DNA of 64,000 nt from NCBI GenBank assembly GCA_964187785.1, contig OZ076409.1, positions 13,952,001 through 14,016,000 on the forward strand. The letters are read 5' to 3'. How positions within the stretch are numbered: the stretch's first letter is position 1; every line of letters starts with the position of its first letter. The translations under genes and the position numbers were made by a program. Origin of the DNA: Amphiscolops sp. MND2022 (Eukaryota). The notes beneath the pieces are model-generated. The model was given only the letters and a program-made list of their open reading frames with translations, ran no database searches and had not been told where the DNA came from. This document shows, one piece after another, positions 1-64,000 of this stretch.

Positions 1-2594
1 AAAGCTGCGGGGATTCATTAGTGGCAAAGTTGGAAGTTATTCCCTGCCCTGTGCCGGCTATAGTATATACATATCTTCTTTCCTTTCAGCGGCGGCAACC
101 GCGAAGAGAAAAAAGTGGAGACAAATTATTGCTCCGAAATGAAATGGGGATAGAGTTATGCATGTTAAACGACATGACGCTAAATAAACAACAAAAAACG
201 GACAAATTTAAGTAATTTTAATTTTGTTAGCGCTCAAGACTAGGACGGGAAGATTCATTTAAAAATTTCAATGTTTAAACGATTATGATTAGCAGTGCAG
301 AAGCAGTGAGTATTGGAGCGGCGGCAATGGAAAAACATAACAGGCCTCCGTTGCTTTCTCGCGCCAGGCAAACACCTCAAAGTGCCGCTGTGCTAATGGT
401 ATAGGAAATGTTAAGTCATGGTAAATGAAAAATATGGAACAACAAAAGAAAAAAGGAAGCCAAGTTGAATTAGAAAAAGCGTTTAAATGGAGCATTATCA
501 TAATTATTCAACATTTGCGAACTTGACAATGCTCATAGGTACTGCACTGGGGTCGAGGGATAAATACTAGTGTGGGGACACATACCTATTACTTATACTT
601 ACATACACATACAACATATATACATATATATCTACATCACATTTGTACAATATGAAAAATTACCGTACATTATAACATATTTAAGTGCGCGGACCAACAA
701 CACCGGTAATAGTGAGTGACTGATTTATTTTCGGTGTTAACGACAAACAAACAAATTCGCTGCTTGTTGACTTACTTCCCCATTGCGGAATCTACCTACT
801 AATAGTACAAGTAGTAGAAGTACCGAATGGGGGGGGGGGGGTAAGTACCGCGACTCAAGCTCCGTCGTTCCATCGGTTCCGCCCTGCTCGGACCACCACT
901 ACAGGAAAACAAGTCGTCATGGCTTCTCCTGTTTGCTTCTTCGTCGCTCACACCTCGCTGCTCATCTGAGCGATTAGCGCACCTTTTAAGCACCATAGGG
1001 AAAGAGCATTATGCATCAGCAGCCAATAAAAATTTGAGGAAATTAAAACGAAAATGCAGAGTACTAAATTACAACACCATTACGACAGTGGCGACGGCGG
1101 AGACACGGAGAAATTAAATTGAATGGAAAACAAGGAAAAATGACGAAGATTATGTGTTTTTTGTTTAGATTTTGCTGCTAACTGTCGCGGTCGCCGCAGA
1201 CAAATGAAACGAGACGAACGACGACGATTAAGAAGGGAGCAACAAATTAAATGAAGTGATGAGACGAGGTACTCGTTAGGAAACGCGCTTCTCCTCTCGG
1301 CAGTGAGCCAATCAGAATCGAGGAGGTAAGGTAAGAGGGGAAAACACGTTTTTTTTTCTAGTGACAGGGTAGCTGAGGCAGAAAAGCGACAGAAGCGGTG
1401 ACAGAGCAGTAGCACAGAGTTTAACATCATCAGCAGAAGCAGCAGTGTTGTTTAAAAAAGGGGAGATGATAAAACGATGTGCAACAGTTGCTGCCAACCA
1501 TTACAGATGACTCTTCTTCCTTCGCCTGTTGCTTGCTGCTCTTGTACCGTGGAAATGCATCGGCAGTACCATCAGCAAAAACAGCAACAACCATAACACC
1601 CCACCGGGAGCGTTTACATCAGCGGAGTACACCACACCACATCACACCATACATACATTGTGTTCAGTTTCTCCCCTGTTTCGCTTCTTATCCTAGAATG
1701 TTGTTAACCCGACACGAGTCGCCGTGCTCTTGTGCTTCTCGGGTCGCTTCGGCCGTTTTTGTGGCGTTTATCGTGTTCGGCTTTGGTGGTACGTGGCGGT
1801 AGCGGTGTTTTGTCAGTCATAGTCATAGCCACAGTCATTCTTTCTTTCATTCGTCAATAATTAGCCGCGCAGGTTCAGAAGCGGTTCTTCTTGTTTCCTT
1901 TCGTTTTTCTTGTCAGCACAGATCGAGAGAAAATTCAAAAAATATATATTAGCTGCTGCTGCTATTGCCAAGAAGCACTGCCGCCAAGTACAGCGGCGGA
2001 ATCAGTAGTAAACCCAATCTCAGCCACCATAGCTGAAGCCACCACCCGGGGAAGCTGAAAGGAAATCGACTACTGTTACTGTTTATCCACCAAACTTGAA
2101 TGAAACACGACCTCAAACAAAAACAATCTCGACAAATTATCACTCAAACTTCCGCTTGTCAACGTTTGAACACAAACGCTTCACTTTCAACAAAAACTCT
2201 TCTTTCCAAAACCATCGTACTGACCGACCATCGTACAAAATACTCCTCTCAGCAGCACAATTAAAACAAACCGCATCAACATGAAAACCAGTTGAAAATA
2301 TATTGAATCCTTGTTATAACTCAGCTACAAACACATCAATGGTTTAGCAGCTGTTTTACTGCTTTATATGGTCATTTATAGTCCAATATCTCCCTGCTAA
2401 TCAAGTAAGTAACTTTCACTCATCCAGACATCCAGCAATTGAAGTGAGAAAACAATCTGGAAGACAGACGGCACGTTATTTAGTTATGAAGTAACGGTCT
2501 TTCGTCTTCTCGAATTTCTCTCGCATGACAATTACTTTTGAGATGAAGCATCCCCACCTGAAAGAGCGCAACTTAACTTATCTCTACTAAGTAC

Positions 2595-3024
2595 CAGAGT
2601 TGTTATAAAAAACAGTTTTTTTTCAAAAAAACGTTTAAAACATGTTTTTTTACGAATTATACTGTTTTTTTGTTTTTTATTGTTTTTTTCATTTTAGGCG
2701 GCTAATTGGTAAAAAACAAGCGCGTGAAAAACACTTTTCTTACCTTAAAGTATAAATAACTACAACAAAAATCATTTTAAAGGAATGTATCAAATCAGTC
2801 AATCATCTTAATTTGCAAGTTGTATCTCATTGAACTTTTTCCAGATTGGATCCTTAATTCGAGGCATATCAAAATCTGAAAACAACAAATTGTCATAGTT
2901 GATGCAAATGTAAACCGTAGTGACATAAGCACCTCTTTGAAAAAAAACAATGTTTTTTAAATTTGTTTTAAACACTGTTTTTTTCCTCGTGTTTAAAACA
3001 GTTTAAAACACCGTAACAACTCTG
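2595..3024. mobile_element. Non-autonomous hAT-type MITE (430 bp)
   Basis: Perfect 11-bp TIR CAGAGTTGTTA...TAACAACTCTG, flanked by an 8-bp TSD CTAAGTAC (2587-2594 and 3025-3032). Confidence 0.85.
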
Positions 3025-3793
3025 CTAAGTACGCAACTTTGCTTGTTGTTTCGTGAACAAAAAATCACTTTCGAAAACTGGCATAACTCTGGCATCATAA
3101 TCTCGAAACTAGCAATTATCATTTGAGTTACAAGCAATGTCGGCGTGTGTGACAAAAAATCTAGTACAGGACAAAAAACAAAACAATCATAAGCGAGAAG
3201 CAGCGAAACTTGACGTTTTTCGGAACAGTGAGAATGGAAAAAACTTGGCATCGATCATCTAGTTTGAAGACCCACGGACATGTTGATTGGAAGACAGTCG
3301 TATAGTTATCCGCGGAGATAACATGCGTATGTCTTCGAATCATACAAGTTCACGAACATCATTCCCAATGTTTTCTATGTAGTTTCCAGAGTTTTGACAT
3401 AGCTAGTTTTTTTTCAGCAATCGCTAAAACGCTAATTTCAAAATCGCTATTTCGCTGAAAAAAATTTCTTCAAACTATTAAATAATTGGATTCAAGAGTG
3501 TTTAAATAAATTCTGCCTGGTCAAAAATTGTTAATTAGCGGTGTCAAAACTCTGGTATTTTCCGTGTTGAATGTATCCTACTAAATTGTAAAACTTCTGT
3601 TGAATGGTCTACAACAATTGGAAGACAGTTGAAGCGCTTTTGATCTTTCAAAAAGCTCTCGGCTGGCTTTTTTATACTGTGGATCATGAATTTCGTTGGT
3701 TTCATTGAATTATCATTTATGAATGAGCATCACATTTTATGCGTTGTAATTTATGTTGTAATTTTACATGGGCCAATTTGACACTTAACGACA

Positions 3794-3967
3794 CAGTCAA
3801 CTCCGGTTAATTCGCATCTGGATATTTCGGATCTTCGTCCAATTCGTATGTATCTGAGACCCCCATTTCGCGACAACCAAAGTGATACCATCCGGTTAAT
3901 TCGTATTTCCCCTTATTCGTACTATTTTATTCAGTCCCTCACGATACGAATTAGGCGGATTCAACTG
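3794..3967. mobile_element. Tc1/pogo-type MITE (~174 bp)
   Basis: Imperfect ~25-bp TIRs (CAGTCAACTCCGGTTAATTCGCATC / GATACGAATTAGGCGGATTCAACTG). TA follows the right end; CA precedes the left end. Confidence 0.65.
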
Positions 3968-5116
3968 TATAAATATATAAAAACGAAAAAATATATAAGA
4001 CGAAGACGGGCTGTATATATGAGAACATCAATAAAGGTAAAATAGAAAACACAAAAGGGAGCATCAAAAAATACGGAAATTCATGAACTTCAATGCAAAC
4101 AACCTCTTATCGACCTGAGAATTCACTTGACGCTAATTACAATAATTACCAGCTAATTTTTTTTCGGGAACAGATCACTGCACTAAAAGCCGATTCCTTC
4201 CTTATTCAGTTTTCGACAATTCGAACGCATTTTCATCAATGATGTTATTCACAACAGATTATTGCCTCATTTTTGAGGCACTTAATTTATGCAAGAACGA
4301 TCCAATTTTCAAACATCACATTTGCAACTAAATGTCGATTTTATCAAATTTATCAGCAAAGTATGCTCGGTTAAGTATATGACTCACTGAAAACATTACA
4401 AGATATTTTTTGCGCCCTCATTATAACTATTTTTACATCCTTCATTATTGACTGCATAAAGTGTGATTTGATAATTGCGCTTTGCAAACAATTTCTAAAG
4501 CATTTTGAACATTCAATATCCGCCTACCGACATGTTTGAAAATTGTTCCTTTGCGGAAGCATTCAAAGGCAACATTTATATATTAGCATGTCATCAACCT
4601 TACTACAAAAGCGAACAACTTCCAAAGAAACAAAAGTTATTTTGAGATTCCTATCAAGATGTTCTCGGGACCCTTCTAAATTTCACGTAGGCTGGGTCCT
4701 GTTTCTGAGAGATAAGCTCCAAATGAAGCCCACAAATCGTAACTATTTTTGGTGAAGATGCCTCCTGTAGGAAAAATCGACACAGAAAACTGTCACGTTG
4801 AGAAAAACGAATTATTTTCCACAAATGGTAAATTGTCATAAATAGAAAATTTGTCAATTTCGACGCCATTTGATCAAAAAATTTCATTTGTATTCGGAAT
4901 ATCAAAGTGATCGCGGTGACTTTCAACCAATAGGAAATGAACAATTATTATCAAGCTAGGCCGCGCAGAAACATTCCATGGCAAGCAATTGCAGCTGGGA
5001 GTTTTTTTTAAAAAACATTACATGAATCACAAAATCATAGAAATGCTCACCATAAACCAAGCTAGTTAAAATTCAAGCGAATTTCATCAAAATTGATGCT
5101 TTTGAAATTCAAATAA

Positions 5117-5527
5117 ATCGGCGCCATATCTAAGGCTCAAAAATAGCAAAAGGACTTCAAAGTGTCAAGTATTTTTACAGTACCTGAAAAACCTAAAAGT
5201 TGGACCAAATTGGCGCGCTAAAAGGAGGAACCCTTTCGGATTTTTTAACATCCTTTGTTGCAAAACATCAAAAAATTGGAGGGACACTTGGGGGATTTTT
5301 TTCCAAAATGCCGAAAAAACTGAAAGGGGACCCCTTTAGTTTCGCCCGGTATTGTATATTACGCGGAAAAAAGGAAAAACCTTCTTGGTTCAGTTCGCTA
5401 GGCCAAATGGTTTAATTTGACACCATAATGTTTCGTAGAACTTTTAAGAACTGTTTTGGTCAGTTCGTGTGGATTGAAAAAAGTCATTATAATAGTCGCG
5501 TTCCACTTCATGAAGCGCCGACTAAAA
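5117..5527 (+). repeat. Dispersed non-coding repeat, possibly Helentron/DINE-like
   Basis: Begins TCGGCGCCATATCTAAGGCTCAAAAATAGCAAAAG and ends GCGCCGACTAAAA (short inverted ends). Related sequence lies at ~10620-10815 (reverse) and 24260-25062. Superfamily is a guess. Confidence 0.5.
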
Positions 5528-5770
5528 ATATCTTGAATCCGGTATAACGGTCCTTCCACAAAATCAATATTCACTTCATTTTGTCGATAGCTGAGCAGGC
5601 ACTTAAAAGGGCTTCCCTTAATGGAATTATTGCATTTAAAACAAGATTAAGTTTTATTGAAAGTGACTTTGCATGACTCAATGTCAAACCTACAGAAATG
5701 AATAATGAATATATATAACCCCTTTCTGACAAAATTGCCAATATACAGGTACTCCGATGCGAACTTATTG

Positions 5771-6561
5771 CCCATGTTGAGCCCTCCCTACGAATCTGTA
5801 CAGATCCTGACAGATATTCCAGTATTTATCGAAAATTAATTAGTCGTAAAAACAGTTTTGAAATTGAAATTAGTTGGATTAAAAAAGCTCTACAAGATGA
5901 ATACGTCTCCTAATTGAAGTTTTTAAAAAATTCTGTGCGAATCTGTACAGATCCTGACAGATATTCCAGGATTTGTCGAAAATTAACCATACGAAAATGA
6001 CCAATAAATTACTATAACGTATTCCAAGTTTCCACTAATGACTAAAACTACTCCATCAAACCATGTTCCCAAAATACTACCAAAAGAGCACTTTATCAAC
6101 ACCTCTAACAACCCAGACGGTGGCCACATGTCTAATTTTATCCACCAAAACGAAGTCAATTTGGCAGACGAGCCTCTCAAAGTTGAACAACCACTTCTGG
6201 AAAGTTCGAGTGAAATAGATAAATTAGTGTGTGACCAATACCAAATATTCCCCAGACACCAAAACTACCGTGTTGGGGACAAGCTTTCCAGCTCACGAAT
6301 TTTGAGTAATGGAGAGTTTCAACTGACTGAGCCTTGGTCAGCAAAAGTACTTGTTGAAAAAGCCCAAAAATGCAATTCATTGTTTCCTTGAAGCTCCGGA
6401 AAAATTTTCCTGGAAAATCGGTACAGAAAATCTTTGAACATCAGTAAAGATCCTTACAGATCTGCAGTTGTCCTTACGTAGCAGTGGCACGATCTTTACA
6501 GATCCTCAAGGAAAAAAGGCTCACAGATCTGTACAGATTCTCAAGGAAAGCTCAACATGGG
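5771..6561. mobile_element. Non-autonomous CACTA/EnSpm-like element
   Basis: TIR CCCATGTTGAGC...GCTCAACATGGG with a 2-bp TG duplication; subterminal ATCTGTACAGATC repeats at both ends. Confidence 0.7.
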
Positions 6562-6639
6562 TGAACCTTAACGAGTAATTCGTCTTCTCTAAACGCCCCA
6601 TTTCTAAGAAAAGCAGAAAATCCAATAAGACCCTCTTAA

Positions 6640-7170
6640 CCCCAATGAACCTAGTGATGCTTTAAAGCAGCCTACCTTTTTTCCAAATTCTGATTCCTTT
6701 TGCCAGTAGCCCATTTTCTCTAGCACAGTTTTTTTTCAACAAGTAATTGGTACCTAGATTGATTTGAATGATACAAGCATTAGAAAAAGGGAATATATCT
6801 CCAAAGCTGAGAAAAATGGGTTTTTTGCACAAAAAAAAAGAGTTATATTTTCTCAAAATTCAGATTTTGACGAAATCCTGTTTTCTCAAAAGTCTTTGAT
6901 CAATAGAAAAAACAAACCACATACCCTTCCACAACAAGTCCTGGTGGAACAAACCCCTATAATATTTTGTTGTTACTACAAGCCCCCGCGCAGCGGGCCG
7001 CACGAAGTGCGGAACTGCCGCGAAGCGGCGGTACCGGAAAAAGAAGGTAAAATTCTGGAGAAAGGGGCGCGCGGCGACAGGGGCTCACCTGAGCAAAATG
7101 AAAGCCCAATACCAGACCTTTCAAACGCGCTATAGTTCGTTTCTCTGGTACGCGTAGTTGTGGAGATATT
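6640..7170. mobile_element. piggyBac-type MITE, 3'-truncated copy
   Basis: TTAA|CCCCAATGAAC start; highly similar to 9324-9830 but lacks the right TIR. Confidence 0.7.
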
Positions 7171-8612
7171 AATTTTAGTTTAGTTTAGATATTAGTTTTA
7201 GTTGCAGAGTTGAACCACCAAAAACTCTCAAGAAGGGGTTTCCTAATAAGAATGAAAAATCCATCAGCGAAACTGCTCCAACAATCAATTGATTGAATCA
7301 CGTTTTGCTTGATATCAAGAAATGACCAAAAAATTCTAATAGGATAGCGTGAAAGCGGAGTGAGGACTTGAACTGTTTATTGAAGATCAGCATCATTAAA
7401 ACACCGACAAAGAAAATTGAGTCATTTTCATTTCACGTGAAACGATGTTCAAGTATCATTTCAGCTGAAAATCTTTTCAACCAAGAATAATTTTCCCAGC
7501 ACTTTCATTTCATCTCACAAGTTAATTAATCAAATGTGTCTCGTCTCGGGTAAATGACTACTGTCGCCTGATTTCACATTTTGACGTATTGTAGGCAAAT
7601 GTTTACGTCTTCGAGTTTGCAAAAATTTTTACACGAACCGCTTCGCGCGCAAAATTTCTTGAGGTGTCAAATTTCGAAAATGGAAAGCACAAAAACTTTC
7701 AGCTGCTTTTTGATAAACAATGAATCTCAGACTGAAACTGTGTGATGTTTTCGGGGTCTCTAATATAAGTATATGTAAACAAGTGTTGCAATGAGCATCG
7801 TTATCAATGTTCCACACTTGAACATGGCAAGAAATTGCTAGACATCAAAGTTTTGGGGTTAAATGATTTTATGGTAAAATGAACATTTTATCAAGATAGT
7901 TTGGCTTGAATAATGTTAGCTTGAAGCGTTTCAAAAAATCCTGCTTATGCAGTAATGTTTCAGAATTTCCGCACAGTCGCTGTCAGAATATTTCAGTATT
8001 TGGATACCACAAAAAACTCACTACTGGAGGTTGAAAAAGTAACGTGAAATAAAAATAGTTGATGAACACTGGTTGAACTTTTTAAAAATGCAACGAATAA
8101 TTGGGTGGAACAATATTTTAAGTTCAAGGCAATCTTACTTGTTGCCTTTTCACTTCAACTTCTTCCACACATAGATACCGTGGTTCAAAAAATGGCCGTG
8201 GCGGTTTAGAAACGCCTACACTACAGCTTTCAACCATTGCGTTTTCAAAAGTGGCCGAAACAAAATCTAACAAGCATTAAAGGACATTTGTGCGTGTTAA
8301 ACCTTTTAGTCATGTACTTGAGTTTGTCGTGTTCAAACATTCCATTTTTTACACTGTCGAAATGAAATGCCGGCGAAACGCGATTGACTTGAATATCTTT
8401 GTCAAAAATTTCACAGACCGGAATTATCCGGCACAGCAAGTCAGAATGCCTCAGCCAGAACATTAAAATTCAGGTAGAATGCGGAACACGCTTAAAACAC
8501 AGAGGCGAAGCGGTGCTTCGCAACACATGACGAAGACATTATTTTAATATGCGTATATATATTATTTTAATCGCATGCGTATATATTCAACAGTTCAACT
8601 TTGTTCAATAAC

Positions 8613-8685
8613 GTCCCTATGGCACAGTGGTCAACACTTATGCCGTGCAATCGGGAGGCTGCAGGTTCGAATCTCTCAGGGGTTT
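8613..8685 (+). other. tRNA-derived sequence (SINE head or tRNA pseudogene)
   Basis: Pol III A box TGGCACAGTGG and B box GGTTCGAATCT at tRNA-like spacing; stems are imperfect. Confidence 0.45.
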
Positions 8686-9323
8686 TGGCTTTTGTCTAAA
8701 AGGCGCTCATTATGAAGTTGACTATTGTGGAAAAAAAACTTTCTTAGCTGGACTGCAATGCACATTGACTTCGTCATGTGCAATAAAGGAAGCGGAAGAC
8801 CAATGAAAAAGTTTGGAAAACAAAAAACTGAAAGTTCTTTAAAATCGACTGATACAACGAGCTGGGGGACAGTTTTTCGAACTTTCAAGTCATTAGAGGC
8901 GAGGAGCAAGCAGAAAGCAAAAATTACCGTAAGCGTGACGCCGAAAAAACGCCTCAACAGGAGCAGGCAAGAATTGAATTCTGCACACCCTGGAAAAACC
9001 AGAATTTTGGATATTCCTGGCTTTTTAACGAATGCTTCACCGGAACAAACTGGAGCTTTGGAGTTCCGTACGAGAAAGAGCACAAAAAAACTTTCCGAAA
9101 TTTCCACCAAAAATATGGTTTTGGGTGCAATATCTGTCAAAGAATTTTACCTCAAAGTCATCGAGAAAGGCACGATCGACAGCAAAAATTAATTGGCGAA
9201 ACAGTGCGCGAGTTTATCACAAACGCAAATGCACTGTTTCAAGATGGGTGGATACTCAAGTAGAATGGAGTAACGTTGCATACTTCCAGAAAACCAAAAG
9301 TTTTTTGCTGAAAATTCGGTTAA

Positions 9324-9894
9324 CCCCAATGAATCTAGTGATGCTTTAAAGCAGCCACCTTTTTTTCCAAATTCTGATACCTTTTGCCAGTAGCCCATTT
9401 TCTCTAGCACAGTTTTTTTCAACAAGTAATTGGTACCTAGATTGATTTGAATGGCACAAGCCATTAGAAAAGGGAATATATCTCCAAAGCTGAGAAAAAT
9501 GGGTTTTTTGCACAAAAAAAGTTATATTTTCTCCAAATTCAGTTTTTGAAGAAATCCAGTTTTCTCAAAAGTCTTTGATCAATAGAAAAAACCAACCACA
9601 TACCCTTCCACAACAAGCCCTGGTGCAACAAACCCCTAAAATATTCTGTTGTCACTACAAGCCCCCGAAGTGCGGAACTGCCGCGAAGCGGCGGTACCGG
9701 AAGGAGACTAAAATTCTGAAGGAAGGGGCGCGCGGCGACAGGGGCTCACCTGACAAAAATGAAAGCCCAATATCAGACCTTTCAAACGCGCTATAGTTCG
9801 TTCCTCTGGTACGCGTAGTTGTGGAGATATTGATGATTGAAATTTTTTTGGCAAATTTTTTGAAAATTTTAAAAAACGCCCAGGTCAATTGGGG
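9324..9894. mobile_element. piggyBac-type MITE, complete copy (571 bp)
   Basis: TTAA|CCCCAATGA ... TCAATTGGGG|TTAA: TIRs plus TTAA duplication. Confidence 0.8.
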
Positions 9895-10619
9895 TTAAGA
9901 TTTTACAATGTCTTGAGAACTGGCGCGACAGTCCCCAATTTGTATAACTAATTTGTTGAACTTTTGAGAGAATTAAGTTTGCGTAACGCCATTTTTTTAC
10001 TCGGCGCTTTTTCTAAGGAAAGGGTCGAATAAAGTCATGGCTTTTCGTCAGCGTTTTTTTGATACACCTGAAGTGTCCAAAATAGTTCTACCAGTAGTTC
10101 TAGCCTTCAATTTTGGCAGTCAATTTTGTACCTTTGAACTGTAAAGGAGTCCTCTTCGACAATAACACAACCTATACCGGATTTACCGCAAACTGGACAT
10201 AACGAATTTCGGACATAACACAAAACGGATATAACGAATGCCCGATATAACGTATATCAGATATAACGACACAACCCATACCGGATTTAACGCAAACAGA
10301 ATAAAATGAGTTCCGGATATAACGTTTGTTTTTCTAAAGACTGACGAAGTGAAAGATTTTATCAATTTTGTTCAACTTGCAGACAACTTTCTCAGAATAT
10401 ACAAAACATCTAACACGTACATAAATTAGGATAAAACGTTTTCATTTCTCGTATAACGTTATCGATTTTTTCCCCGAAAGTTCACATATTTTGCGCCCAA
10501 TATAAAGCTTTAGGGTCAGGTTTTCAGTACTATAGGACTTTTGGATTTTCGAAACGTCTTTATTCAACGGGTGATACTAAAACCACGTCCCCTGGGTACA
10601 CCTGTGAGACTTTTTTCGA

Positions 10620-10815
10620 ATTTTTTTTAAAAAATATCTTCAAAGGGTCAATTTCTTTGAGATTTTGCAACAGAATGGATGTTAAAAAATCCGAAAGGGC
10701 GCACCAACTTTTGGGTTTTTCGGGTATACTTTAGAAGAGAATACTTGACACTTTGAAGTTCTTTTGCTATTTTTGAGTTTTGGGTATGGCGCCGACTTGG
10801 GCCGCACCCGGCTTG
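10620..10815 (-). repeat. Reverse copy of the 5117-5527 repeat family
   Basis: ATACTTGACACTTTGAAGTTCTTTTGCTATTTTTGAG...TATGGCGCCGACT is the reverse complement of 5120-5172. Left boundary is approximate. Confidence 0.55.
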
Positions 10816-11014
10816 TTGAGCCAAGGTATCCATCCTACGGCACATGCGTAATCACCATTGCTCCATGTAAGCTCAAATAGAAACGTTGGGAAAACTTGGA
10901 TAAAATTTTCATCATAAAACACAGAGCAAAAAGGGCATAATCAGCGATGAGAATAGACAGAAATTAGTCAAAAATGCATTTATCCAAAAGCATGTTTCTC
11001 AAAAATAGGCCCCG

Positions 11015-11158
11015 CCGGGGCTCAGTACTATTTCTGCTTTAATCTTTCATTAAGAAAAGAATCATATCTGGAATAACAATACACCCTCCGGGGCTCAGTA
11101 CTATTTCTGCTTTATTCTTTCATTAAGAAAAGAATCATATCTGGGATAACAATACACT
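11015..11158. repeat. Tandem duplication, 2 x ~73 bp
   Basis: CCGGGGCTCAGTACTATTTCTGC...AACAATACAC occurs at 11015 and 11088. Confidence 0.85.
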
Positions 11159-11834
11159 CCTGTTTAATCTTTATTTAGCGCACAATTAATCACTGTACAA
11201 GTTTACGACGCCTTTAATTGTTCTCGGACTAAAGAAAATATAACTACTAAGCGTAGATGGAGTTTCGCATTGGCATTTGAATGCAGGCGAAGCTCTCCGT
11301 GAACGAATAATTAACACTCATTCGCTTCATCACAAGAACTCGGGGCAACGAGCGCACAATTACGAACATTCGCTCGCTTCATCTCAATGACGTCAGCATA
11401 CGAATGAATAATTACCACTCGCTCGTTCCATCGCACTAGAATTGAAATGTCGTCGGCAGCTTGAGAAAATTAATTCCCACGCTCACAATCACTGCCGAAC
11501 AAAATATCTGAATTATTCAGTATCACGACAAGAATTGTACTGAACAAATAAAGTAGGCAGTTTGGGATTTCAATAATATTCCTGCTAAACCAGAAATAAT
11601 AGAAATGCAATAACATGCAGGTTACGACCAATAGTCAATTTCAATTGGTCAATTTATCATGGAACATTCAGTTTCAAAGTATGCGCATTCAGAGCCATCC
11701 AAAAGCCTACACAATGGTTCCGGACCACAATCCTTTTGGACCTTCCGGGTGAAGTTGTCGAAGGATAGAATTTCCAGTTTTCCAAAAACAAGAATTACAA
11801 TTTCTGTAACTGCTATAAAACTCGGCTTTTCAAG

Positions 11835-11896
11835 TGTAACATCCGGCTAGCGGCATTTTCCATCGAAATTTTGCCATGCCAGTGGCTGACATTATA
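11835..11896 (-). repeat. Collapsed 3' LTR of element 1 (62 bp)
   Basis: The first ~20 nt match 21677-21696 and the remainder matches ~22331-22371; the ~630-bp middle is missing. Followed by TCCTCCCC (PPT on minus). Confidence 0.8.
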
Positions 11897-12460
11897 TCCT
11901 CCCCGGGCCGTAGTTTGTCGTCCTCGGCAAACGAGAGGATGCTTCACCCAGAGGGTACTTGCGACATTAACAGCCAATTTCTTATCGGAGCAAAATTCAG
12001 TTAATATCGTCCTTTTGAGCATCTTTTTCGCACAAAGGCTAGCAACTTCAAAAAGGCACCTATTAAAAATGACAATCGGGTTAAAAACTATTTTACAGCC
12101 TTGCTACTCTAAGCTAAAATCTCTTTTCTAAAATGGGCCCCTGCGCGGCCAGAGTAACAAAACGGTTTGGTCTGGGTAACAGTATTGAATTGTTAAACTG
12201 CAAACTGAAGCGGAAGGGCACCGACCCGGGACCCGCCCACTGGGCATAAACAAACTAAACATTGCATGGATATTTCAAGATATAAAACAGAATATAATAC
12301 ATAGCACTAAACTAAGCGAAACAAAAAGCTTCAATTCGTAGCACGGGCTTTCCTCGGCACCTTTCGATAAACAGAATTCAGTTACAGCATCTCAGTAAGT
12401 AGTTTTTTTTTGCTCTAGGGAGCGCTCGCTTGCTTTTATTCCTCTGGCTGATCCGCGCGC

Positions 12461-15400
12461 AGATCTTGCACTGAGGTAGTAGCCGCTGGCTCTAGATTTC
12501 TGACTGGGTCCGCCACCATGGTAGGAGATGGGCTGGGGTCGTCGATGGTTACGAGGTTGTTCAGTTCCGATTCAATGTCCGCAGCCTCCTTTTGGGATAT
12601 ACCCGTGTCAGGTTTGTCTTGGGCAGGCGTGGCTCCTCGGGTGGCATGTCGGTAGATAAGTCTTCGTGGTGATTTTTGGGTCTCACCTCAATCGGGCAGG
12701 CTCTCTTCAGGGGGGGGGCGGGTGAGAACTGCCAGGAGCAGTTGCATCTACTTCGCCAGTCGCGCTAGTCACACTTTCCTGTGGGAGTTCAGGTAGGCTG
12801 TCAGCCAGCTCTTGATGTCCATATCGCGTGAATAAGCTCTTGAAGGTCTGAATGCCTCTTCGCTCACCAACTGTCCTCGTTCTTTTTGCCTGCCGTGTAA
12901 CTCGAGGAACATTTCGATCGCGAATCGCGGGTTACTAGGCACCTCTGCACCGATTGGCAGCGTCCTTCTGGTTGGTTCCCGCGCCGCTGAGGGCACTGTG
13001 GTTCTCAGGCGTTGGAATAACTGGTGAAGACAAGCAAGGGGGCCTGAGACAAGCAAAGTTTCTCATTGCAGTTTGGTAAGTAGGACCCCGCTGGGATCCA
13101 TTTGTGCTTACAAAGTGCAGAATAGACAAAGTGGGGAATGCGCAGCCACTCGTAAGGTTTGTGTGGGGTACCTTAGAGCCATGACGGCACCGAAGATCAC
13201 CAAATTATCGGGCCGATTAGGGTGATGAGGTCCTCGGTCTCTACTAGCATAAGAAAAGCCACTTGGGAGGGGAAGAGGAAACCGGATCTCACCCACTGTG
13301 GCTCTCTCCATGGCTTCGACGTATAAGCATAGTCGTTGTTCGTCTAGATCATATTCCGCCTGTACGAAGTTGGGAAGCCAGAATGGAGAGATGTTGTACA
13401 GCAGCACTGGGAATGATTCGCCTAGCCGCTCTGCGACTTGGTTCAGTTAGCAGCTGATGCCACGTCTGATACGTCAGCTTTGGCTCCTTCTCGTTCTGAC
13501 TGGCCAGATCTTGAGCTAGCACTATTAATAGCGCCAGAGTGAAACGCCATTCCTGGCTGCGCATCTAGTGCCACGGCTGTCATAGGGAACACCGTGGTGT
13601 GCATGCGGTCCCCTTTGATTGCTTCTGTAGTCTTGAACAAGGCCACTAGTTCTTTTTGGAATTTCGCCTCAAGCGTCTTTTCGTCAAGCGTGGACTCGCC
13701 TCGTAGCTCGTACCACAGGTTATCTACTAGATTCTCACGTTCATGTCCATTTGGGTCGAGCACTTGGCGTACGCCCATTTCGTCCAAAGATCGGTGCGCC
13801 ATTTGCATTCCGTAGTCGTACGCTGTTGCCTCGTCGATCAGGAGTTGCGAGTTGCCCTTATACCCTGTAGGGCTCTCGACACTTCCGCCAAGAATGCGGG
13901 GTAGGACGCTGCGCATGGGCGCCACGTTGTTGCGCTGATCCTCAGGTTTGGGGCCACTGGGTAGAAACTCAGATTTCTCGCGTATGTGGCCTCCAGCACC
14001 AAGTATAGGAACTGTTGTATGGGTCTTGATAGGAACATGTAGCCTGGGGGCGACATGAAGACAGTTCCGGTGGTAGATTTCTTGTTCTTCATAGTCCTGG
14101 TGATGTTGACATCGTCTCCACGTAGGCTGTAACTTCATCCGTGACGAATCCTTCAGTGAATCTGGGGTGCCCCGGTTCGAAGAATTTCAGTGTCCCCCGC
14201 AGAGCGAGATAATCGAGTACATTGGAATAGACTAGTATGGGAGGAAGAGGTATCGTTTCTGCCGCCGCGGGCGCGAAAATTTTGTCAGTAACCTCTGCCA
14301 TCTCGCTGAGCGAGGTGCAGGGCACGTTCATAACCCGGACGTCCATCAAGGTATTGTTGGTGTTGTATGACGACTTCATGGTTGAGTCGACGAAGAAGGC
14401 TATTCTCGTCTTCTGCAACAGGTCCTTTCCCATGGGTAGCAGAGTGATAGGGTCCCTAGCATAATTTTTGGTCTTCAGGCATTCTTCGTCATACCGACCC
14501 GGGTCGCTGGCGGTTCAATCGGTTCGTCGTTTGCAGGGGCTGTAGATACGTAGAGTTATCCCTCTCTAAGTCCCTTCGTAAGCGGTTGAACCATGGAGGG
14601 CATCCAACGGTTGTGAAAACTGGCTTTTTCACTGGACGGGTGTAGATTACCCCTACGGTTGCCTTACTGGTCGCAACTTCGAATTTCTGTCTGAGGTCTG
14701 CTTTTTCAGTTGTGGCCGGCACCTCACGTTGGAGACGCACTGCGTCTTTTGCCGTTATGTCCAGCTGTTGGTTCTCGGCGGAAGTGAGCCATTCCCGCGT
14801 CATTCTTTGTCTTCTGTTTGCCGGCTGGGTGGGTGAAGGAGCTGGGATTTCTCTATTGGTGTTCGAGCTCGACTGCTCACCCAGGTCTCTAGCTCGTTTG
14901 CCCGCATTGATTTTGTCCCGCAAGTCTATGGGGGAGTTGGCAGCTTTGTTCCCTGCTCTTTGCTGTTGCCGCTGGCGTTCTTGCAGTTGCGGGTCCTTTT
15001 GGAAGCCTACCAGGCGGCTGGGCTCGCTTGTTGGGGTTTCGTCCTCAGATTTGATTGCGTGAGTGCGTCGTACGAGTCTTGGAACGTGACCGTGTTAGTA
15101 GGGCGTGCCTGTTCTTCGCTTTGTATGGTGTTATTAGCGATTGCGTTCACCTGCACCACTCCCCCCTGGAAGGTGGAAGGAGGCATGAAGATTGTAGACG
15201 GTTGAGTTAGTAATCTAATGCCCTCGAATGCCAAAGGCATGGGGGTGTTAGAATTGGTGGCGGTACTGTTGGCAGGGTGCAGCTAAACTGTGTTGACTCT
15301 AATGGGGGAAGGTGGCCATGGCTGGGTGGTTGCATGGTTGCGGGAGAAACTCGAAGTGATCGTTCTTGGTCCATGGGAGGCCTAGTAGGCTCTCCAAATA

Positions 15401-15695
15401 CTATGTGGGACCGCGGGTCAATGAGGTCATGGGTCAAGTCATACCCATGCCAAGTGCCATCACGGAAGCTAGCAGGGCGCTCTAGCGACCCGATGCTGCT
15501 GGTGATGGTAAGGAGAACGTCCGGATGGGCTGCTTGTGATTGCATCTGGGCAATGATCATGGCAAAGCCAGCTATCATCGTGGGGGTAGCCCCATTTTGC
15601 AGTGTTTGTTGAACTAGAGCGAGCTGGTCGACTCGACCATCGATCTCGCCTACTGATGGGGTAGCGCTGGCAGGTGCTGGTTCAGGAGCACGTTG
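12461..15695 (-). pseudogene. Fragmented accessory ORF of element 1 (Pro/Gln-rich region, SGNH-like domain, unknown domain, acidic tail)
   Basis: Chain of abutting minus-strand ORFs (15240, 14923, 14433, 14092/14138, 13407, 13056) ending ...ADQPEE*. The 3' part is repeated at 22902-24178. Confidence 0.6.
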
Positions 15696-17798
15696 CGATG
15701 GTTCTTGGTCACTAACCTCACGGACTGGATTAAAGTAGCGTGGAGCTTTGGGGTCGCGAATAGTGACCATCATAGCCGTTAGGTCCACCAGAACGTTGTA
15801 GGTTCGCAGGAAGTTGCGGCCTAACAGGAAGTCCTCTGTCCCCAAAAGATTGGCGATGACGATGAAGTTCGTCTTTAGCGTATGGCCACCCAGTTGAAAA
15901 CTCACGTTTTCGGCTATGCCAATGGTGTTTATTGTCTTGCCATTGGCGGCGTACATCTGTATGTCGTATGGCAATAGACTCAAGGCATGGGCAGACGCGA
16001 TCTTCTGGTACGCGTTGAGTGAGAGGATGGAGACTCCGGAGCCTGTGTCTATCATCCCGTACAAAGGGATCGGTTCTTGAAGGGTTCTGCCAAAGGCAAC
16101 TACCAAGGAGGCCCTTTCGTCTATGCGAGCTTCACCCTGCGCGTGTTGCACACCAATATTATAACATCGCAACTCCTGGCGGCCTAGGTACAACCCTTGT
16201 GGGAAGTGTCCTTCTATGACCACTATTGCGTCAAATTTCATGTCGACACCATCTACGTTGATAGCGACCGGGACCGGAGAAATTGTTTTGACCTTCTGAA
16301 CGGGCGCCAGTTTGGTCTCGTCTTCCCTAGTGAAATGTGGGAGTGGCCGGGCGGCAATAGTATACTTGGTGTTTCTACACAATTCCTCCTTCAGTTGGGC
16401 CAGTGTCAGCGCAGGGCGCAATTTTTGCTCGGCGGAAAGTAGCCAATGTATAGAAATGAGGGTTTCTGTGCAGTTGGGAGCGGGTGCTTCCAGTGTGGTT
16501 AGCACTTGTTTTTCACCGCAGGTAACTATGATTGAGCGCGATGGGCCACCGGCCTCCGCTACCGAAATCACTCGAATTTGATCTTGTCCCACGCCATCGA
16601 ATTGGTTGGTCTGTAAGGCATACCACGCTGCTCTAATTTGGTCTTCTTGTCTCATGTGTTCCGATGTTTCTGATGCCGAATGCTCAGTGCGGCCACAATT
16701 GATGCAAAAGGCTACGGTTCCTTGCACTGGTAGAGATGCCGGGAAAACCTCGTGATTCATTCCATGCGGCAGTGACGGGCAAGTCCATCCTCCGGATGGG
16801 TTCGTGTGACAGGAGTTTACTTGCTGCTGTAGAGGTTTTCGAGCGCGATCTTTTAGCGGGCAGTCGATTACGAAGTGCGATGGGTCGCCGCAATTGAAAC
16901 ATGCTCTTTGAGGTTGCTGCCGATATGCTGCTGGTTGCTGAGGGGGTGCTTGTTGTAGGTTTTGCGCTGGCGGGGGAGCCGCCGGGGATTGGTTCGGTAC
17001 TTGGTTGGGCTGTTGAGGCTCAGGAGGGACCATCGGATAGTTGTCCGAACGAGAGGAGCCACGCATGCGCAGATATTGCTGAACGGTGAAGCGGAGAGCC
17101 TCCACCGTGGGTGGTGCTTCCACATATTGTTCTGGCGCGTACATAAGCGCAAGATTACGTTTCAGCTCGAAATTGCGCACTCCTTCTATGAATCGTTGCA
17201 TGTTTTCGTATCGTCGAACTGTCACTTCCTCACTGGGGTAGCCTTGGCTGCGCAAGCCTTCGAGGGCATCAAGATACTGCATGTAGTCCTCTTCACTATT
17301 CTGATTATGAGTTCGAAACTGCTGTTGAATGTGGATCTTACTGGACCCGGTTCCGAGTCGGCGCGCTAACAGTGCGAAGATCTTCTCGTCAGTGTCTCTT
17401 TCAGCCTCAGACTTGTTGCTGATGTATTCTCTTGCCTCGCGTTTTAAGTATTCGATGATCGTCCAGGCTTTATCGAGGGGGGTAGCTTTTTCCAGATGGC
17501 GTTTCATCAAAATCATCCATTCATCGGCATTACCATCTTTAGTTCCTCGGTATTTAGTCGGTTTATTCTTGGACTCTTTGACTGCTAGTAGCGGTTCTAA
17601 GCTCTTTGACATAGTCGTCGATATTGCTTCTGCTAGTGCTTGCCGCTGCCTGGTCCTCGGTGTGTCTGGGGTTTCATTATTCATTTCAGGCACTTCCTCT
17701 ACTTCGCCATGGTCTTGTTCCAGATTTCGCTTGGCAGTGATCTTCCGTTGTGTGCTGGTCGCCACTGGCCGTGGGACCGAATCTCTAAACGTTTGCAT
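15207..17798 (-). CDS. gag: Gag core, zinc knuckles and aspartic protease of element 1, fused by deletion to the accessory region
   Basis: Retrotransposon-gag-like core (KYRG...ADEW...), CFNCGDPSHFVIDC knuckle, a second degenerate knuckle CINCGRTEH, and protease IDTGSG...FLLGRNFL. Confidence 0.85.
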   Translation of the reverse strand: MQTFRDSVPRPVATSTQRKITAKRNLEQDHGEVEEVPEMNNETPDTPRTRQRQALAEAISTTMSKSLEPLLAVKESKNKPTKYRGTKDGNADEWMILMKRHLEKATPLDKAWTIIEYLKREAREYISNKSEAERDTDEKIFALLARRLGTGSSKIHIQQQFRTHNQNSEEDYMQYLDALEGLRSQGYPSEEVTVRRYENMQRFIEGVRNFELKRNLALMYAPEQYVEAPPTVEALRFTVQQYLRMRGSSRSDNYPMVPPEPQQPNQVPNQSPAAPPPAQNLQQAPPQQPAAYRQQPQRACFNCGDPSHFVIDCPLKDRARKPLQQQVNSCHTNPSGGWTCPSLPHGMNHEVFPASLPVQGTVAFCINCGRTEHSASETSEHMRQEDQIRAAWYALQTNQFDGVGQDQIRVISVAEAGGPSRSIIVTCGEKQVLTTLEAPAPNCTETLISIHWLLSAEQKLRPALTLAQLKEELCRNTKYTIAARPLPHFTREDETKLAPVQKVKTISPVPVAINVDGVDMKFDAIVVIEGHFPQGLYLGRQELRCYNIGVQHAQGEARIDERASLVVAFGRTLQEPIPLYGMIDTGSGVSILSLNAYQKIASAHALSLLPYDIQMYAANGKTINTIGIAENVSFQLGGHTLKTNFIVIANLLGTEDFLLGRNFLRTYNVLVDLTAMMVTIRDPKAPRYFNPVREVSDQEPSQRAPEPAPASATPSVGEIDGRVDQLALVQQTLQNGATPTMIAGFAMIIAQMQSQAAHPDVLLTITSSIGSLERPASFRDGTWHGYDLTHDLIDPRSHIVFGEPTRPPMDQERSLRVSPATMQPPSHGHLPPLESTQFSCTLPTVPPPILTPPCLWHSRALDY

Positions 17799-19183
17799 TT
17801 GGGACCAGTAATTGCACTAGTGCACGCCGTGTGATAATCCGAGCTTCGTGTAGTCATTCCGCTCGCAGCTGAGTAATAGTCTCCGGTCGTGGATGCTCCG
17901 CGGGCAAAGGGGTCGAAAGAAGAGATGTCGGTCATGGGGTCTGTTCCTGCGTCACGGGAGTCGGCGTGAGCTACTTTCGCCATTTTACTCGTCCTCGCCG
18001 GGTCTATCTTGCATGTTGCGGGCAGTACTAATTTTGGTGGCTTGACTTGCTCGACGCTAGGCTGCACGACTTTCCGGTAGGTAGCTTGCGCGGGCGGGGG
18101 AGCTGCACTGATGGAAGGCATATCGGCTTGATTGACAGCCGAGGTAGCCACTGGCGCCACCTGTGTATGTGCTGCCGCTGTTTGCGACACTATAGCTCTC
18201 ACCCCCAGTGTCAAATCTTTCCTTGTTGTCATCAAGTCCACCATGCGAATGTTGGCATCAGTATCTCGACGCTGCATCATATCCGACATTAGTTTCAAGC
18301 CTTCGTCGGCTTGGCGGTCTCTTTCTTTCATTACAGCGGACATTTCAGCCATGCGAGAGTCTGTCATGTTCTCTCGCTGTTTGATTAGGTCATTCAGGGA
18401 GGAGATGGATGCTTCAAGTCGTTCTTGATTCTGGCGCCCTTCTACTTGTATTTCCAGGAGCCCTTTTCTCATTTCATCCATCTCTCTTATGATAACGTCG
18501 GCTCGCATTGCGTGCTCGCTATTTTCCCGCGCCAGTCGCAAGTGTACTTGTGATAGTTGAGCCAAGCTGTTCCTGGAATCTTTCATAGCCGCTTGCCACT
18601 CTTTTCTAATCTTAGTGACTGTTGAGTCCGGGGCGGTCTCAGCCCTAGCTTTAGAGCTTGGTGTGTAGGTTAACCGCTCCTCATTGCTAGGATCAAAACT
18701 GGGGCACGTCGTTGGCGGCGTCCTGAATGTATATTGCAACGGGTTATCTTCCACCGGCGTTGGTGGGTTATCGGCCGGCTTGCTCAACGCTTTGGTCGGC
18801 GCTCCCGATTGCGCATATCCACTCAGAAAGGGATTTCGGTCTCCGCTACTGATCAATGCATGGGAACTCGGAGGGTTCCTGCAGATCTGTGGCGTTCGGG
18901 GTGTCGCTATTGGAGTTGCGATGTCGCAGTCTTGCGTTACTGCTTCAGTGCTGGTGCTTGGTTCGCATGTGGGCCTATTATTGGAGTTTGGCCAGCCATC
19001 CAAACTGTAGTCAGTGACTTCCAGAGGAGGCCATGCATTACTTTGCATTGTGACTTCAGCACCATCCGCCGGATTGGTACTATCTGGGGAAGCTCGCGAC
19101 GAATTGGGCTGGCTTCCTGCAGCTACCATCTCAATCTTTTGTTCTGAATTGGGAATATAGTCAGACATGAGTTCTGAAAACAT
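17699..19183 (-). CDS. N-terminal Gag extension or ORF1 of element 1 (Pro/Ser-rich plus coiled coil)
   Basis: 494-aa ORF overlapping the gag core ORF in another frame; heptad-rich E/R/M segment. Confidence 0.65.
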   Translation of the reverse strand: MFSELMSDYIPNSEQKIEMVAAGSQPNSSRASPDSTNPADGAEVTMQSNAWPPLEVTDYSLDGWPNSNNRPTCEPSTSTEAVTQDCDIATPIATPRTPQICRNPPSSHALISSGDRNPFLSGYAQSGAPTKALSKPADNPPTPVEDNPLQYTFRTPPTTCPSFDPSNEERLTYTPSSKARAETAPDSTVTKIRKEWQAAMKDSRNSLAQLSQVHLRLARENSEHAMRADVIIREMDEMRKGLLEIQVEGRQNQERLEASISSLNDLIKQRENMTDSRMAEMSAVMKERDRQADEGLKLMSDMMQRRDTDANIRMVDLMTTRKDLTLGVRAIVSQTAAAHTQVAPVATSAVNQADMPSISAAPPPAQATYRKVVQPSVEQVKPPKLVLPATCKIDPARTSKMAKVAHADSRDAGTDPMTDISSFDPFARGASTTGDYYSAASGMTTRSSDYHTACTSAITGPKCKRLEIRSHGQWRPAHNGRSLPSEIWNKTMAK

Positions 19184-21642
19184 AATTCTAACCTTTGGGA
19201 ACTATACCTTTTACTTTCCTCACCATTATTAGCTCAACCATACCCCTACGTCCTCGTCGTGTCAGTAGTGCAACGCCACATAGCGTTCCGACGCCCATAC
19301 TCTGTGGACATGCCGAGGCATGCCCTTCGACGACGTATGCCGAATTTTTTTGTGTTCCTGAGCGCGGTAGCGGCTAGGTAACAAGCGCTTGGCAAGGGGG
19401 TTCGCCCTTCTATTCTCGTTGTCTACTTTCGAACGGGGGAACACGATCTGGGGAAGTGGGAAATTGGTTTGGAGTAGACCTTAGGGTTAGTACGGACAAA
19501 GGCACTGAGTTTTAAACCGATTTTCTGACAAGGCGGTCGGTTCAAGGGTGCGTTACCATATAGTCAACACTGGCCTACTGTTTTGTTTCCCATCTAGACG
19601 CTCCGCGTCCGAAGTCTAAACCTTGAACGTGTCGATAGAAGCACTGCAATACCCTCTGGGTACATGGGGCATTAAACCAGTGCCCACGCAACAAACAGTT
19701 TCACTTGGGTGACTTCGGGAAAGGTCTGGAGGCGAATCTTGATTTTCGGTTTTTCACCTCTATGTCTCGTGGACCGTTTTCTCAGAGACCCGAGATCTTA
19801 GGGTCGGTTTGGCACAAATCAAAATAATTCACCAGGACGTGCTGAGCGTGCCTGGTATGCTAGCGAGGTCGTTTGGGCCCTCACTTGCACGTACACTGAC
19901 AAAAAGTGTGCGATTTGTCTCACAAAATTGCAAAATCAACAATTTTTTCGTCCACAGACAACAAAACCATGATTTACCTGAGGTACCACTTTTTCGGGTC
20001 AAATTTCACAAACATGTCAATTTCCCAGCTTTGGCTAGCCGCTGGCTGCAAAAATGCACAAATAGTCGGGATCTGGTGCCGTACGTACGAAAACGCAAGA
20101 TTTTTAGTGCTGGGATACCTGCAAGGTACTGCACTATGCTCAACTAAAATTCCGTTTTTTGGCAATTTTGTGCACTTTTTGAGCAAAACTGCGGCTAAGA
20201 TTTTTCCACGAGTATTGATGGTAGCGCCACCAAAATCACGCTACTAGCGTAAGTTCTTGCTTTCTACACGATAGTGCAATCTGTTTTTAGCTCCTCCTGC
20301 TAGGAGAGATTTCGACCTAACGAAAAAACGTGGTTACCGAATTACCGAAATGTCGCAAAAATAACGTTTTTGGCAATTTCTCAGCAACCACTGCTCGGAA
20401 TCACTCGCGGTTTTCTGCGTTAGGAACCTTACACTCTATATTAACAGAAAATAGGCAAGCAAAACTTGGTAGGTTCCAAACAAGGTCTCTCAAAAATTTC
20501 TCGAATTGCACTTTTTACACTATCGGAACAGTACTGAAAATACGTATTTTCGCCAAGAACTTGTTCTTTCTTTGTTCTGAGGCGTTGCGATTGGTTCTAT
20601 CAGCAGTGTAGGAAAGTGTAACAGCTTTATTCAGGGGACTGGGGTGATTTCAATAATTAGTTTAGTTTCAATAACACTCAGGCCTATGGGGGTCCTCCAC
20701 TCGGGTCTATTTGTAATGAAAGAAAAGCACTGATAAAGTTTCAATTTATATGGGGGATCGTTAATTACTGTCATGGTAGTAGTGTTTCGTACTATCAAGC
20801 TCGACAATAAAGCTTTTGGGCTGCTCAAAAAGCTTGGGGACTAATGCCCAAGGCGTCGCCCTTGCAAAATTTGGTCGCAAATGGCCAAATGTGACGAGTT
20901 TAAAAAAATTGCTAGACTTTTTGGTGCTTTTTCCAAATATAGCCCAACAAAAGGTTTTGTTCCTGACCTAGTGGAACTGTTGGAACGTTTTTCTAGTATT
21001 CCCACTGGCCATATTCAGTTCTATAAAAATTTGACTGTCAAAATTTGAAAAATCGAGGTTTGAGCTATAAATGGTGTTATTTTCGAAGTTTTCGCGCTCA
21101 AATTTTTCAACAACTGGTTTGAACACCCACTGGGTATTTTTTCCAGTTAGTTTATGTGGGGATAGGCCTGGGAATACGCTTTTTGGGCTGCTACTTATGC
21201 AAAGTAACGATGTAACCCTGTTGACGTCGGGTAGGGGGCAACCAATCGGAGGAAGGAGGTCAGGTCGTGAAGGACGTCACCCCGTCACCACAGCTGGTGG
21301 AAACCTTCAAACTGCGTTCTCGCGGTCCCGATGCATTGCTAATATGCTGAAATAAAGCTACAGAATCCTCTAAAACCAGTTCCGGATAGGCCGGATTAGC
21401 TTACTCAACAGGTATAATGAAAACATAAGGCGTACACTGTCTGAAACTGTCAATTTCTGGTTCTAGACCTCGAAAACATGCAGAAAACGCTAGTACAAAG
21501 GCCAAAGGCTAGAAAAAGATAATAAAAAAATAAAATAAAAGATAAAAAAAATCTAGGACCCTCTGAAAAGCTTTTCGTAGATCCGGACCTTACAGAGCTG
21601 GAAAGCAGGAGTTGCTACTAGTTGGACGTAAAAATGAAAAAT

Positions 21643-21660
21643 GTCCCTCTGTGGTCGCCA
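21643..21660 (-). promoter_or_regulatory. Primer binding site of element 1 (tRNA-Arg-like)
   Basis: Minus-strand TGGCGACCACAGAGGGAC is complementary to a tRNA 3' end (GTCCCTCTGTGGTCGCCA). The isotype is inferred. Confidence 0.75.
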
Positions 21661-21676
21661 TAAAAACTATTCCAGA

Positions 21677-22371
21677 TGTAACGTCCGGCTAGCGGCGCAC
21701 ATCTAGGAAGAAGGAAAATGCCTAGGGTGCTTAAACAGGAGACCGTTGTCTTACTAGAGCCCTAAACACTAGTTTTTGTTCCCAAAATGGTCCCTTTGGG
21801 GACTTTTCTTTCGTCAAAGGAGGCTCCTCTAGTTAGAGCTCCGAGGCAACGTGCCGGCACTCTCAAAGTCCGAACACGCCCCACGAGCCTGTAAAAACGA
21901 ATCCAAGGTTTCTAGCGAGTTCCCGCGACTCCTACATACTTCCGAGGTCCAAAAAGGATGTTTAGCTGAAATACATTGTATTCAGGAAATAGGGACTAAA
22001 ATGAAGAGCTAGTAGGTCAAACATCATCCAAGTACTCCGTAAACGGTGACAAAACACGGGGATAAGCCCCAATAACATTACAGTTCAAGGTTGATCGTCA
22101 GTTTGGCTTCTGGCATGATTCGTCTTTGGGTACTTTCCCAGAGAGATGGTCCATTCCGTCTGTTTTGAGTTTTCGACATCATTTCACTCTTGCTTGCATT
22201 CGTCTTCTCTGACCTTCTTTTTCTTTTCTCGTTATTTTTTGCTGTCTGGTGGCCTCCTTCTTTGTTCATTTTCCCGCACCTGCCAGGTCGGCCATTTTGA
22301 TTGTGCAATTTCGACATCGCATATTTCGAATTTTTCATCGAAATTTTGCCATGCCAGTGGTTGACGTTACA
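21677..22371 (-). repeat. Full LTR (695 bp) shared by two tandem units
   Basis: TGTAACGTC...GACGTTACA termini; PBS on one side and PPT (TCCTCCCC, 22372-22379) on the other. Confidence 0.85.
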
Positions 22372-24180
22372 TCCTCCCCGGGCCGTAGTTTGTCGTCCTC
22401 GGCAAATGAGAGGATCCTTGCACCCAGGGGGTACTTGCGAGATGAACAGCCAATTTCTTATCCGAGCAAAATTCAGTTAATATCGTCCTTTTGAGCATCT
22501 TTTTCGCACAAAGGCTAGCAACTTCAAAAAGGCACCTATTAAAAATGACAATCGGATTAAAAACTCTTTTACAGCCTTGCTACTCCAAGCTAAAATCTCT
22601 TTTCTAAAATGGGCCCCTGCGCGGCCAGAGTATCACAACGGTTTGGTCTTGATAACAGTATTGAATTGCAAACTGAAGTGGAAGGGCACCGACCCGGGAC
22701 CCGCCCACTGGGCATAAACAAAATAAACATTGCATGGATACTTCAAGGTATAATACAGAATACAATACATAGCACTAAACGAAGCGAAACAAAAAGCTTT
22801 AATTTGCAGCACGGGCTTTCCTCGGCACCTTTTGATGAACAGAGTTCAGTTACAGCATCTCAGTAAGTAGTTTTCTTGTTCTAGGGAGCGCTCGCTTGCT
22901 TTTATTCCTCTGGCTGATCCGCGGGCAGATCTTGCACTGAGGAAGTAGCCGCTGGCTCTAGATTTGTGACTGGGTTCGCCACCATGCTAGGAGACGGGCT
23001 GGGGTCGTCGATGGTCAGGAGGTTGTTCAGTTCCGATTCAATGTCGGCAGCCTCCATTTGGGATATACCCGTGTCAGGTTCGTCTTGGGAAGGCGTGGTT
23101 GCACCGGACAGGGCAGAGTTGTCATCAGTCATGGGCTCCTCGGGTGGCATGTCGGTAGATAAGTCTTCGTGGTTTTCTATTTGGGTCGCAGCTCGATCGG
23201 GCAGGCTCCCTTCAGAGGGCGGCGGGTGAGAACTGCCAGGGGCAGTTGCATCTACTTCGCCAGTCGCGCTAGTCACACTTCCCTGGGGGAGTTCAGGTAG
23301 GCTGTCGGCAAGCTCTTGATGTTCATATCGCGTGAATAGGCTCTTGAAGGTCTGAATGCCTCGAGCATAGTCTTCGCTCACCAACTGTCCTCGCACTTTT
23401 TGCCTGCTGTGTAACTCGAGGATATTTCCATCGCGACTCGCGGGTTACTAGGCACCTCTGCACTGAAAGGCAGCGTCCTTCTGGTTGGTTCCCGCACCGC
23501 AGAGGTTACTGTGGTTCCCAGGCGTTGGAATAGCTGGTGAACTGCCAAGTCCACTAGCTCCGGCTCGACCAGCTTGTAGTTGCGTCCAGGATACGGGAAG
23601 TGTGGACGCGGTACTCGGCCCGATTGCAGTATATTCGCGAAGTGTCACATACATATGGGTAGTGCAGCCCACTGGGCGCTTCACCCCGTTTTCTGACGCC
23701 TAATCTCTGCACGATCGTGGCTAAAATTCGCAGGACTACTGGCACATCCCATTCACCAAAGGAATCTACCGCACCCGTTTGCAGATCTATGGGGATATGC
23801 AATCGGGTGGAATTCCACGGGCATGGGGAGAGCGCACCGCGCATGTGCCTGGGTTATTGCCTGTAAAATTATATTCCACCTGTCCTTGATCACCGTATAA
23901 GCCATGGGGGGCCTGAAACAAGCAAAGTTTCTCACTGCAGTTTGGTAAGTAGGACCCCGCTGGGATCCATTTGTACTTACAAAGTGCAGAATATACAAAG
24001 TGGGGGTATGCGCAGCCACTCGTAAGGTTTGTGTGGGGTACCTTAGAGCCATGACGGCACCGAAGATCGGCCAAATTATGGGGGCGATTAGGGGGATGAG
24101 GTCCTCGGTCTCTAGTAGCATAAGAGTAGCCACTTGGGAGGGGAAGAGAAAACCAGGGAGCTGTGTTGAAAGGGACACAC
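22372..24180 (-). mobile_element. 3' internal portion of a second, truncated unit of the element 1 family
   Basis: Diverged copy of 11897-13290 with extra segments (e.g. ~23545-23910); ORFs 23753-24178, 23554-23844 and 22902-23396. Confidence 0.8.
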
Positions 24181-24259
24181 AGGGCGCCGACTTGGGTTGT
24201 TTACGGCCTGCTCATGAGAAAAAGTATCCCGAGAAAAGGGAAGAAGACGAGAACGTCTA

Positions 24260-25062
24260 AAGTCGGCGCTATACCTAAGGTTTAAAAAGCGCAAAGTTTT
24301 CAAAACATGCCCAGGACTTATTTATGAAAAGCTCAGAAAACAGTTTCGAGACACCCAAAGGGTGCCTTTCATGCTTGATAAGACTCTGAAACCACTTTTC
24401 CCCAACTGGGAAAAAAAGATTTTTTCTTTCGAAAATGTCACAGTGCCGAAAAAAGCAAAATGGGGACCCTTTGGGATTTAGTAACATACATTGTTGCAAA
24501 ATATCAAAAAACTCGAAGGACGGACCCTTTTGAGACATTAAAAAATTTTCGAAAGTCGCACAGTGCCGAAAAAAAATTGAAAGGGGGACCCTTTAGTCTC
24601 GTATGGTTTTGTAGGTTACATTTTAAAAAATAAAAAATGAAAGTTTGCATTGGACGGAATTGACCCTTTTGAGACATTAAAAAATTTTCGAAAGTCGCAC
24701 AGTGCCGAAAAAAAAATTGAAAGGGGACCCTTTAGTCTCGTATGGTTTTGTAGGTTACATTTTAAAAAGTAAAAAATGGAAGTTTGCATTGGACGGACTT
24801 GACCCTTTTGAGACATTAAAAAATTTTCGAAAGTCGCACAGTGCCGAAAAAAAATTGAAAGGGGACCCTTCAGTCTCGTATGGTTTTGTAGGTTACATTT
24901 TAAAAGTAAAAAATGAAAGTTTGCATTGGACGGACTTGACCTGAGTATTTTGAGTAGTTTCTATGAAAAGTGGACCGATCAGTGTGAGGTCTGTGGTCTG
25001 AAGAACAAAAAGGTGACTGTAAGAGTCGGGCATTTTTCCTTAAAAGGAAAAAGCCGACTAAA
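24260..25062 (+). repeat. Dispersed repeat (5117 family) with an internal 3 x ~139-bp tandem array
   Basis: AGTCGGCGC start and GCCGACTAAAA end. The unit GACCCTTTTGAGACATT... starts at 24523, 24662 and 24801. Confidence 0.7.
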
Positions 25063-28000
25063 AATTCAATGCACACCACTGGTTCAAAATATGGGATTTC
25101 GATTGGGTGATATTCGAGAAAAGGTAAAAACATTTTTTTAAATAAAAATCTTGAAGATGATTTTTTGGCTAATTTCAGGAACTTCCTGACTTGAGAAGAG
25201 CAGCTCCTCAATTCTCAACACGGAAAAATTTCGGAAAAAATGTCAAGCAAAATTCAAAAAGATTAACTATGTATTCCGGGATGAAATAAATATCAACCAG
25301 AGCCGCATGTGCGGTAAAGGAGTCGAATGAGGACTTTTTCCTTCTGACTCGCTCGAGCCCCAGTCATACGATTTTGATAAAACCGCACATATTAAGCCCT
25401 TATATTGTGTAGAAAGACTCCATAAAAGTTCTTCAAACCATAAAGAATATTTGAGAAAATCGAAAACGTCCGAAATAGGCCGTTTTTTGGACTAATTTTG
25501 TCTTTGTTTCTCAGATACCAGTCATACGATTTTGATGCCTTTGCATATTCGGACCCTAATATGGCGTAGGAGGACTGTAGAAAGTTTCGTTCGAATCGTA
25601 TGGACAGTTTTCGAGAAAATTGAAGTCTAAAAATGGCTGCTTTTTTTGGTCATGTTTGGGCTAATTTTGGCTATAGGTCTCAAACCTCAGTCATACGATT
25701 TTGATGTTATTGAGCACGCAAAAGCACTTTTGGGTGTAGAATGATTGCAAAACTTTATGGAAATCGCATGGACAGGTTTTGTGAATTTGAAACTTCCATT
25801 GAAAGGTCGGAAGAAAAAAACGATACGATTGCATAAGTAGTCGGAAACTTTTTCCAAACAGAAATCTTGAAAACATTTCACAATTTGTCAAATCGGGAGA
25901 ATGCAAAAAGAAATTCGACCGAAATCATCCAAATCTTGGACTATAAAGTTTGTAATCAGAACCCATTCTGAGAGAGTTAGACAAAACGCTAAGGACGAAG
26001 TGAGAAAAAAAAGACCGATACAATATTAGTCCAGGGTGAAACGAATGCCGAAAACCGTCCACTCAATCTGAATTGACTCTGAAAAGAGACGAGTACCAAT
26101 ATTGAAAGGTACTTCTACACTTAGTTTTCCTCTATTATTCTCTTCTATCAAGGAACGTGAGCACTCAAAGCCAGACGAAGGTGAAGCATTTGAAAGAAGC
26201 TGGGGCACGTGTTCTAGAAAATATGGTTTCTTGTGAATGTGCTGCAGCTGCAGAGCTTTCTTGTCAACAACGGTCACACAAAAAAACCTTTGAATAGATC
26301 ATCAAGGGAGGATAAATTTACAAATTACAACTTGAAAACCATATTATAGAAAACTGTTTATCAAAGAGGGTAAATTGAAGGTATTATAATAAAATTGCAC
26401 AATAACTGCTCGCTAAATTCAGTTAATTCGGAGAGCCTCTCCTTATCATCCATCGCGCTGAAGGATGATTCTACAAGACGATCGTAACCGCATCGAGGAC
26501 CTGCATCCTCTTATGCAAAGAATGAGCCTCTCGAAAGCACCAAGCTTGTCTTAGTTCTGATCCAGCCCATGTGAAAAAACTAGTTAAGCGCGCGAAAAGT
26601 ATCAAATTCTCGCGGCCAAAATGATGAAATGGAGCAAATATGAGGAAAACTGGTCTGATTGATTCAACCTACATATTATTATAGGCTTTGTTGAGCTCCA
26701 TTTGAATAGATTCCATGGGATTTCGCGAATATCTCGAAAATCAGCTGAGCTCAGGTTAAATCGAATCAACAAGGAGGTACTTGTTTTTCAATTGGGACCA
26801 ATGCCAAAGAAACCGATGAAAAATTTTGCCTTTTTTGGATCAGCATTTCTCATAGAAGGAAAATACAGAATCACATCCACTCAAACGACACTAAGTAAAA
26901 CTTACTTCCACGAAACATTGTTTCAAAAGCCAAACATGGTAAACATGTAACTTCAAAGAAGGTTTCTATCGAAGCAATCTTATTCTAGCCAAAATCGAAA
27001 CTATCGCCAATTTCGACGCCAAAACCAAATTTTTGTGGCATAGTTTTGAATTGCAGCGTCTATAACGTCAGAATAGTGAAAGGTCAACAAAATAGCATTT
27101 CTTCCACAAATATTGCCATCGGGTATTCCATACAGTATCTGACGGATATTTAACTTGCAGAAACAACACAAAAGTCTGAAATGATTGAAATTGTTAATTA
27201 GGTTTCCGAAGAAAGTGCAACTAATCTAATGAAAGAGTTAATCAACTGGAATAACTAACTAAAGGTATGTTGCGCAAAAAATAGGGTCAAGTGAAAGTAT
27301 TATTTGACTTATTAAAGCCATGTTTCACTTAAAGTCCAGCGGCAGGTTGCGTGTCAAAAAACCAGTATTTATATATAGGCTGATTATAGCAAAGAAATGC
27401 CAAAATTTGAAATCTATTGTTTGGAACCAAGTTACTGTACTCCGCTGTATGAATAGTCTGTGACCACCCATCATAATAAATTACACTGAGACAAGAGTTG
27501 GAACAACGTGTGTTATTTTCGAAAATGAACTTAGTTCTATTGATCCAAAAGAACTTGCTTTTGTTCCACTATCAGATATCATGGATCTTCGTAATCAATC
27601 AAGTGCCATGCGTATCATCATGTTGGGGGCAGACGACACACCCGTGGTCTGCAGCGGAAGTAGGTAACCCCATACCAGTCACCGGCATTATTGGCTGCTG
27701 ATGTTCAAACCAGCACATCTAACGCCTTTGCAGTAAATTTTCTCAAGAGAAGACGCATTGAATATGGGATCAAGAACTCGTAACAAAATGCACCAATTAA
27801 TTGCAATTAATTGCAATAATTGATTGTTACAAACTAGCAATTACAATTAATTGATTGGTAAACCCTATATCTGATTGTTATGAAAAAACTTATTTTTGAC
27901 AGCCCCTGATTTGGGGTACTATGTGTTTGTGAACAACTCACTGCGTTATAATCAGGGATTGGAATTATGGTATGGCCATATAAATGGTACCTGAAAAAGA

Positions 28001-28617
28001 CCCCCATAAACATCTCCATATTTTTGAAGGAAGCCATAAATATTTGGCCATAATGGCCATATATATGTTGTCAAAAAAAAGAGACAAATGATGAATTGAA
28101 TCAAACATTTCCGAAAACTTCAACCACTGTTCACGACAAGCGAGAGTTTCGACGTCCCAGTAGTTTTTATTCACAGCCAGGTACAGATTCTCCTCATAAT
28201 TAATTCAGTGGAAGGATCCTGTTTCGCAGGGGTGTTCGGATGTTTTTAGCCTTACTGAACAGACTAGCAGCTTCATCATCGTTTTTAAAGAAGGGGCCGG
28301 TTCTGGAGAGAAGAGTACGGACTCAGCGAACGACTTGTGGCCCGTTTCAACGTCAGCATTGGCATGACTGGCTTCCTGTTGGGTTCTGAAGCGCCCCAGG
28401 TGAACTTTCTCTGCCAGTTTCAGATCTTCATAAGGAACAGTGAAAGATTCAACAATAGCAGCTTCAAACTGAGGATTATCAACGATTCCGGCTAGTTCAC
28501 TCAGATACTCGCATATGGAATGAAACCTCAAAATCAAAGCATCAAATAGTCGACGCACTTCCGCAAGGGTTATGGAGTCTTCCGGTTTGACAGCCAAAGA
28601 TAGTCTATGACTCGCAT

Positions 28618-29992
28618 GGGTGGGCGGAAGTAGGTCGAAGGAACGGGATCGAATATCAGAGTTAGTCCTCAGGTCGACATAACAAATTTTTGAAAGGGAT
28701 CGAAACAACTCGGATCGAAATTTTTATAACGTAGTCAGATATGTTCACAAGGTGCGTGGAATCAGGTCTAATGAAATAGATCTAAGAGAGGGGGCAAAAC
28801 TGGCGGTGGGCGTTTGGATCGAATGAATTTGCGCGAATATGCAATCTGTCACTGAGATCGAAGTAAAATGGTCAAAGAAAATGAGATCGAATCCATGTTT
28901 TCAAATACCTAGCGTTTTCAAATAACAATGTTTTTGGCCGTCGGATATGCCCCCCATTTCCTCTAATGCCCCGCGGCTCCTTGGGGCCGCTTATGTTCCC
29001 ATCTTGCTAAGCGAGGTCGAACAGGAGCAAAGACCTAGCGGGAACGGAGATCGCAAAGCGATCGTAGTGGGAGCTGGTCCTTGCGACGGTGAGGGCGAGC
29101 GTGCATACACCGTATATGATCCCATATTAGGTGGGGAAAACTACCTAAATAATTTTAAACGCTTTTAAACACTTTACAGGAGCAAAAACCTAGCAAAACC
29201 GGAAAAATTCGATCTCAAAACTTTCGATCCATTTTCGATCTCGCTTTTCGCTCACACAAAAATTCGATCCAAAAATATCCAACCGGCAAAAGTGAGATCT
29301 AATTAAATTGATCTAAAAAATCAGGTATAAAAATCTCTTCTAATTTGATCTAATAAGAGAAAAACAATAAGTGAATGAGGATCTAAAACTAAAAAGTGAT
29401 ATAAAGTATAAAACGTGCCTCAGATGTCCCCATTTCCTCTAGTGCCCCGCGGCCCCTCGGGGCCGCCTATATTACCATCTTTCTCAGCGAGGTCGAACAG
29501 AAGCAAAGACCTAGCGGGAACGGAGATCGCGAAGCGATCGTAGTGGGAGCTTGTCTTTGCGACGGTGAGGGCGAGCGTGCAAACATCGCACATGCCCCAC
29601 ATTATATTTTCCCTTTCAGAACACATATTAGATCATAAAGGGGTTAGACTAAGTATTTTAGATAAAATTAGATCTGAAAGTTAGACCTAAAGATAGACCT
29701 AAATTAGATCTGAAAGTTGGATCTAATTCCATTAGACCTAATGAATTAGATCAAAGGCGTACACTCCTGTTCACATACCCCTAGTGCCCTGAATGCAGGG
29801 GCGAAGCGAAGCGGAGCGACATGCCATATGGCCATGCCTCAATGTTGCTACTTGGCGAAGGGAGCGAAGCGACCGAGCCATACAACAAACACGATAAAAT
29901 TCGACCGCATTCCATTCGATCCCTGCAATTCGATCAAAAGTTTCGACCTCTGTCCTTTCGACCAGAAAAATTCGACCTATTTACAGCCACCC
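28618..29992. mobile_element. MULE-like non-autonomous element A, nested in the hAT
   Basis: TIR GGGTGGGCGGAAGTAGGTCGAA...TTCGACCTATTTACAGCCACCC; 9-bp TSD GACTCGCAT/GACTCGCAC. Confidence 0.8.
28751..29767. mobile_element. Non-autonomous element B, nested in element A
   Basis: Absent from the short A copy at 32163-32512; flanked by duplicated TGTTCACA; rich in AGATCT repeats. Confidence 0.7.
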
Positions 29993-32013
29993 GACTCGCA
30001 CAACCTATCGTAGGTATTACTAATTTTTTTAGCCACAGCTCGCATTGTAGGCTAATTGTCACTGACGATGAATTTCACACTAGTTCGCGTTTTTTTGTAG
30101 TACTCCAGAGTTGTTTCGATGAATCCGGCAATACTATCAGCGCCAAGATCAGTTTCATCTGGCAAAACAGAAAAGGCTGGGAGAGGTTTTTCATTCACAC
30201 CATCCACATCGAAGCAAGCAAAAACACCCACGAAATGTTCAGTTTGTTGCGACCATCCATCTACAATCAAACCAAAGTTGCTGGGTAGGGCACTGGTTAT
30301 CTTCTTTTCGACTTCCAAGGAAACCAGGTCTATATATTTCTGCAGAGTCTCCTGGCATATCGGCTCCAATTTAGTGTTCTTTCGTACCAATGGTTTGTCG
30401 AAAAAACTGTACTCGCGATTCTCCAAAATCACCCATTCCAACCAACGGAAAATATTTTCCGACTTCTTCTTCACTTTAGGGTACGGCAATACTGCTTGCT
30501 CTTTGGTTTTTGACTTCCTATACTCATCTTCCCAGGAGTCTTTGTGAACATTTTTCAAGTGACTCATCAACTCTGTATATCCTTTCTTGCCTGGTTGTTT
30601 CACCCTCTTATTGCAGGTGCATTTGAACATATCATCACCGAGAGGGGTAAAGGAGAAGTCTACAACAGGTTTGTTTTGCAGATCCATGACCCTATCGGAA
30701 AGAAACATACGAAATGAATTTGCCGAGAAAAGAAAAATATGGTGCCATTATGGCAGAGCTACCATACATAGCGGCCATTTTTCTCAGTGCAGCCATAAAT
30801 AATTTCCATATTTTTATGGCCATTTATGGTTATGGCCATTATGGAGTTCCAATCCCTGGTTATAATAGATTTGACGAAATCTGACACGCGTTTTCAACCT
30901 ATTTTTCCCACTATCAGACAACATGGATCTTCGTCATGAATTACGAGTGCGAATAACGTCTAAAGAATAACGTCCAAAAGTGGTTCGGGAAAACCGTCTA
31001 AAATTCAATGTATTTAGATTGGGAATGAGAATGACTTTGCTTTAGACCTTATTCCTGTTCCCCGTCATCAATCAAGTGCCATGTGTGTCATTATGTTTGG
31101 GGGAACACGCACACCCGTGGTCTGCAACGAAACTTTCAACCTATTGAATTTAATTCTATTTCAAATATCAGCCGATCAGGTTGCAGCATAAACAATTATT
31201 CTGCTGTTTGGGAAATCCCCCAGAAATGTGGTTCTTCAAAAACGTTCCTCGTTCATCTGTTCCTGCACAAGTTGCGAGGCCACGTCGAGTAAAGATATAT
31301 CTGGGAGTGCTCAATCAAGCATGACAAAACCATTATATCGCACCTATCTTCACACCTGTGTGTTACGAACCTATGCTAACTTTAGCTCCCTGTAAAGTTC
31401 ATAATTTTAGATTTGACTGATTTAGATTCTAATGATCGAAAAACTTCTAACACATTTTTATTTCTATTTCTCGAAACTGTTTAAAAAAATCTATTACCTA
31501 ATTATATAGGATCTGCCATATGTACCGGTGGAAAACATTTCGTATCTGCTGAAAAATCTGGGACAGGACGTAGAATGAAAAGCCAAGCGGGTCCAGTCAA
31601 GGTGTTGCTGGATTAATCATGTGAAATTTGAAAAAAGATAGCTAGTGATTACTTATTCCTAATATAAACTGATGAATGGCTACGTGGAATCAGGTCTAAT
31701 GAAATAGATCTAAGAGAGGGGGCAAAACTGAGATCTAAATAAATTGATCTAAATAATCAGGTCTAAAAATCTCTTCTAATTTGAGTGCTGAAATAACAGA
31801 AAGTGGCGAGAAAGTTTTGCCCCCTCTCTTGATTCCACGTAGCCTCTCGGATATGTCCCCATTTCCTCTAGTGCCCCGCGGCCTCTTGGGGCAGCTTATA
31901 TTCCCATCTTGCTAAGCGAGGTCGAACAGGAGCAAAGACCTAGCGGGAACGGAGATCGCGAAGCAATCGCAGCCTAATTGTTGTGATAAATTTATTAAAT
32001 AGTTTCAGACGCG

Positions 32014-33107
32014 ATGCCGACTACTAGAACTGGCTCTCAATCAGACGAAGAGGGGTCCACCCACCTAATCGAATGTACTGGCAAGGGTCCCGACAAGGGA
32101 AAGGGATGCCAATCCTGGGTCCCCACATGGCTCCCGAAAAAGATCCACAAGGGTTTCATGGAGGGTGGGCGGAAGTAGGTCGAAGGAACGGGATCGAAAA
32201 TCAGAGTTAGTCCTCAGGTCGACATACCAAATTTTTTGAATGGGATCGAAACAACTCAGATCGAAATTTTTATAACGTAGTCAGATATGTTCACATACCC
32301 CTAGTGCCCTGAATGCAGGAGCGAAGCGAAGCGGAGCGACGTGCCATATGGACATGCCTCAATGTTGCTACTTGGCGAAGGGAGCGAAGCGACCGAGCCA
32401 TACAACAAATACGATAAAATTCGATCGCATTCCTTTCGATCCCTGCAATTCGATCAAAAGGTTCGACCTCTGTCCTTTCGACCAGAAAAATTTGACCTAT
32501 TTACAGCCACCCACTATGTGGCTTCTGTGCAGCAGCTGAGGTGGCCGACTTGCAGTCCAAACTTGCCAAAATTACAGAAAAGCCTCAAATCAGCGGAGAG
32601 CTGTCCAGTCTTTTCAATGCCGATTCAAACCAGCAATATGGAAGGCGGGACAATGTCCGCATATTTGGGGTGGAGGAGGCACCAAATGAGGACGTGTATC
32701 AGGCTGTGATCTATGTGGCAGAAAAGGCGGGATGTCAGGTATCCAGAGCGGACATCAGCATCTGCCATAGGGTTCCCAGCAGAAATGTGAAGCCTGGCCA
32801 AGGGCGCCCTATCATTGCAAAATTTGTAAGGAGACAGACCAAAATCGGGCTGATGACCAACAAAAAGAAGCTCAAGGATAGTGAAAATAAAATTTATATC
32901 AACGATGATCTCACGCTACTACGAGCAAGGTTGGCTAAGGCATTGAGGCAAAGACAAGATGTAACTTCTGTGAACATGATTAACGAAAAAATTGTGGTGT
33001 ATCAACAAAATGATACAAAAACTGTCTTTGATAGCCTCTTCAAATTATATGAATGGGATCCTGATTTTGTCTACTCTGTATGCAAAAGTAGTCTACATTT
33101 TTGTTAG
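32014..33107 (+). pseudogene. LINE ORF1 (Cys-containing N-terminus plus L1-type RRM/CTD), interrupted by a MITE
   Basis: QQYGRRDNVRIFGV, ISICHRV, RPIIAKF and IYINDDLT motifs; ATG 32014 joins in frame across 32163-32512. Confidence 0.8.
32163..32512. mobile_element. Short (350-bp) copy of MULE-like element A
   Basis: Same TIRs as 28618-29992; no TSD visible. Confidence 0.8.
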
Positions 33108-36100
33108 GGGGCCCTCTAGCTTACAAATTGAAACGTAAAAAATCAAAGCCTAAACATAAAAACAACTTAAAAGAACAAAGTGTTGAGAACGAATGGATTT
33201 TTCATTTGAACATAAGGTCTATCGACTACAATTTTGAAGAACTAGAAACGCATATAGATACCTTTCGTGAAAACAAACCGTGTATTATTTGCTTGTCCGA
33301 AACATGGATGACTGAATCCTCTGACAAAAATGCCTACGCACTAGAATCCTATGCACCTATGGAATTTGATCCTGGTTCAACAAGAAATGAAGGTGTTGCA
33401 ATATATGTCCATGAATCGCTGGCATTTGAACTTTTGGAGCTTAACATACAGAAAGATTCTATTCCTGATCTAAACTATAATGGAGTCAATTGTACCGCTA
33501 GGAATAAGGAAAAATTTACCGTTGTATGCTTATACAATTCGCCTTCCGTAAATAAACATGATTTCTTGGATCAGTTTGAGTTACTTCTTGAGTCTCTTAG
33601 TCAAATTAAGAACTACTATCTAATAGGCGATATTAATATTGACCTCTTGGAATGCAACCCTGTTGCTCTGACAAAAATGCCTACGCACTAGAATCCTATG
33701 CACCTATGGAATTTGATCCTGGTTCAACAAGAAATGAAGGTGTTGCAATATATGTCCATGAATCGCTGGCATTTGAACTTTTGGAGCTTAACATACAGAA
33801 AGATTCTATTCCTGATCTAAACTATAATGGAGTCAATTGTACCGCTAGGAATAAGGAAAAATTTACCGTTGTATGCTTATACAATTCGCCTTCCGTAAAT
33901 AAACATGATTTCTTGGATCAGTTTGAGTTACTTCTTGAGTCTCCTAGTCAAATTAAGAACTACTATCTAATAGGCGATATTAATATTGACCTCTTGGAAT
34001 GCAACCCTGTTGCAGATAGGTATCTGAAATTGTTGGAAATTCATGGTTGCGCCCAAGGAATCGAAGAACCAACCCGTGTAACGCTTGACTCAGAATCGTT
34101 AATCGATCATATAATCCATAATGACTACCAAAGTCCTCTGGAATTTGGAGTTATCAAGACGTATATTACAGACCATTTTGCAACCTATGTTGATTTGAAT
34201 ATAAGTAAATCTAAATCCATTCGTTCTCAACATTTTTTTAAGGATAGACCGTTTCTCCGGGACGGTAATGCAACAAATCACTATCTAAATTACTTAAAAC
34301 ATTGCCTGGAACTTGTAGACTTAGGACAGGACATCAATGCATCTACTGAATCGTTTGCCAATGCAATATCGGAAGCAGTTAATGCTTTCACAGTTGAAAA
34401 ACAATCAGAACACCAAGATGCCGTAAGACCTTGGTTCACAAAGGAAGTAAAAAAGGCCTTAATTCGAAGAAATTGTAGTTTCCACAGATACAAGCGCTGT
34501 AAAACCTATCAGAACAAGCTACGCTACACAAGAGCTAGAAATAATGTGCACCAGCAGCTTCGTAAAAGCAAGCGCGAATACTACGATTCACGTCTGAATG
34601 GGCTTATTAATAATCCTAAATGTTTCTACAAAGAACTAAACAAAATCACTGGTAAAGCAACAAAAAATTCCAACTTTGTTATCAAGAATGATAAAAATGA
34701 ATTGATTACGGATGATATTGATGTGGCCGAATCGTTCAATGAAAAATTTGTTTCCATCAGTAAAACCTTAGCTGCTTCAATTGATAATGTCCCATCCACG
34801 ACTTATGGTATAAAAACTAATGAAAAATCACTATTTTTTTATCCAGCTGATGGCACTGAGATTTCGAGGATTATAAAAAATCTTAAGAACCATAAATCAC
34901 CTGGTCTAGATGGACTGACTGCAGAAATACTAAAAGTGAGTCACGATGTAATAGTTGAAAAATTAACTCATCTCGTGAATGAATCGCTAAAAAGTGGAAC
35001 ATTTCCTCAGGTTTAGAAAACTGCGAGAGTGGTACCGATATACAAATCCGGCAAAAAATCTATACGTGAAAATTACAGACCCATATCTGTTTTATCAGTA
35101 TTGAGCAAAATATTTGAACGTGTTGTGAATGAACGATTATATAATTTCATGGATAAAAATAAGCTATTATACCCAAGACAATTTGGATTCAGGTCAAAAC
35201 TGAGCCCCATCCACGCTCTTTCCGATATTACAGAAATGATTAGGGATAATTCTAACCTCAATATTTCTTGTATTTTGCTTGATTTACAAAAAGCCTTCGA
35301 TACAATAAACCATGAATTTCTCTTGTATAAACTCGAAGCATACGGTGTCAGAGGGGTTTGCTTGGATTGGTTCACATCATATCTAAGTAAACGAAGTCAA
35401 TGTGTTTCAATTAACGGTAAAGTCTCAAAACCATTACTTATTGACTGCGGCGTTCCTCAAGGATCTATTCTTGGCCCACTGCTCTTTATAATTTATGTAA
35501 ATGATTTCCCGAACTCGTGTAAAAACATTATTCCGTTTCTCTTTGCGGATGATGCTAATTGCGTTTACGCGAGACCCAAAAATGAAACATCTACATTACA
35601 AGATGAAGTTGAACACATTCCTGGATGGATGGCTATGAATAAACTCAGTCAAAATATTCCTAAAACTGAATTGGTCCATTTTTTAAACTGCAAAGATGAA
35701 AGCATAGTATTGAAAAATACTGAAATAACATGTACTGAATACGTTAAATATCTGGGTATCTTACTTGATAAAAATTTAACTTATGGTTTCCACGTCAAAC
35801 GAGTACTGAATAAATTAGCTAAACATGTATCCATTATTAACCGTCTAAGGCATTTCACCAGTAGTTCGGTAGAGATACGATATTATAAAACATACATGAA
35901 ACCAATTATCCAATACGGACTCTTGATATATGGGTGCACGAGGAAGAGTGTACTGAATGATATATTTCTTGTTCAGAAAAAAATCCTCCGTATTACATAT
36001 TTTAAAAACAGACGATATCCATCGGATAAATTGTTCAAAAGAAGCGAAATTATGAATGTTTTTGATCTATACGTATTTGAACTATTAAAATTCGCCGTGC

Positions 36101-36393
36101 GTTCTAGTAGAGAAAGTCAACTGCATAATATCAAGAGCGTATTTATCCACAAAAATTCACTTGTTTTTACTCGGAGTGTTTCTTCCAATATGTTTTATGT
36201 ACCTGAAGCACGAACGCAAGTTAGCCGACAATCACTAAAATATCGTGGAACTGTCTTACTGAATCATCTACTAAAAACGATGCTATTACCTCGCAATTAT
36301 GAATCTATCGGTGAAAATGAGACTAAAAGATTGATATTAAAAATTAAAAACAAAATAAGTAGCGAACGTCTGGCAGACATAGTTTTTTGTTGA
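33101..36393 (+). pseudogene. LINE ORF2: APE endonuclease and reverse transcriptase
   Basis: HLNIRS, LSETW, GDINID, SLIDH and TDH endonuclease motifs; YRPIS, QFGFR, DLQKAFD, GVPQGSILGP, FADD and KYLG RT motifs. Disrupted by a 347-bp duplication and a TAG at 35014-35016. Confidence 0.92.
33320..34013. repeat. Tandem duplication, 2 x 347 bp, inside ORF2
   Basis: 33320-33666 is nearly identical to 33667-34013 (one substitution seen); causes a frameshift. Confidence 0.9.
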
Positions 36394-36689
36394 TGCCCTT
36401 GTGTTTGGAGGGTCCTCCCCCGTTTAGGAATAATACCCTTTGGAGGGTCCCCTCTGGTGCTATAATTTTAATTGAACTGACTGCATTGTACTTAACTTCT
36501 GTACTGGTACTATTGTTCAATTTTTTATACATAGCATCAGAGAAAATTTAATTCTTTCTTTCTTTCTTCTTTCTTTGGTCTTTGCGACGGTGAGGGCGAG
36601 CGTGCATACATCGCATTTGCCCCACATTATATTTTTGCTTTCAGAACACATTTTAGATCATAAAGGGGTTAGTCCTAAGTCTTTTAGAT

Positions 36690-38607
36690 AAAATTAGATC
36701 TGAAAGTTAGATCTAATTCCATTAGACACAAGCAATTAGATCAAAGGCGTACACACCTGATAAATTCTAATATCCCCAATTTGCGGGAGGGTGTTGATCG
36801 TATATAAATAGTACAAAGAGAGCATTGAGAGTTGGAAAAAGTTGAGTTAGGATTTATTGATGAGCGCTATACGATTCCTTTCAACTTCGTTGAATGTGAG
36901 ATGTAGTCGACAATGGTATTGCAGTCTTCAGGGTCAAGGAGATTCAATGAGTCAATGTCTTCAGGTCTGATGTTTTGGTATAGGCCACATGCCAGAGAGA
37001 AATGTTCTGCAGTCTCTTCTCTTTTGCCACAATGACACATCGGAGACTCCGTCTGCCAATTTTTCCAAGCGTAATTTGCTAAACCAAAAGAATTGCCTAT
37101 CAGCATTTCACAAACCTTGATGGCTTCATACCTTTGAAGGTTGAAAAGGGTCGATATAGTGTTACAAGTTAGTGGGGTTTTGGTGTAACACTTCCGAAAT
37201 GACTTGTTGTCATTATTTTTCCACGTGAGGTTCCAAGGATAGGCAATGAGAAGGTTGACATCATGCTGTTTATATCTCGTACACTTTTGAATTCTCAAAA
37301 ACTTTTCGAATCTGGTAACATGACTCTCGAGGAGGTTAGTAACACTGTCCGGAAAAGATGAAGATGCATCATGGGTCCAATGTAGTAAATTGTCTTGCAG
37401 TTTGAGCTTCAAGAAAAATTTGACGTTGATGGCTGTACTCAAAAGACCTAGAGGCGGTGTTCCTAGCAGAACTTGACATCTTGAGTCGATATTCGGCGAA
37501 TGTCCGTGTCTAAAATTTGTCCTTAAGAAATTGTTCTGTACTGCTTTGACGTATTTGAGGTTTTTCTCAAGCCACATTGGTGCTGCATAAAAAAGTGAGG
37601 GTAAGATAGTGGTTTTGTACCACAGAACTAGCGTTGGAACTGCAAGGCAAAATTAGATCTGAAAGTTAGATCTAATTCCATTAGACACAAGCAATTAGAT
37701 CAAAGGCGTACACACCTGATAAATTCTAATATTCCCAATTTGCGGGAGGGTGTTGATCGTATATAAATAGTACAAAGAGAGCATTGAGAGTTGGAAAAAG
37801 TTGAGTTAGGATTTATTGATGAGCGCTATACGATTCCTTTCAACTTCGTTGAATGTGAGATGTAGTCGACAATGGTATTGCAGTCTTCAGGGTCAAGGAG
37901 ATTCAATGAGTCAATGTCTTCAGGTCTGATGTCTTGGTATAGGCCACATGCCAGAGAGAAATGTTCTGCAGTCTCTTCACTTTTGCCACAATGACACATC
38001 GGAGACTCCGTCTGCCAATTTTTCCAAGCGTAATTTGCTAAACCAAAAGAATTGCCGATCAGCATTTCACAAACCTTGATGGCTTCATACCTTTGAAGGT
38101 TGAAAAGGGTCGATATAGTGTTACAAGTTAGTGGGGTTTTGGTGTAACACTTCCGAAATGACTTGTTGTCATTATTTTTCCACGTGAGGTTCCAAGGATA
38201 GGCAATGAGAAGGTTGACATCATGCTGTTTATATCTCGTACAATTTTGAATTCTCAAAAACTTTTCGAATCTGGTAACATGACTCTCGAGGAGGTTAGCA
38301 ACACTGGCCGGAAAAGATGAAGATGCATCATGGGTCCAATGTAGTAAATTGTCTTCCAGTTTGAGCTTCAAGAAAAATTTGACGTTGATAGCTGTACTCA
38401 GAAGACCTAGAGGCGGTGTTCCTAGCAGAACTTGACATCTTGAGTCGATATTCGGCGAATGTCCGTGTCTAAAATTTGTCCTTAAGAAATTGTTCTGTAC
38501 TGCTGTGACGTATTTGAGGTTTTTCTCAAGCCACATTGGTGCTGCATAAAAAAGTGAGGGTAAGATAGTGGTTTTGTACCACAGAACTAGCGTTGGAACT
38601 GCAAGGC
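36690..38607. repeat. Tandem duplication, 2 x 959 bp
   Basis: 36690-37648 is nearly identical to 37649-38607; it produces the twin 236-aa ORFs. Confidence 0.9.
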
Positions 38608-41600
38608 TCCATTTTTATTGCATAACGACCTGAATATTTTCCAATTTCTCTTTGCTCTCTCGATTGTTTTAGTAGAATGATCCCGGTAGTTGAGCTTGCT
38701 ATCGATAATTACTCCGAAAGACTTTGTTGTTTTTTTACCTTGACATATATCACCATTGAGGCAAGGGAGTTCGAAGTCATTCTCTTCGCAATTGAAAAGG
38801 ACTAATTCAATTTTTCCTCCGTTCACTAACATCCTTCAATCTGCACACAACTTCACGATGTCAGAACAAGTTTTTCGAAGGATAGCAGATAATTCTGACG
38901 GATCCTTGCCAGTGGCAATGAGAGAACTATCATCTGCAAACTCGAATTTTTGAGCTTGACTACCGAGGAAGTCGTTTAGGAAGATGATGAAGAGCAATTG
39001 TGACAACACACTCCCCTGTGGAACGCCAATGTCAATCTGGAACTTCGGCGATTGGTATTCATTCAGTTCAATTGAAGCGACTCTGGTTTTTAAGAACGAT
39101 TTTATTATCTGATACAATGTGCTAGAAATATTGTGTTCCAACAGTTTAAAGAGAAGGCCGTCTACTCACACGCTATCAAAAGCTTTTTCGAGGTCAATGT
39201 TAAGCAGAGCCGTCGGTAAACGTGAACGTTCGGCATTTTCCAGCATGAGATGTAGTCTGTAGAGCGATCGAGTGGTGTTTCTTTCCGATCTGAAACCCTC
39301 CCGTTCGTCACCAAGCAGTCCATTCACATCGAGATGTGATTTGATTTCTGTTGGAAGTATCCTTTTCAACTTTTTGCTGATATGACTGGATATTGAGAGT
39401 GGTCGATATGAAGGGCATTCATCATATCTCTCTTTGTTTGGCTTGCGAATGAATACGACTCGTGACTCCGTCCATGGCCACACATGATATTCCCAACAAG
39501 CATTGAAAATATTCAGCAGAAAAAGGAGTGCCTTAGTTCCCAAATTCTTTATCATTGTCAAATGGAGACCAACAATATCAACAGAATTAGTGTTGCTTGA
39601 TTTCAAAATGGCATTCTTCAATTCATCGAAAGTAATTTTATCATGAAATACTTCAATATCATGTTCAGGACCATCATGTGGTTGACTTATTTTGGCTTCT
39701 ACTGGTAGTTGTGTTGCATTGTTGAAAATTTGCTTTTTCAGATGTTCTCCTCCGGAGAACGTGGTTTCAAATTCTTTGCTAATTTCCTCTGGAGCATGTA
39801 AAAGTCTCCCTTCTTTACTTCGTATTAGACCAACTTCTTCATGTTTAGTGTTGAGTAAGGCCTTGTAAGAAGTCCAAAATTCTCTTCCTCTTTTATGCCC
39901 AAGCGATAAAAGATAGTTTTCCATCCATTCAGTTACATTTTTGTTGGGTAGAATTTTGAAACGTTCCTTCGCTGCCTTTAGCTTTTGCTCATTTTCAAAA
40001 TTTGACTTGTACTTGAAATTTTGCGTAAAAATCGGAGTTCATTGCTTGCGTCTGTCAAGTCTGAGTTCCAAAACGGTTTGCTATGATTTGAAACACATTT
40101 GAGGGGTAAATGACCAACGGAAGCTTCGTGCAGCAGATTCTTGAACTCGTTCCAAAGAAACTAGGGTCGTCCCCAACAGCCATGAGATCATCAATTCGTC
40201 CCTCAATGAAAGAAGTCCAACCCACCCAATCAGGTTTTTCAATCCATAATTTCTTGGTTTTCTCAGTGATGCTACTACGCTCCAAGCTCATAATAACAGG
40301 AACATGACTCCTCTGTGGAGCACCGGTGAACAGCTCAGCAAATTCATCCGTAGACAGAGAGTGTTTACATCTATCAAACAGAGGCCCATAACAAATGCCG
40401 AGATCGATAACACTGTAGCCATTTGTTGCCAAAAACGTAGGCTCCCCATCATTGAGAATGCTGATGTGGTCAGCTATTTGAACCAGTTCCTCACCTGGCA
40501 AGTTACACTATTTGGCTCCCCAATAGGTATGTCTTGCATTGAGATCACCGAAGAAAAGAGCTCCATTCAGGCAATTTTTGTCAACATACGTTTTGCAACT
40601 CTGTATAACTTTTATTGTTCTTCTCAATCGTTTGAAGTCATCGGGTCTGACATATGCAGTAGACACAACTAACTTAATTCCGCTCGGCCTAACAGTCAAA
40701 ACAACAATATCAACAGAGGTGTCTTCGAGTTGAATAAGTCTTGAGTAAGGGATGTGATTTTTCAATAAAACTGCGACGCCTCCATAACTTCCACCCATAG
40801 AACTGAATATTGTGAAATTGTTGAATAGATTTGCGCTAATTTGTGTCTTGGTTTCATTAGGAAAAACGATATCAGCTGTGGTTTATTGTAAGTTTTGATT
40901 CAATGCTATTTTACTATGACCACTCAGGCCGCATATATTTATCTGCAAGAAAGTGAAACCACGGTTAGCCATCATTTTGTGACACAGGGTTTCTCAATGT
41001 CGGTGCTTGTACACCTCGTTCCTCATGAACTCTTTGCACCTGTTTATCATAAGTTGGGCAGTCAAAAGAATCAGCCTCGTAGCTTCCGTTGCAATTGGTA
41101 CACCTGGCAGGCTGATTACCGCTGCAGTTGTCGATAGAGTGCTCACCGGAACAATGTTTGCATGATACTTTCGAATGGTAATTGGAACTGACGTGTCCGA
41201 ACTTCTGACATCGGTAGCAGCTGAATATTCGTATTCCTTGCTGTATGAATTCGACTGGTTAATAGTACAAATGGTCAATGAAAATCCCGTCGGTTGTTGC
41301 CTTGTCAAACTGGGCTTTTGAGGGAAACGTCAGTTTGACAGTTTGCAGTGATTGTCCATCGCTTTCGACAAAGCGTCTGATTCTGACACCTGGAAAATTA
41401 TCCGTTTGAGCTGAAGTCATGTCCGAGTCGGACACTACTAATCGAACTCCACGTATTACAGCGCTGTGCTGTTCATTCCTGTCACTAGATCTCCGAGCAG
41501 ACGAGTCGCCGCCAAAAAATTCAGCCCTCCATTCCTGCAAAACACAGTCAGCTTCCTCTGGTGTTGTACACTCAAGATGTATACTACCACGCGCTGTAAT

Positions 41601-42200
41601 AAAAACGTATAGTAATTATTTGTTTGGATAAATGGAAGCAAACGCTTTTTTGATTTCGATACTATCTCGGAGTTTCTGATTTGTCTCGATGAGCAATATG
41701 TTGCGAGGATCACGATTTTGTCTTGTTTCACTTCTGACGTCAGTTATACTAATCGTTTGAGTTTCGTTTCGATTAGTTTTTACTTTCTCCGCATAGTTTT
41801 CGAGAGGTTGAGTTGATGTTGGTTTGTCAAGCTTGAGTTTGATAGTTAACAGGTCCTTTTTTGTGGATTCCAAAACTTGTATCTCCGTTTTTCTAATTTC
41901 AGTCTCTTTTATTTGTTATTGATTCATGGCGTTCAAAGCGTTCCAGACATTAGAAAAACGGCCCTGTAGATGCTTGTCTTCGCATTTGGAGCAATACCAA
42001 TGAACAGAGGCATATTTTGAAAGTATTGGAAGGTCCTTTACATCAAGGCGCCCACAAGATCCATGGCACCACGACTCACATCCGTTACAACAGATTGAAT
42101 TCTTTTCAGTTTCTTCAACAATACTTTTACAATTAGGGCAGCAATCATCCGAGACTGACTGATTCCTGTTTTTTGGTCCCTTTATTTCAGATCACTGCCA
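37800..42200 (-). mobile_element. Decayed non-LTR retrotransposon (PHD-finger ORF1; APE-RT-zinc finger ORF2)
   Basis: PHD-like CPNC...CNGCESWCHGSC...WYCSKC at ~41985-42150; GDLNARH, VIDL, YRPLS, DLEKAFDSV, GVPQGSVLS, FADD; C-terminal CHCG...ETAEH...C. Many stops and frameshifts; clade uncertain. Confidence 0.85.
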
Positions 42201-42518
42201 AATCTCAAGGTCTCCAAACCAACTAAGATTTTCGAAGACCAAGAAAAACAACAGATCACTAACATACTGAGACACTTTCAGTTGTCGGAGCTTCCTTCTT
42301 ATTCTCTGATTCGGCTTCTTCCTAATCTTTTTATCTGGTTTGAATCTCTGTACGTGATTACGGTGATTCCAGACTACAGATAGGAGCTTGAATTCTAGCG
42401 CTGCTGACGGATGAAACTATCGCAAATCCGACAAGGTCGTGCTGTCTTTGCATTTCCTATGAGAAATTAAATTTCTAACAGCGTCGATGATAATGATCTG
42501 TGAACCAAACAACCGCCT

Positions 42519-43189
42519 TTTGATGTCGCCAGTGCCCAGACGGCAACAGTAAACTTTCGCTTTAATTCTGTCCTTGAACAGCAAGAGATTTTCTATTAGC
42601 TGGTCGATCGAACTTGGCTGATAGTTGTTGCTTCTATGGGGCGAAATTGAATTGTTAATAACGTCGTGCCAAATATTATAATTGTTAACTTTACTGAGAG
42701 ATAATCGAGTAAGAAGGTTTTGAAGAGTTTTATGACGGTTGATGGTTTTATCGTTAAAGCTAAGCCCTGGTACCGAAAAGCAGCTGCGAACAAATAATTT
42801 TTATTTTTCTAAAGGATAGAATCAAGAGTTCGGCAGAATGAACCATGTAATTAGAAAGCGTGCCAAATGAGAAGAAAAAAAGAACGAACTAACGAGTTTT
42901 GATAGAGGCCGAATTGGCACGACAATCCACGAGAACAGTCCCAGAGACCAGGGTGTGACGAGTGTCCAGAGCCTGAGTCCAGTGGAAGGTGAACAATCAA
43001 TCCAATCAATAACTTCTCTGAAACTATTCAAGAAGTTTATCACAACAAATAGGCATATGAAAAATCCCCTTAGGAGATCTTTTTGGGAAAAAACTGTTGT
43101 CTAGGGCTGTAGTAAGACAACGGTCTCCTGTTCAAGCACCCTAAGCATTGTCCCACTACTAGGATGTACGCTGCTAGCTGGACGTTACA
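42519..43189 (+). repeat. Solo LTR related to the element 1 LTR
   Basis: 43060-43189 is the reverse-complement homolog of 21677-21808 and ends GGACGTTACA. Left boundary is approximate; no TSD seen. Confidence 0.65.
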
Positions 43190-43326
43190 AAAGCAACCAA
43201 CAAGCTACTCATACCAGCCACTATCTCAGTCGACTAGTGGAAACATTTTTTTAAAAAGCTGCAACGATATACAGGTTTGAGAAAAATAAACTTAAAGAAG
43301 GTTTCTTCGAATACATCTCTGTTGCT

Positions 43327-43861
43327 GGGTGGGCGGAAATAGGTCGAAGGAACAGGATGAAAAATCAGAGTTAGTCTTCGGGTTGACATACCAACGTTTT
43401 GAATGGGATCGAAACAACTAGGATCGAAATTTTGATTCTTGGGAAACAAATCGAATTGCCGCAGATAGGTATTCTCTAGAAAAGTATAAAACCTGTCTCG
43501 GATATGTCCCATTTCCTCTAGTTCACCGCGGACCCTTGGGGCCGCTTATGTTCCCATCTTGCTAAGCGAGGTCGAACAGGAGCGAAGACCTAGCGGGAAC
43601 GGAGATCGCGAAGGGATGGTAGTGGGAGCTGGTCTTTGCGAGAGTGAGGGCGAGCGTGCATACAGAGCATGTGCCTCACATTATGATAGTCAACCGACTT
43701 GAGGCAAACAAAGAACGTTTTCGACCCGTTCGATCAAATTCGACCGATCAAAGAAGGCTTCGATCGAATTCGACCGCATTCCATTCGATCCCTGCAATTC
43801 GATCAAAAGGTTCGACCTCTGTCCTTTGGACCGGAAAAATTCGACCTGTTTATTGCTACCC
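43327..43861. mobile_element. MULE-like element A variant
   Basis: GGGTGGGCGG...GCTACCC ends with a perfect 9-bp TSD TCTGTTGCT. Confidence 0.85.
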
Positions 43862-45149
43862 TCTGTTGCTCACAGTTCCTGAGACACAGGCCGTATTGTC
43901 GATCTGAAGAGCCATTGAAATCCGTTGCTTCAAAAAGCTGGTAGCTCGTTAATTGTCGTGCGAATGAAAGAGCACTTTACAGAGAAGCTTGATAAAAATT
44001 TCACGGCTCTCCTCTAAAGAACCTTGTACTTCTAAGGCCACTTGGTGAAAATGTTATCATTGTCTATTATTTCGCGATAATTCTCAATTTTACGCGCTCC
44101 AGCTTCGGTGGTGGTGGTTCCCGTGTCGCATAAGGAGCTTTGATTCAAGCGAACGGGTGCAAGAGCATCCACAACAAAGACATCCCACACCAACTATTTA
44201 CCCATTTCCCAAGGAAACATGGTAACACAATCTGGACGTTTGCCATCAGTTCGTACAGTCCACGCGGTCCGAGCACTGAAGGAAAGCCGAGAGATCCCAA
44301 CGTCAGCGTTAAGAGAGAATTGAGAGTAGAATGACGTGAGAAGCGACCATCTCTCTTGGTGCAAGTGAGACCGTCCCAACCGTCCCGTTCAACTCTTTTA
44401 TCACAGTGGGACGTATGCGCAACACAGATGTTGGCTCCTCTACGTGGAACAATCGATCCAAATCCGAAGATGCTGATCATGAAGTTTCATACTTGCAAGG
44501 AACAACGTTCAACCACTGAGAGATAAATTCGCGTTGATGAGCGTTAAAAGCTTTCGATCGTTGGTCATCTTTTATAGAAATCAATTAACGGGCAGTTTTG
44601 TCGTAGAGAGGTTGTGTCCCTTTTTTTCGGTTTCCATCCAAAGGACTTCCTTGTTCATTCGTCGAACTCAACCACTTCTCAAGCGCTTTTGTATTGGGTG
44701 TGTTATGTTAACGTGAATCGTATTAAATCATGTGCCGCAAGAGTACGACTATTTCAAAACTGTGCGCGACTTTTCGAAGAATAAGCCGACGGTCGCAGAA
44801 AAAAGGCGTTAAAATTTTCAAAAACTCAAGAAATTGTTCTGGGGCATCGACATCCAGCGCATTCGAAAACGTCGCTTTGTTTTCGCAAGGTGGCAGAAGC
44901 AAAACATTCGCTGAAATCGTTTTCGGGCAAGAAATTTTTGGAAAAGTGTAGGCGTTGTAGCAAGACAGGACACAAATAAATCCACTGCAAAGTTACGCAG
45001 TGCTCTACTGCAAATTTTTTGGTCACGATGGTAACTGTTATCTTCAAAAGTTTCCTCATCTAAAGTAAAAGGGAAGCACCTCAACTGTAGAATCTTCTGG
45101 AATTTCGAGAGAGTTTTCGTTTTCCTGCTTTGAGAACAGAGTTCAAAAT

Positions 45150-47035
45150 GGAACTTTTGTTTTAGATTCGGGCACTTCATCACATTTGTTCAATGATCGG
45201 CATCTTTTCACTGATTTTGCTGAGAAAGTTGTACGATGGGTCAAAAATGCAAATGATAGCTTTTCCAAAGTCGAAGAGATCGGCAATTTTTTTGTATAAT
45301 GTTTGGACACTGAGGAAAGAGAACATTTTGTAATTTAAAATTTCTCCAATTGTCTTTTTCTTCATGATCATGCTCAAAACTTGATCAGCGTGAGCAAACT
45401 TAGCCAGAAAGGGGTGAAAAGTGAAGTTGGAAAAGAATCCAGAATAGTAGCTCCCAATAGAAAAACCTTTCCAATTATCAAGAGCAAAATCCTCTATGTT
45501 TCGAAAGCTAAATTTCCCGAGTTTTGTGGTACTCGGGGGAGAATACGAATCATTCTTTGTTGCATCATCACCTTGGCCAAAACAACATGAGTGATGATGA
45601 GCGACTTTCACTTTGTGTTTTGGTGGTGAATTTCGAGGGTTCAAGTTTTGAAAAGCCAAGTGTATGAAATTTGTCAGTTTTCCAAGTCCCATAAAACTCC
45701 TGTATTCTACAATCCGCAGCTTCGAAAAGATGAAAAACTTGAGCTAGTTTTCTCCGATCTTTTGTGGCCGTTGCCCACAGCTTCTCTCAACTTTTAGTAT
45801 TTGTTTTGTTGACAGTTTTAGTCGTTTTCGGGCCATCTATTTCATGAAGTCGAAAAGCGATTGTTTAGAAAAGTTTAATGTCTTTTGCGCTCAAGTGGGG
45901 ACATCAAAGGTGACACAGAGCTTCAAGATGAAATATACTTCGAGCAATCGGAGGGATTTGTTCAAGTGAAGGCATTAGCGAGAAGTTCTAGTGCAAGCTT
46001 CTAAAATATCTTTACGGCTCAAATCAAGCAGGGCCGAGAGTGAAACTGCAAGCTAACAACTTGGTTTTTAACGAATAGTTTGTACGCTCTAAAACTGATT
46101 AATGCCTTCTCCGCCTAAGCAAGTGGATTTCAAACAAGATTGTACTCATTTGGGTGGACAAAATTTTGTACTTTTTGATTGAAAAAAATTGGCCTTGTCT
46201 TTCAGAAACGATCTTCAACGGGACTTTAGCATTGATGAAAGGTCTTTTAACTCAATTTCTTGGTTGTAACATAAGTCGGTCAACGAGATGCATAGAGCTT
46301 GGTCAAAGGCCGTACGTTTTGGACATCTTGGCGAAAGGGAACATGAGTGAGTGCAAGCCAACGTCAACACCCTCAGTACCAGACACTAAACAATAAAAAA
46401 ACATTGTCTTGAGGATGGGTCGAATGAAGCGCCTATGATGGCAAGGTTGAACAAGCTCTATCACAGCCTAGTCGGTAACTTGATGTATCTTTCGGATGCT
46501 AGTAGGCCTGATATATGCTTTGCAGTGTATAACTGAGCACAGTTTGTCTCTAATCCGAGCAAGGAGCACTGGGTGGCACTTACTTTGCTACTTGAAGGGG
46601 TGTACTTATCTTACCTTAACCGTTATCAAGGGTGCAGCTTTCGAGCTCTTCGGATACTCCGACTCGGATGAGGATGATTGGAAATAAGGTTCTGGCGTCT
46701 GTTTTAAGGTGAAAGAGGGATAGTAGTGTTGTGCTTCTACGGAACAAGCATGTGTTGCACTTAGTTCTTGCGAAGCAGAGCATGTAGCTTTAGCTTTAGC
46801 CGCACAGGAACCCATATTCATACAGGGGCTCCTGGATTTCATCTCTTTTTCGCCGATGGCCACGAAGCCTAGTCTTGTCTACGGTGACAATCAAGGAGCA
46901 ACCGCCCTTGCCAACGATCCAGTCTCTCACAAGCGGGCCAATCGCATTGAGACGATGCATCATTTTAGCCGGGACCTCATCGAAGCGAAGAAGTTGCAAC
47001 TGCAATACACCCCAACAGCTGACAACGTGGTCGAC
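45150..47035 (+). pseudogene. pol: Highly decayed Ty1/Copia pol (PR, IN, RT, RNase H order)
   Basis: LDSGTSSHL protease; LELVFSD and VDSFSR integrase; FLG...ECKPTSTP RT; GYSDSD, VALSSCEAEH and YGDNQGA RNase H. Confidence 0.85.
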
Positions 47036-47036
47036 T

Positions 47037-47304
47037 TCAGAGCCGTCTTCTTCTCCAGATGCATCATCAATTCGTAGTAGACTTGTGCTTCTGCTTCATC
47101 CAATTTCTTCTTCGCAGCTTCTTTTGTTGCTTCGTCGTTTGGGTCAGCATCCTTTGGCACGTAGTCAGCAGATTTCGCTGTTCCTTCTAAAACACTATGG
47201 AGTTTGAGGATGAACATACGCGCTTCAAATATTTCACAGAAATATGGAAAGTCGCTCTCTTTCCCAGAGAAGAGGTGGCGGTTTTGACTTTTCACGAGGT
47301 CCAT
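47037..47304 (-). pseudogene. Copia-like gag N-terminal fragment, opposite orientation
   Basis: MDLVKSQNRHLFSGKESDFPYF...FEARM...L pattern, typical of Copia gag starts. Confidence 0.55.
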
Positions 47305-47549
47305 GTTTGTTTTGTACTGTTTTTTTGTGCACAGCTCAATTTGTCTAAATCCTAACACGCCTTGTTCTTTGAAACTTGCTTCTACTTAGCTTACAGGGTG
47401 TTTAAGGGATACTTTGAGTTGGGGCCTACAAAAAGAGGTGGCAAATGATGTGGTCACTGAAGGGGGGCAACAAATATAAAGCACCAAAAAAAATTATATA
47501 TATAAAAGAGTTCAGAGTCTTATTGAGTGTGTTTTACAATGGCGCACAA

Positions 47550-48045
47550 CAGCCAGCAACAGCAAAGCGCAGAGCCACAAAAGTTGTCCTCGAAGAGAAC
47601 ATCCAGCAGGAAGCCCAGAGAGAGGAGGGGGCCCACACGGAACACAGCCAGCAGCAGGAAGCCCAAAGAGAGAGAGAGGGGCCCACACGGAACACAGCCA
47701 GCAGCAGGAAGCCCAAAGAGAGGGAGAGTCCCACACGGAACACCACCAGCAGCAGCACCGCCCAGATCCACAGAAGTTGTCCTCCAAGAGAACAGCCAGC
47801 AGGAAGGCCAGAGAGAGAAAGGGTCCACACGGAACACAGCTAGCAGCAGGAAGCCCAAAGAGAGGGAGAGTCCACAAGGAACACCACCAGCAGCAGGAAG
47901 CCGAAAGAAAGAAAGTGTCCCACACGGAACACCACCAGCAGCAGCACCGCCCAGATCCACAGAAGTTGTCCTCCAAGAGAACAGCCAGCAGGAAGGCCAG
48001 AGAGAGAAAGGGTCCACACGGAACACAGCTGGCAGAAACGCAGCC
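47550..48045. repeat. Purine-rich minisatellite with higher-order repeat
   Basis: Recurrent CCACACGGAACAC...CAGCAGGAAG...GAGAG units of ~50 bp; a longer block is repeated at a 189-bp offset (47741 and 47930). Confidence 0.85.
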
Positions 48046-49978
48046 CAGGAATAAAAAGGTCAACAAAGAAGTTGAGGTTTGGGGCAAGGCACAGAATTGG
48101 CAGTTGTGCGTATAAGTCTCATAATCTGTTAGAATCAGAAGCTAGGATATCGCTTTAGATAAAAAGTGATTTGTGATTGAAGATTGAATTTGACTTGGTT
48201 ACTCTTGCTTGGTTGCAAATTAAATGATAGAGAGTTAAAGAAAGAGCTCCAGATGAGGCATAATGTTCCAAGGTTGGAATTGATGTTGATGGTTCAAGAT
48301 CTGCACAGTTGTTGTCATGAACATTACGGTGTGCTTTGTCACCATGTTCACTATTAAGAGTAGTTTTAGCTTTCGCGTTGTACTGAACTTCGGAATAACT
48401 TTCCGGTCTCTCATCAGATCTCTCCCATCCCCTTCTAGTCTCCTGTCCTGAACCGGCCATAATAACGTTTTGAATCTGGGGTAAAACCTGATTATGGATG
48501 GCGTCACTTATGGCTCTCTGAATCTGGGAACTAACACTGTTCATCGTCTCATCCATCTCTCTGGATATTCTAGAGTTCAATTCACTAGATAACTTATTGA
48601 TCTCGGCTTGAGAATCTATACTTGCTGAATTTTGGTCATAACCGGCACTAGTTCCGACTCCAAGATTTCTATGATCGGAATGGAGACTCATTTCTCCATT
48701 TTCCAAGTTATTACTTGTAATACTTTCCTGCCTTCTTATGGAAGTTCCATCGAGACTTCCGTCTCTTCCCGTATCTTTGAAGTGATTTTCCCCTAACATT
48801 ATGTCAAGGTTTTCAATGTCAGAGAGGATTTCTAATCCTCTAGATTTCCTTGCTTTCTTTTGTTTTCTTGTAGTAGGCATTGAGACTAAACCGGGTCGAA
48901 TACTTGAATTATCAATTCCGGAAAATAAACAGTGAAACCGTTTGTATTTTTGAACGTCTTTATCAAATGAAGGAAAGTACAAAGTATGAGCCTTCCTGCA
49001 GGGGTATGGGTATTTATACCTCTGAAAGGATGACACACACATTTTTGACATACTTTGACCAAGACAAATCATAAGATTTTACAATCATCATAGGGAAATC
49101 CCCGACAATTACATATTTCCGGGGGACATTTAAGGAATGGTATTCAGAGTCATCATTTTAAGTAGCAACTTCAAACAATCTATCGGTTAGACCTACTTCA
49201 AGTGTGATGTAAACAAATACCACAACTTGCATATTTCATAGTGATGTGAAATGAAGGCACGTGCCGGCACAAGTTTACTACAAATCAAGCTGAAAATGGA
49301 ATGTACTACTATGTGTGGAATTCCATTACTGCATCGATATTCACGAAAATACACTCACATATCAGAGCCGGAATAGGCCTAAATCCATAACATGTACTGC
49401 ACATTTGAAGGACATGGTAAAAGGCCTCAACCGTCCCTTTATTCAAGTTGAAAATATACCGACATCAAAACACCACAAACGTATTTATTTGGACTAAAAT
49501 CATGATTCTAATAGCTCCGCGTAAGTATTGATTCAATTAGGCAACGAAGGTATTATTATGCTTGAATTGGCCGAAACCGTCCATTTGACTGAGGGACTGA
49601 TATAAATTAGCACCGCTTAGTCAATAGGCCTTATCCGGCCATCATAAATAAAGCACTCATAATTAGCAAAAGGAAAGCTCTGATTGGCTAATAACCGTAC
49701 TGAAAGTTACATCGCCGAGAAGGAACATTTTCTCACTTGAACACGTTTCCTTCTCGCGATTAACCTGCTTATTGTACGTTACCGCTTTGATCAAATTTCA
49801 ATACTCTATTTGTAATACAGCAAAACTTCTTTTACAAATCTCAAACTACAACCTGATTTGGATAGTTCCAAATCGTAATTTTAACAGACTAATATCACGA
49901 ACAATCATATAAAAAGCACTTGATTAAACAAAAATGAATGTGATTAACAAATAAATATAGGTTTCAGCAAGGGAAAGT

Positions 49979-50764
49979 TTAAAACGTGGGTAGGGTACCT
50001 GGGACGATTTCTTGATTTTCCGCTGACGTCGTTATTAATATACCGTCACAGGCGGCAGCCTGCGACACTGCGAGTGTTATGAAGAGGAATGCTCCGGCGT
50101 TGAGGCCGTTCTCATATGCTTCCCTTCTGATTCTCGTGATGTACTCAGGCTCTCCTCGCGGTTTGGACCTCGCAACATACCATTCTACCTTCTCTTTCTT
50201 TATTGCTTCTGAGGATCTGCCACACACCATACAGCCAGAATACAGTTTATTGCTCACGTTCTCGTACGGCCTTGTGTTCTGCACATGGAACGACGCGTGG
50301 AAATCACCCACGATAGGCTGCATCAGGGGGGTGTCCAAACTTGGCCCTCTCTCATGGTCAGGCGGTGACATAGGTGACTCTGGCACTGGTAATAGAGTCT
50401 TGCAAATCTCTATTCTTGACTTTCCCAATTTCTTTGGGGGAGCATAGCACATCTCTTGGTCAAAATACTTGTGATTCAGCTTTGGGGTCACCTCAATCTG
50501 CACCTGGCCTGAACTGGGTCCAGCTACTGGTTCTTCCTCTGTGGGTTCGTCTACTGTCATTATACGGCCCCCAATCAGCATAGGGCTAGAGGTGACTTCT
50601 CTCTCAACCCTTGCCACGAGCTGCTCCGTGTCAGGAGAGTAATTTGTCTCCCAGTCTGAAGATTCTTCCTCACTGCTGGAAATGTATATTACCGATCTTT
50701 CGGAGTCCTCTGAGTCGTATTCTTCCAGATCGAACAATTTCCTAGCTAAGTTGTATTTGCTCAT
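49979..50764 (-). CDS. Unknown 261-aa acidic protein with a CxxC motif, in the inferred LTR
   Basis: ATG-initiated intact ORF; acidic N-terminus and CMVCGR motif. Confidence 0.6.
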   Translation of the reverse strand: MSKYNLARKLFDLEEYDSEDSERSVIYISSSEEESSDWETNYSPDTEQLVARVEREVTSSPMLIGGRIMTVDEPTEEEPVAGPSSGQVQIEVTPKLNHKYFDQEMCYAPPKKLGKSRIEICKTLLPVPESPMSPPDHERGPSLDTPLMQPIVGDFHASFHVQNTRPYENVSNKLYSGCMVCGRSSEAIKKEKVEWYVARSKPRGEPEYITRIRREAYENGLNAGAFLFITLAVSQAAACDGILITTSAENQEIVPGTLPTF

Positions 50765-51098
50765 GATAACCTTTTTTGCTATTTTTGAAGCTGTTCGAAG
50801 TAACTGGGTTGAAGTGAAGTTTGTAGTAGAATGAATTTATCAGTTTTAAGAATTTAGCCGAATCAAGCCTTTTCCCGAACTTTCCAATCCGGCGGGAGAA
50901 CCTTAGGTTAATTGTCCCAATCCGTCGTAAACTTTTCTGAATGGAATTCTTACACTGGTTGGCAGCCGCTGTTAATTGATGTTTACCCCCATCTAAGTTG
51001 TCATCAAAGAGGGTGTAAACCGCACTCGAGTTGTTGATATCAAATATTTCTTTCTCGAGCAGGTAATTAACGGCTTGCCTGAGAGCAATTAACGGCAC
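50742..51098 (-). CDS. Unknown basic ORF overlapping the 261-aa ORF
   Basis: 118-aa ORF with a non-ATG start in the track; possibly a spliced exon or a fragment. Confidence 0.35.
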   Translation of the reverse strand: MPLIALRQAVNYLLEKEIFDINNSSAVYTLFDDNLDGGKHQLTAAANQCKNSIQKSLRRIGTINLRFSRRIGKFGKRLDSAKFLKLINSFYYKLHFNPVTSNSFKNSKKGYHEQIQLS

Positions 51099-51655
51099 GC
51101 GACTCGAAATACTTCCAAAATGGCTTCAGCCAATCAGAATTAGGCTTTGATAATTTGCAAAATTGAATAATAAAAATGGCAAAAATAATAAATTCAAATA
51201 GTCCACGATGGCGAAAATTCTAGCTAAAGGGTAACTAAGGCAACTGAACGAAACGGCAAAACAAAACAGGGCAAACGGCCATAACCGGCCTCTAACTAAA
51301 TAAGTTGTAAATAACAAAGTTCTTTGTACATTTCGCTGGCAGACTCCATGTACAGAATAAATATGTAAATAATCGAATAATGTTAGTCTGGTAATTTCTT
51401 CAGCCACGAACTCCAATTTCTAATTCATTACATTTGTATTCCAATCCAATTCCAATATCAATTATCTCGCTTTTGCCTTGTTCATTCACACTCTCCCGGC
51501 TGACATCTATTTATTCACATTCATAATACCCTCATTGCCGTCTCCCTCCAGGGTATCCTTATCCTCCTTCATTTTCGACCGTGAGCGGCCATCATCCACA
51601 ACTCCAATCAGTCAGCTCAAAACAACTCTCTTTGGAGCAACAACACTGGAGAGAC

Positions 51656-54600
51656 ATGTCTTCAAACACAGGTTGGTCTGGTTTTCATATATTGAACTAG
51701 TTTAGCTTGATCAGGGCTAAATTTGTTCACAATAAGCTTCCTGTTTCCACTAACAAGCGCGTGACAGCACATTTTGTTCAAATTTTCAAGTACTTCCGGA
51801 AGGTTTCTTATGCGGTAGAATGGATTCTTTTCGAGGAAGCATACCGCCAAACGTTATCTCTTTTTGTTTAGAGAATCAATTAACTGAAGTTGTCAATGCA
51901 CCAGCCAAACCTGCTGCCACTACTTCAGCAGCTAGTCCACCAACCGAAACTGGACAACAAGTCCAGAATCCAAGTGTGCCCCAAGAGTTGTCTCGAAGCC
52001 GGGCAGATGACATCACCTCTACTCACAGCGCCTACAGTGACCCAGATGTAACATCATATGCTGAGTCCATGCTCCAACGAATGCAGCAGACACAACTTAT
52101 CGCTACACACGAAGAGAACCATCCTACGTCTGTCCCGCTGCAGAGCCAAGAACAGGTCAATGACCCTTCAGGATTGGTATTAACGACTGCCGAGAACCGA
52201 AGGTCGAGTACACCCATCCAGTCTGATGAGGAGGAGGTCCAAGAAGCTGACTTGTCAGCTTTGGAGTTTGCCCTGAGGGTCATCGAGGCCTCTGAGTCCC
52301 AATTGCCTGAATTGAGAAACGAGACTGCTTCAGACCAAGTGGACGCAAGTGGTGTCCAATCCAGTACTGACGAAGATTATGCCTCGTCAATTTGTGATGT
52401 ACCCGCTCTCCCGGGAGGTGACCCCAAAGTACGGTTCGCTGAGGGGTTGGATGAAGCAGAAGAGTCTACTGGAGAGTCAAGTCGACTGGTCCCGGTAGAG
52501 TTGTACGGACGTCCCCTTTTCGGTCTTGAGTCCGTAACTGAATGTGAGGGGGATACCAGTTCCGAAGGGCAGCCTTTGGAGACAGGGAAAACATGGACGG
52601 CTTGCGGGAGTTCAAACCAAGACAAACTCCCAGATCTCTCAGGTCGCAGTAGAGCCATCCTGAAAGAGTACTTCGAGGAGGCTTCCCCTATTAGACTTCC
52701 CGTTGGGCATACTACCGTAGCCTTCACAGAGCCCCAGGTTTATCACCTCCTGCGTACCCTCACGGATAAGACCCTCCGCAAATCCTTCAGTACTATGGAA
52801 AGAATGGTACTTGATGCTGTCCGAGGTACCCCGACCGCTCTCCCTTCACGTACCTTTCACTTCCAACTAAAGAGGAGAGCACAGACCCCCGGACCTGGGT
52901 GCCAAAGTGATTCTGAAACGGAGAGTGACCCACAAGGAACAGCCTCAGATCAGCTTGGGTCGAGCAGTGACGGCACTGGTGATGCTTCCTTCTATGAAGA
53001 GACTGATAGTGCCACTGAGATGGACTTGATAACGAAGTCCTTCAAGCAGACCCCTCCGCAACCTCTAGTCAGAGAGGTTCAAACGGACACGCCAGGTAAC
53101 CAGCAGCAAACAGGACTTGAAGTAGAAGGACCCAGCAGTCAGGATACTACCTTACATGAGATGCGTGAGCAGGCTCAGAGGGACCTAGGAGAGGGACATT
53201 CCAAGTTGAAGAAGAAAAAGGGCAACAAAAAACTTTCCAGGAGAGGAGTGCCCATGAGGGAAGAATTCTTCTGTAAAATAGGGTGGACGAGGTCGTTCAT
53301 TTCCTGGCCGGCAGATCCTCTGCATAATCCACATATGGTCTGGTGCCATATTTGCAAGAAGAACTTTTCTATAAAATCAAAGGGGCCCTACGAGATCTTG
53401 AGACATCATCGGACAGACCGCCATTTGAGACGTGATCAAAGGTGGCGTTACGAACACTTGCGTAGTGTCGACCCCGTTAGTGGCAAAGTGCAACATCGAG
53501 TCAGAGGTGCCAACGGCAAAATCTTGACAAAAATCGAACTGGCCAATCAACTACCCAAATTCATCAATGCTGAATTAGTGGACATCGGGGAGAGATTCCC
53601 CTTTTACGAGGATTTCATTCGAGGGACTACTACAGCCTTGGTCACACAGGAAGCAAGGGTCAAGACCCAACTTTGCCTGGTGGGGGATTTCATAAAGACC
53701 CTGGGTGACTTGTCTGTCCTGAGGAACCTGTGGGCTAGAATGGGAGCTTTCACCAACCACCAAGCTACTGTATGTGATTTTGACTGGGGCGAAGAACGTA
53801 TAAGTGTAAGTATATTTTCGGTGACCTGTCCACTAAGCCGTGTATTTCCTTCCTAGGAGTTTTGTTTCTCTTACAGGCAATCTTTCAACATTTCTTCATG
53901 AATGCCCTGAGCGACGTCGCTGAGCACGTCGCCGCCGAACAATGCTTCGCCATTGAATTCGAGGCTGCTGGAATTTACCGCTATATGACAGTCAAATTTT
54001 GAAAGGGTCACGAGCTTTGCCGGGTCTTCATTTGCAGAAGTTCTCTTCCTGCAACTGACATAACAGGTGAACTAGGCTCCCTGGCTCGATTCTTGTCGGC
54101 GGTTTCAACCCAACTAGACGTAGTGGCATGCTCCGGATGTCACGTTGACTTTGCCAAGACGATCGATCAGTCAGATTACTTCCCGCAAGGGGTTCAAAGT
54201 TGTTTCCGCTTTGAGCAGTTATCATTACCCACCTTGATGCACAAGTCCAAATATTCTGTCTTTGGTCAAATAGACTTCTTCTCCGTGCTCCAGGCCCTGA
54301 TGGTGTCCCTAGGTGGTTCACTTACTGAAGAATGCGCATAGCGGAGTCCAGAGCTCACTAAAATAAGTACTTCATTTTGCCTTTCCTTTGGTGGTCGGGG
54401 GTCGGTTAACTTAGGTACGGTAGGGAACAATTCCCAATAGCAAGATTGGTTTTAACAGGCGGTGACCAATTGCAAGCTTGACATCCAGACGCTCCCGGTC
54501 CTCTGTACGGAATTGGCCAAGGAGTGGAAATCCATACTTCGCTATTTGACAGAGCATGCCCCTATACAAGGAGGTCAAGGAGTCCGCAGCAGGGTTAGGT

Positions 54601-56025
54601 TTGATTTCATTCCTTTCTATGGTATAACCAAATAGTCCCACAGAGAGGTTCTTGGCTTCCCCTTGTTTACCGGGCGTTTGGCGAAAGCTGACGTATGTAT
54701 CTTGTTTAAGGTACAGAGCTTCGAGTGGTCCCTGATCTGTGACGAATTTTTCGTCGTCAAGTTGGAGTTCTTCAACAGGCTCGTGAGCGACTGTAAGTAG
54801 TCTACCTTTAGGGTAGTTGTTTTGGGATCTACTCTACTTTAGGCTTTGATTTGTGTTTCCAGACGTGGCTAGCTTCCCGGTGAATCTTCAGCACAGACGT
54901 GATTCCTCTTTCTATTTATGTGGGGAAGTCTGCCAATTCCTAAGCCTACTTTGTTCTCGTGCCTACACACCCAACACGGTCCCTCTTGCGAAAGCCTGGT
55001 TCCTGTTGTTACGATTCCAGACCAATGAGGCTACCTTCCTGGATGGGGAAGAGTATTTGGTTCGTCTGAGGCTCTCTCACAAGGTGTCAGCAGCCAGCAA
55101 AGCAAAAGCAGAAGGGATGCATTTTGGCAAAAAATCGGAGCGCCCAGCGATCCTGGCAACTACAGAGACTGTAAAGTCCGATTTCGTTAAGGATAGTCAG
55201 CAATATATCCAGTATCTGGTCAATGAGGTTCTTCGGCAGACTGGGCTAACTACCAACATCGTGAAGGGAATGGCCGCCTTCGACCCTTTTATTTTGTTTA
55301 AGCGGCCTATGGATGTAGCTCTGCGGCACTTCGACATCCTGTACAGTACTTTCTCCCTTCGCTCTTGGGTATCTAATGCCAACGAGTCCTTGTGTCGGGA
55401 TCAGTATATGCAGCTACTTGACCACCTGCGTACAGCCTATGACCCAAGTTTCGACATATCTAGTGTCTCTGCTGATCTAATTGAATTCCTGTCCGAGCTG
55501 GAATTTCTTCGTAATCGTAGCTACTTATTCTATTTGTTCAAATTGTGTTGCTTGTGTGCTACGTCTGTTAGTCCCACGTATCCTGATGTCACTTTCGGGA
55601 CAATTTCCACTGCTGGACGTCATAGCAGATTGACAGACGTCATTCTTCCCAGCCAAAGTTATGTAGCTAACGTGCGTGACGCAGTTGCTTCCTGTAGTGA
55701 TGACGGGAATCTGGCCAAGTTCATCGACTTCTCTTCTTCTTTCGGGCGCTCTGCATTTGCTCCCGATTATGATCCCTGGACGTACGTGGACAATTTCGGG
55801 CGTTCGAAGATTTATAAGTTGTTGTTGGCTTCCTACCGGACAGCTCTTTCGACCCCTCAAAAATCTCTGGTCCGGAGAGCGCCAGAAGATCAATGTTCCG
55901 TAGCTGATATGTCTGCTGTGAAAGCCCCTACTAGCACTAAGCGAAAGAAAATGGAACGTCGCGCTTCTCGCGCCTCCTCGTCATCCACTGCTGGAGCCAG
56001 TGAGCCTGGTTCGTCTAAAGACTAA
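51656..56025 (+). pseudogene. Antisense spliced gene: BED-finger, hAT-transposase-like protein (predicted exons 51656-51671, 51872-53805, 53877-54362, 54459-54593, 54711-54792, 54863-56025)
   Basis: Phase-compatible GT-AG introns join the 678-aa, 82-aa and 390-aa ORFs; WCHICKKNF...LRHHRTDRH finger. This copy has stops at 54000 and 54339 and an ATAAGT (mutated) donor at 54363. Confidence 0.72.
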
Positions 56026-56268
56026 CTGTACATATGTATGTATGTACATTGGACTGTAAACTTTGTTGATCTTTTGTTATTCTATTCATTTATTCTTTTG
56101 TTGTTTGTATCTTTGATTCCCTGATCCCATATTTGTCTTCTTTGTAAGGGATCACCTTTAAGTCCCATTATTTATTCAAAAAATACTGACTCTCATGGGA
56201 CTAAAAAAAGATAAAAGAAAAGGAAAATCCAATTCAGGGCTCATCTCCTGAACTGAATTCAGTCTTTC

Positions 56269-59200
56269 TTAGTATCTGAAGTCGTCTGAGTAGTTTGGGT
56301 TAGGGTTAGGTCTGAGATTATATTTCCCTCCTCTGGGGCTCAGACTTTCATTTCTAGCATCGTTTTCAGATACTTCGGGCACGATAATATCATCCCCCTT
56401 GTTTGGAGAATCTTGTGTATCGTTTTCATTCGTCAAGTTTCTTTCTGAAAAATTTTCATTGTTTTCCGGTCTATCTGCCGTATTTGGCAATGATTTTTCT
56501 TGGTTTTTTGGGGAAACGGCCGGATTCGGCCAATCAGATTCTTCATTTTTGGTGACTGCAGTAGATTCATTTCTTTCAGTGACGTCATCATTTAAGTGGT
56601 CATTCCGGCTGTGCGCTGCGTTGTCGTTGTTCGTTACTTCTCGCGTGATTATGTAATCTGCTTCATTCTCGGCTACGTCATTTGTATTCGTTTCTGCTGC
56701 ATTCGGCCGTTCGCCATTCGGCATGCTGGTCGGAATAGTCTCGTTGCCTCGTGTAACTAGCTGCTCGCCAAAGTCGGTTTCCCACGTTATGACGTATAAA
56801 TCATCTTGCGGAATGACAAGTTTTTCGTCTGGCTGCAACTGTTGTTCTCGGAAATTATCCTCAAGCGGTTGATTGGGGACAAACTTCTTAAGGCGAATCC
56901 GATGCAGAATTTGAGTTTTGTTCGTGTTGATCCGTCGTACTATATAGTTTTCATTTGGCAAAACTTTTTGGACTACAAATGGTCCAACCCAACGAAAATC
57001 GCGGAATGGAATTTTTGATCCTTGATTATCCGCTTTCGGCTGTAAGACAAAACAGTATTCGTTCTCCTTTAGTGGAGCGGCTTTTGCTTTACGGTCATAA
57101 TATTCTTTGTACTTGATATACGACTGCATAATCTTCTGCTTGGTTTTGTCAATCGGGATTTTTGTCCGGTTTTGGATTTTTTCAGCAAATTTGGTTGTGG
57201 GGTTGATCTGCTCGTTTGGATTATTTCCAAGCTTGTGATCCAAGATATTAAATGGAATTCTTCCGTGAAATACTCTTCGGCTCACAACCGATGCTGGCGT
57301 GATAACTAGTATTATGATTCAGTACTGCTAATGGCAAGTATTTGTGCCATTGTCGGCGATATTCCCCACATGCCATTTTGAGATTTGTTTTCAATGAGGC
57401 ATGAGTTCGCTCCAATTTCCCAATTGTCTGCGGGTGTTTTGTCGTTGCATATTTGAGTGTGATGCCCAAAATCTGCGTAACCTCCGCAATAATTGTAGAA
57501 TAAATGCAGTACCTTTATCAGTGATAAGAGTCGTTGGTAGATATGAGTGTTTAGTCATGATGTCAATGAGCGCTTTTGCTACATTGATTGCTGATGCGTC
57601 CGTAAGGGGATAGGCGAACAGATATCTGGAAAATACATCAATTGCTGTTAAGATGTTTTCATACCCACCACTTGGGGGAAGATTCGACAATAGGTCAATT
57701 TGCATGGCGTCTTCAGGTCCAAGGTCCCATTCGGGTAAGTTGAGTAGTTCAGGTGTAATTGTTGCGTTGGGGCCTTTTTTGTCTCTGGCACATTGTTCGC
57801 ACCCTTCTACCCACTTTTTGACGTGCTTAGCCATGCTAGGGTAGTAATACCTCTGTCGAATTTCCTGCAGCATTTGTGAAATCCCAGGATGTTTCTGCGC
57901 TGTCCCGTGGAGAGATTGGAGCAATTCCTGGAGTAAATGTTGCGGGAGCAAAATTTGATGGTATTTAACATTCCCTGTTTCATCAAAATATTGCCTTGCC
58001 AGGATTTCGTCCTTTAGTACAATTCGTTCCAGATTGTTTACGTAATGTCTATATCGGGCATCCTGGTGCAGTAGATTTTCTGAATACTCTTCATGAAGCA
58101 GTTTTGCTTTGAATTGTTGTAGTACTGCATCTTTGGATTGCTCGATAATGATTTGGTTGTTTTCCTCAGTCGGTCTTGTATATCGGGGTGTTGCTTGACC
58201 AGATTTGTTGACAGAGTTTGTATAGTAACAGTGGGCTCATCAGATGCTGGATTTTTCCTGATTGCTTCTTTTCTTGCCCAATACTGTTCTTCTGTCTCAT
58301 CGTCGTCATTGGTGTAGAAGATTTGTTCTTCTTGTGACACCCCTGCGGATTGGACGTTGGTAGTGTTTGTACATCTTCACGAATTTTCATCACCAATTTG
58401 TCCTTCGGATCTGCTTCCCATCGGGACAAATAGTCGGCAGCTATATTTTGTGCCCCTGGGATGTGTGCTACGACAAAATTGAACTGGATGACACAATCAC
58501 ACGCGTTCCACAGGGCTGGGGGTATTATTTTTGTTTGAAAAAATCTCGTGACAGCTTTGTTGTCCGTAAGGATGATGACCGGTTTCGGCGCACCCCAGAA
58601 GTTATGTCCGAATTCTTTGAATGCAAAATAAATTGCAAGGAATTCCTTGGCATAAATTGACATCTTGTTTTGTGCTGGGGTGAAAGTTTTTGATCCATAT
58701 GCGACCGGTGCATACGATTTTCTGAGTGATGTAAATTTTTGGCTTGGGTCGTCTTCACTTAGGACCGCGTACCCGGCTGCACCAAAACTTGCATCAGTCA
58801 TTAGTGCTATTTGCTTGTTCGGAATTGGTTGCTGTGGGCCAGGTCGCAACATTTGTCTAGTGCTCTATTGATTTTTTCGAATTGTTGGACTAATTCTTTC
58901 GATACTAGGACCTTTTCGTCACTTTTGAGCATCTTGTAGAATGGAGCAAGGCGTTCGGAGAGTCTTGGGACATAATTCCTGTAGTAGTTTAGGAATCCCA
59001 AATAGCGCTGTAAAGCCTTTTTCGACTTCGGGAATTTGGACTCTTCCAGAAAGTTTTGCACGTTTTGTTTCTGGGGTTTGACGCATTGTGGGGTAATAGT
59101 CCGTCCGAGAAAATCAATTTCTTTTGCACCGAAGTGACATTTGTGCATTGTTAACTTAAGGCCTGCTTCCTGAATGCATTTGAACGTAGCTCTCAGGTTC

Positions 59201-61464
59201 GTCATGAGGTGGTCAGCATCATTGGCTGCGATGCCGATATCGTCCACATACTGGGCACACTGGTCCGCTTTAATGACCTTGTCGAGGTATTCCCTCATGA
59301 AACTCGAGAATGCGGATAGTGACCGACTAAGGCCTTGTGACAAACGTCTGTAGGCGAACGTGCGACTGGCAAAATTGAAAGCCAACATTTCGATTGAACG
59401 TTGGTCGGCCATTGGTAGGCAGTGGTATGCCTGCGAACAGTCTAGTTTACAGAACAGTTTTTTGCCTGCCAAGTGTTGCGCAGCATCAACTAGTGTACTG
59501 ACGGGGTGATTATTGTTCCTATAATCATCCGAGATGAGGTTGTTGATTTTTCTCAAGTCAACCAAGAGTCGGAGTTTCCCATTCGGTTTCTTTTGTGCAA
59601 ATATTGGACTCGCATATTTCGAAAATGGCAGTGTAGTTATTATGCCATATTTGTGTAACATGGCTAATTCAACTAGGATGTCCTCCTTCAATTTGATAGG
59701 AGCTGGAAGGTTTTGACTATAGGCTGGGGAATCGTCCTTAGGTATCAGTTTCACCTTGAATTCCTCCTTCATGCCTTTATCAAATCGGTGTCGTGCAAGG
59801 ATGTCATAGAATTCCACTAACAATTCCTCAATTTTCTCCTTCTCTTCAGGAGTAAGGGTGGAATCTTTCCAGTCAAAGTTTTCTAAGAATTTTGCACGCG
59901 ATTCCTCATCTTTGGTGGGGTCAAGTGTCTCCAGGTCCTGTAAGGCCTGTAATTCTCGAAGGATTCGTTTTTGTATAGGTGTGTGTTCCTCAGGATTTCC
60001 AGGATTTTCTGGAGTCGGAAACCAATAATTTTCGGAATTTTGTGGATTTCTATTGGTCTTGATGAGACTGCTGACATAGTGGGCTGCCTGCTCCTGGTCA
60101 TTCTGCAAAAGGTGCCAGGTTGATGCCGGATCTACCGGTTTGACATACTTCAACTGTTCTGGCGTCATGACAGAGAAATTGGCAATATGAAGTCCTTTTT
60201 TGAGTTTATAAGGGTGGTCTTGGTCTGTGAAATTGTTCACTGGTATCAATATATTGCCATAAGTCAGAGTGACCAAAGCTGGGCAAAATGTGATGTCGCC
60301 TTCTTCATGTAGAAGGTCGCTCGGTTGCAAAATTCCAGTGACAGCATTCTCAGGGTAGAGTAGGGAATTGGTCCTAATTAGGACTTTATCATTTGGTGGA
60401 ATAGTTATCTCAATAGGGTTGAGAATTAGTTCTAACACATTTGAATACTTATGGTCAGCCGTTTTGAGCAGCATCGAAAAGAACGGGAAATTCAGTATCC
60501 CTTGTCGCATGTCCAGAACTGTATGGTTTCTTTGAAGGAACATTAGTCCAATGATCGGACCTGTCAGATGTTCCATCATTATAAAAATCTCGTGAAACTC
60601 GATGTCACCAACTTCAAATTTGAGCTCTATTGTACTCTTAGGAGTTTCCAATTGCCCATTAGCGACCATTATTTGGAAATTCGGAGGCGGACCTTCTCGG
60701 ATAACGGATTGTGGAGATAAAAGTCGAATTTTCCGGAGGTCCATTTCAGGAATTGCACTGGACAGCGCTCCAGTGTCAATGAGTCCGTCAATGGTCAATT
60801 CCCCAAAGTCCATCGGGAAATACAACATGCGTTTTTTGCATTTCAGGTTGATGTTGGTTGACAGGGGTATACAGTCTGGTTCACCGTCTCTAGTGATTAA
60901 GACATTTTGGAACTGTTTCTCGTCTAGCAATGATTGTGGTGTGGGTTCAACCTTGCTGTCATGGGTCTCGGTCCCCAAAGGGTTTGGGAACACTGGATGG
61001 TTTGTGCCATCATTCATTTGCCAGTTTTCAATTAATGCTCTGGTCTTCTAATTGTGGGTGATTGGAGGGTTCTCGTGGACTGTCCGATTGTAGTGTTCAA
61101 TATCATCTAGAACGTATTGAAATTGTAATAGCTCTTGATTATAGATCTCGGTGTCCCAATAAGGATCTCTGCCGTAGTCTTGATCGATATACGTTGGATT
61201 GTAGTTATCGACTAGGGGAATGGGCCTGAACCGGGTAGTGAAGGTGGTGGTATAGTCAGGGTCCCAAACAGGAATTGGTTTTTGGAATAAATGGGTGTTG
61301 TTATAGGTGATGGTGATAGCTTCGTCCATCTGTTGCTGCCAGACAACAGAGGGATAGCCCATCAATTGTTGTGTATACTGATGAAAGGTTTTTGTTGGAG
61401 GATCCGACCTGATGTATTGGCGGACGGATATCAGTTCGTTGTATTGGAGTCGTGGCGAAGTTAG
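56269..61464 (-). pseudogene. pol: Gypsy pol: protease, RT, RNase H and integrase, frameshifted
   Basis: IDTGA; LRLLVDLRKIN, KLDCSQAY, YVDD; TDAS, KEFLA, TDNKA, AADYLSR; HHCC (H..H..CEQC), IDVFSRY, TDKG, ERTH. Confidence 0.95.
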
Positions 61465-63155
61465 TTTTTTGACTCATCATTAGAGGATGAGGATTGTGAG
61501 TTTGAAGATGTTGGTCTATTTTGCGGTTTCTGGGTCTTTGGAGTGGGCTTACCGTCATTGGCATCATCTGGTCTGGTGCGTTTGGGTTTGAGATGCGCAC
61601 CAGCACCTTGCCAGCATCTTTCTTCCGGGTGGTTCTTTTTACCACAAGTGCAACACTCCGGATACGTTTTCTTCTGTGTTTGTTTGCCTTGCTGGGCATC
61701 TTTTTCTTTTTTCTCTTTGATTTTTTCGCAGTCCTTGACCATATGGCCCTTTTCCTTGCAATAATTGCAAGTAATGTCTGACATTTGCCCAGTGGACAGA
61801 AGAGTTTTAGATTTTGTAGTTGAGGAGGTCATTGTGGCTATTGGTAGGTCATCTGATTCCTCAAGAGCGTCGACTTCCAACTCTCTCTCCAAATGAGCAA
61901 CAATTTCATCATATGAGGCATTTTCTAATCTGGCCATGTTGACGGACCGCTTCAATTTAGGTGGCAGCTTTGCGTAAAGCAAGCTGTCAATCATTTTCTG
62001 TGCATGGTCACCAAACGCCTTCTCGGCTCCCTGGTTTAATTCTTTGAGAAAGTCAGGCAGCTTCATCGTATTGGGATCGAAGACCAGACGGTGCCATTTA
62101 TGTTTGGCAGTCGCCTGTGACTCGGGCTTGACGTATTTTTGTCTAAAGATGACTAATACGTCCTCTAGAGTTTGTCGGTTGCTTGAGCTGATATTTCTGA
62201 ATGTCTGAAGAGCATTCTTCCTCAATAAAGAGTGGAAGTGATTGATCTTCATTTGCTCAGTCATTTCTGGCTGCATCTTGATCATATTGTGAAATAGGTC
62301 TTCGAACAGCTCGAATTTCTCACTTTTGTCATCGAATGTCATGGTATTTGAGTTGACTGGGCGTATGGTGAGTTGTTGGGCTGTCGGTCTACTCTGCATT
62401 GTGGTCAAGACGTCTGCCAGCCGAGTGATGGGGTCGGAGTCAGCAGCCGTAGCGATTCTCTCTTGTGCTGGGATCGTCGTGTCGAGGTTGATGTCCTCAA
62501 AGGACCTGTCGAGAAGATTTCTGGATGAGATTCGTCCTGCGAGAAACTCAGGAACTTGATTTGGAGATTCGTTGTCTCCTGTCACCATGTCATGAACATT
62601 ACGGTGTGCTTTGTCACCATGTTCACTATTAAGAGTAGTTTTAGCTTTCGCGTTGTACTGAACTTCGGAATAACTTTCCGGTCTCTCATCAGATCTCTCC
62701 CATCCCCTTCTAGTCTCCTGTCCTGAACCGGCCATAATAACGTTTTGAATCTGGGGTAAAACCTGATTATGGATGGCGTCACTTATGGCTCTCTGAATCT
62801 GGGAACTAACACTGTTCATCATCTCATCCATCTCTCTGGATATTCTAGAGTTCAATTCACTAGATAACTTATTGATCTCGGCTTGAGAATCTATACTTGC
62901 TGAATTTTGGTCATAACCGGCACTAGTTCCGACTCCAAGATTTCTATGATCGGAATGGAGACTCATTTCTCCATTTTCCAAGTTATTACTTGTAATACTT
63001 TCCTGCCTTCTTATGGAAGTTCCATCGAGACTTCCGTCTCTTACCGTATCATTGAAGTGATTTTCCCCTAACATTATGTCAAGGTTTTCAATGTCAGAGA
63101 GGATTTCTAATCCTCTAGATTTCCTTGCTTTCTTTTGTTTTCTTGTAGTAGGCAT
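61461..63155 (-). CDS. gag: Gag of element 2 (likely start MPTTRK at 63155)
   Basis: Intact ORF with a retrotransposon gag core and two knuckles (CNYCKEKGHMVKDC, CCTCGKKNHPEERC). Confidence 0.9.
   Translation of the reverse strand: MPTTRKQKKARKSRGLEILSDIENLDIMLGENHFNDTVRDGSLDGTSIRRQESITSNNLENGEMSLHSDHRNLGVGTSAGYDQNSASIDSQAEINKLSSELNSRISREMDEMMNSVSSQIQRAISDAIHNQVLPQIQNVIMAGSGQETRRGWERSDERPESYSEVQYNAKAKTTLNSEHGDKAHRNVHDMVTGDNESPNQVPEFLAGRISSRNLLDRSFEDINLDTTIPAQERIATAADSDPITRLADVLTTMQSRPTAQQLTIRPVNSNTMTFDDKSEKFELFEDLFHNMIKMQPEMTEQMKINHFHSLLRKNALQTFRNISSSNRQTLEDVLVIFRQKYVKPESQATAKHKWHRLVFDPNTMKLPDFLKELNQGAEKAFGDHAQKMIDSLLYAKLPPKLKRSVNMARLENASYDEIVAHLERELEVDALEESDDLPIATMTSSTTKSKTLLSTGQMSDITCNYCKEKGHMVKDCEKIKEKKEKDAQQGKQTQKKTYPECCTCGKKNHPEERCWQGAGAHLKPKRTRPDDANDGKPTPKTQKPQNRPTSSNSQSSSSNDESKN
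61464..61470 (-). promoter_or_regulatory. -1 ribosomal frameshift heptamer A AAA AAC
   Basis: Lies immediately before the gag TAA; the -1 frame is the pol frame. Confidence 0.75.
62570..62587 (-). promoter_or_regulatory. Primer binding site of element 2
   Basis: TGGTGACAGGAGACAACG directly follows the LTR end ...CATGACA. Isotype (Leu-like) is uncertain. Confidence 0.8.
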
Positions 63156-64000
63156 TGAGACTAAACCGGGTCGAATACTTGAATTATCAATTCCGGAAAA
63201 TAAACAGTGAAACCGTTTGTATTTATGAACGTCTTTATCAAATGAAGGAAAGTACAAAGTATGAGCCTTCCTGCAGGGGTATGGGTATTTATACCTCTGA
63301 AAGGATGACACACACATTTTTGACATACTTTGACCAAGACAAATCATAAGATTTTACAATCATCATAGGGAAATCCCCGACAATTACATATTTCCGGGGG
63401 ACATTTAAGGAATGGTATTCAGAGTCATCATTTTAAGTAGCAACTTCAAACAATCTATCGATTAGACCTACTTCAAGTGTGATGTAAACAAATACCACAA
63501 CTTGCATATTTCATAGTGATGTGAAATGAAGGCACGTGCCGGCACAAGTTTACTACAAATCAAGCTGAAAATGGAATGTACTACTATGTGTGGAATTCCA
63601 TTACTGCATCGATATTCACGAAAATACACTCACATATCAGAACCGGAATAGGCCTAAATCCATAACATGTACTGCACATTTGAAGGACATGGTAAAAGGC
63701 CTCAACCGTCCCTTTATTCAAGTTGAAAATATACCGACATCAAAACACCACAAACGTATTTATTTGGACTAAAATCATGATTCTAATAGCTCCGCGTAAG
63801 TATTGATTCAATTAGGCAACGAAGGTATTATTATGCTTGAATTGGCCGAAACCGTCCATTTGACTGAGGGACTGATATAAATTAGCACCGCTTAGTCAAT
63901 AGGCCTTATCCGGCCATCATAAATAAAGCACTCATAATTAGCAAAAGGAAAGCTCTGATTGGCTAATAACCGTACTGAAAGTTACATCGCCGAGAAGGGA
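62588..64000 (-). repeat. 5' LTR of element 2 (partial)
   Basis: About 7 substitutions versus 48313-49725 by eye. Confidence 0.9.

Follow-up and report, generated by a model that had tools for sequence, protein, structure and literature searches.

Gag coding sequence inside the long terminal repeats of a Ty3/Gypsy-type element from Amphiscolops sp., and a conserved gene that likely lies in U3

The gag gene of a retrotransposon in a 64,000-nt stretch of contig OZ076409.1 from Amphiscolops sp. MND2022 (the window, in whose coordinates all positions are given) begins within the long terminal repeat (LTR) and reads across both the LTR end and a PBS-like TGG. The same element carries ORF261, a real, conserved, multi-copy gene that represents a new, unnamed protein family. 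The LTR likely starts at 51490 and is then 3,178 bp long, which would place ORF261 wholly within U3. As to the overall architecture, the copy is quite probably a young but damaged member of an abundant Ty3/Gypsy-type family, lying on the minus strand and about 17.5 kb long with 3,178-bp LTRs.

The LTR-borne start of gag and the family placement

48308..48312, no strand: left flank GTTGT, candidate target-site duplication, its partner lying beyond the window
48313..51490, minus strand: 3′ LTR, 3,178 bp if its start is 51490, repetition shown only over 48313-49725
48314..48880, minus strand: copy of the first 189 gag codons in the LTR, frame continuing into the flank
56269..61470, minus strand: pol (PR-RT-RNase H-integrase), disrupted in this copy by a stop (61048) and four or more frame changes
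61461..63155, minus strand: gag, 564 aa, start 568 bases inside the 5′ LTR
61464-61470, minus strand: A-AAA-AAC
62570..62587, minus strand: PBS-like TGG stretch directly past the LTR end, in the gag frame
62588..64000, minus strand: 5′ LTR, cut off by the window edge

Repeats 48313-49725 and 62588-64000 form a gap-free alignment of 1413 bp, with 1406/1413 positions identical and one of the 7 mismatches at the second-last comparable base (49724/63999). This bears out the earlier note's statement that LTR identity reaches the window edge, and the GTTGT that it placed on the left flank was likewise found. The 3′ end of the LTR is CA and is followed at once by TGG, an assignment of the PBS that is by position only; no tRNA genes were found in the 64-kb window. 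For the truncated-gag cluster 15 members were listed; the copy in the window and 10 of the others extend as far as ..VHD. Sequences diverge directly after ..VHD in 11/11 of these (10/10 of the other copies), and the next residue is in all 11 compatible with a codon starting with A, as GACA predicts. Annotation pipelines set an upper limit on LTR length or expect the PBS upstream of gag, and LTRs of retrotransposons count as non-coding. The gag start within the LTR, which the earlier note had overlooked, is the best-supported oddity of the element.

Like Ty3/Gypsy elements, this one has RNase H before integrase in pol (PR-RT-RH-INT), and Pfam matched the zinc-binding and C-terminal domains of integrase and the zinc knuckle of gag. 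Unlike typical members, it holds 189 gag codons in the LTR, probably a whole U3 gene, and an antisense spliced gene. The A-AAA-AAC near the end of gag is presumably a slippery-type motif. The best PDB match of the RT was foamy virus PR-RT (2e-28), with Ty3 RT among the best; membership of the Odin group or the retroviruses, which that top match suggested, was rejected on the single RNase H region, which lies between RT and integrase. A dual RNase H domain is the criterion given for those groups in the cited account (PMC9040795). No family match to env was obtained in the element, and Rfam gave 0 matches in 48000-56500. Scans of viral contigs and genome contigs returned no related loci, and a metagenome contig scan returned one short related locus, L001, out of 116 candidate stretches. 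We take Ulysses, Osvaldo and Woot as possible long-LTR relatives, as a lead. None of the titles and abstracts listed in literature searches described such an element, and earlier cataloguing, for example in Repbase, Dfam, GyDB or TE-library supplements, is possible.

The far end of the LTR

49013..49018, minus strand: TATAAA, found nowhere else on this strand of the LTR, of inferred function
49438..49489, minus strand: two AATAAA signals, after which none follows on this strand up to the LTR end, likely serving for polyadenylation in R
49681..49687, minus strand: CCAAT box, candidate genomic-RNA promoter element
49690..49790, minus strand: strong hairpin spanning the point where the proven repeat stops, as well as the two rival LTR ends (49727, 49743)
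50742..51098, minus strand: 118-codon open frame without ATG, judged non-coding (ORF261 leader or promoter)
51130..51136, plus strand: CCAAT box, 372 nt upstream of the ORF261 start
51228..51419, minus strand: non-coding but conserved block, immediately within the proposed end of U3
51491..51497, minus strand: candidate polypurine tract GGGAGAG, abutting TG, only 7 nt, judged by a shuffle test of terminus plus tract
51604..51610, plus strand: CCAAT box upstream of the antisense gene

The terminus named in the earlier note, TGTTCATTCACA followed by CTCTCCC at 51490, is present and is the best terminal-inverted-repeat match among 442 CA sites in 49726-56300. Taken by itself the inverted repeat is at chance level (168/200 shuffles); together with an abutting run of at least 7 pyrimidines it recurred in 6/200 shuffles, with thresholds set after the fact. 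51490 is also the best candidate place, rival sites being present, for the polypurine tract that abuts the TG start of the 3′ LTR in Ty3/Gypsy elements.

Two ORF261 copies, P0001 and P0128, are 98.8% identical and lie on contigs of equal size, taken as the same contig, as would two LTRs of one element; they are the closest of the 28 pairs in their cluster, and a gag protein (P0508) is on a contig of equal size. Chance pairs on equal-sized contigs numbered 6/30,628. This is the only near-identical same-contig pair among 248 ORF261 proteins, the young clusters to which P0070 and P0275 belong hold none, and the pair could also stem from a tandem or segmental duplicate. Summed over the best 120 clusters each, ORF261 had 1800 members and the internal antisense exon 1775, so that a twofold excess of ORF261 is absent from a comparison blurred by fragments and collapsed identical copies. 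The minus-strand frame that enters the LTR start from outside has 36 codons, too short for a protein search, and a neighbouring 97-codon frame was used instead. It matched 27 proteins, 0 of which joined foreign flank at 51490; the two that cross 51490 both continue, by eye, into internal-type sequence.

These results have to be set against an LTR of only about 1.4-1.7 kb, ending at 49727, at 49743 or elsewhere below 49980, in which ORF261 would be a lone accessory gene of the internal region, located between the antisense gene and the 3′ LTR and sharing a bidirectional promoter there, and gag would still start in the LTR. We regard this as the less probable reading, though one of some weight. 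It would account for the near 1:1 member counts, the scarcity of same-contig ORF261 pairs and the internal look of both proteins crossing 51490; CA followed by pyrimidine-rich DNA occurs at 49727 and (by eye) 49743, and the window holds another repeat pair of that shorter size. Against it, the match of 49727 to the other terminus is poor (score -1.5 vs 6.5), 49743 is outside the best 15 of the 442 CA sites, and both lie within the 49690-49790 hairpin (z -4.28, 0/200 shuffles, an overlapping window ranking second of 72), of which the purine run at 49743 is an arm. The 98.8% identical pair would need a different cause, and the better terminus at 51490 would be due to chance. Coding gag, unusual for an LTR, might also be taken to mean that the repeat is no LTR at all, and reflects a tandem or segmental duplication of the whole element or an assembly duplication. 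This is very improbable: the repeat ends in CA exactly before TGG, its copies differ at 7 sites, and the break of 10 other copies at the same codon into different flanks largely refutes it. The 3,178-bp LTR starting at 51490 is thus kept as the likely reading.

Of the two overlapping sense ORFs that the earlier note had put in U3, 49979-50764 is a conserved gene whose U3 position is likely, and 50742-51098 was rejected as a gene, having no ATG, being a singleton and showing no conservation of frame; we judge it a spurious frame over conserved non-coding DNA. In the conserved block 51228-51419 frames shift among copies, RNA structure is no better than in shuffles (z 0.17), and 10-mer complements within the element are only scattered. 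The gap between the divergent genes had been given as about 560 bp; their conserved start codons, at 50764 and 51820, are ~1,055 bp apart. The CCAAT boxes noted at 51130 and 51604 do exist and are not unique, others being at 50571, 53543 and, on the minus strand, 49687; by simple arithmetic, five CCAAT[CT]A in 8 kb is not above chance expectation. The box at 51130 has a counterpart of identical motif and orientation 347 nt upstream (counted by eye) in L001, a distant relative. From gene orientation and the conserved non-coding DNA, a bidirectional promoter between ORF261 and the antisense gene is plausible.

ORF261 and the antisense gene

49979..50764, minus strand: ORF261, with RxLF, SIM-like VIYISS-acidic stretch, S/T-P sites, CxxC, helical hairpin and conserved C-terminal motif
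51820..56025, plus strand: antisense gene, probably spliced, with a 662-codon first exon carrying a BED-like C2H2 finger, and later exons

ORF261 proved to be acidic with a CxxC, as first described, and encodes 261 aa. Its family comprises 175 clusters (the best 120 at 51-95% identity) with 371 representatives, and 13 distant relatives at 26-35% identity. CxxCG is present in 129/142 near and 13/13 distant relatives, and the SIM pattern in 125/142 near and 6/13 distant proteins (shuffle means 3.9 and 0.2), relatives not being independent in either count; the strict SIM is missing from 7/13 distant relatives. SIMs are defined, in an account that also covers their use by viruses (PMC12751080), by a four-residue hydrophobic core with an acidic or Ser flank, and the ORF261 sequence contains such a stretch. 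R/K-x-LF occurs within the first 30 residues of 124/142 near relatives (shuffle mean 0.4) and in 0/13 distant ones. Pfam returned 0 families, the best PDB profile match had an E of 1, and atlas scores were only 0.76 and 0.75. The predicted structure has a pLDDT of 50 at full length and of 66 over the C-terminal 161 aa, where it is confident for two helices only; fold comparison with this model, reliable only for the helical hairpin, gave 0 Foldseek matches at E<=0.001 and, in a separate search, a best Z of 4.8.

The antisense gene is likewise a conserved multi-copy gene. It has a predicted intron at 53806-53876 and, in this copy, in-frame stops at 54000 and 54339. It had been called hAT-like; its conservation stands, and the hAT label is a lead only, drawn from atlas hits of its finger to zf-BED, zf-C2H2_12 and FAM200-ZBED5 at 0.84-0.85, with Pfam zf-BED matching 0/33 family members. 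Three later exon pieces, each searched alone, gave 0 Pfam families, the finger did not match the transposase-like frame 30052-30747 (E 9.7), and the gene has no match to Transposase_28 (PF04195), which marks the Retand antisense ORFs.

Judged from its motifs, ORF261 may be a nuclear regulator whose N-terminal motif binds SUMO and which thereby either activates the element or blunts SUMO-dependent silencing, a proposal we hold tentatively, at somewhat below even chances. RxLF-type motifs serve in cyclin docking, and their presence in 124/142 near relatives, together with six S/T-P sites that could be CDK targets, would suit a cell-cycle-coupled effector timing the element to S phase or the germ line. 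This is improbable, since the motif is missing in 13/13 distant relatives and therefore cyclin docking cannot be the family's core function. Slightly less improbable, though still doubtful, is a role in the export or handling of unspliced genomic RNA, perhaps via the 49690-49790 hairpin, as a nuclear factor that contains cysteines and is controlled by phosphorylation. Conserved S/T-P sites and Cys/His residues in ORF261 point that way, as do the spliced gene and strong hairpin of the element, and there is a precedent in the Ty3/Gypsy element Cer1 of C. elegans, whose accessory protein CERV is described as nuclear and as having both a cysteine loop and an S-P phosphosite (PMC10309623). However, CERV has 517 aa and comes from a spliced gene in the 3′ internal region of Cer1, whose LTRs measure 491 bp, and the main text of that paper does not mention SUMO; ORF261 is acidic rather than basic, and the searches linked neither its sequence nor its modelled fold to a solved structure or a Pfam family. 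SUMO binding is retained as the working proposal.

Known systems and a possible mechanism

Ty1 of yeast is a Copia-type element whose short LTRs hold only the very start of gag, whereas 568 bases of gag lie in the LTR here. Accessory ORFs in or overlapping U3 are found in MMTV (sag) and in lentiviruses (nef). In Ty1 the PBS is described as lying within the GAG ORF (PMC4974528), and the PBS-like TGG is also inside the gag frame here. Foamy viruses have tas, bel-2 and an internal promoter, according to the cited account (PMC7828637). The suggested resemblance of ORF261 to nef, sag and bel appears to be one of position only, with no sequence or fold match from Pfam, the PDB profile search or Foldseek, the last with a model reliable only for the helical hairpin. 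Plant Ogre elements of the Tat group are reported with LTRs of 1.9-6.5 kb and one or two extra ORFs (PMC6431247), Retand with antisense ORFs between pol and the 3′ LTR that carry Transposase_28, and Grande with its own antisense promoter (PMC7264820, PMC11963269); as described there, the extra ORFs of Ogre and Retand are internal, unlike the likely position of ORF261, and the Transposase_28 domain has no counterpart here.

A promoter at the end of U3 (CCAAT at 51130, block 51228-51419) would drive ORF261, whose transcript would end at the AATAAA at 49443/49489. Genomic RNA would start further down, probably near 49600, since there is no poly(A) signal below 49438; Gag-Pol would arise by -1 frameshifting, and minus-strand strong-stop DNA would be ~1.3 kb. 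The U3 end faces the antisense gene at the 3′ LTR only, and therefore a bidirectional promoter is possible only there. The antisense finger protein is a candidate DNA-binding partner of ORF261.

SUMO has been linked to the silencing of retrotransposons, and we know of few proteins that counter it. On the most speculative reading, which we think rather unlikely as a whole, this Ty3/Gypsy lineage, a widespread one, has made its LTR a gene cassette: each LTR, solo ones included, would hold all that is needed (promoter, ORF, poly(A) signal) to express a counter-silencing protein of a new family that binds SUMO, the 189 gag codons would yield Gag-N fusion peptides by reading into flanking sequence, and dispersed copies in the thousands could maintain the family's activity in trans, with the antisense finger protein, derived from hAT, as partner for targeting. 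If a whole gene does lie in U3, a solo LTR could itself code for protein, strong-stop DNA is longer than usual, and each LTR may act as a self-contained regulatory cassette. The ORF261 family, with its SIM-like motif, offers a possible way into the question of how retrotransposons of animal type might act against SUMO-linked silencing.

A gag gene that begins inside the LTR

The retroelement lies on the minus strand, from 48313 to past 64000 at the window edge, and its main features are listed in window coordinates.

48313-49725, minus strand: left copy of the proven repeat
49979-50764, minus strand: ORF261 (261 aa)
51490: proposed start of the LTR
51820 onwards, plus strand: antisense gene
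63155 to 61461, minus strand: gag (564 aa)
62588-64000, minus strand: right copy of the proven repeat

The repeat copies align without gaps and with 7 mismatches in 1413 bases, bearing out the earlier note's claim that LTR identity runs to the window edge. Both start TGTCATGAACA on the plus strand, which gives a ...CATGACA end in element sense, and the right copy is immediately succeeded by TGG. A Pfam search identified reverse transcriptase (RT), RNase H, plus the zinc-binding and core domains of integrase, arranged as in Ty3/Gypsy, with a protease match also in order but below the Pfam cut-off. Read by eye, pol of the window copy is interrupted by a stop at 61048 as well as at least four frame changes. 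These breaks (56269-61050) are far more numerous than 0.5% LTR divergence suggests, and assembly errors or copying from an already damaged master are possible sources. Gag-Pol would be produced by a -1 frameshift ahead of the gag stop, at the slippery-type motif A-AAA-AAC. The pol-frame stretch between the frameshift site and protease (61048-61461) comprises 137 codons without a Pfam family.

Gag starts 568 bases within the LTR, with 189 codons inside it and the PBS-like TGG as part of its frame. The proven repeat is partly coding, a point overlooked in the earlier note. Since gag starts inside the LTR, the 3′ LTR holds a truncated gag running into the flank. This form falls in a cluster of 64 members, and tails were compared for the 15 listed. 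The LTR-end codon is reached by 11 of the 15 (the window's own and ten others), the other four ending earlier; all 11 diverge there, each with a different tail. Past the LTR end every tail opens with N, T, S, K or I, each possible from a codon starting with A, as the GACA end requires. Judged from these sequences, divergence at one codon in 11 of 11 copies places the LTR 3′ end across independent insertions. Simple duplication as the origin of the repeat is excluded by the same divergence.

In seven of these 11 (truncated gag copies among P0510-P0524; window flank 48308-48312) the tail opens with N or K; the first flank base is therefore frequently A, which hints at a target-site preference. 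The initial 8 bases of the PBS-like stretch are repeated 32 bases upstream, within the LTR (62612-62619 and 48337-48344). The strongest fold among 72 windows of an LTR scan (48963-49062; z -3.7, 25 shuffles per window) sits a short way upstream of the gag start and spans the TATAAA.

ORF261, a conserved and probably LTR-borne gene

Two sense ORFs had been proposed within the LTR, and the one at 49979-50764 is, by its conservation, a gene. Of 561 candidates, 175 clusters proved related to ORF261; identity is 51-95% for the best 120, lengths of 256-262 aa are common, and 371 representatives matched at E≤0.001. Thirteen aligned distant relatives are 26-35% identical; several of them come from short contigs, and one belongs to the JGI locus L001. 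No named record was found among the matches listed, there was no Pfam family or PDB sequence match, and an atlas comparison gave nothing above 0.76. Structure models were confident solely for a helical hairpin after CxxC, and a fold search with them found no match. CxxCG is present in 129 of 142 near and 13 of 13 distant relatives, R/K-x-LF in 124 of 142 near but 0 of 13 distant, and a hydrophobic-then-acidic motif fitting a SUMO-interacting motif (as defined in the available part of PMC12751080) in 125 of the 142 near proteins and 6 of the 13 distant ones (where shuffles average 3.9 and 0.2), all being counts of related sequences rather than independent events. We tentatively favor a nuclear SUMO-binding regulator that may activate the element or counter silencing. 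Ranked below this are an RNA export factor resembling CERV of C. elegans Cer1 (precedent in sections of PMC10309623), which is unlikely, and a cyclin-coupled timing effector, which is improbable.

The second frame, 50742-51098, is not a gene: it lacks an ATG, its cluster has one member versus 41 for ORF261, and relatives use all three reading frames across it. It was rejected as a second LTR gene, and its pattern of conservation is that of non-coding DNA. One gene, probably LTR-borne, thus stands in place of the two proposed, alongside the firmly shown gag overlap; the feature first described is real and partly reinterpreted.

Start of the LTR and proposed transcription

An LTR of 3,178 bp starting at 51490 is probable, and one of only 1.4-1.7 kb rather unlikely. 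Against the ~3.2-kb LTR of the earlier note, the expected copy excess is missing: summed over the best 120 clusters in each case, members numbered 1800 for ORF261 versus 1775 for the antisense exon of the internal region, not 2:1. Position 51490 is the top inverted-repeat partner of the LTR terminus among 442 CA sites; this match alone is at chance level (168 of 200 shuffles), and in combination with the adjoining run of 7 pyrimidines it was reached in 6 of 200, with thresholds chosen post hoc. The shorter LTR could start at 49727 or 49743, CA sites also followed by pyrimidines, and a mismatch at the second-last comparable base of the proven repeat counts against 51490. The purine run at 49743, however, is one arm of a hairpin (49690-49790; z -4.28, 0 of 200 shuffles) whose opposite arm falls largely within the proven repeat.

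Same-contig pairs were sought among 248 ORF261 proteins from contigs of recorded size. Eight of 30,628 pairs were on equal-sized contigs, six being 32-65% identical and one representing two pieces of a single gene. The eighth, P0001/P0128, is 98.8% identical and the closest of the 28 pairs its cluster contains (4 differences against a median of 19), and a gag piece also lies on a contig of that size, as expected for two LTRs of one element, but this is a single case among the 248. On the side of the shorter LTR, foreign flank at 51490 was seen by eye in none of 27 proteins matching the nearby block, and the two crossing 51490 seem to enter internal-type DNA.

For the preferred 3,178-bp LTR, an ORF261 mRNA would extend from the U3 end down to AATAAA at 49489/49443. 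No later signal of this kind occurs on the minus strand, so R probably includes these two and genomic RNA would start near 49600, below a CCAAT box at 49687; alternatively, it would start near the TATAAA at 49018. With the start near 49600, U5 would be ~1.1 kb and strong-stop DNA ~1.3 kb. ORF261 would be carried by every LTR, and the antisense gene faced by the 3′ LTR only.

Antisense gene, known systems and neighboring features

For the ORF that opens at 51820 on the plus strand, related clusters number at least 200; its start codon is invariant in 33 aligned members, its conservation stops at a predicted donor (53806), and it contains a C2H2 finger. It had been called hAT-like; the gene is conserved, but the hAT link is only a lead, from atlas clusters at 0.84-0.85 (zf-BED, SPIN-DOC-like and FAM200/ZBED5), and Pfam and PDB searches gave nothing convincing. 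In-frame stops interrupt the window copy at 54000 and 54339. The gene and ORF261 do face apart, with 1,055 bp between conserved starts rather than the ~560 bp proposed. Between them, block 51228-51419 is kept in many copies although frames shift, and no RNA structure was found in it. The CCAAT boxes reported are present at 51130 and 51604, without enrichment (5 in 8 kb). Upstream of the distant relative in L001 there are again short collinear motifs, together with a CCAAT box (partly by eye). A promoter between the two starts is likely, and its firing both ways is plausible. Elsewhere, frames at 28205-30747 are reminiscent of a DNA transposase with a finger-like motif; they gave no Pfam family and did not match the antisense gene.

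Gag overlaps the LTR to a far smaller extent in Ty1 than in the window element, and sag and nef are retroviral accessory genes of U3. The PBS lies within GAG in Ty1 (PMC4974528, in part), as here. With its probable U3 accessory gene, the LTR would work like that of a complex retrovirus (foamy virus accessory genes, PMC7828637, in part), although homology was not found. Dual RNase H, a criterion for Odin and retroviruses in the available text of PMC9040795, was absent from the window element, despite foamy RT being the top match in a PDB comparison of its RT. Plant Ogre LTRs are reported in part of PMC6431247 to reach 1.9-6.5 kb, so LTR size by itself is not new, and Retand offers a parallel in its antisense transposase-like ORFs (excerpts of PMC7264820 and PMC11963269). 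For LTR-borne ORFs, the accessible part of PMC13524379 held nothing under the queried terms. A literature search of partial coverage, outside repeat databases, listed no account of a Ty3/Gypsy element that combines a whole U3 gene with a long gag stretch in its LTR.

A second, older direct-repeat pair (11855-13283 and 22330-24154; 89-94% identity) flanks frames on the minus strand that have a zinc knuckle and a protease match (15207-17816), and its right repeat includes a 180-codon open frame (22902-23444) without a Pfam family; this may be a further LTR element whose long LTRs are partly open. Frames for a LINE-like endonuclease and RT occupy 33092-36393, a stretch with a 347-bp tandem duplication (33319-34013; 99.7%). 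A head-to-tail duplication of 959 bp (36690-38607; 98.9% identity) has a 261-262-codon frame per copy, and a tandem array of ten 47-50-bp units (47581-48062) ends ~250 bases left of the element.

What the first reader, a model, noticed from the sequence alone, without database searches (positions are those of the whole stretch)
51656..56025. Gypsy retrotransposon carries an antisense, intron-containing hAT-transposase-derived gene
Seen: between the pol stop (56269) and the PPT (~51491), + strand ORFs are joined by short introns whose phases all fit: 51672-51871, 53806-53876, 54363-54458 (donor mutated to AT), 54594-54710 and 54793-54862. The product is ~1270 aa, with a long acidic disordered N-terminus, a BED-like finger (WCHIC...HHRTDRH) and hAT-like blocks (FAIEFE, EWKSILRYL, KLEFFNRLV...VNLQ, YLFKLCCLC). 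Known: antisense introns survive retrotransposition because they are not spliced from the genomic RNA. Inference: the catalytic DE/DxW position seems replaced (FAIEFEAAG) and no ERxFS motif is present, so this looks like a DNA-transposase domesticated by a retrotransposon as an accessory DNA- or chromatin-binding factor (anti-silencing or targeting), not a recent nested insertion. A weak 8/9 inverted match (CAGGGTATC at 51549, GATTCCCTG ending 56123) without TSD could be a vestigial TIR.
Basis: partly seen in the sequence, partly recalled or inferred. Interest (0 to 1): 0.9.

Follow-up and report, generated by a model that had tools for sequence, protein, structure and literature searches.

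The report
Retrotransposon carries spliced transposase-like accessory gene
A large, recently active family of LTR retrotransposons keeps, backwards between its polymerase gene and its end repeat, a five-intron gene under strong selection whose protein looks like a disabled DNA-transposon transposase, which suggests one kind of jumping gene has taken up another as its own DNA-binding regulator.

The parts
62588..64000 (-). 5' LTR of the Gypsy element (runs on to 64342, past the window end); holds the first 189 codons of gag
48313..50067 (-). 3' LTR, 1755 bp, 99.26% identical to the 5' LTR, TG...CA ends, 5-bp TSD GTTGT
61461..63155 (-). gag with CCHC knuckle; PBS-like TGG follows the LTR directly, inside the gag frame
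56269..61047 (-). pol in Gypsy order PR-RT-RNase H-IN, frameshifted in this copy
   Evidence: Pfam hits
51656..51671 (+). exon 1 (ATG + 13 nt); a 16-nt ATG exon of the same phase is seen in two distant-clade loci
51672..51871 (+). intron 1; DNA conserved across three deep clades, with a cluster of GGAAG cores (palindrome at 51792) and a second in-frame ATG at 51820
51872..53805 (+). exon 2: ~440 aa acidic, S/T/P/Q-rich region with one conserved helical-looking island (~52640-52830), basic NLS-like run (53209-53232), W...C-x2-C-x16-H-x5-H finger (53284-53424), then ~130 conserved residues
53806..53876 (+). intron 2
53877..54362 (+). exon 3: putative RNase H-like strands and start of insertion domain; two in-frame stops in this copy
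54363..54458 (+). intron 3, non-canonical donor in this copy
54459..54593 (+). exon 4
54594..54710 (+). intron 4
54711..54792 (+). exon 5
54793..54862 (+). intron 5
54863..56025 (+). exon 6: all-helical domain (AF2 pLDDT 90), weakly like Hermes residues 368-607; basic low-complexity tail
49979..50764 (-). ORF3, second accessory ORF (261 aa, sense, no Pfam), divergent from the antisense gene and ending inside the 3' LTR
50765..51655 (.). spacer between the two divergent accessory genes; presumed promoter region (inference)

Best explanation
An ancestral hAT-like DNA transposon (or a hAT-derived host gene) came to lie backwards between pol and the 3' LTR of a Gypsy element and was kept. Shown: the gene is a standing, selected, spliced-looking part of the whole clade. 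Inferred: its introns survive because the genomic RNA is read from the other strand, where they are not introns; the gene is transcribed from its own internal promoter on integrated copies. Probable: the protein keeps the hAT scaffold (zinc finger, DNA-binding/dimer helices, RNase H-like core, insertion domain) but has lost the catalytic DDE. Inferred: it is a nuclear, sequence-specific DNA/chromatin-binding regulator with a long acidic disordered arm, acting in trans on element DNA to keep its own family transcribed or unsilenced. Deeply diverged variants are exchanged between elements by template switching.
For: Fixed place: 18 of 19 near copies continuous with pol, the 19th an LTR-bounded internal deletion; 20 of 20 copies at 64-91%; 30 of 30 loci (28 distinct places) at 28-37%; converse test 10 of 12. 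Selection: dN/dS 0.01-0.09 in folded exons and 0.15-0.16 in the acidic arm between the window and three other subfamilies, dS saturated in deeper pairs. Deep clades agree between exon-6 and integrase trees. Zinc ligands kept in 118-120 of 121 sequences. hAT leads. DDE loss by hand register: first D site E 22/A 4 of 26, second D site S 22/T 4 of 26 before an invariant G, E site A/V/D/P/T/S. Basic NLS-like runs. Precedent for transposases as sequence-specific activators and for an element-encoded regulator (TnpA) derived from a transposase: bioRxiv 10.64898/2026.08.24.746577 (abstract and passages).
Confidence: 0.5

Rival explanations
1. Same origin, other job: the dead transposase is an integration or pre-integration-complex cofactor that binds cDNA ends or target chromatin and tethers integrase.
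For: Transposase scaffolds bind transposon ends as dimers (established knowledge); the integrase C-terminus here shows no chromodomain hit; strong purifying selection over the whole fold.
Against: Variants 48-74% identical sit on integrase DNA 95-96% identical, which argues against a tight co-evolving contact with integrase; a long acidic arm fits transcription better (inference).
Confidence: 0.2
2. The protein is not hAT-derived; it is an orphan zinc-finger accessory protein (captured host gene or other origin) whose hAT likeness is superficial.
For: All significance-bearing searches for hAT were blank; the best Pfam finger hits are generic C2H2 (zf-C2H2_ZN292 E 1e-4); Atlas scores are 0.86-0.91, lead level.
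Against: Two separate halves from two clades both draw hAT families as all their shown named neighbours; the Hermes match covers the region predicted by domain order; finger aligns in register with BED, 0 of 40 shuffles reach the score.
Confidence: 0.18
3. The protein is still an enzyme (nuclease or recombinase) with a shifted active site, e.g. processing element DNA or acting against rival elements.
For: Invariant or near-invariant acidic residues remain: E27, D97 (26 of 26), D133, E159 in exon 3, D140, D204 in exon 6; invariant W at the presumed hairpin-tryptophan site.
Against: No invariant acid at the second and third canonical sites by the hand register; no TIRs as substrate.
Confidence: 0.08
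4. A passive nested hAT insertion carried along by the retrotransposon.
For: Nested insertion is the likely first step.
Against: dN/dS far below 1 with saturated dS, conserved splice sites, same place in three deep clades, no TIR/TSD.
Confidence: 0.02

Closest known systems
Antisense additional ORFs between pol and 3' LTR of plant Ty3/Gypsy elements (maize Grande gene23, rice RIRE2, Retand TRP28/PF04195 ORFs; PMC7264820, PMC11963269)
   Same: Same place and orientation, present in nearly all copies, predicted nuclear/DNA-binding role, own promoter (shown for Grande).
   Different: Those are of unknown origin: PMC7264820 states that no similarity to other TEs supports a nested-TE origin. Here the protein is ~1270 aa, has five conserved introns and a hAT-like domain order; no PF04195 hit.
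brtn of Boty-like Gypsy elements of Botrytis (Zhao et al. 2011, seen only as cited in PMC7264820 and PMC8365987)
   Same: Antisense accessory gene in a non-plant Gypsy; earlier AI notes of this scan describe fungal cases as intron-containing (unchecked).
   Different: Those notes describe small cysteine-cluster proteins; no transposase-like architecture.
TnpA of En/Spm and VANC of VANDAL: element-encoded sequence-specific regulators (bioRxiv 10.64898/2026.08.24.746577; PMC13547354)
   Same: Accessory DNA-binding regulator encoded by a mobile element; TnpA is reported to derive from a transposase.
   Different: Those serve DNA transposons; here a class I element appears to hold a class II transposase. 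Anti-silencing activity is not tested here.
hAT transposases and host-domesticated hAT proteins (Hermes, ZBED1/4/5, FAM200, GTF2IRD2, ZNF862)
   Same: BED-like finger, predicted domain order, weak fold likeness to the Hermes C-terminal half, loss of catalytic residues as in many domesticated forms.
   Different: No TIRs, TSD or DDE; long acidic N-terminus; multicopy inside a retrotransposon rather than a single host locus; beyond Pfam detection.

Membership tests
Ty3/Gypsy LTR retrotransposon (carrier) | pol order PR-RT-RNase H-IN with gag upstream | tested here: met
Ty3/Gypsy LTR retrotransposon (carrier) | direct LTRs TG...CA with 4-6 bp TSD | tested here: met
   (5-bp TSD in 7 of 8 copies shown; one boundary unresolved)
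Ty3/Gypsy LTR retrotransposon (carrier) | polypurine tract next to the 3' LTR | tested here: not met
   pyrimidine-rich, coding sequence in all 8 copies shown
hAT DNA transposon (autonomous element) | TIRs and 8-bp TSD | tested here: not met
hAT DNA transposon (autonomous element) | conserved DDE triad and CxxH | tested here: not met
   register set by eye from recalled motifs, so provisional
hAT transposase-derived protein | N-terminal BED-type zinc finger | tested here: inconclusive
   C/C/H/H and upstream W kept in 118-120 of 121; aligns in register with BED of ZBED4-like hATs, E 0.005, probability 7%, 0 of 40 shuffles; Pfam zf-BED E 4.1
hAT transposase-derived protein | RNase H-like core split by a helical insertion domain | tested here: inconclusive
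hAT transposase-derived protein | C-terminal PF05699 region (ERxFS helix) | tested here: inconclusive
   Atlas rank 3, 0.89, PF05699 on 60% of members; no Pfam hit in 101 members; hhalign 4 of 30 shuffles reach the score
Antisense accessory gene of LTR retrotransposons (Grande gene23/Retand/brtn kind) | [quoted passage not shown] | tested here: met
Antisense accessory gene of LTR retrotransposons (Grande gene23/Retand/brtn kind) | transcribed from its own promoter; nuclear product | not testable with these tools
   no RNA run was listed
TE-encoded anti-silencing factor (VANC/TnpA kind) | binds cognate element motifs and derepresses them | not testable with these tools
   only candidate motifs found

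The most novel reading that the evidence does not exclude
A retrotransposon clade has domesticated a DNA-transposon transposase as its own spliced, sequence-specific transcriptional or anti-silencing regulator, and holds it as a set of old, swappable variants on a near-uniform pol backbone: element-to-element domestication across TE classes, giving a testable VANC/TnpA-like system outside plants.
Probability: 0.42. Interest if true: 0.87.

Novelty: new variant of a known kind. Interest (0 to 1): 0.74.

Why it matters
The origin and function of antisense accessory genes in LTR retrotransposons are an open question in the plant literature read here (PMC7264820, PMC11963269), where a nested-transposon origin was judged unsupported. 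This case gives a likely origin, hundreds of natural copies, many variants and clear residues to test. If the protein regulates its element, it would extend element-encoded anti-silencing/activator systems to LTR elements of what is probably an animal (inference), and show transposase domestication by another mobile element rather than by the host. It may also help explain how this clade reached high copy number in a 1.07-Gb genome.

Tried and rejected
RNA evidence: no RNA holder was listed; no evidence either way. Word-index protein search with exon 6, longer lengths: none. First AF2 model from 9 sequences: pLDDT 33, discarded. Foldseek against PDB and BFVD: nothing at E<=0.001; VIA second look at Foldseek's list: no transposase. 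PDB sequence searches: none significant. Exon profiles against 30 hAT loci of this genome: best E 0.065. hhalign against a ZBED4-like profile: only the finger; no FAM200/ZNF862-type profile could be built, because DUF4371 and zf-C2H2_12 rang nowhere, controls included, PF27073 is not in the library, and a short finger pattern gave 3 matches against 2 in the control, the one fetched being a decayed Gypsy. Complex prediction of exon-3 with exon-6 products: no answer. Viral contigs: none. Metagenome scan: five 41-residue matches that look like chance hits in an unrelated protein. Intron 1 as structured RNA: z -0.9 to 1.1, almost no covariation, no Rfam match; rejected. GGGTAA repeats in the spacer: 2-5 per copy in the near clade, mostly homologous positions, chosen post hoc, absent from distant clades; weak. 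Trees for RNase H, ORF3 and exon 3 did not finish.

Full report
THE ELEMENT. A direct repeat of 1755 bp at 48313-50067 and 62588-64342 (99.26%) has TG...CA ends and a 5-bp TSD; 7 of 8 copies shown have such a TSD, and seven other full copies have LTR pairs 95.5-99.7% identical, so the family moved recently. Pfam gives gag knuckle, protease, RT, RNase H and integrase in Gypsy order on the minus strand. From pol to the 3' LTR the element carries the plus-strand gene of the finding, an ~890-bp spacer, and a second, sense ORF3 that ends inside the LTR.

THE GENE IS REAL. The exon model gives 1271 codons. The window copy is broken by two stops in exon 3 and a non-canonical donor. In 19 other copies 185 of 190 splice-site dinucleotides are GT/AG and 7 copies have no stop or frameshift. 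Across 22 copies reaching subfamilies at about 65-70% protein identity, intron lengths change by non-multiples of three while GT..AG stays. In four loci of clades only 28-37% identical in exon 6, introns 2, 3 and 4 fall at the same codons in 4 of 4 and intron 5 in 3 of 4 (one not resolved). Nei-Gojobori dN/dS between the window and three other subfamilies is 0.01-0.03 (finger region), 0.03 (exon 3), 0.07-0.09 (exon 4), 0.04-0.06 (exon 6 core), 0.15-0.16 (acidic arm), 0.18-0.29 (tail); the one close pair (dS ~0.1) gives 0-0.46; deeper pairs are mostly saturated in dS. No RNA run was listed, so splicing is inferred from DNA only.

IT BELONGS TO THE CLADE. Three exon-6 queries returned 150, 110 and 109 matches in separate identity bands, out of about 7000-7800 first-look candidates each; counts are lower bounds. 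127 of 129 held loci with exon 6 (duplicates included) have an opposite-strand integrase hit downstream; the two others are one internally deleted, LTR-bounded copy. Conversely, of the 40 best integrase-DNA matches (94-100%), 8 coincide by coordinates with gene matches (compared by eye); I probed 12 of the other 32 with 200 bp each and 10 hold exon 6 at the expected place and strand (E 1e-15 to 7e-35), nine of them measured at 48-74% identity to the window protein; 2 gave no match; 20 were not tested. So old gene variants ride on near-identical pol. ORF3 types also reassort against the gene. At depth, exon-6 and integrase trees recover the same two distant clades with full support, with much longer branches for exon 6 (integrase tree is the quick one). 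No LTR-free or TIR-bounded copy was seen among those fetched. A profile search of 1.84 billion representatives found 501 exon-6 relatives at E<=0.001; the ten looked up are unnamed, ENA but for one member. Two of them match G000 at only 37-41%, so the family also exists in other assemblies, whose context I could not see.

HOW IT MOST LIKELY WORKS. Step 1 (inferred): antisense insertion into the pol-LTR interval; introns are invisible on the genomic RNA and are copied intact. Step 2 (shown by selection): the gene became useful and has been inherited with the clade. Step 3 (inferred): it is expressed from integrated copies through the internal divergent spacer, as shown for maize Grande gene23 (PMC7264820). 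Step 4 (inferred): being translated apart from Gag-Pol it acts in trans in the nucleus; lasting selection on a trans-acting product is easiest to explain if it recognises its own family's DNA. Finger and scaffold kept, catalysis lost, acidic arm added, variants diverging much faster than integrase and swapping between elements: this fits a sequence-specific activator or anti-silencing factor better than an integrase cofactor. A candidate site cluster is intron 1, whose DNA is conserved across clades (z 8.5-12.6, against -1.1 to 1.0 for 11 of 12 comparisons of introns 2-5 and 3.2 for one) with invariant GGAAG cores; it does not fold as RNA and may equally bind host ETS- or YY1-type factors (recalled motifs), or partly reflect a second in-frame start at 51820. 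Homogenisation of pol by recombination over old gene lineages, without selection on the variants' differences, is an equal reading of the swapping.

WHAT IS KNOWN. [quoted passage not shown] Retand ORFs carry the plant-only 'transposase 28' domain of unknown role (PMC11963269, passages). Giant planarian Gypsy elements have other accessory domains (PMC6431247, passages). A 2026 preprint reports transposases as sequence-specific activators and TnpA as transposase-derived, with no mention of LTR or retrotransposon in its main text (abstract and passages; supplements not visible). PMC13547354 (passages) notes host domains co-opted by ATLANTYS LTR elements. brtn was seen only as a citation (PMC8365987). 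Nine searches (listings only, apart from the papers named) showed no report of a hAT-derived gene in a Gypsy element; one search found 0 papers with all five terms. Subscription journals and Repbase were not searchable. Earlier AI notes of this scan describe intron-bearing antisense genes in fungal Gypsy elements; they show that the layout recurs, were not checked, and are no support; none concerns this genome or sequence.

VERDICT. Observation confirmed and much strengthened; origin probable; function inferred. New variant of a known kind; interest 0.74.

Noticed in passing
window 62588-63155 and 49979-50067: The LTR is largely coding: the first 189 codons of gag lie inside it, the PBS-like TGG sits in the gag frame, and ORF3 ends inside the 3' LTR.
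   Followed up: partly
window 50068-50100: No polypurine tract before the 3' LTR; a pyrimidine-rich stretch ending in CAG precedes it in all 8 copies shown, so plus-strand priming is unexplained.
   Followed up: partly
window 49979-50764 (-): ORF3: 261-aa orphan with acidic N-terminus and a CxxC; at least two types (about 65% apart) that reassort against the antisense gene; also seen at 44% in a distant clade.
   Followed up: partly
window 51672-51871: Intron 1 DNA conserved across three deep clades with a GGAAG cluster, an ACTTCCGGAAG palindrome and an in-frame second ATG.
   Followed up: yes
window ~52640-52830: A ~60-residue island in the disordered arm is conserved in clades otherwise unalignable there; possible interaction or oligomerisation module.
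   Followed up: partly
L176:708-3278; P0223, P0236, P0284: In L176 intron 2 is 90 nt, in frame and stop-free, so exons 2 and 3 read through as one ORF; some database proteins of 796-844 aa may reflect the same.
   Followed up: no
L112 (G000:C5:60767103-60777102); L034 with L055: Tandem internal duplications: exon 6 plus integrase tail repeated three times in one copy, and a 4.4-kb pol duplication in another.
   Followed up: no
window 11945-23541: A second, unrelated LTR-like element (repeats about 10.5 kb apart, 91-96%) with CCHC knuckle and aspartic protease and a 500-aa upstream ORF (17699-19201), but no RT ORF of 150 aa or more.
   Followed up: no
window 33092-36393 and 39166-40038: Non-LTR retrotransposon remains (endonuclease and RT hits), one with a 347-bp tandem duplication.
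   Followed up: no
window 47553-48062: Composite tandem array of ~47-bp units next to the 3' LTR, open in several frames.
   Followed up: no
L142, L144, L145: The genome also holds ordinary ZBED/Ac-type hAT transposases with intact-looking D, D, CxxH, RW and ERxFS motifs, not detectably related to the accessory gene.
   Followed up: partly
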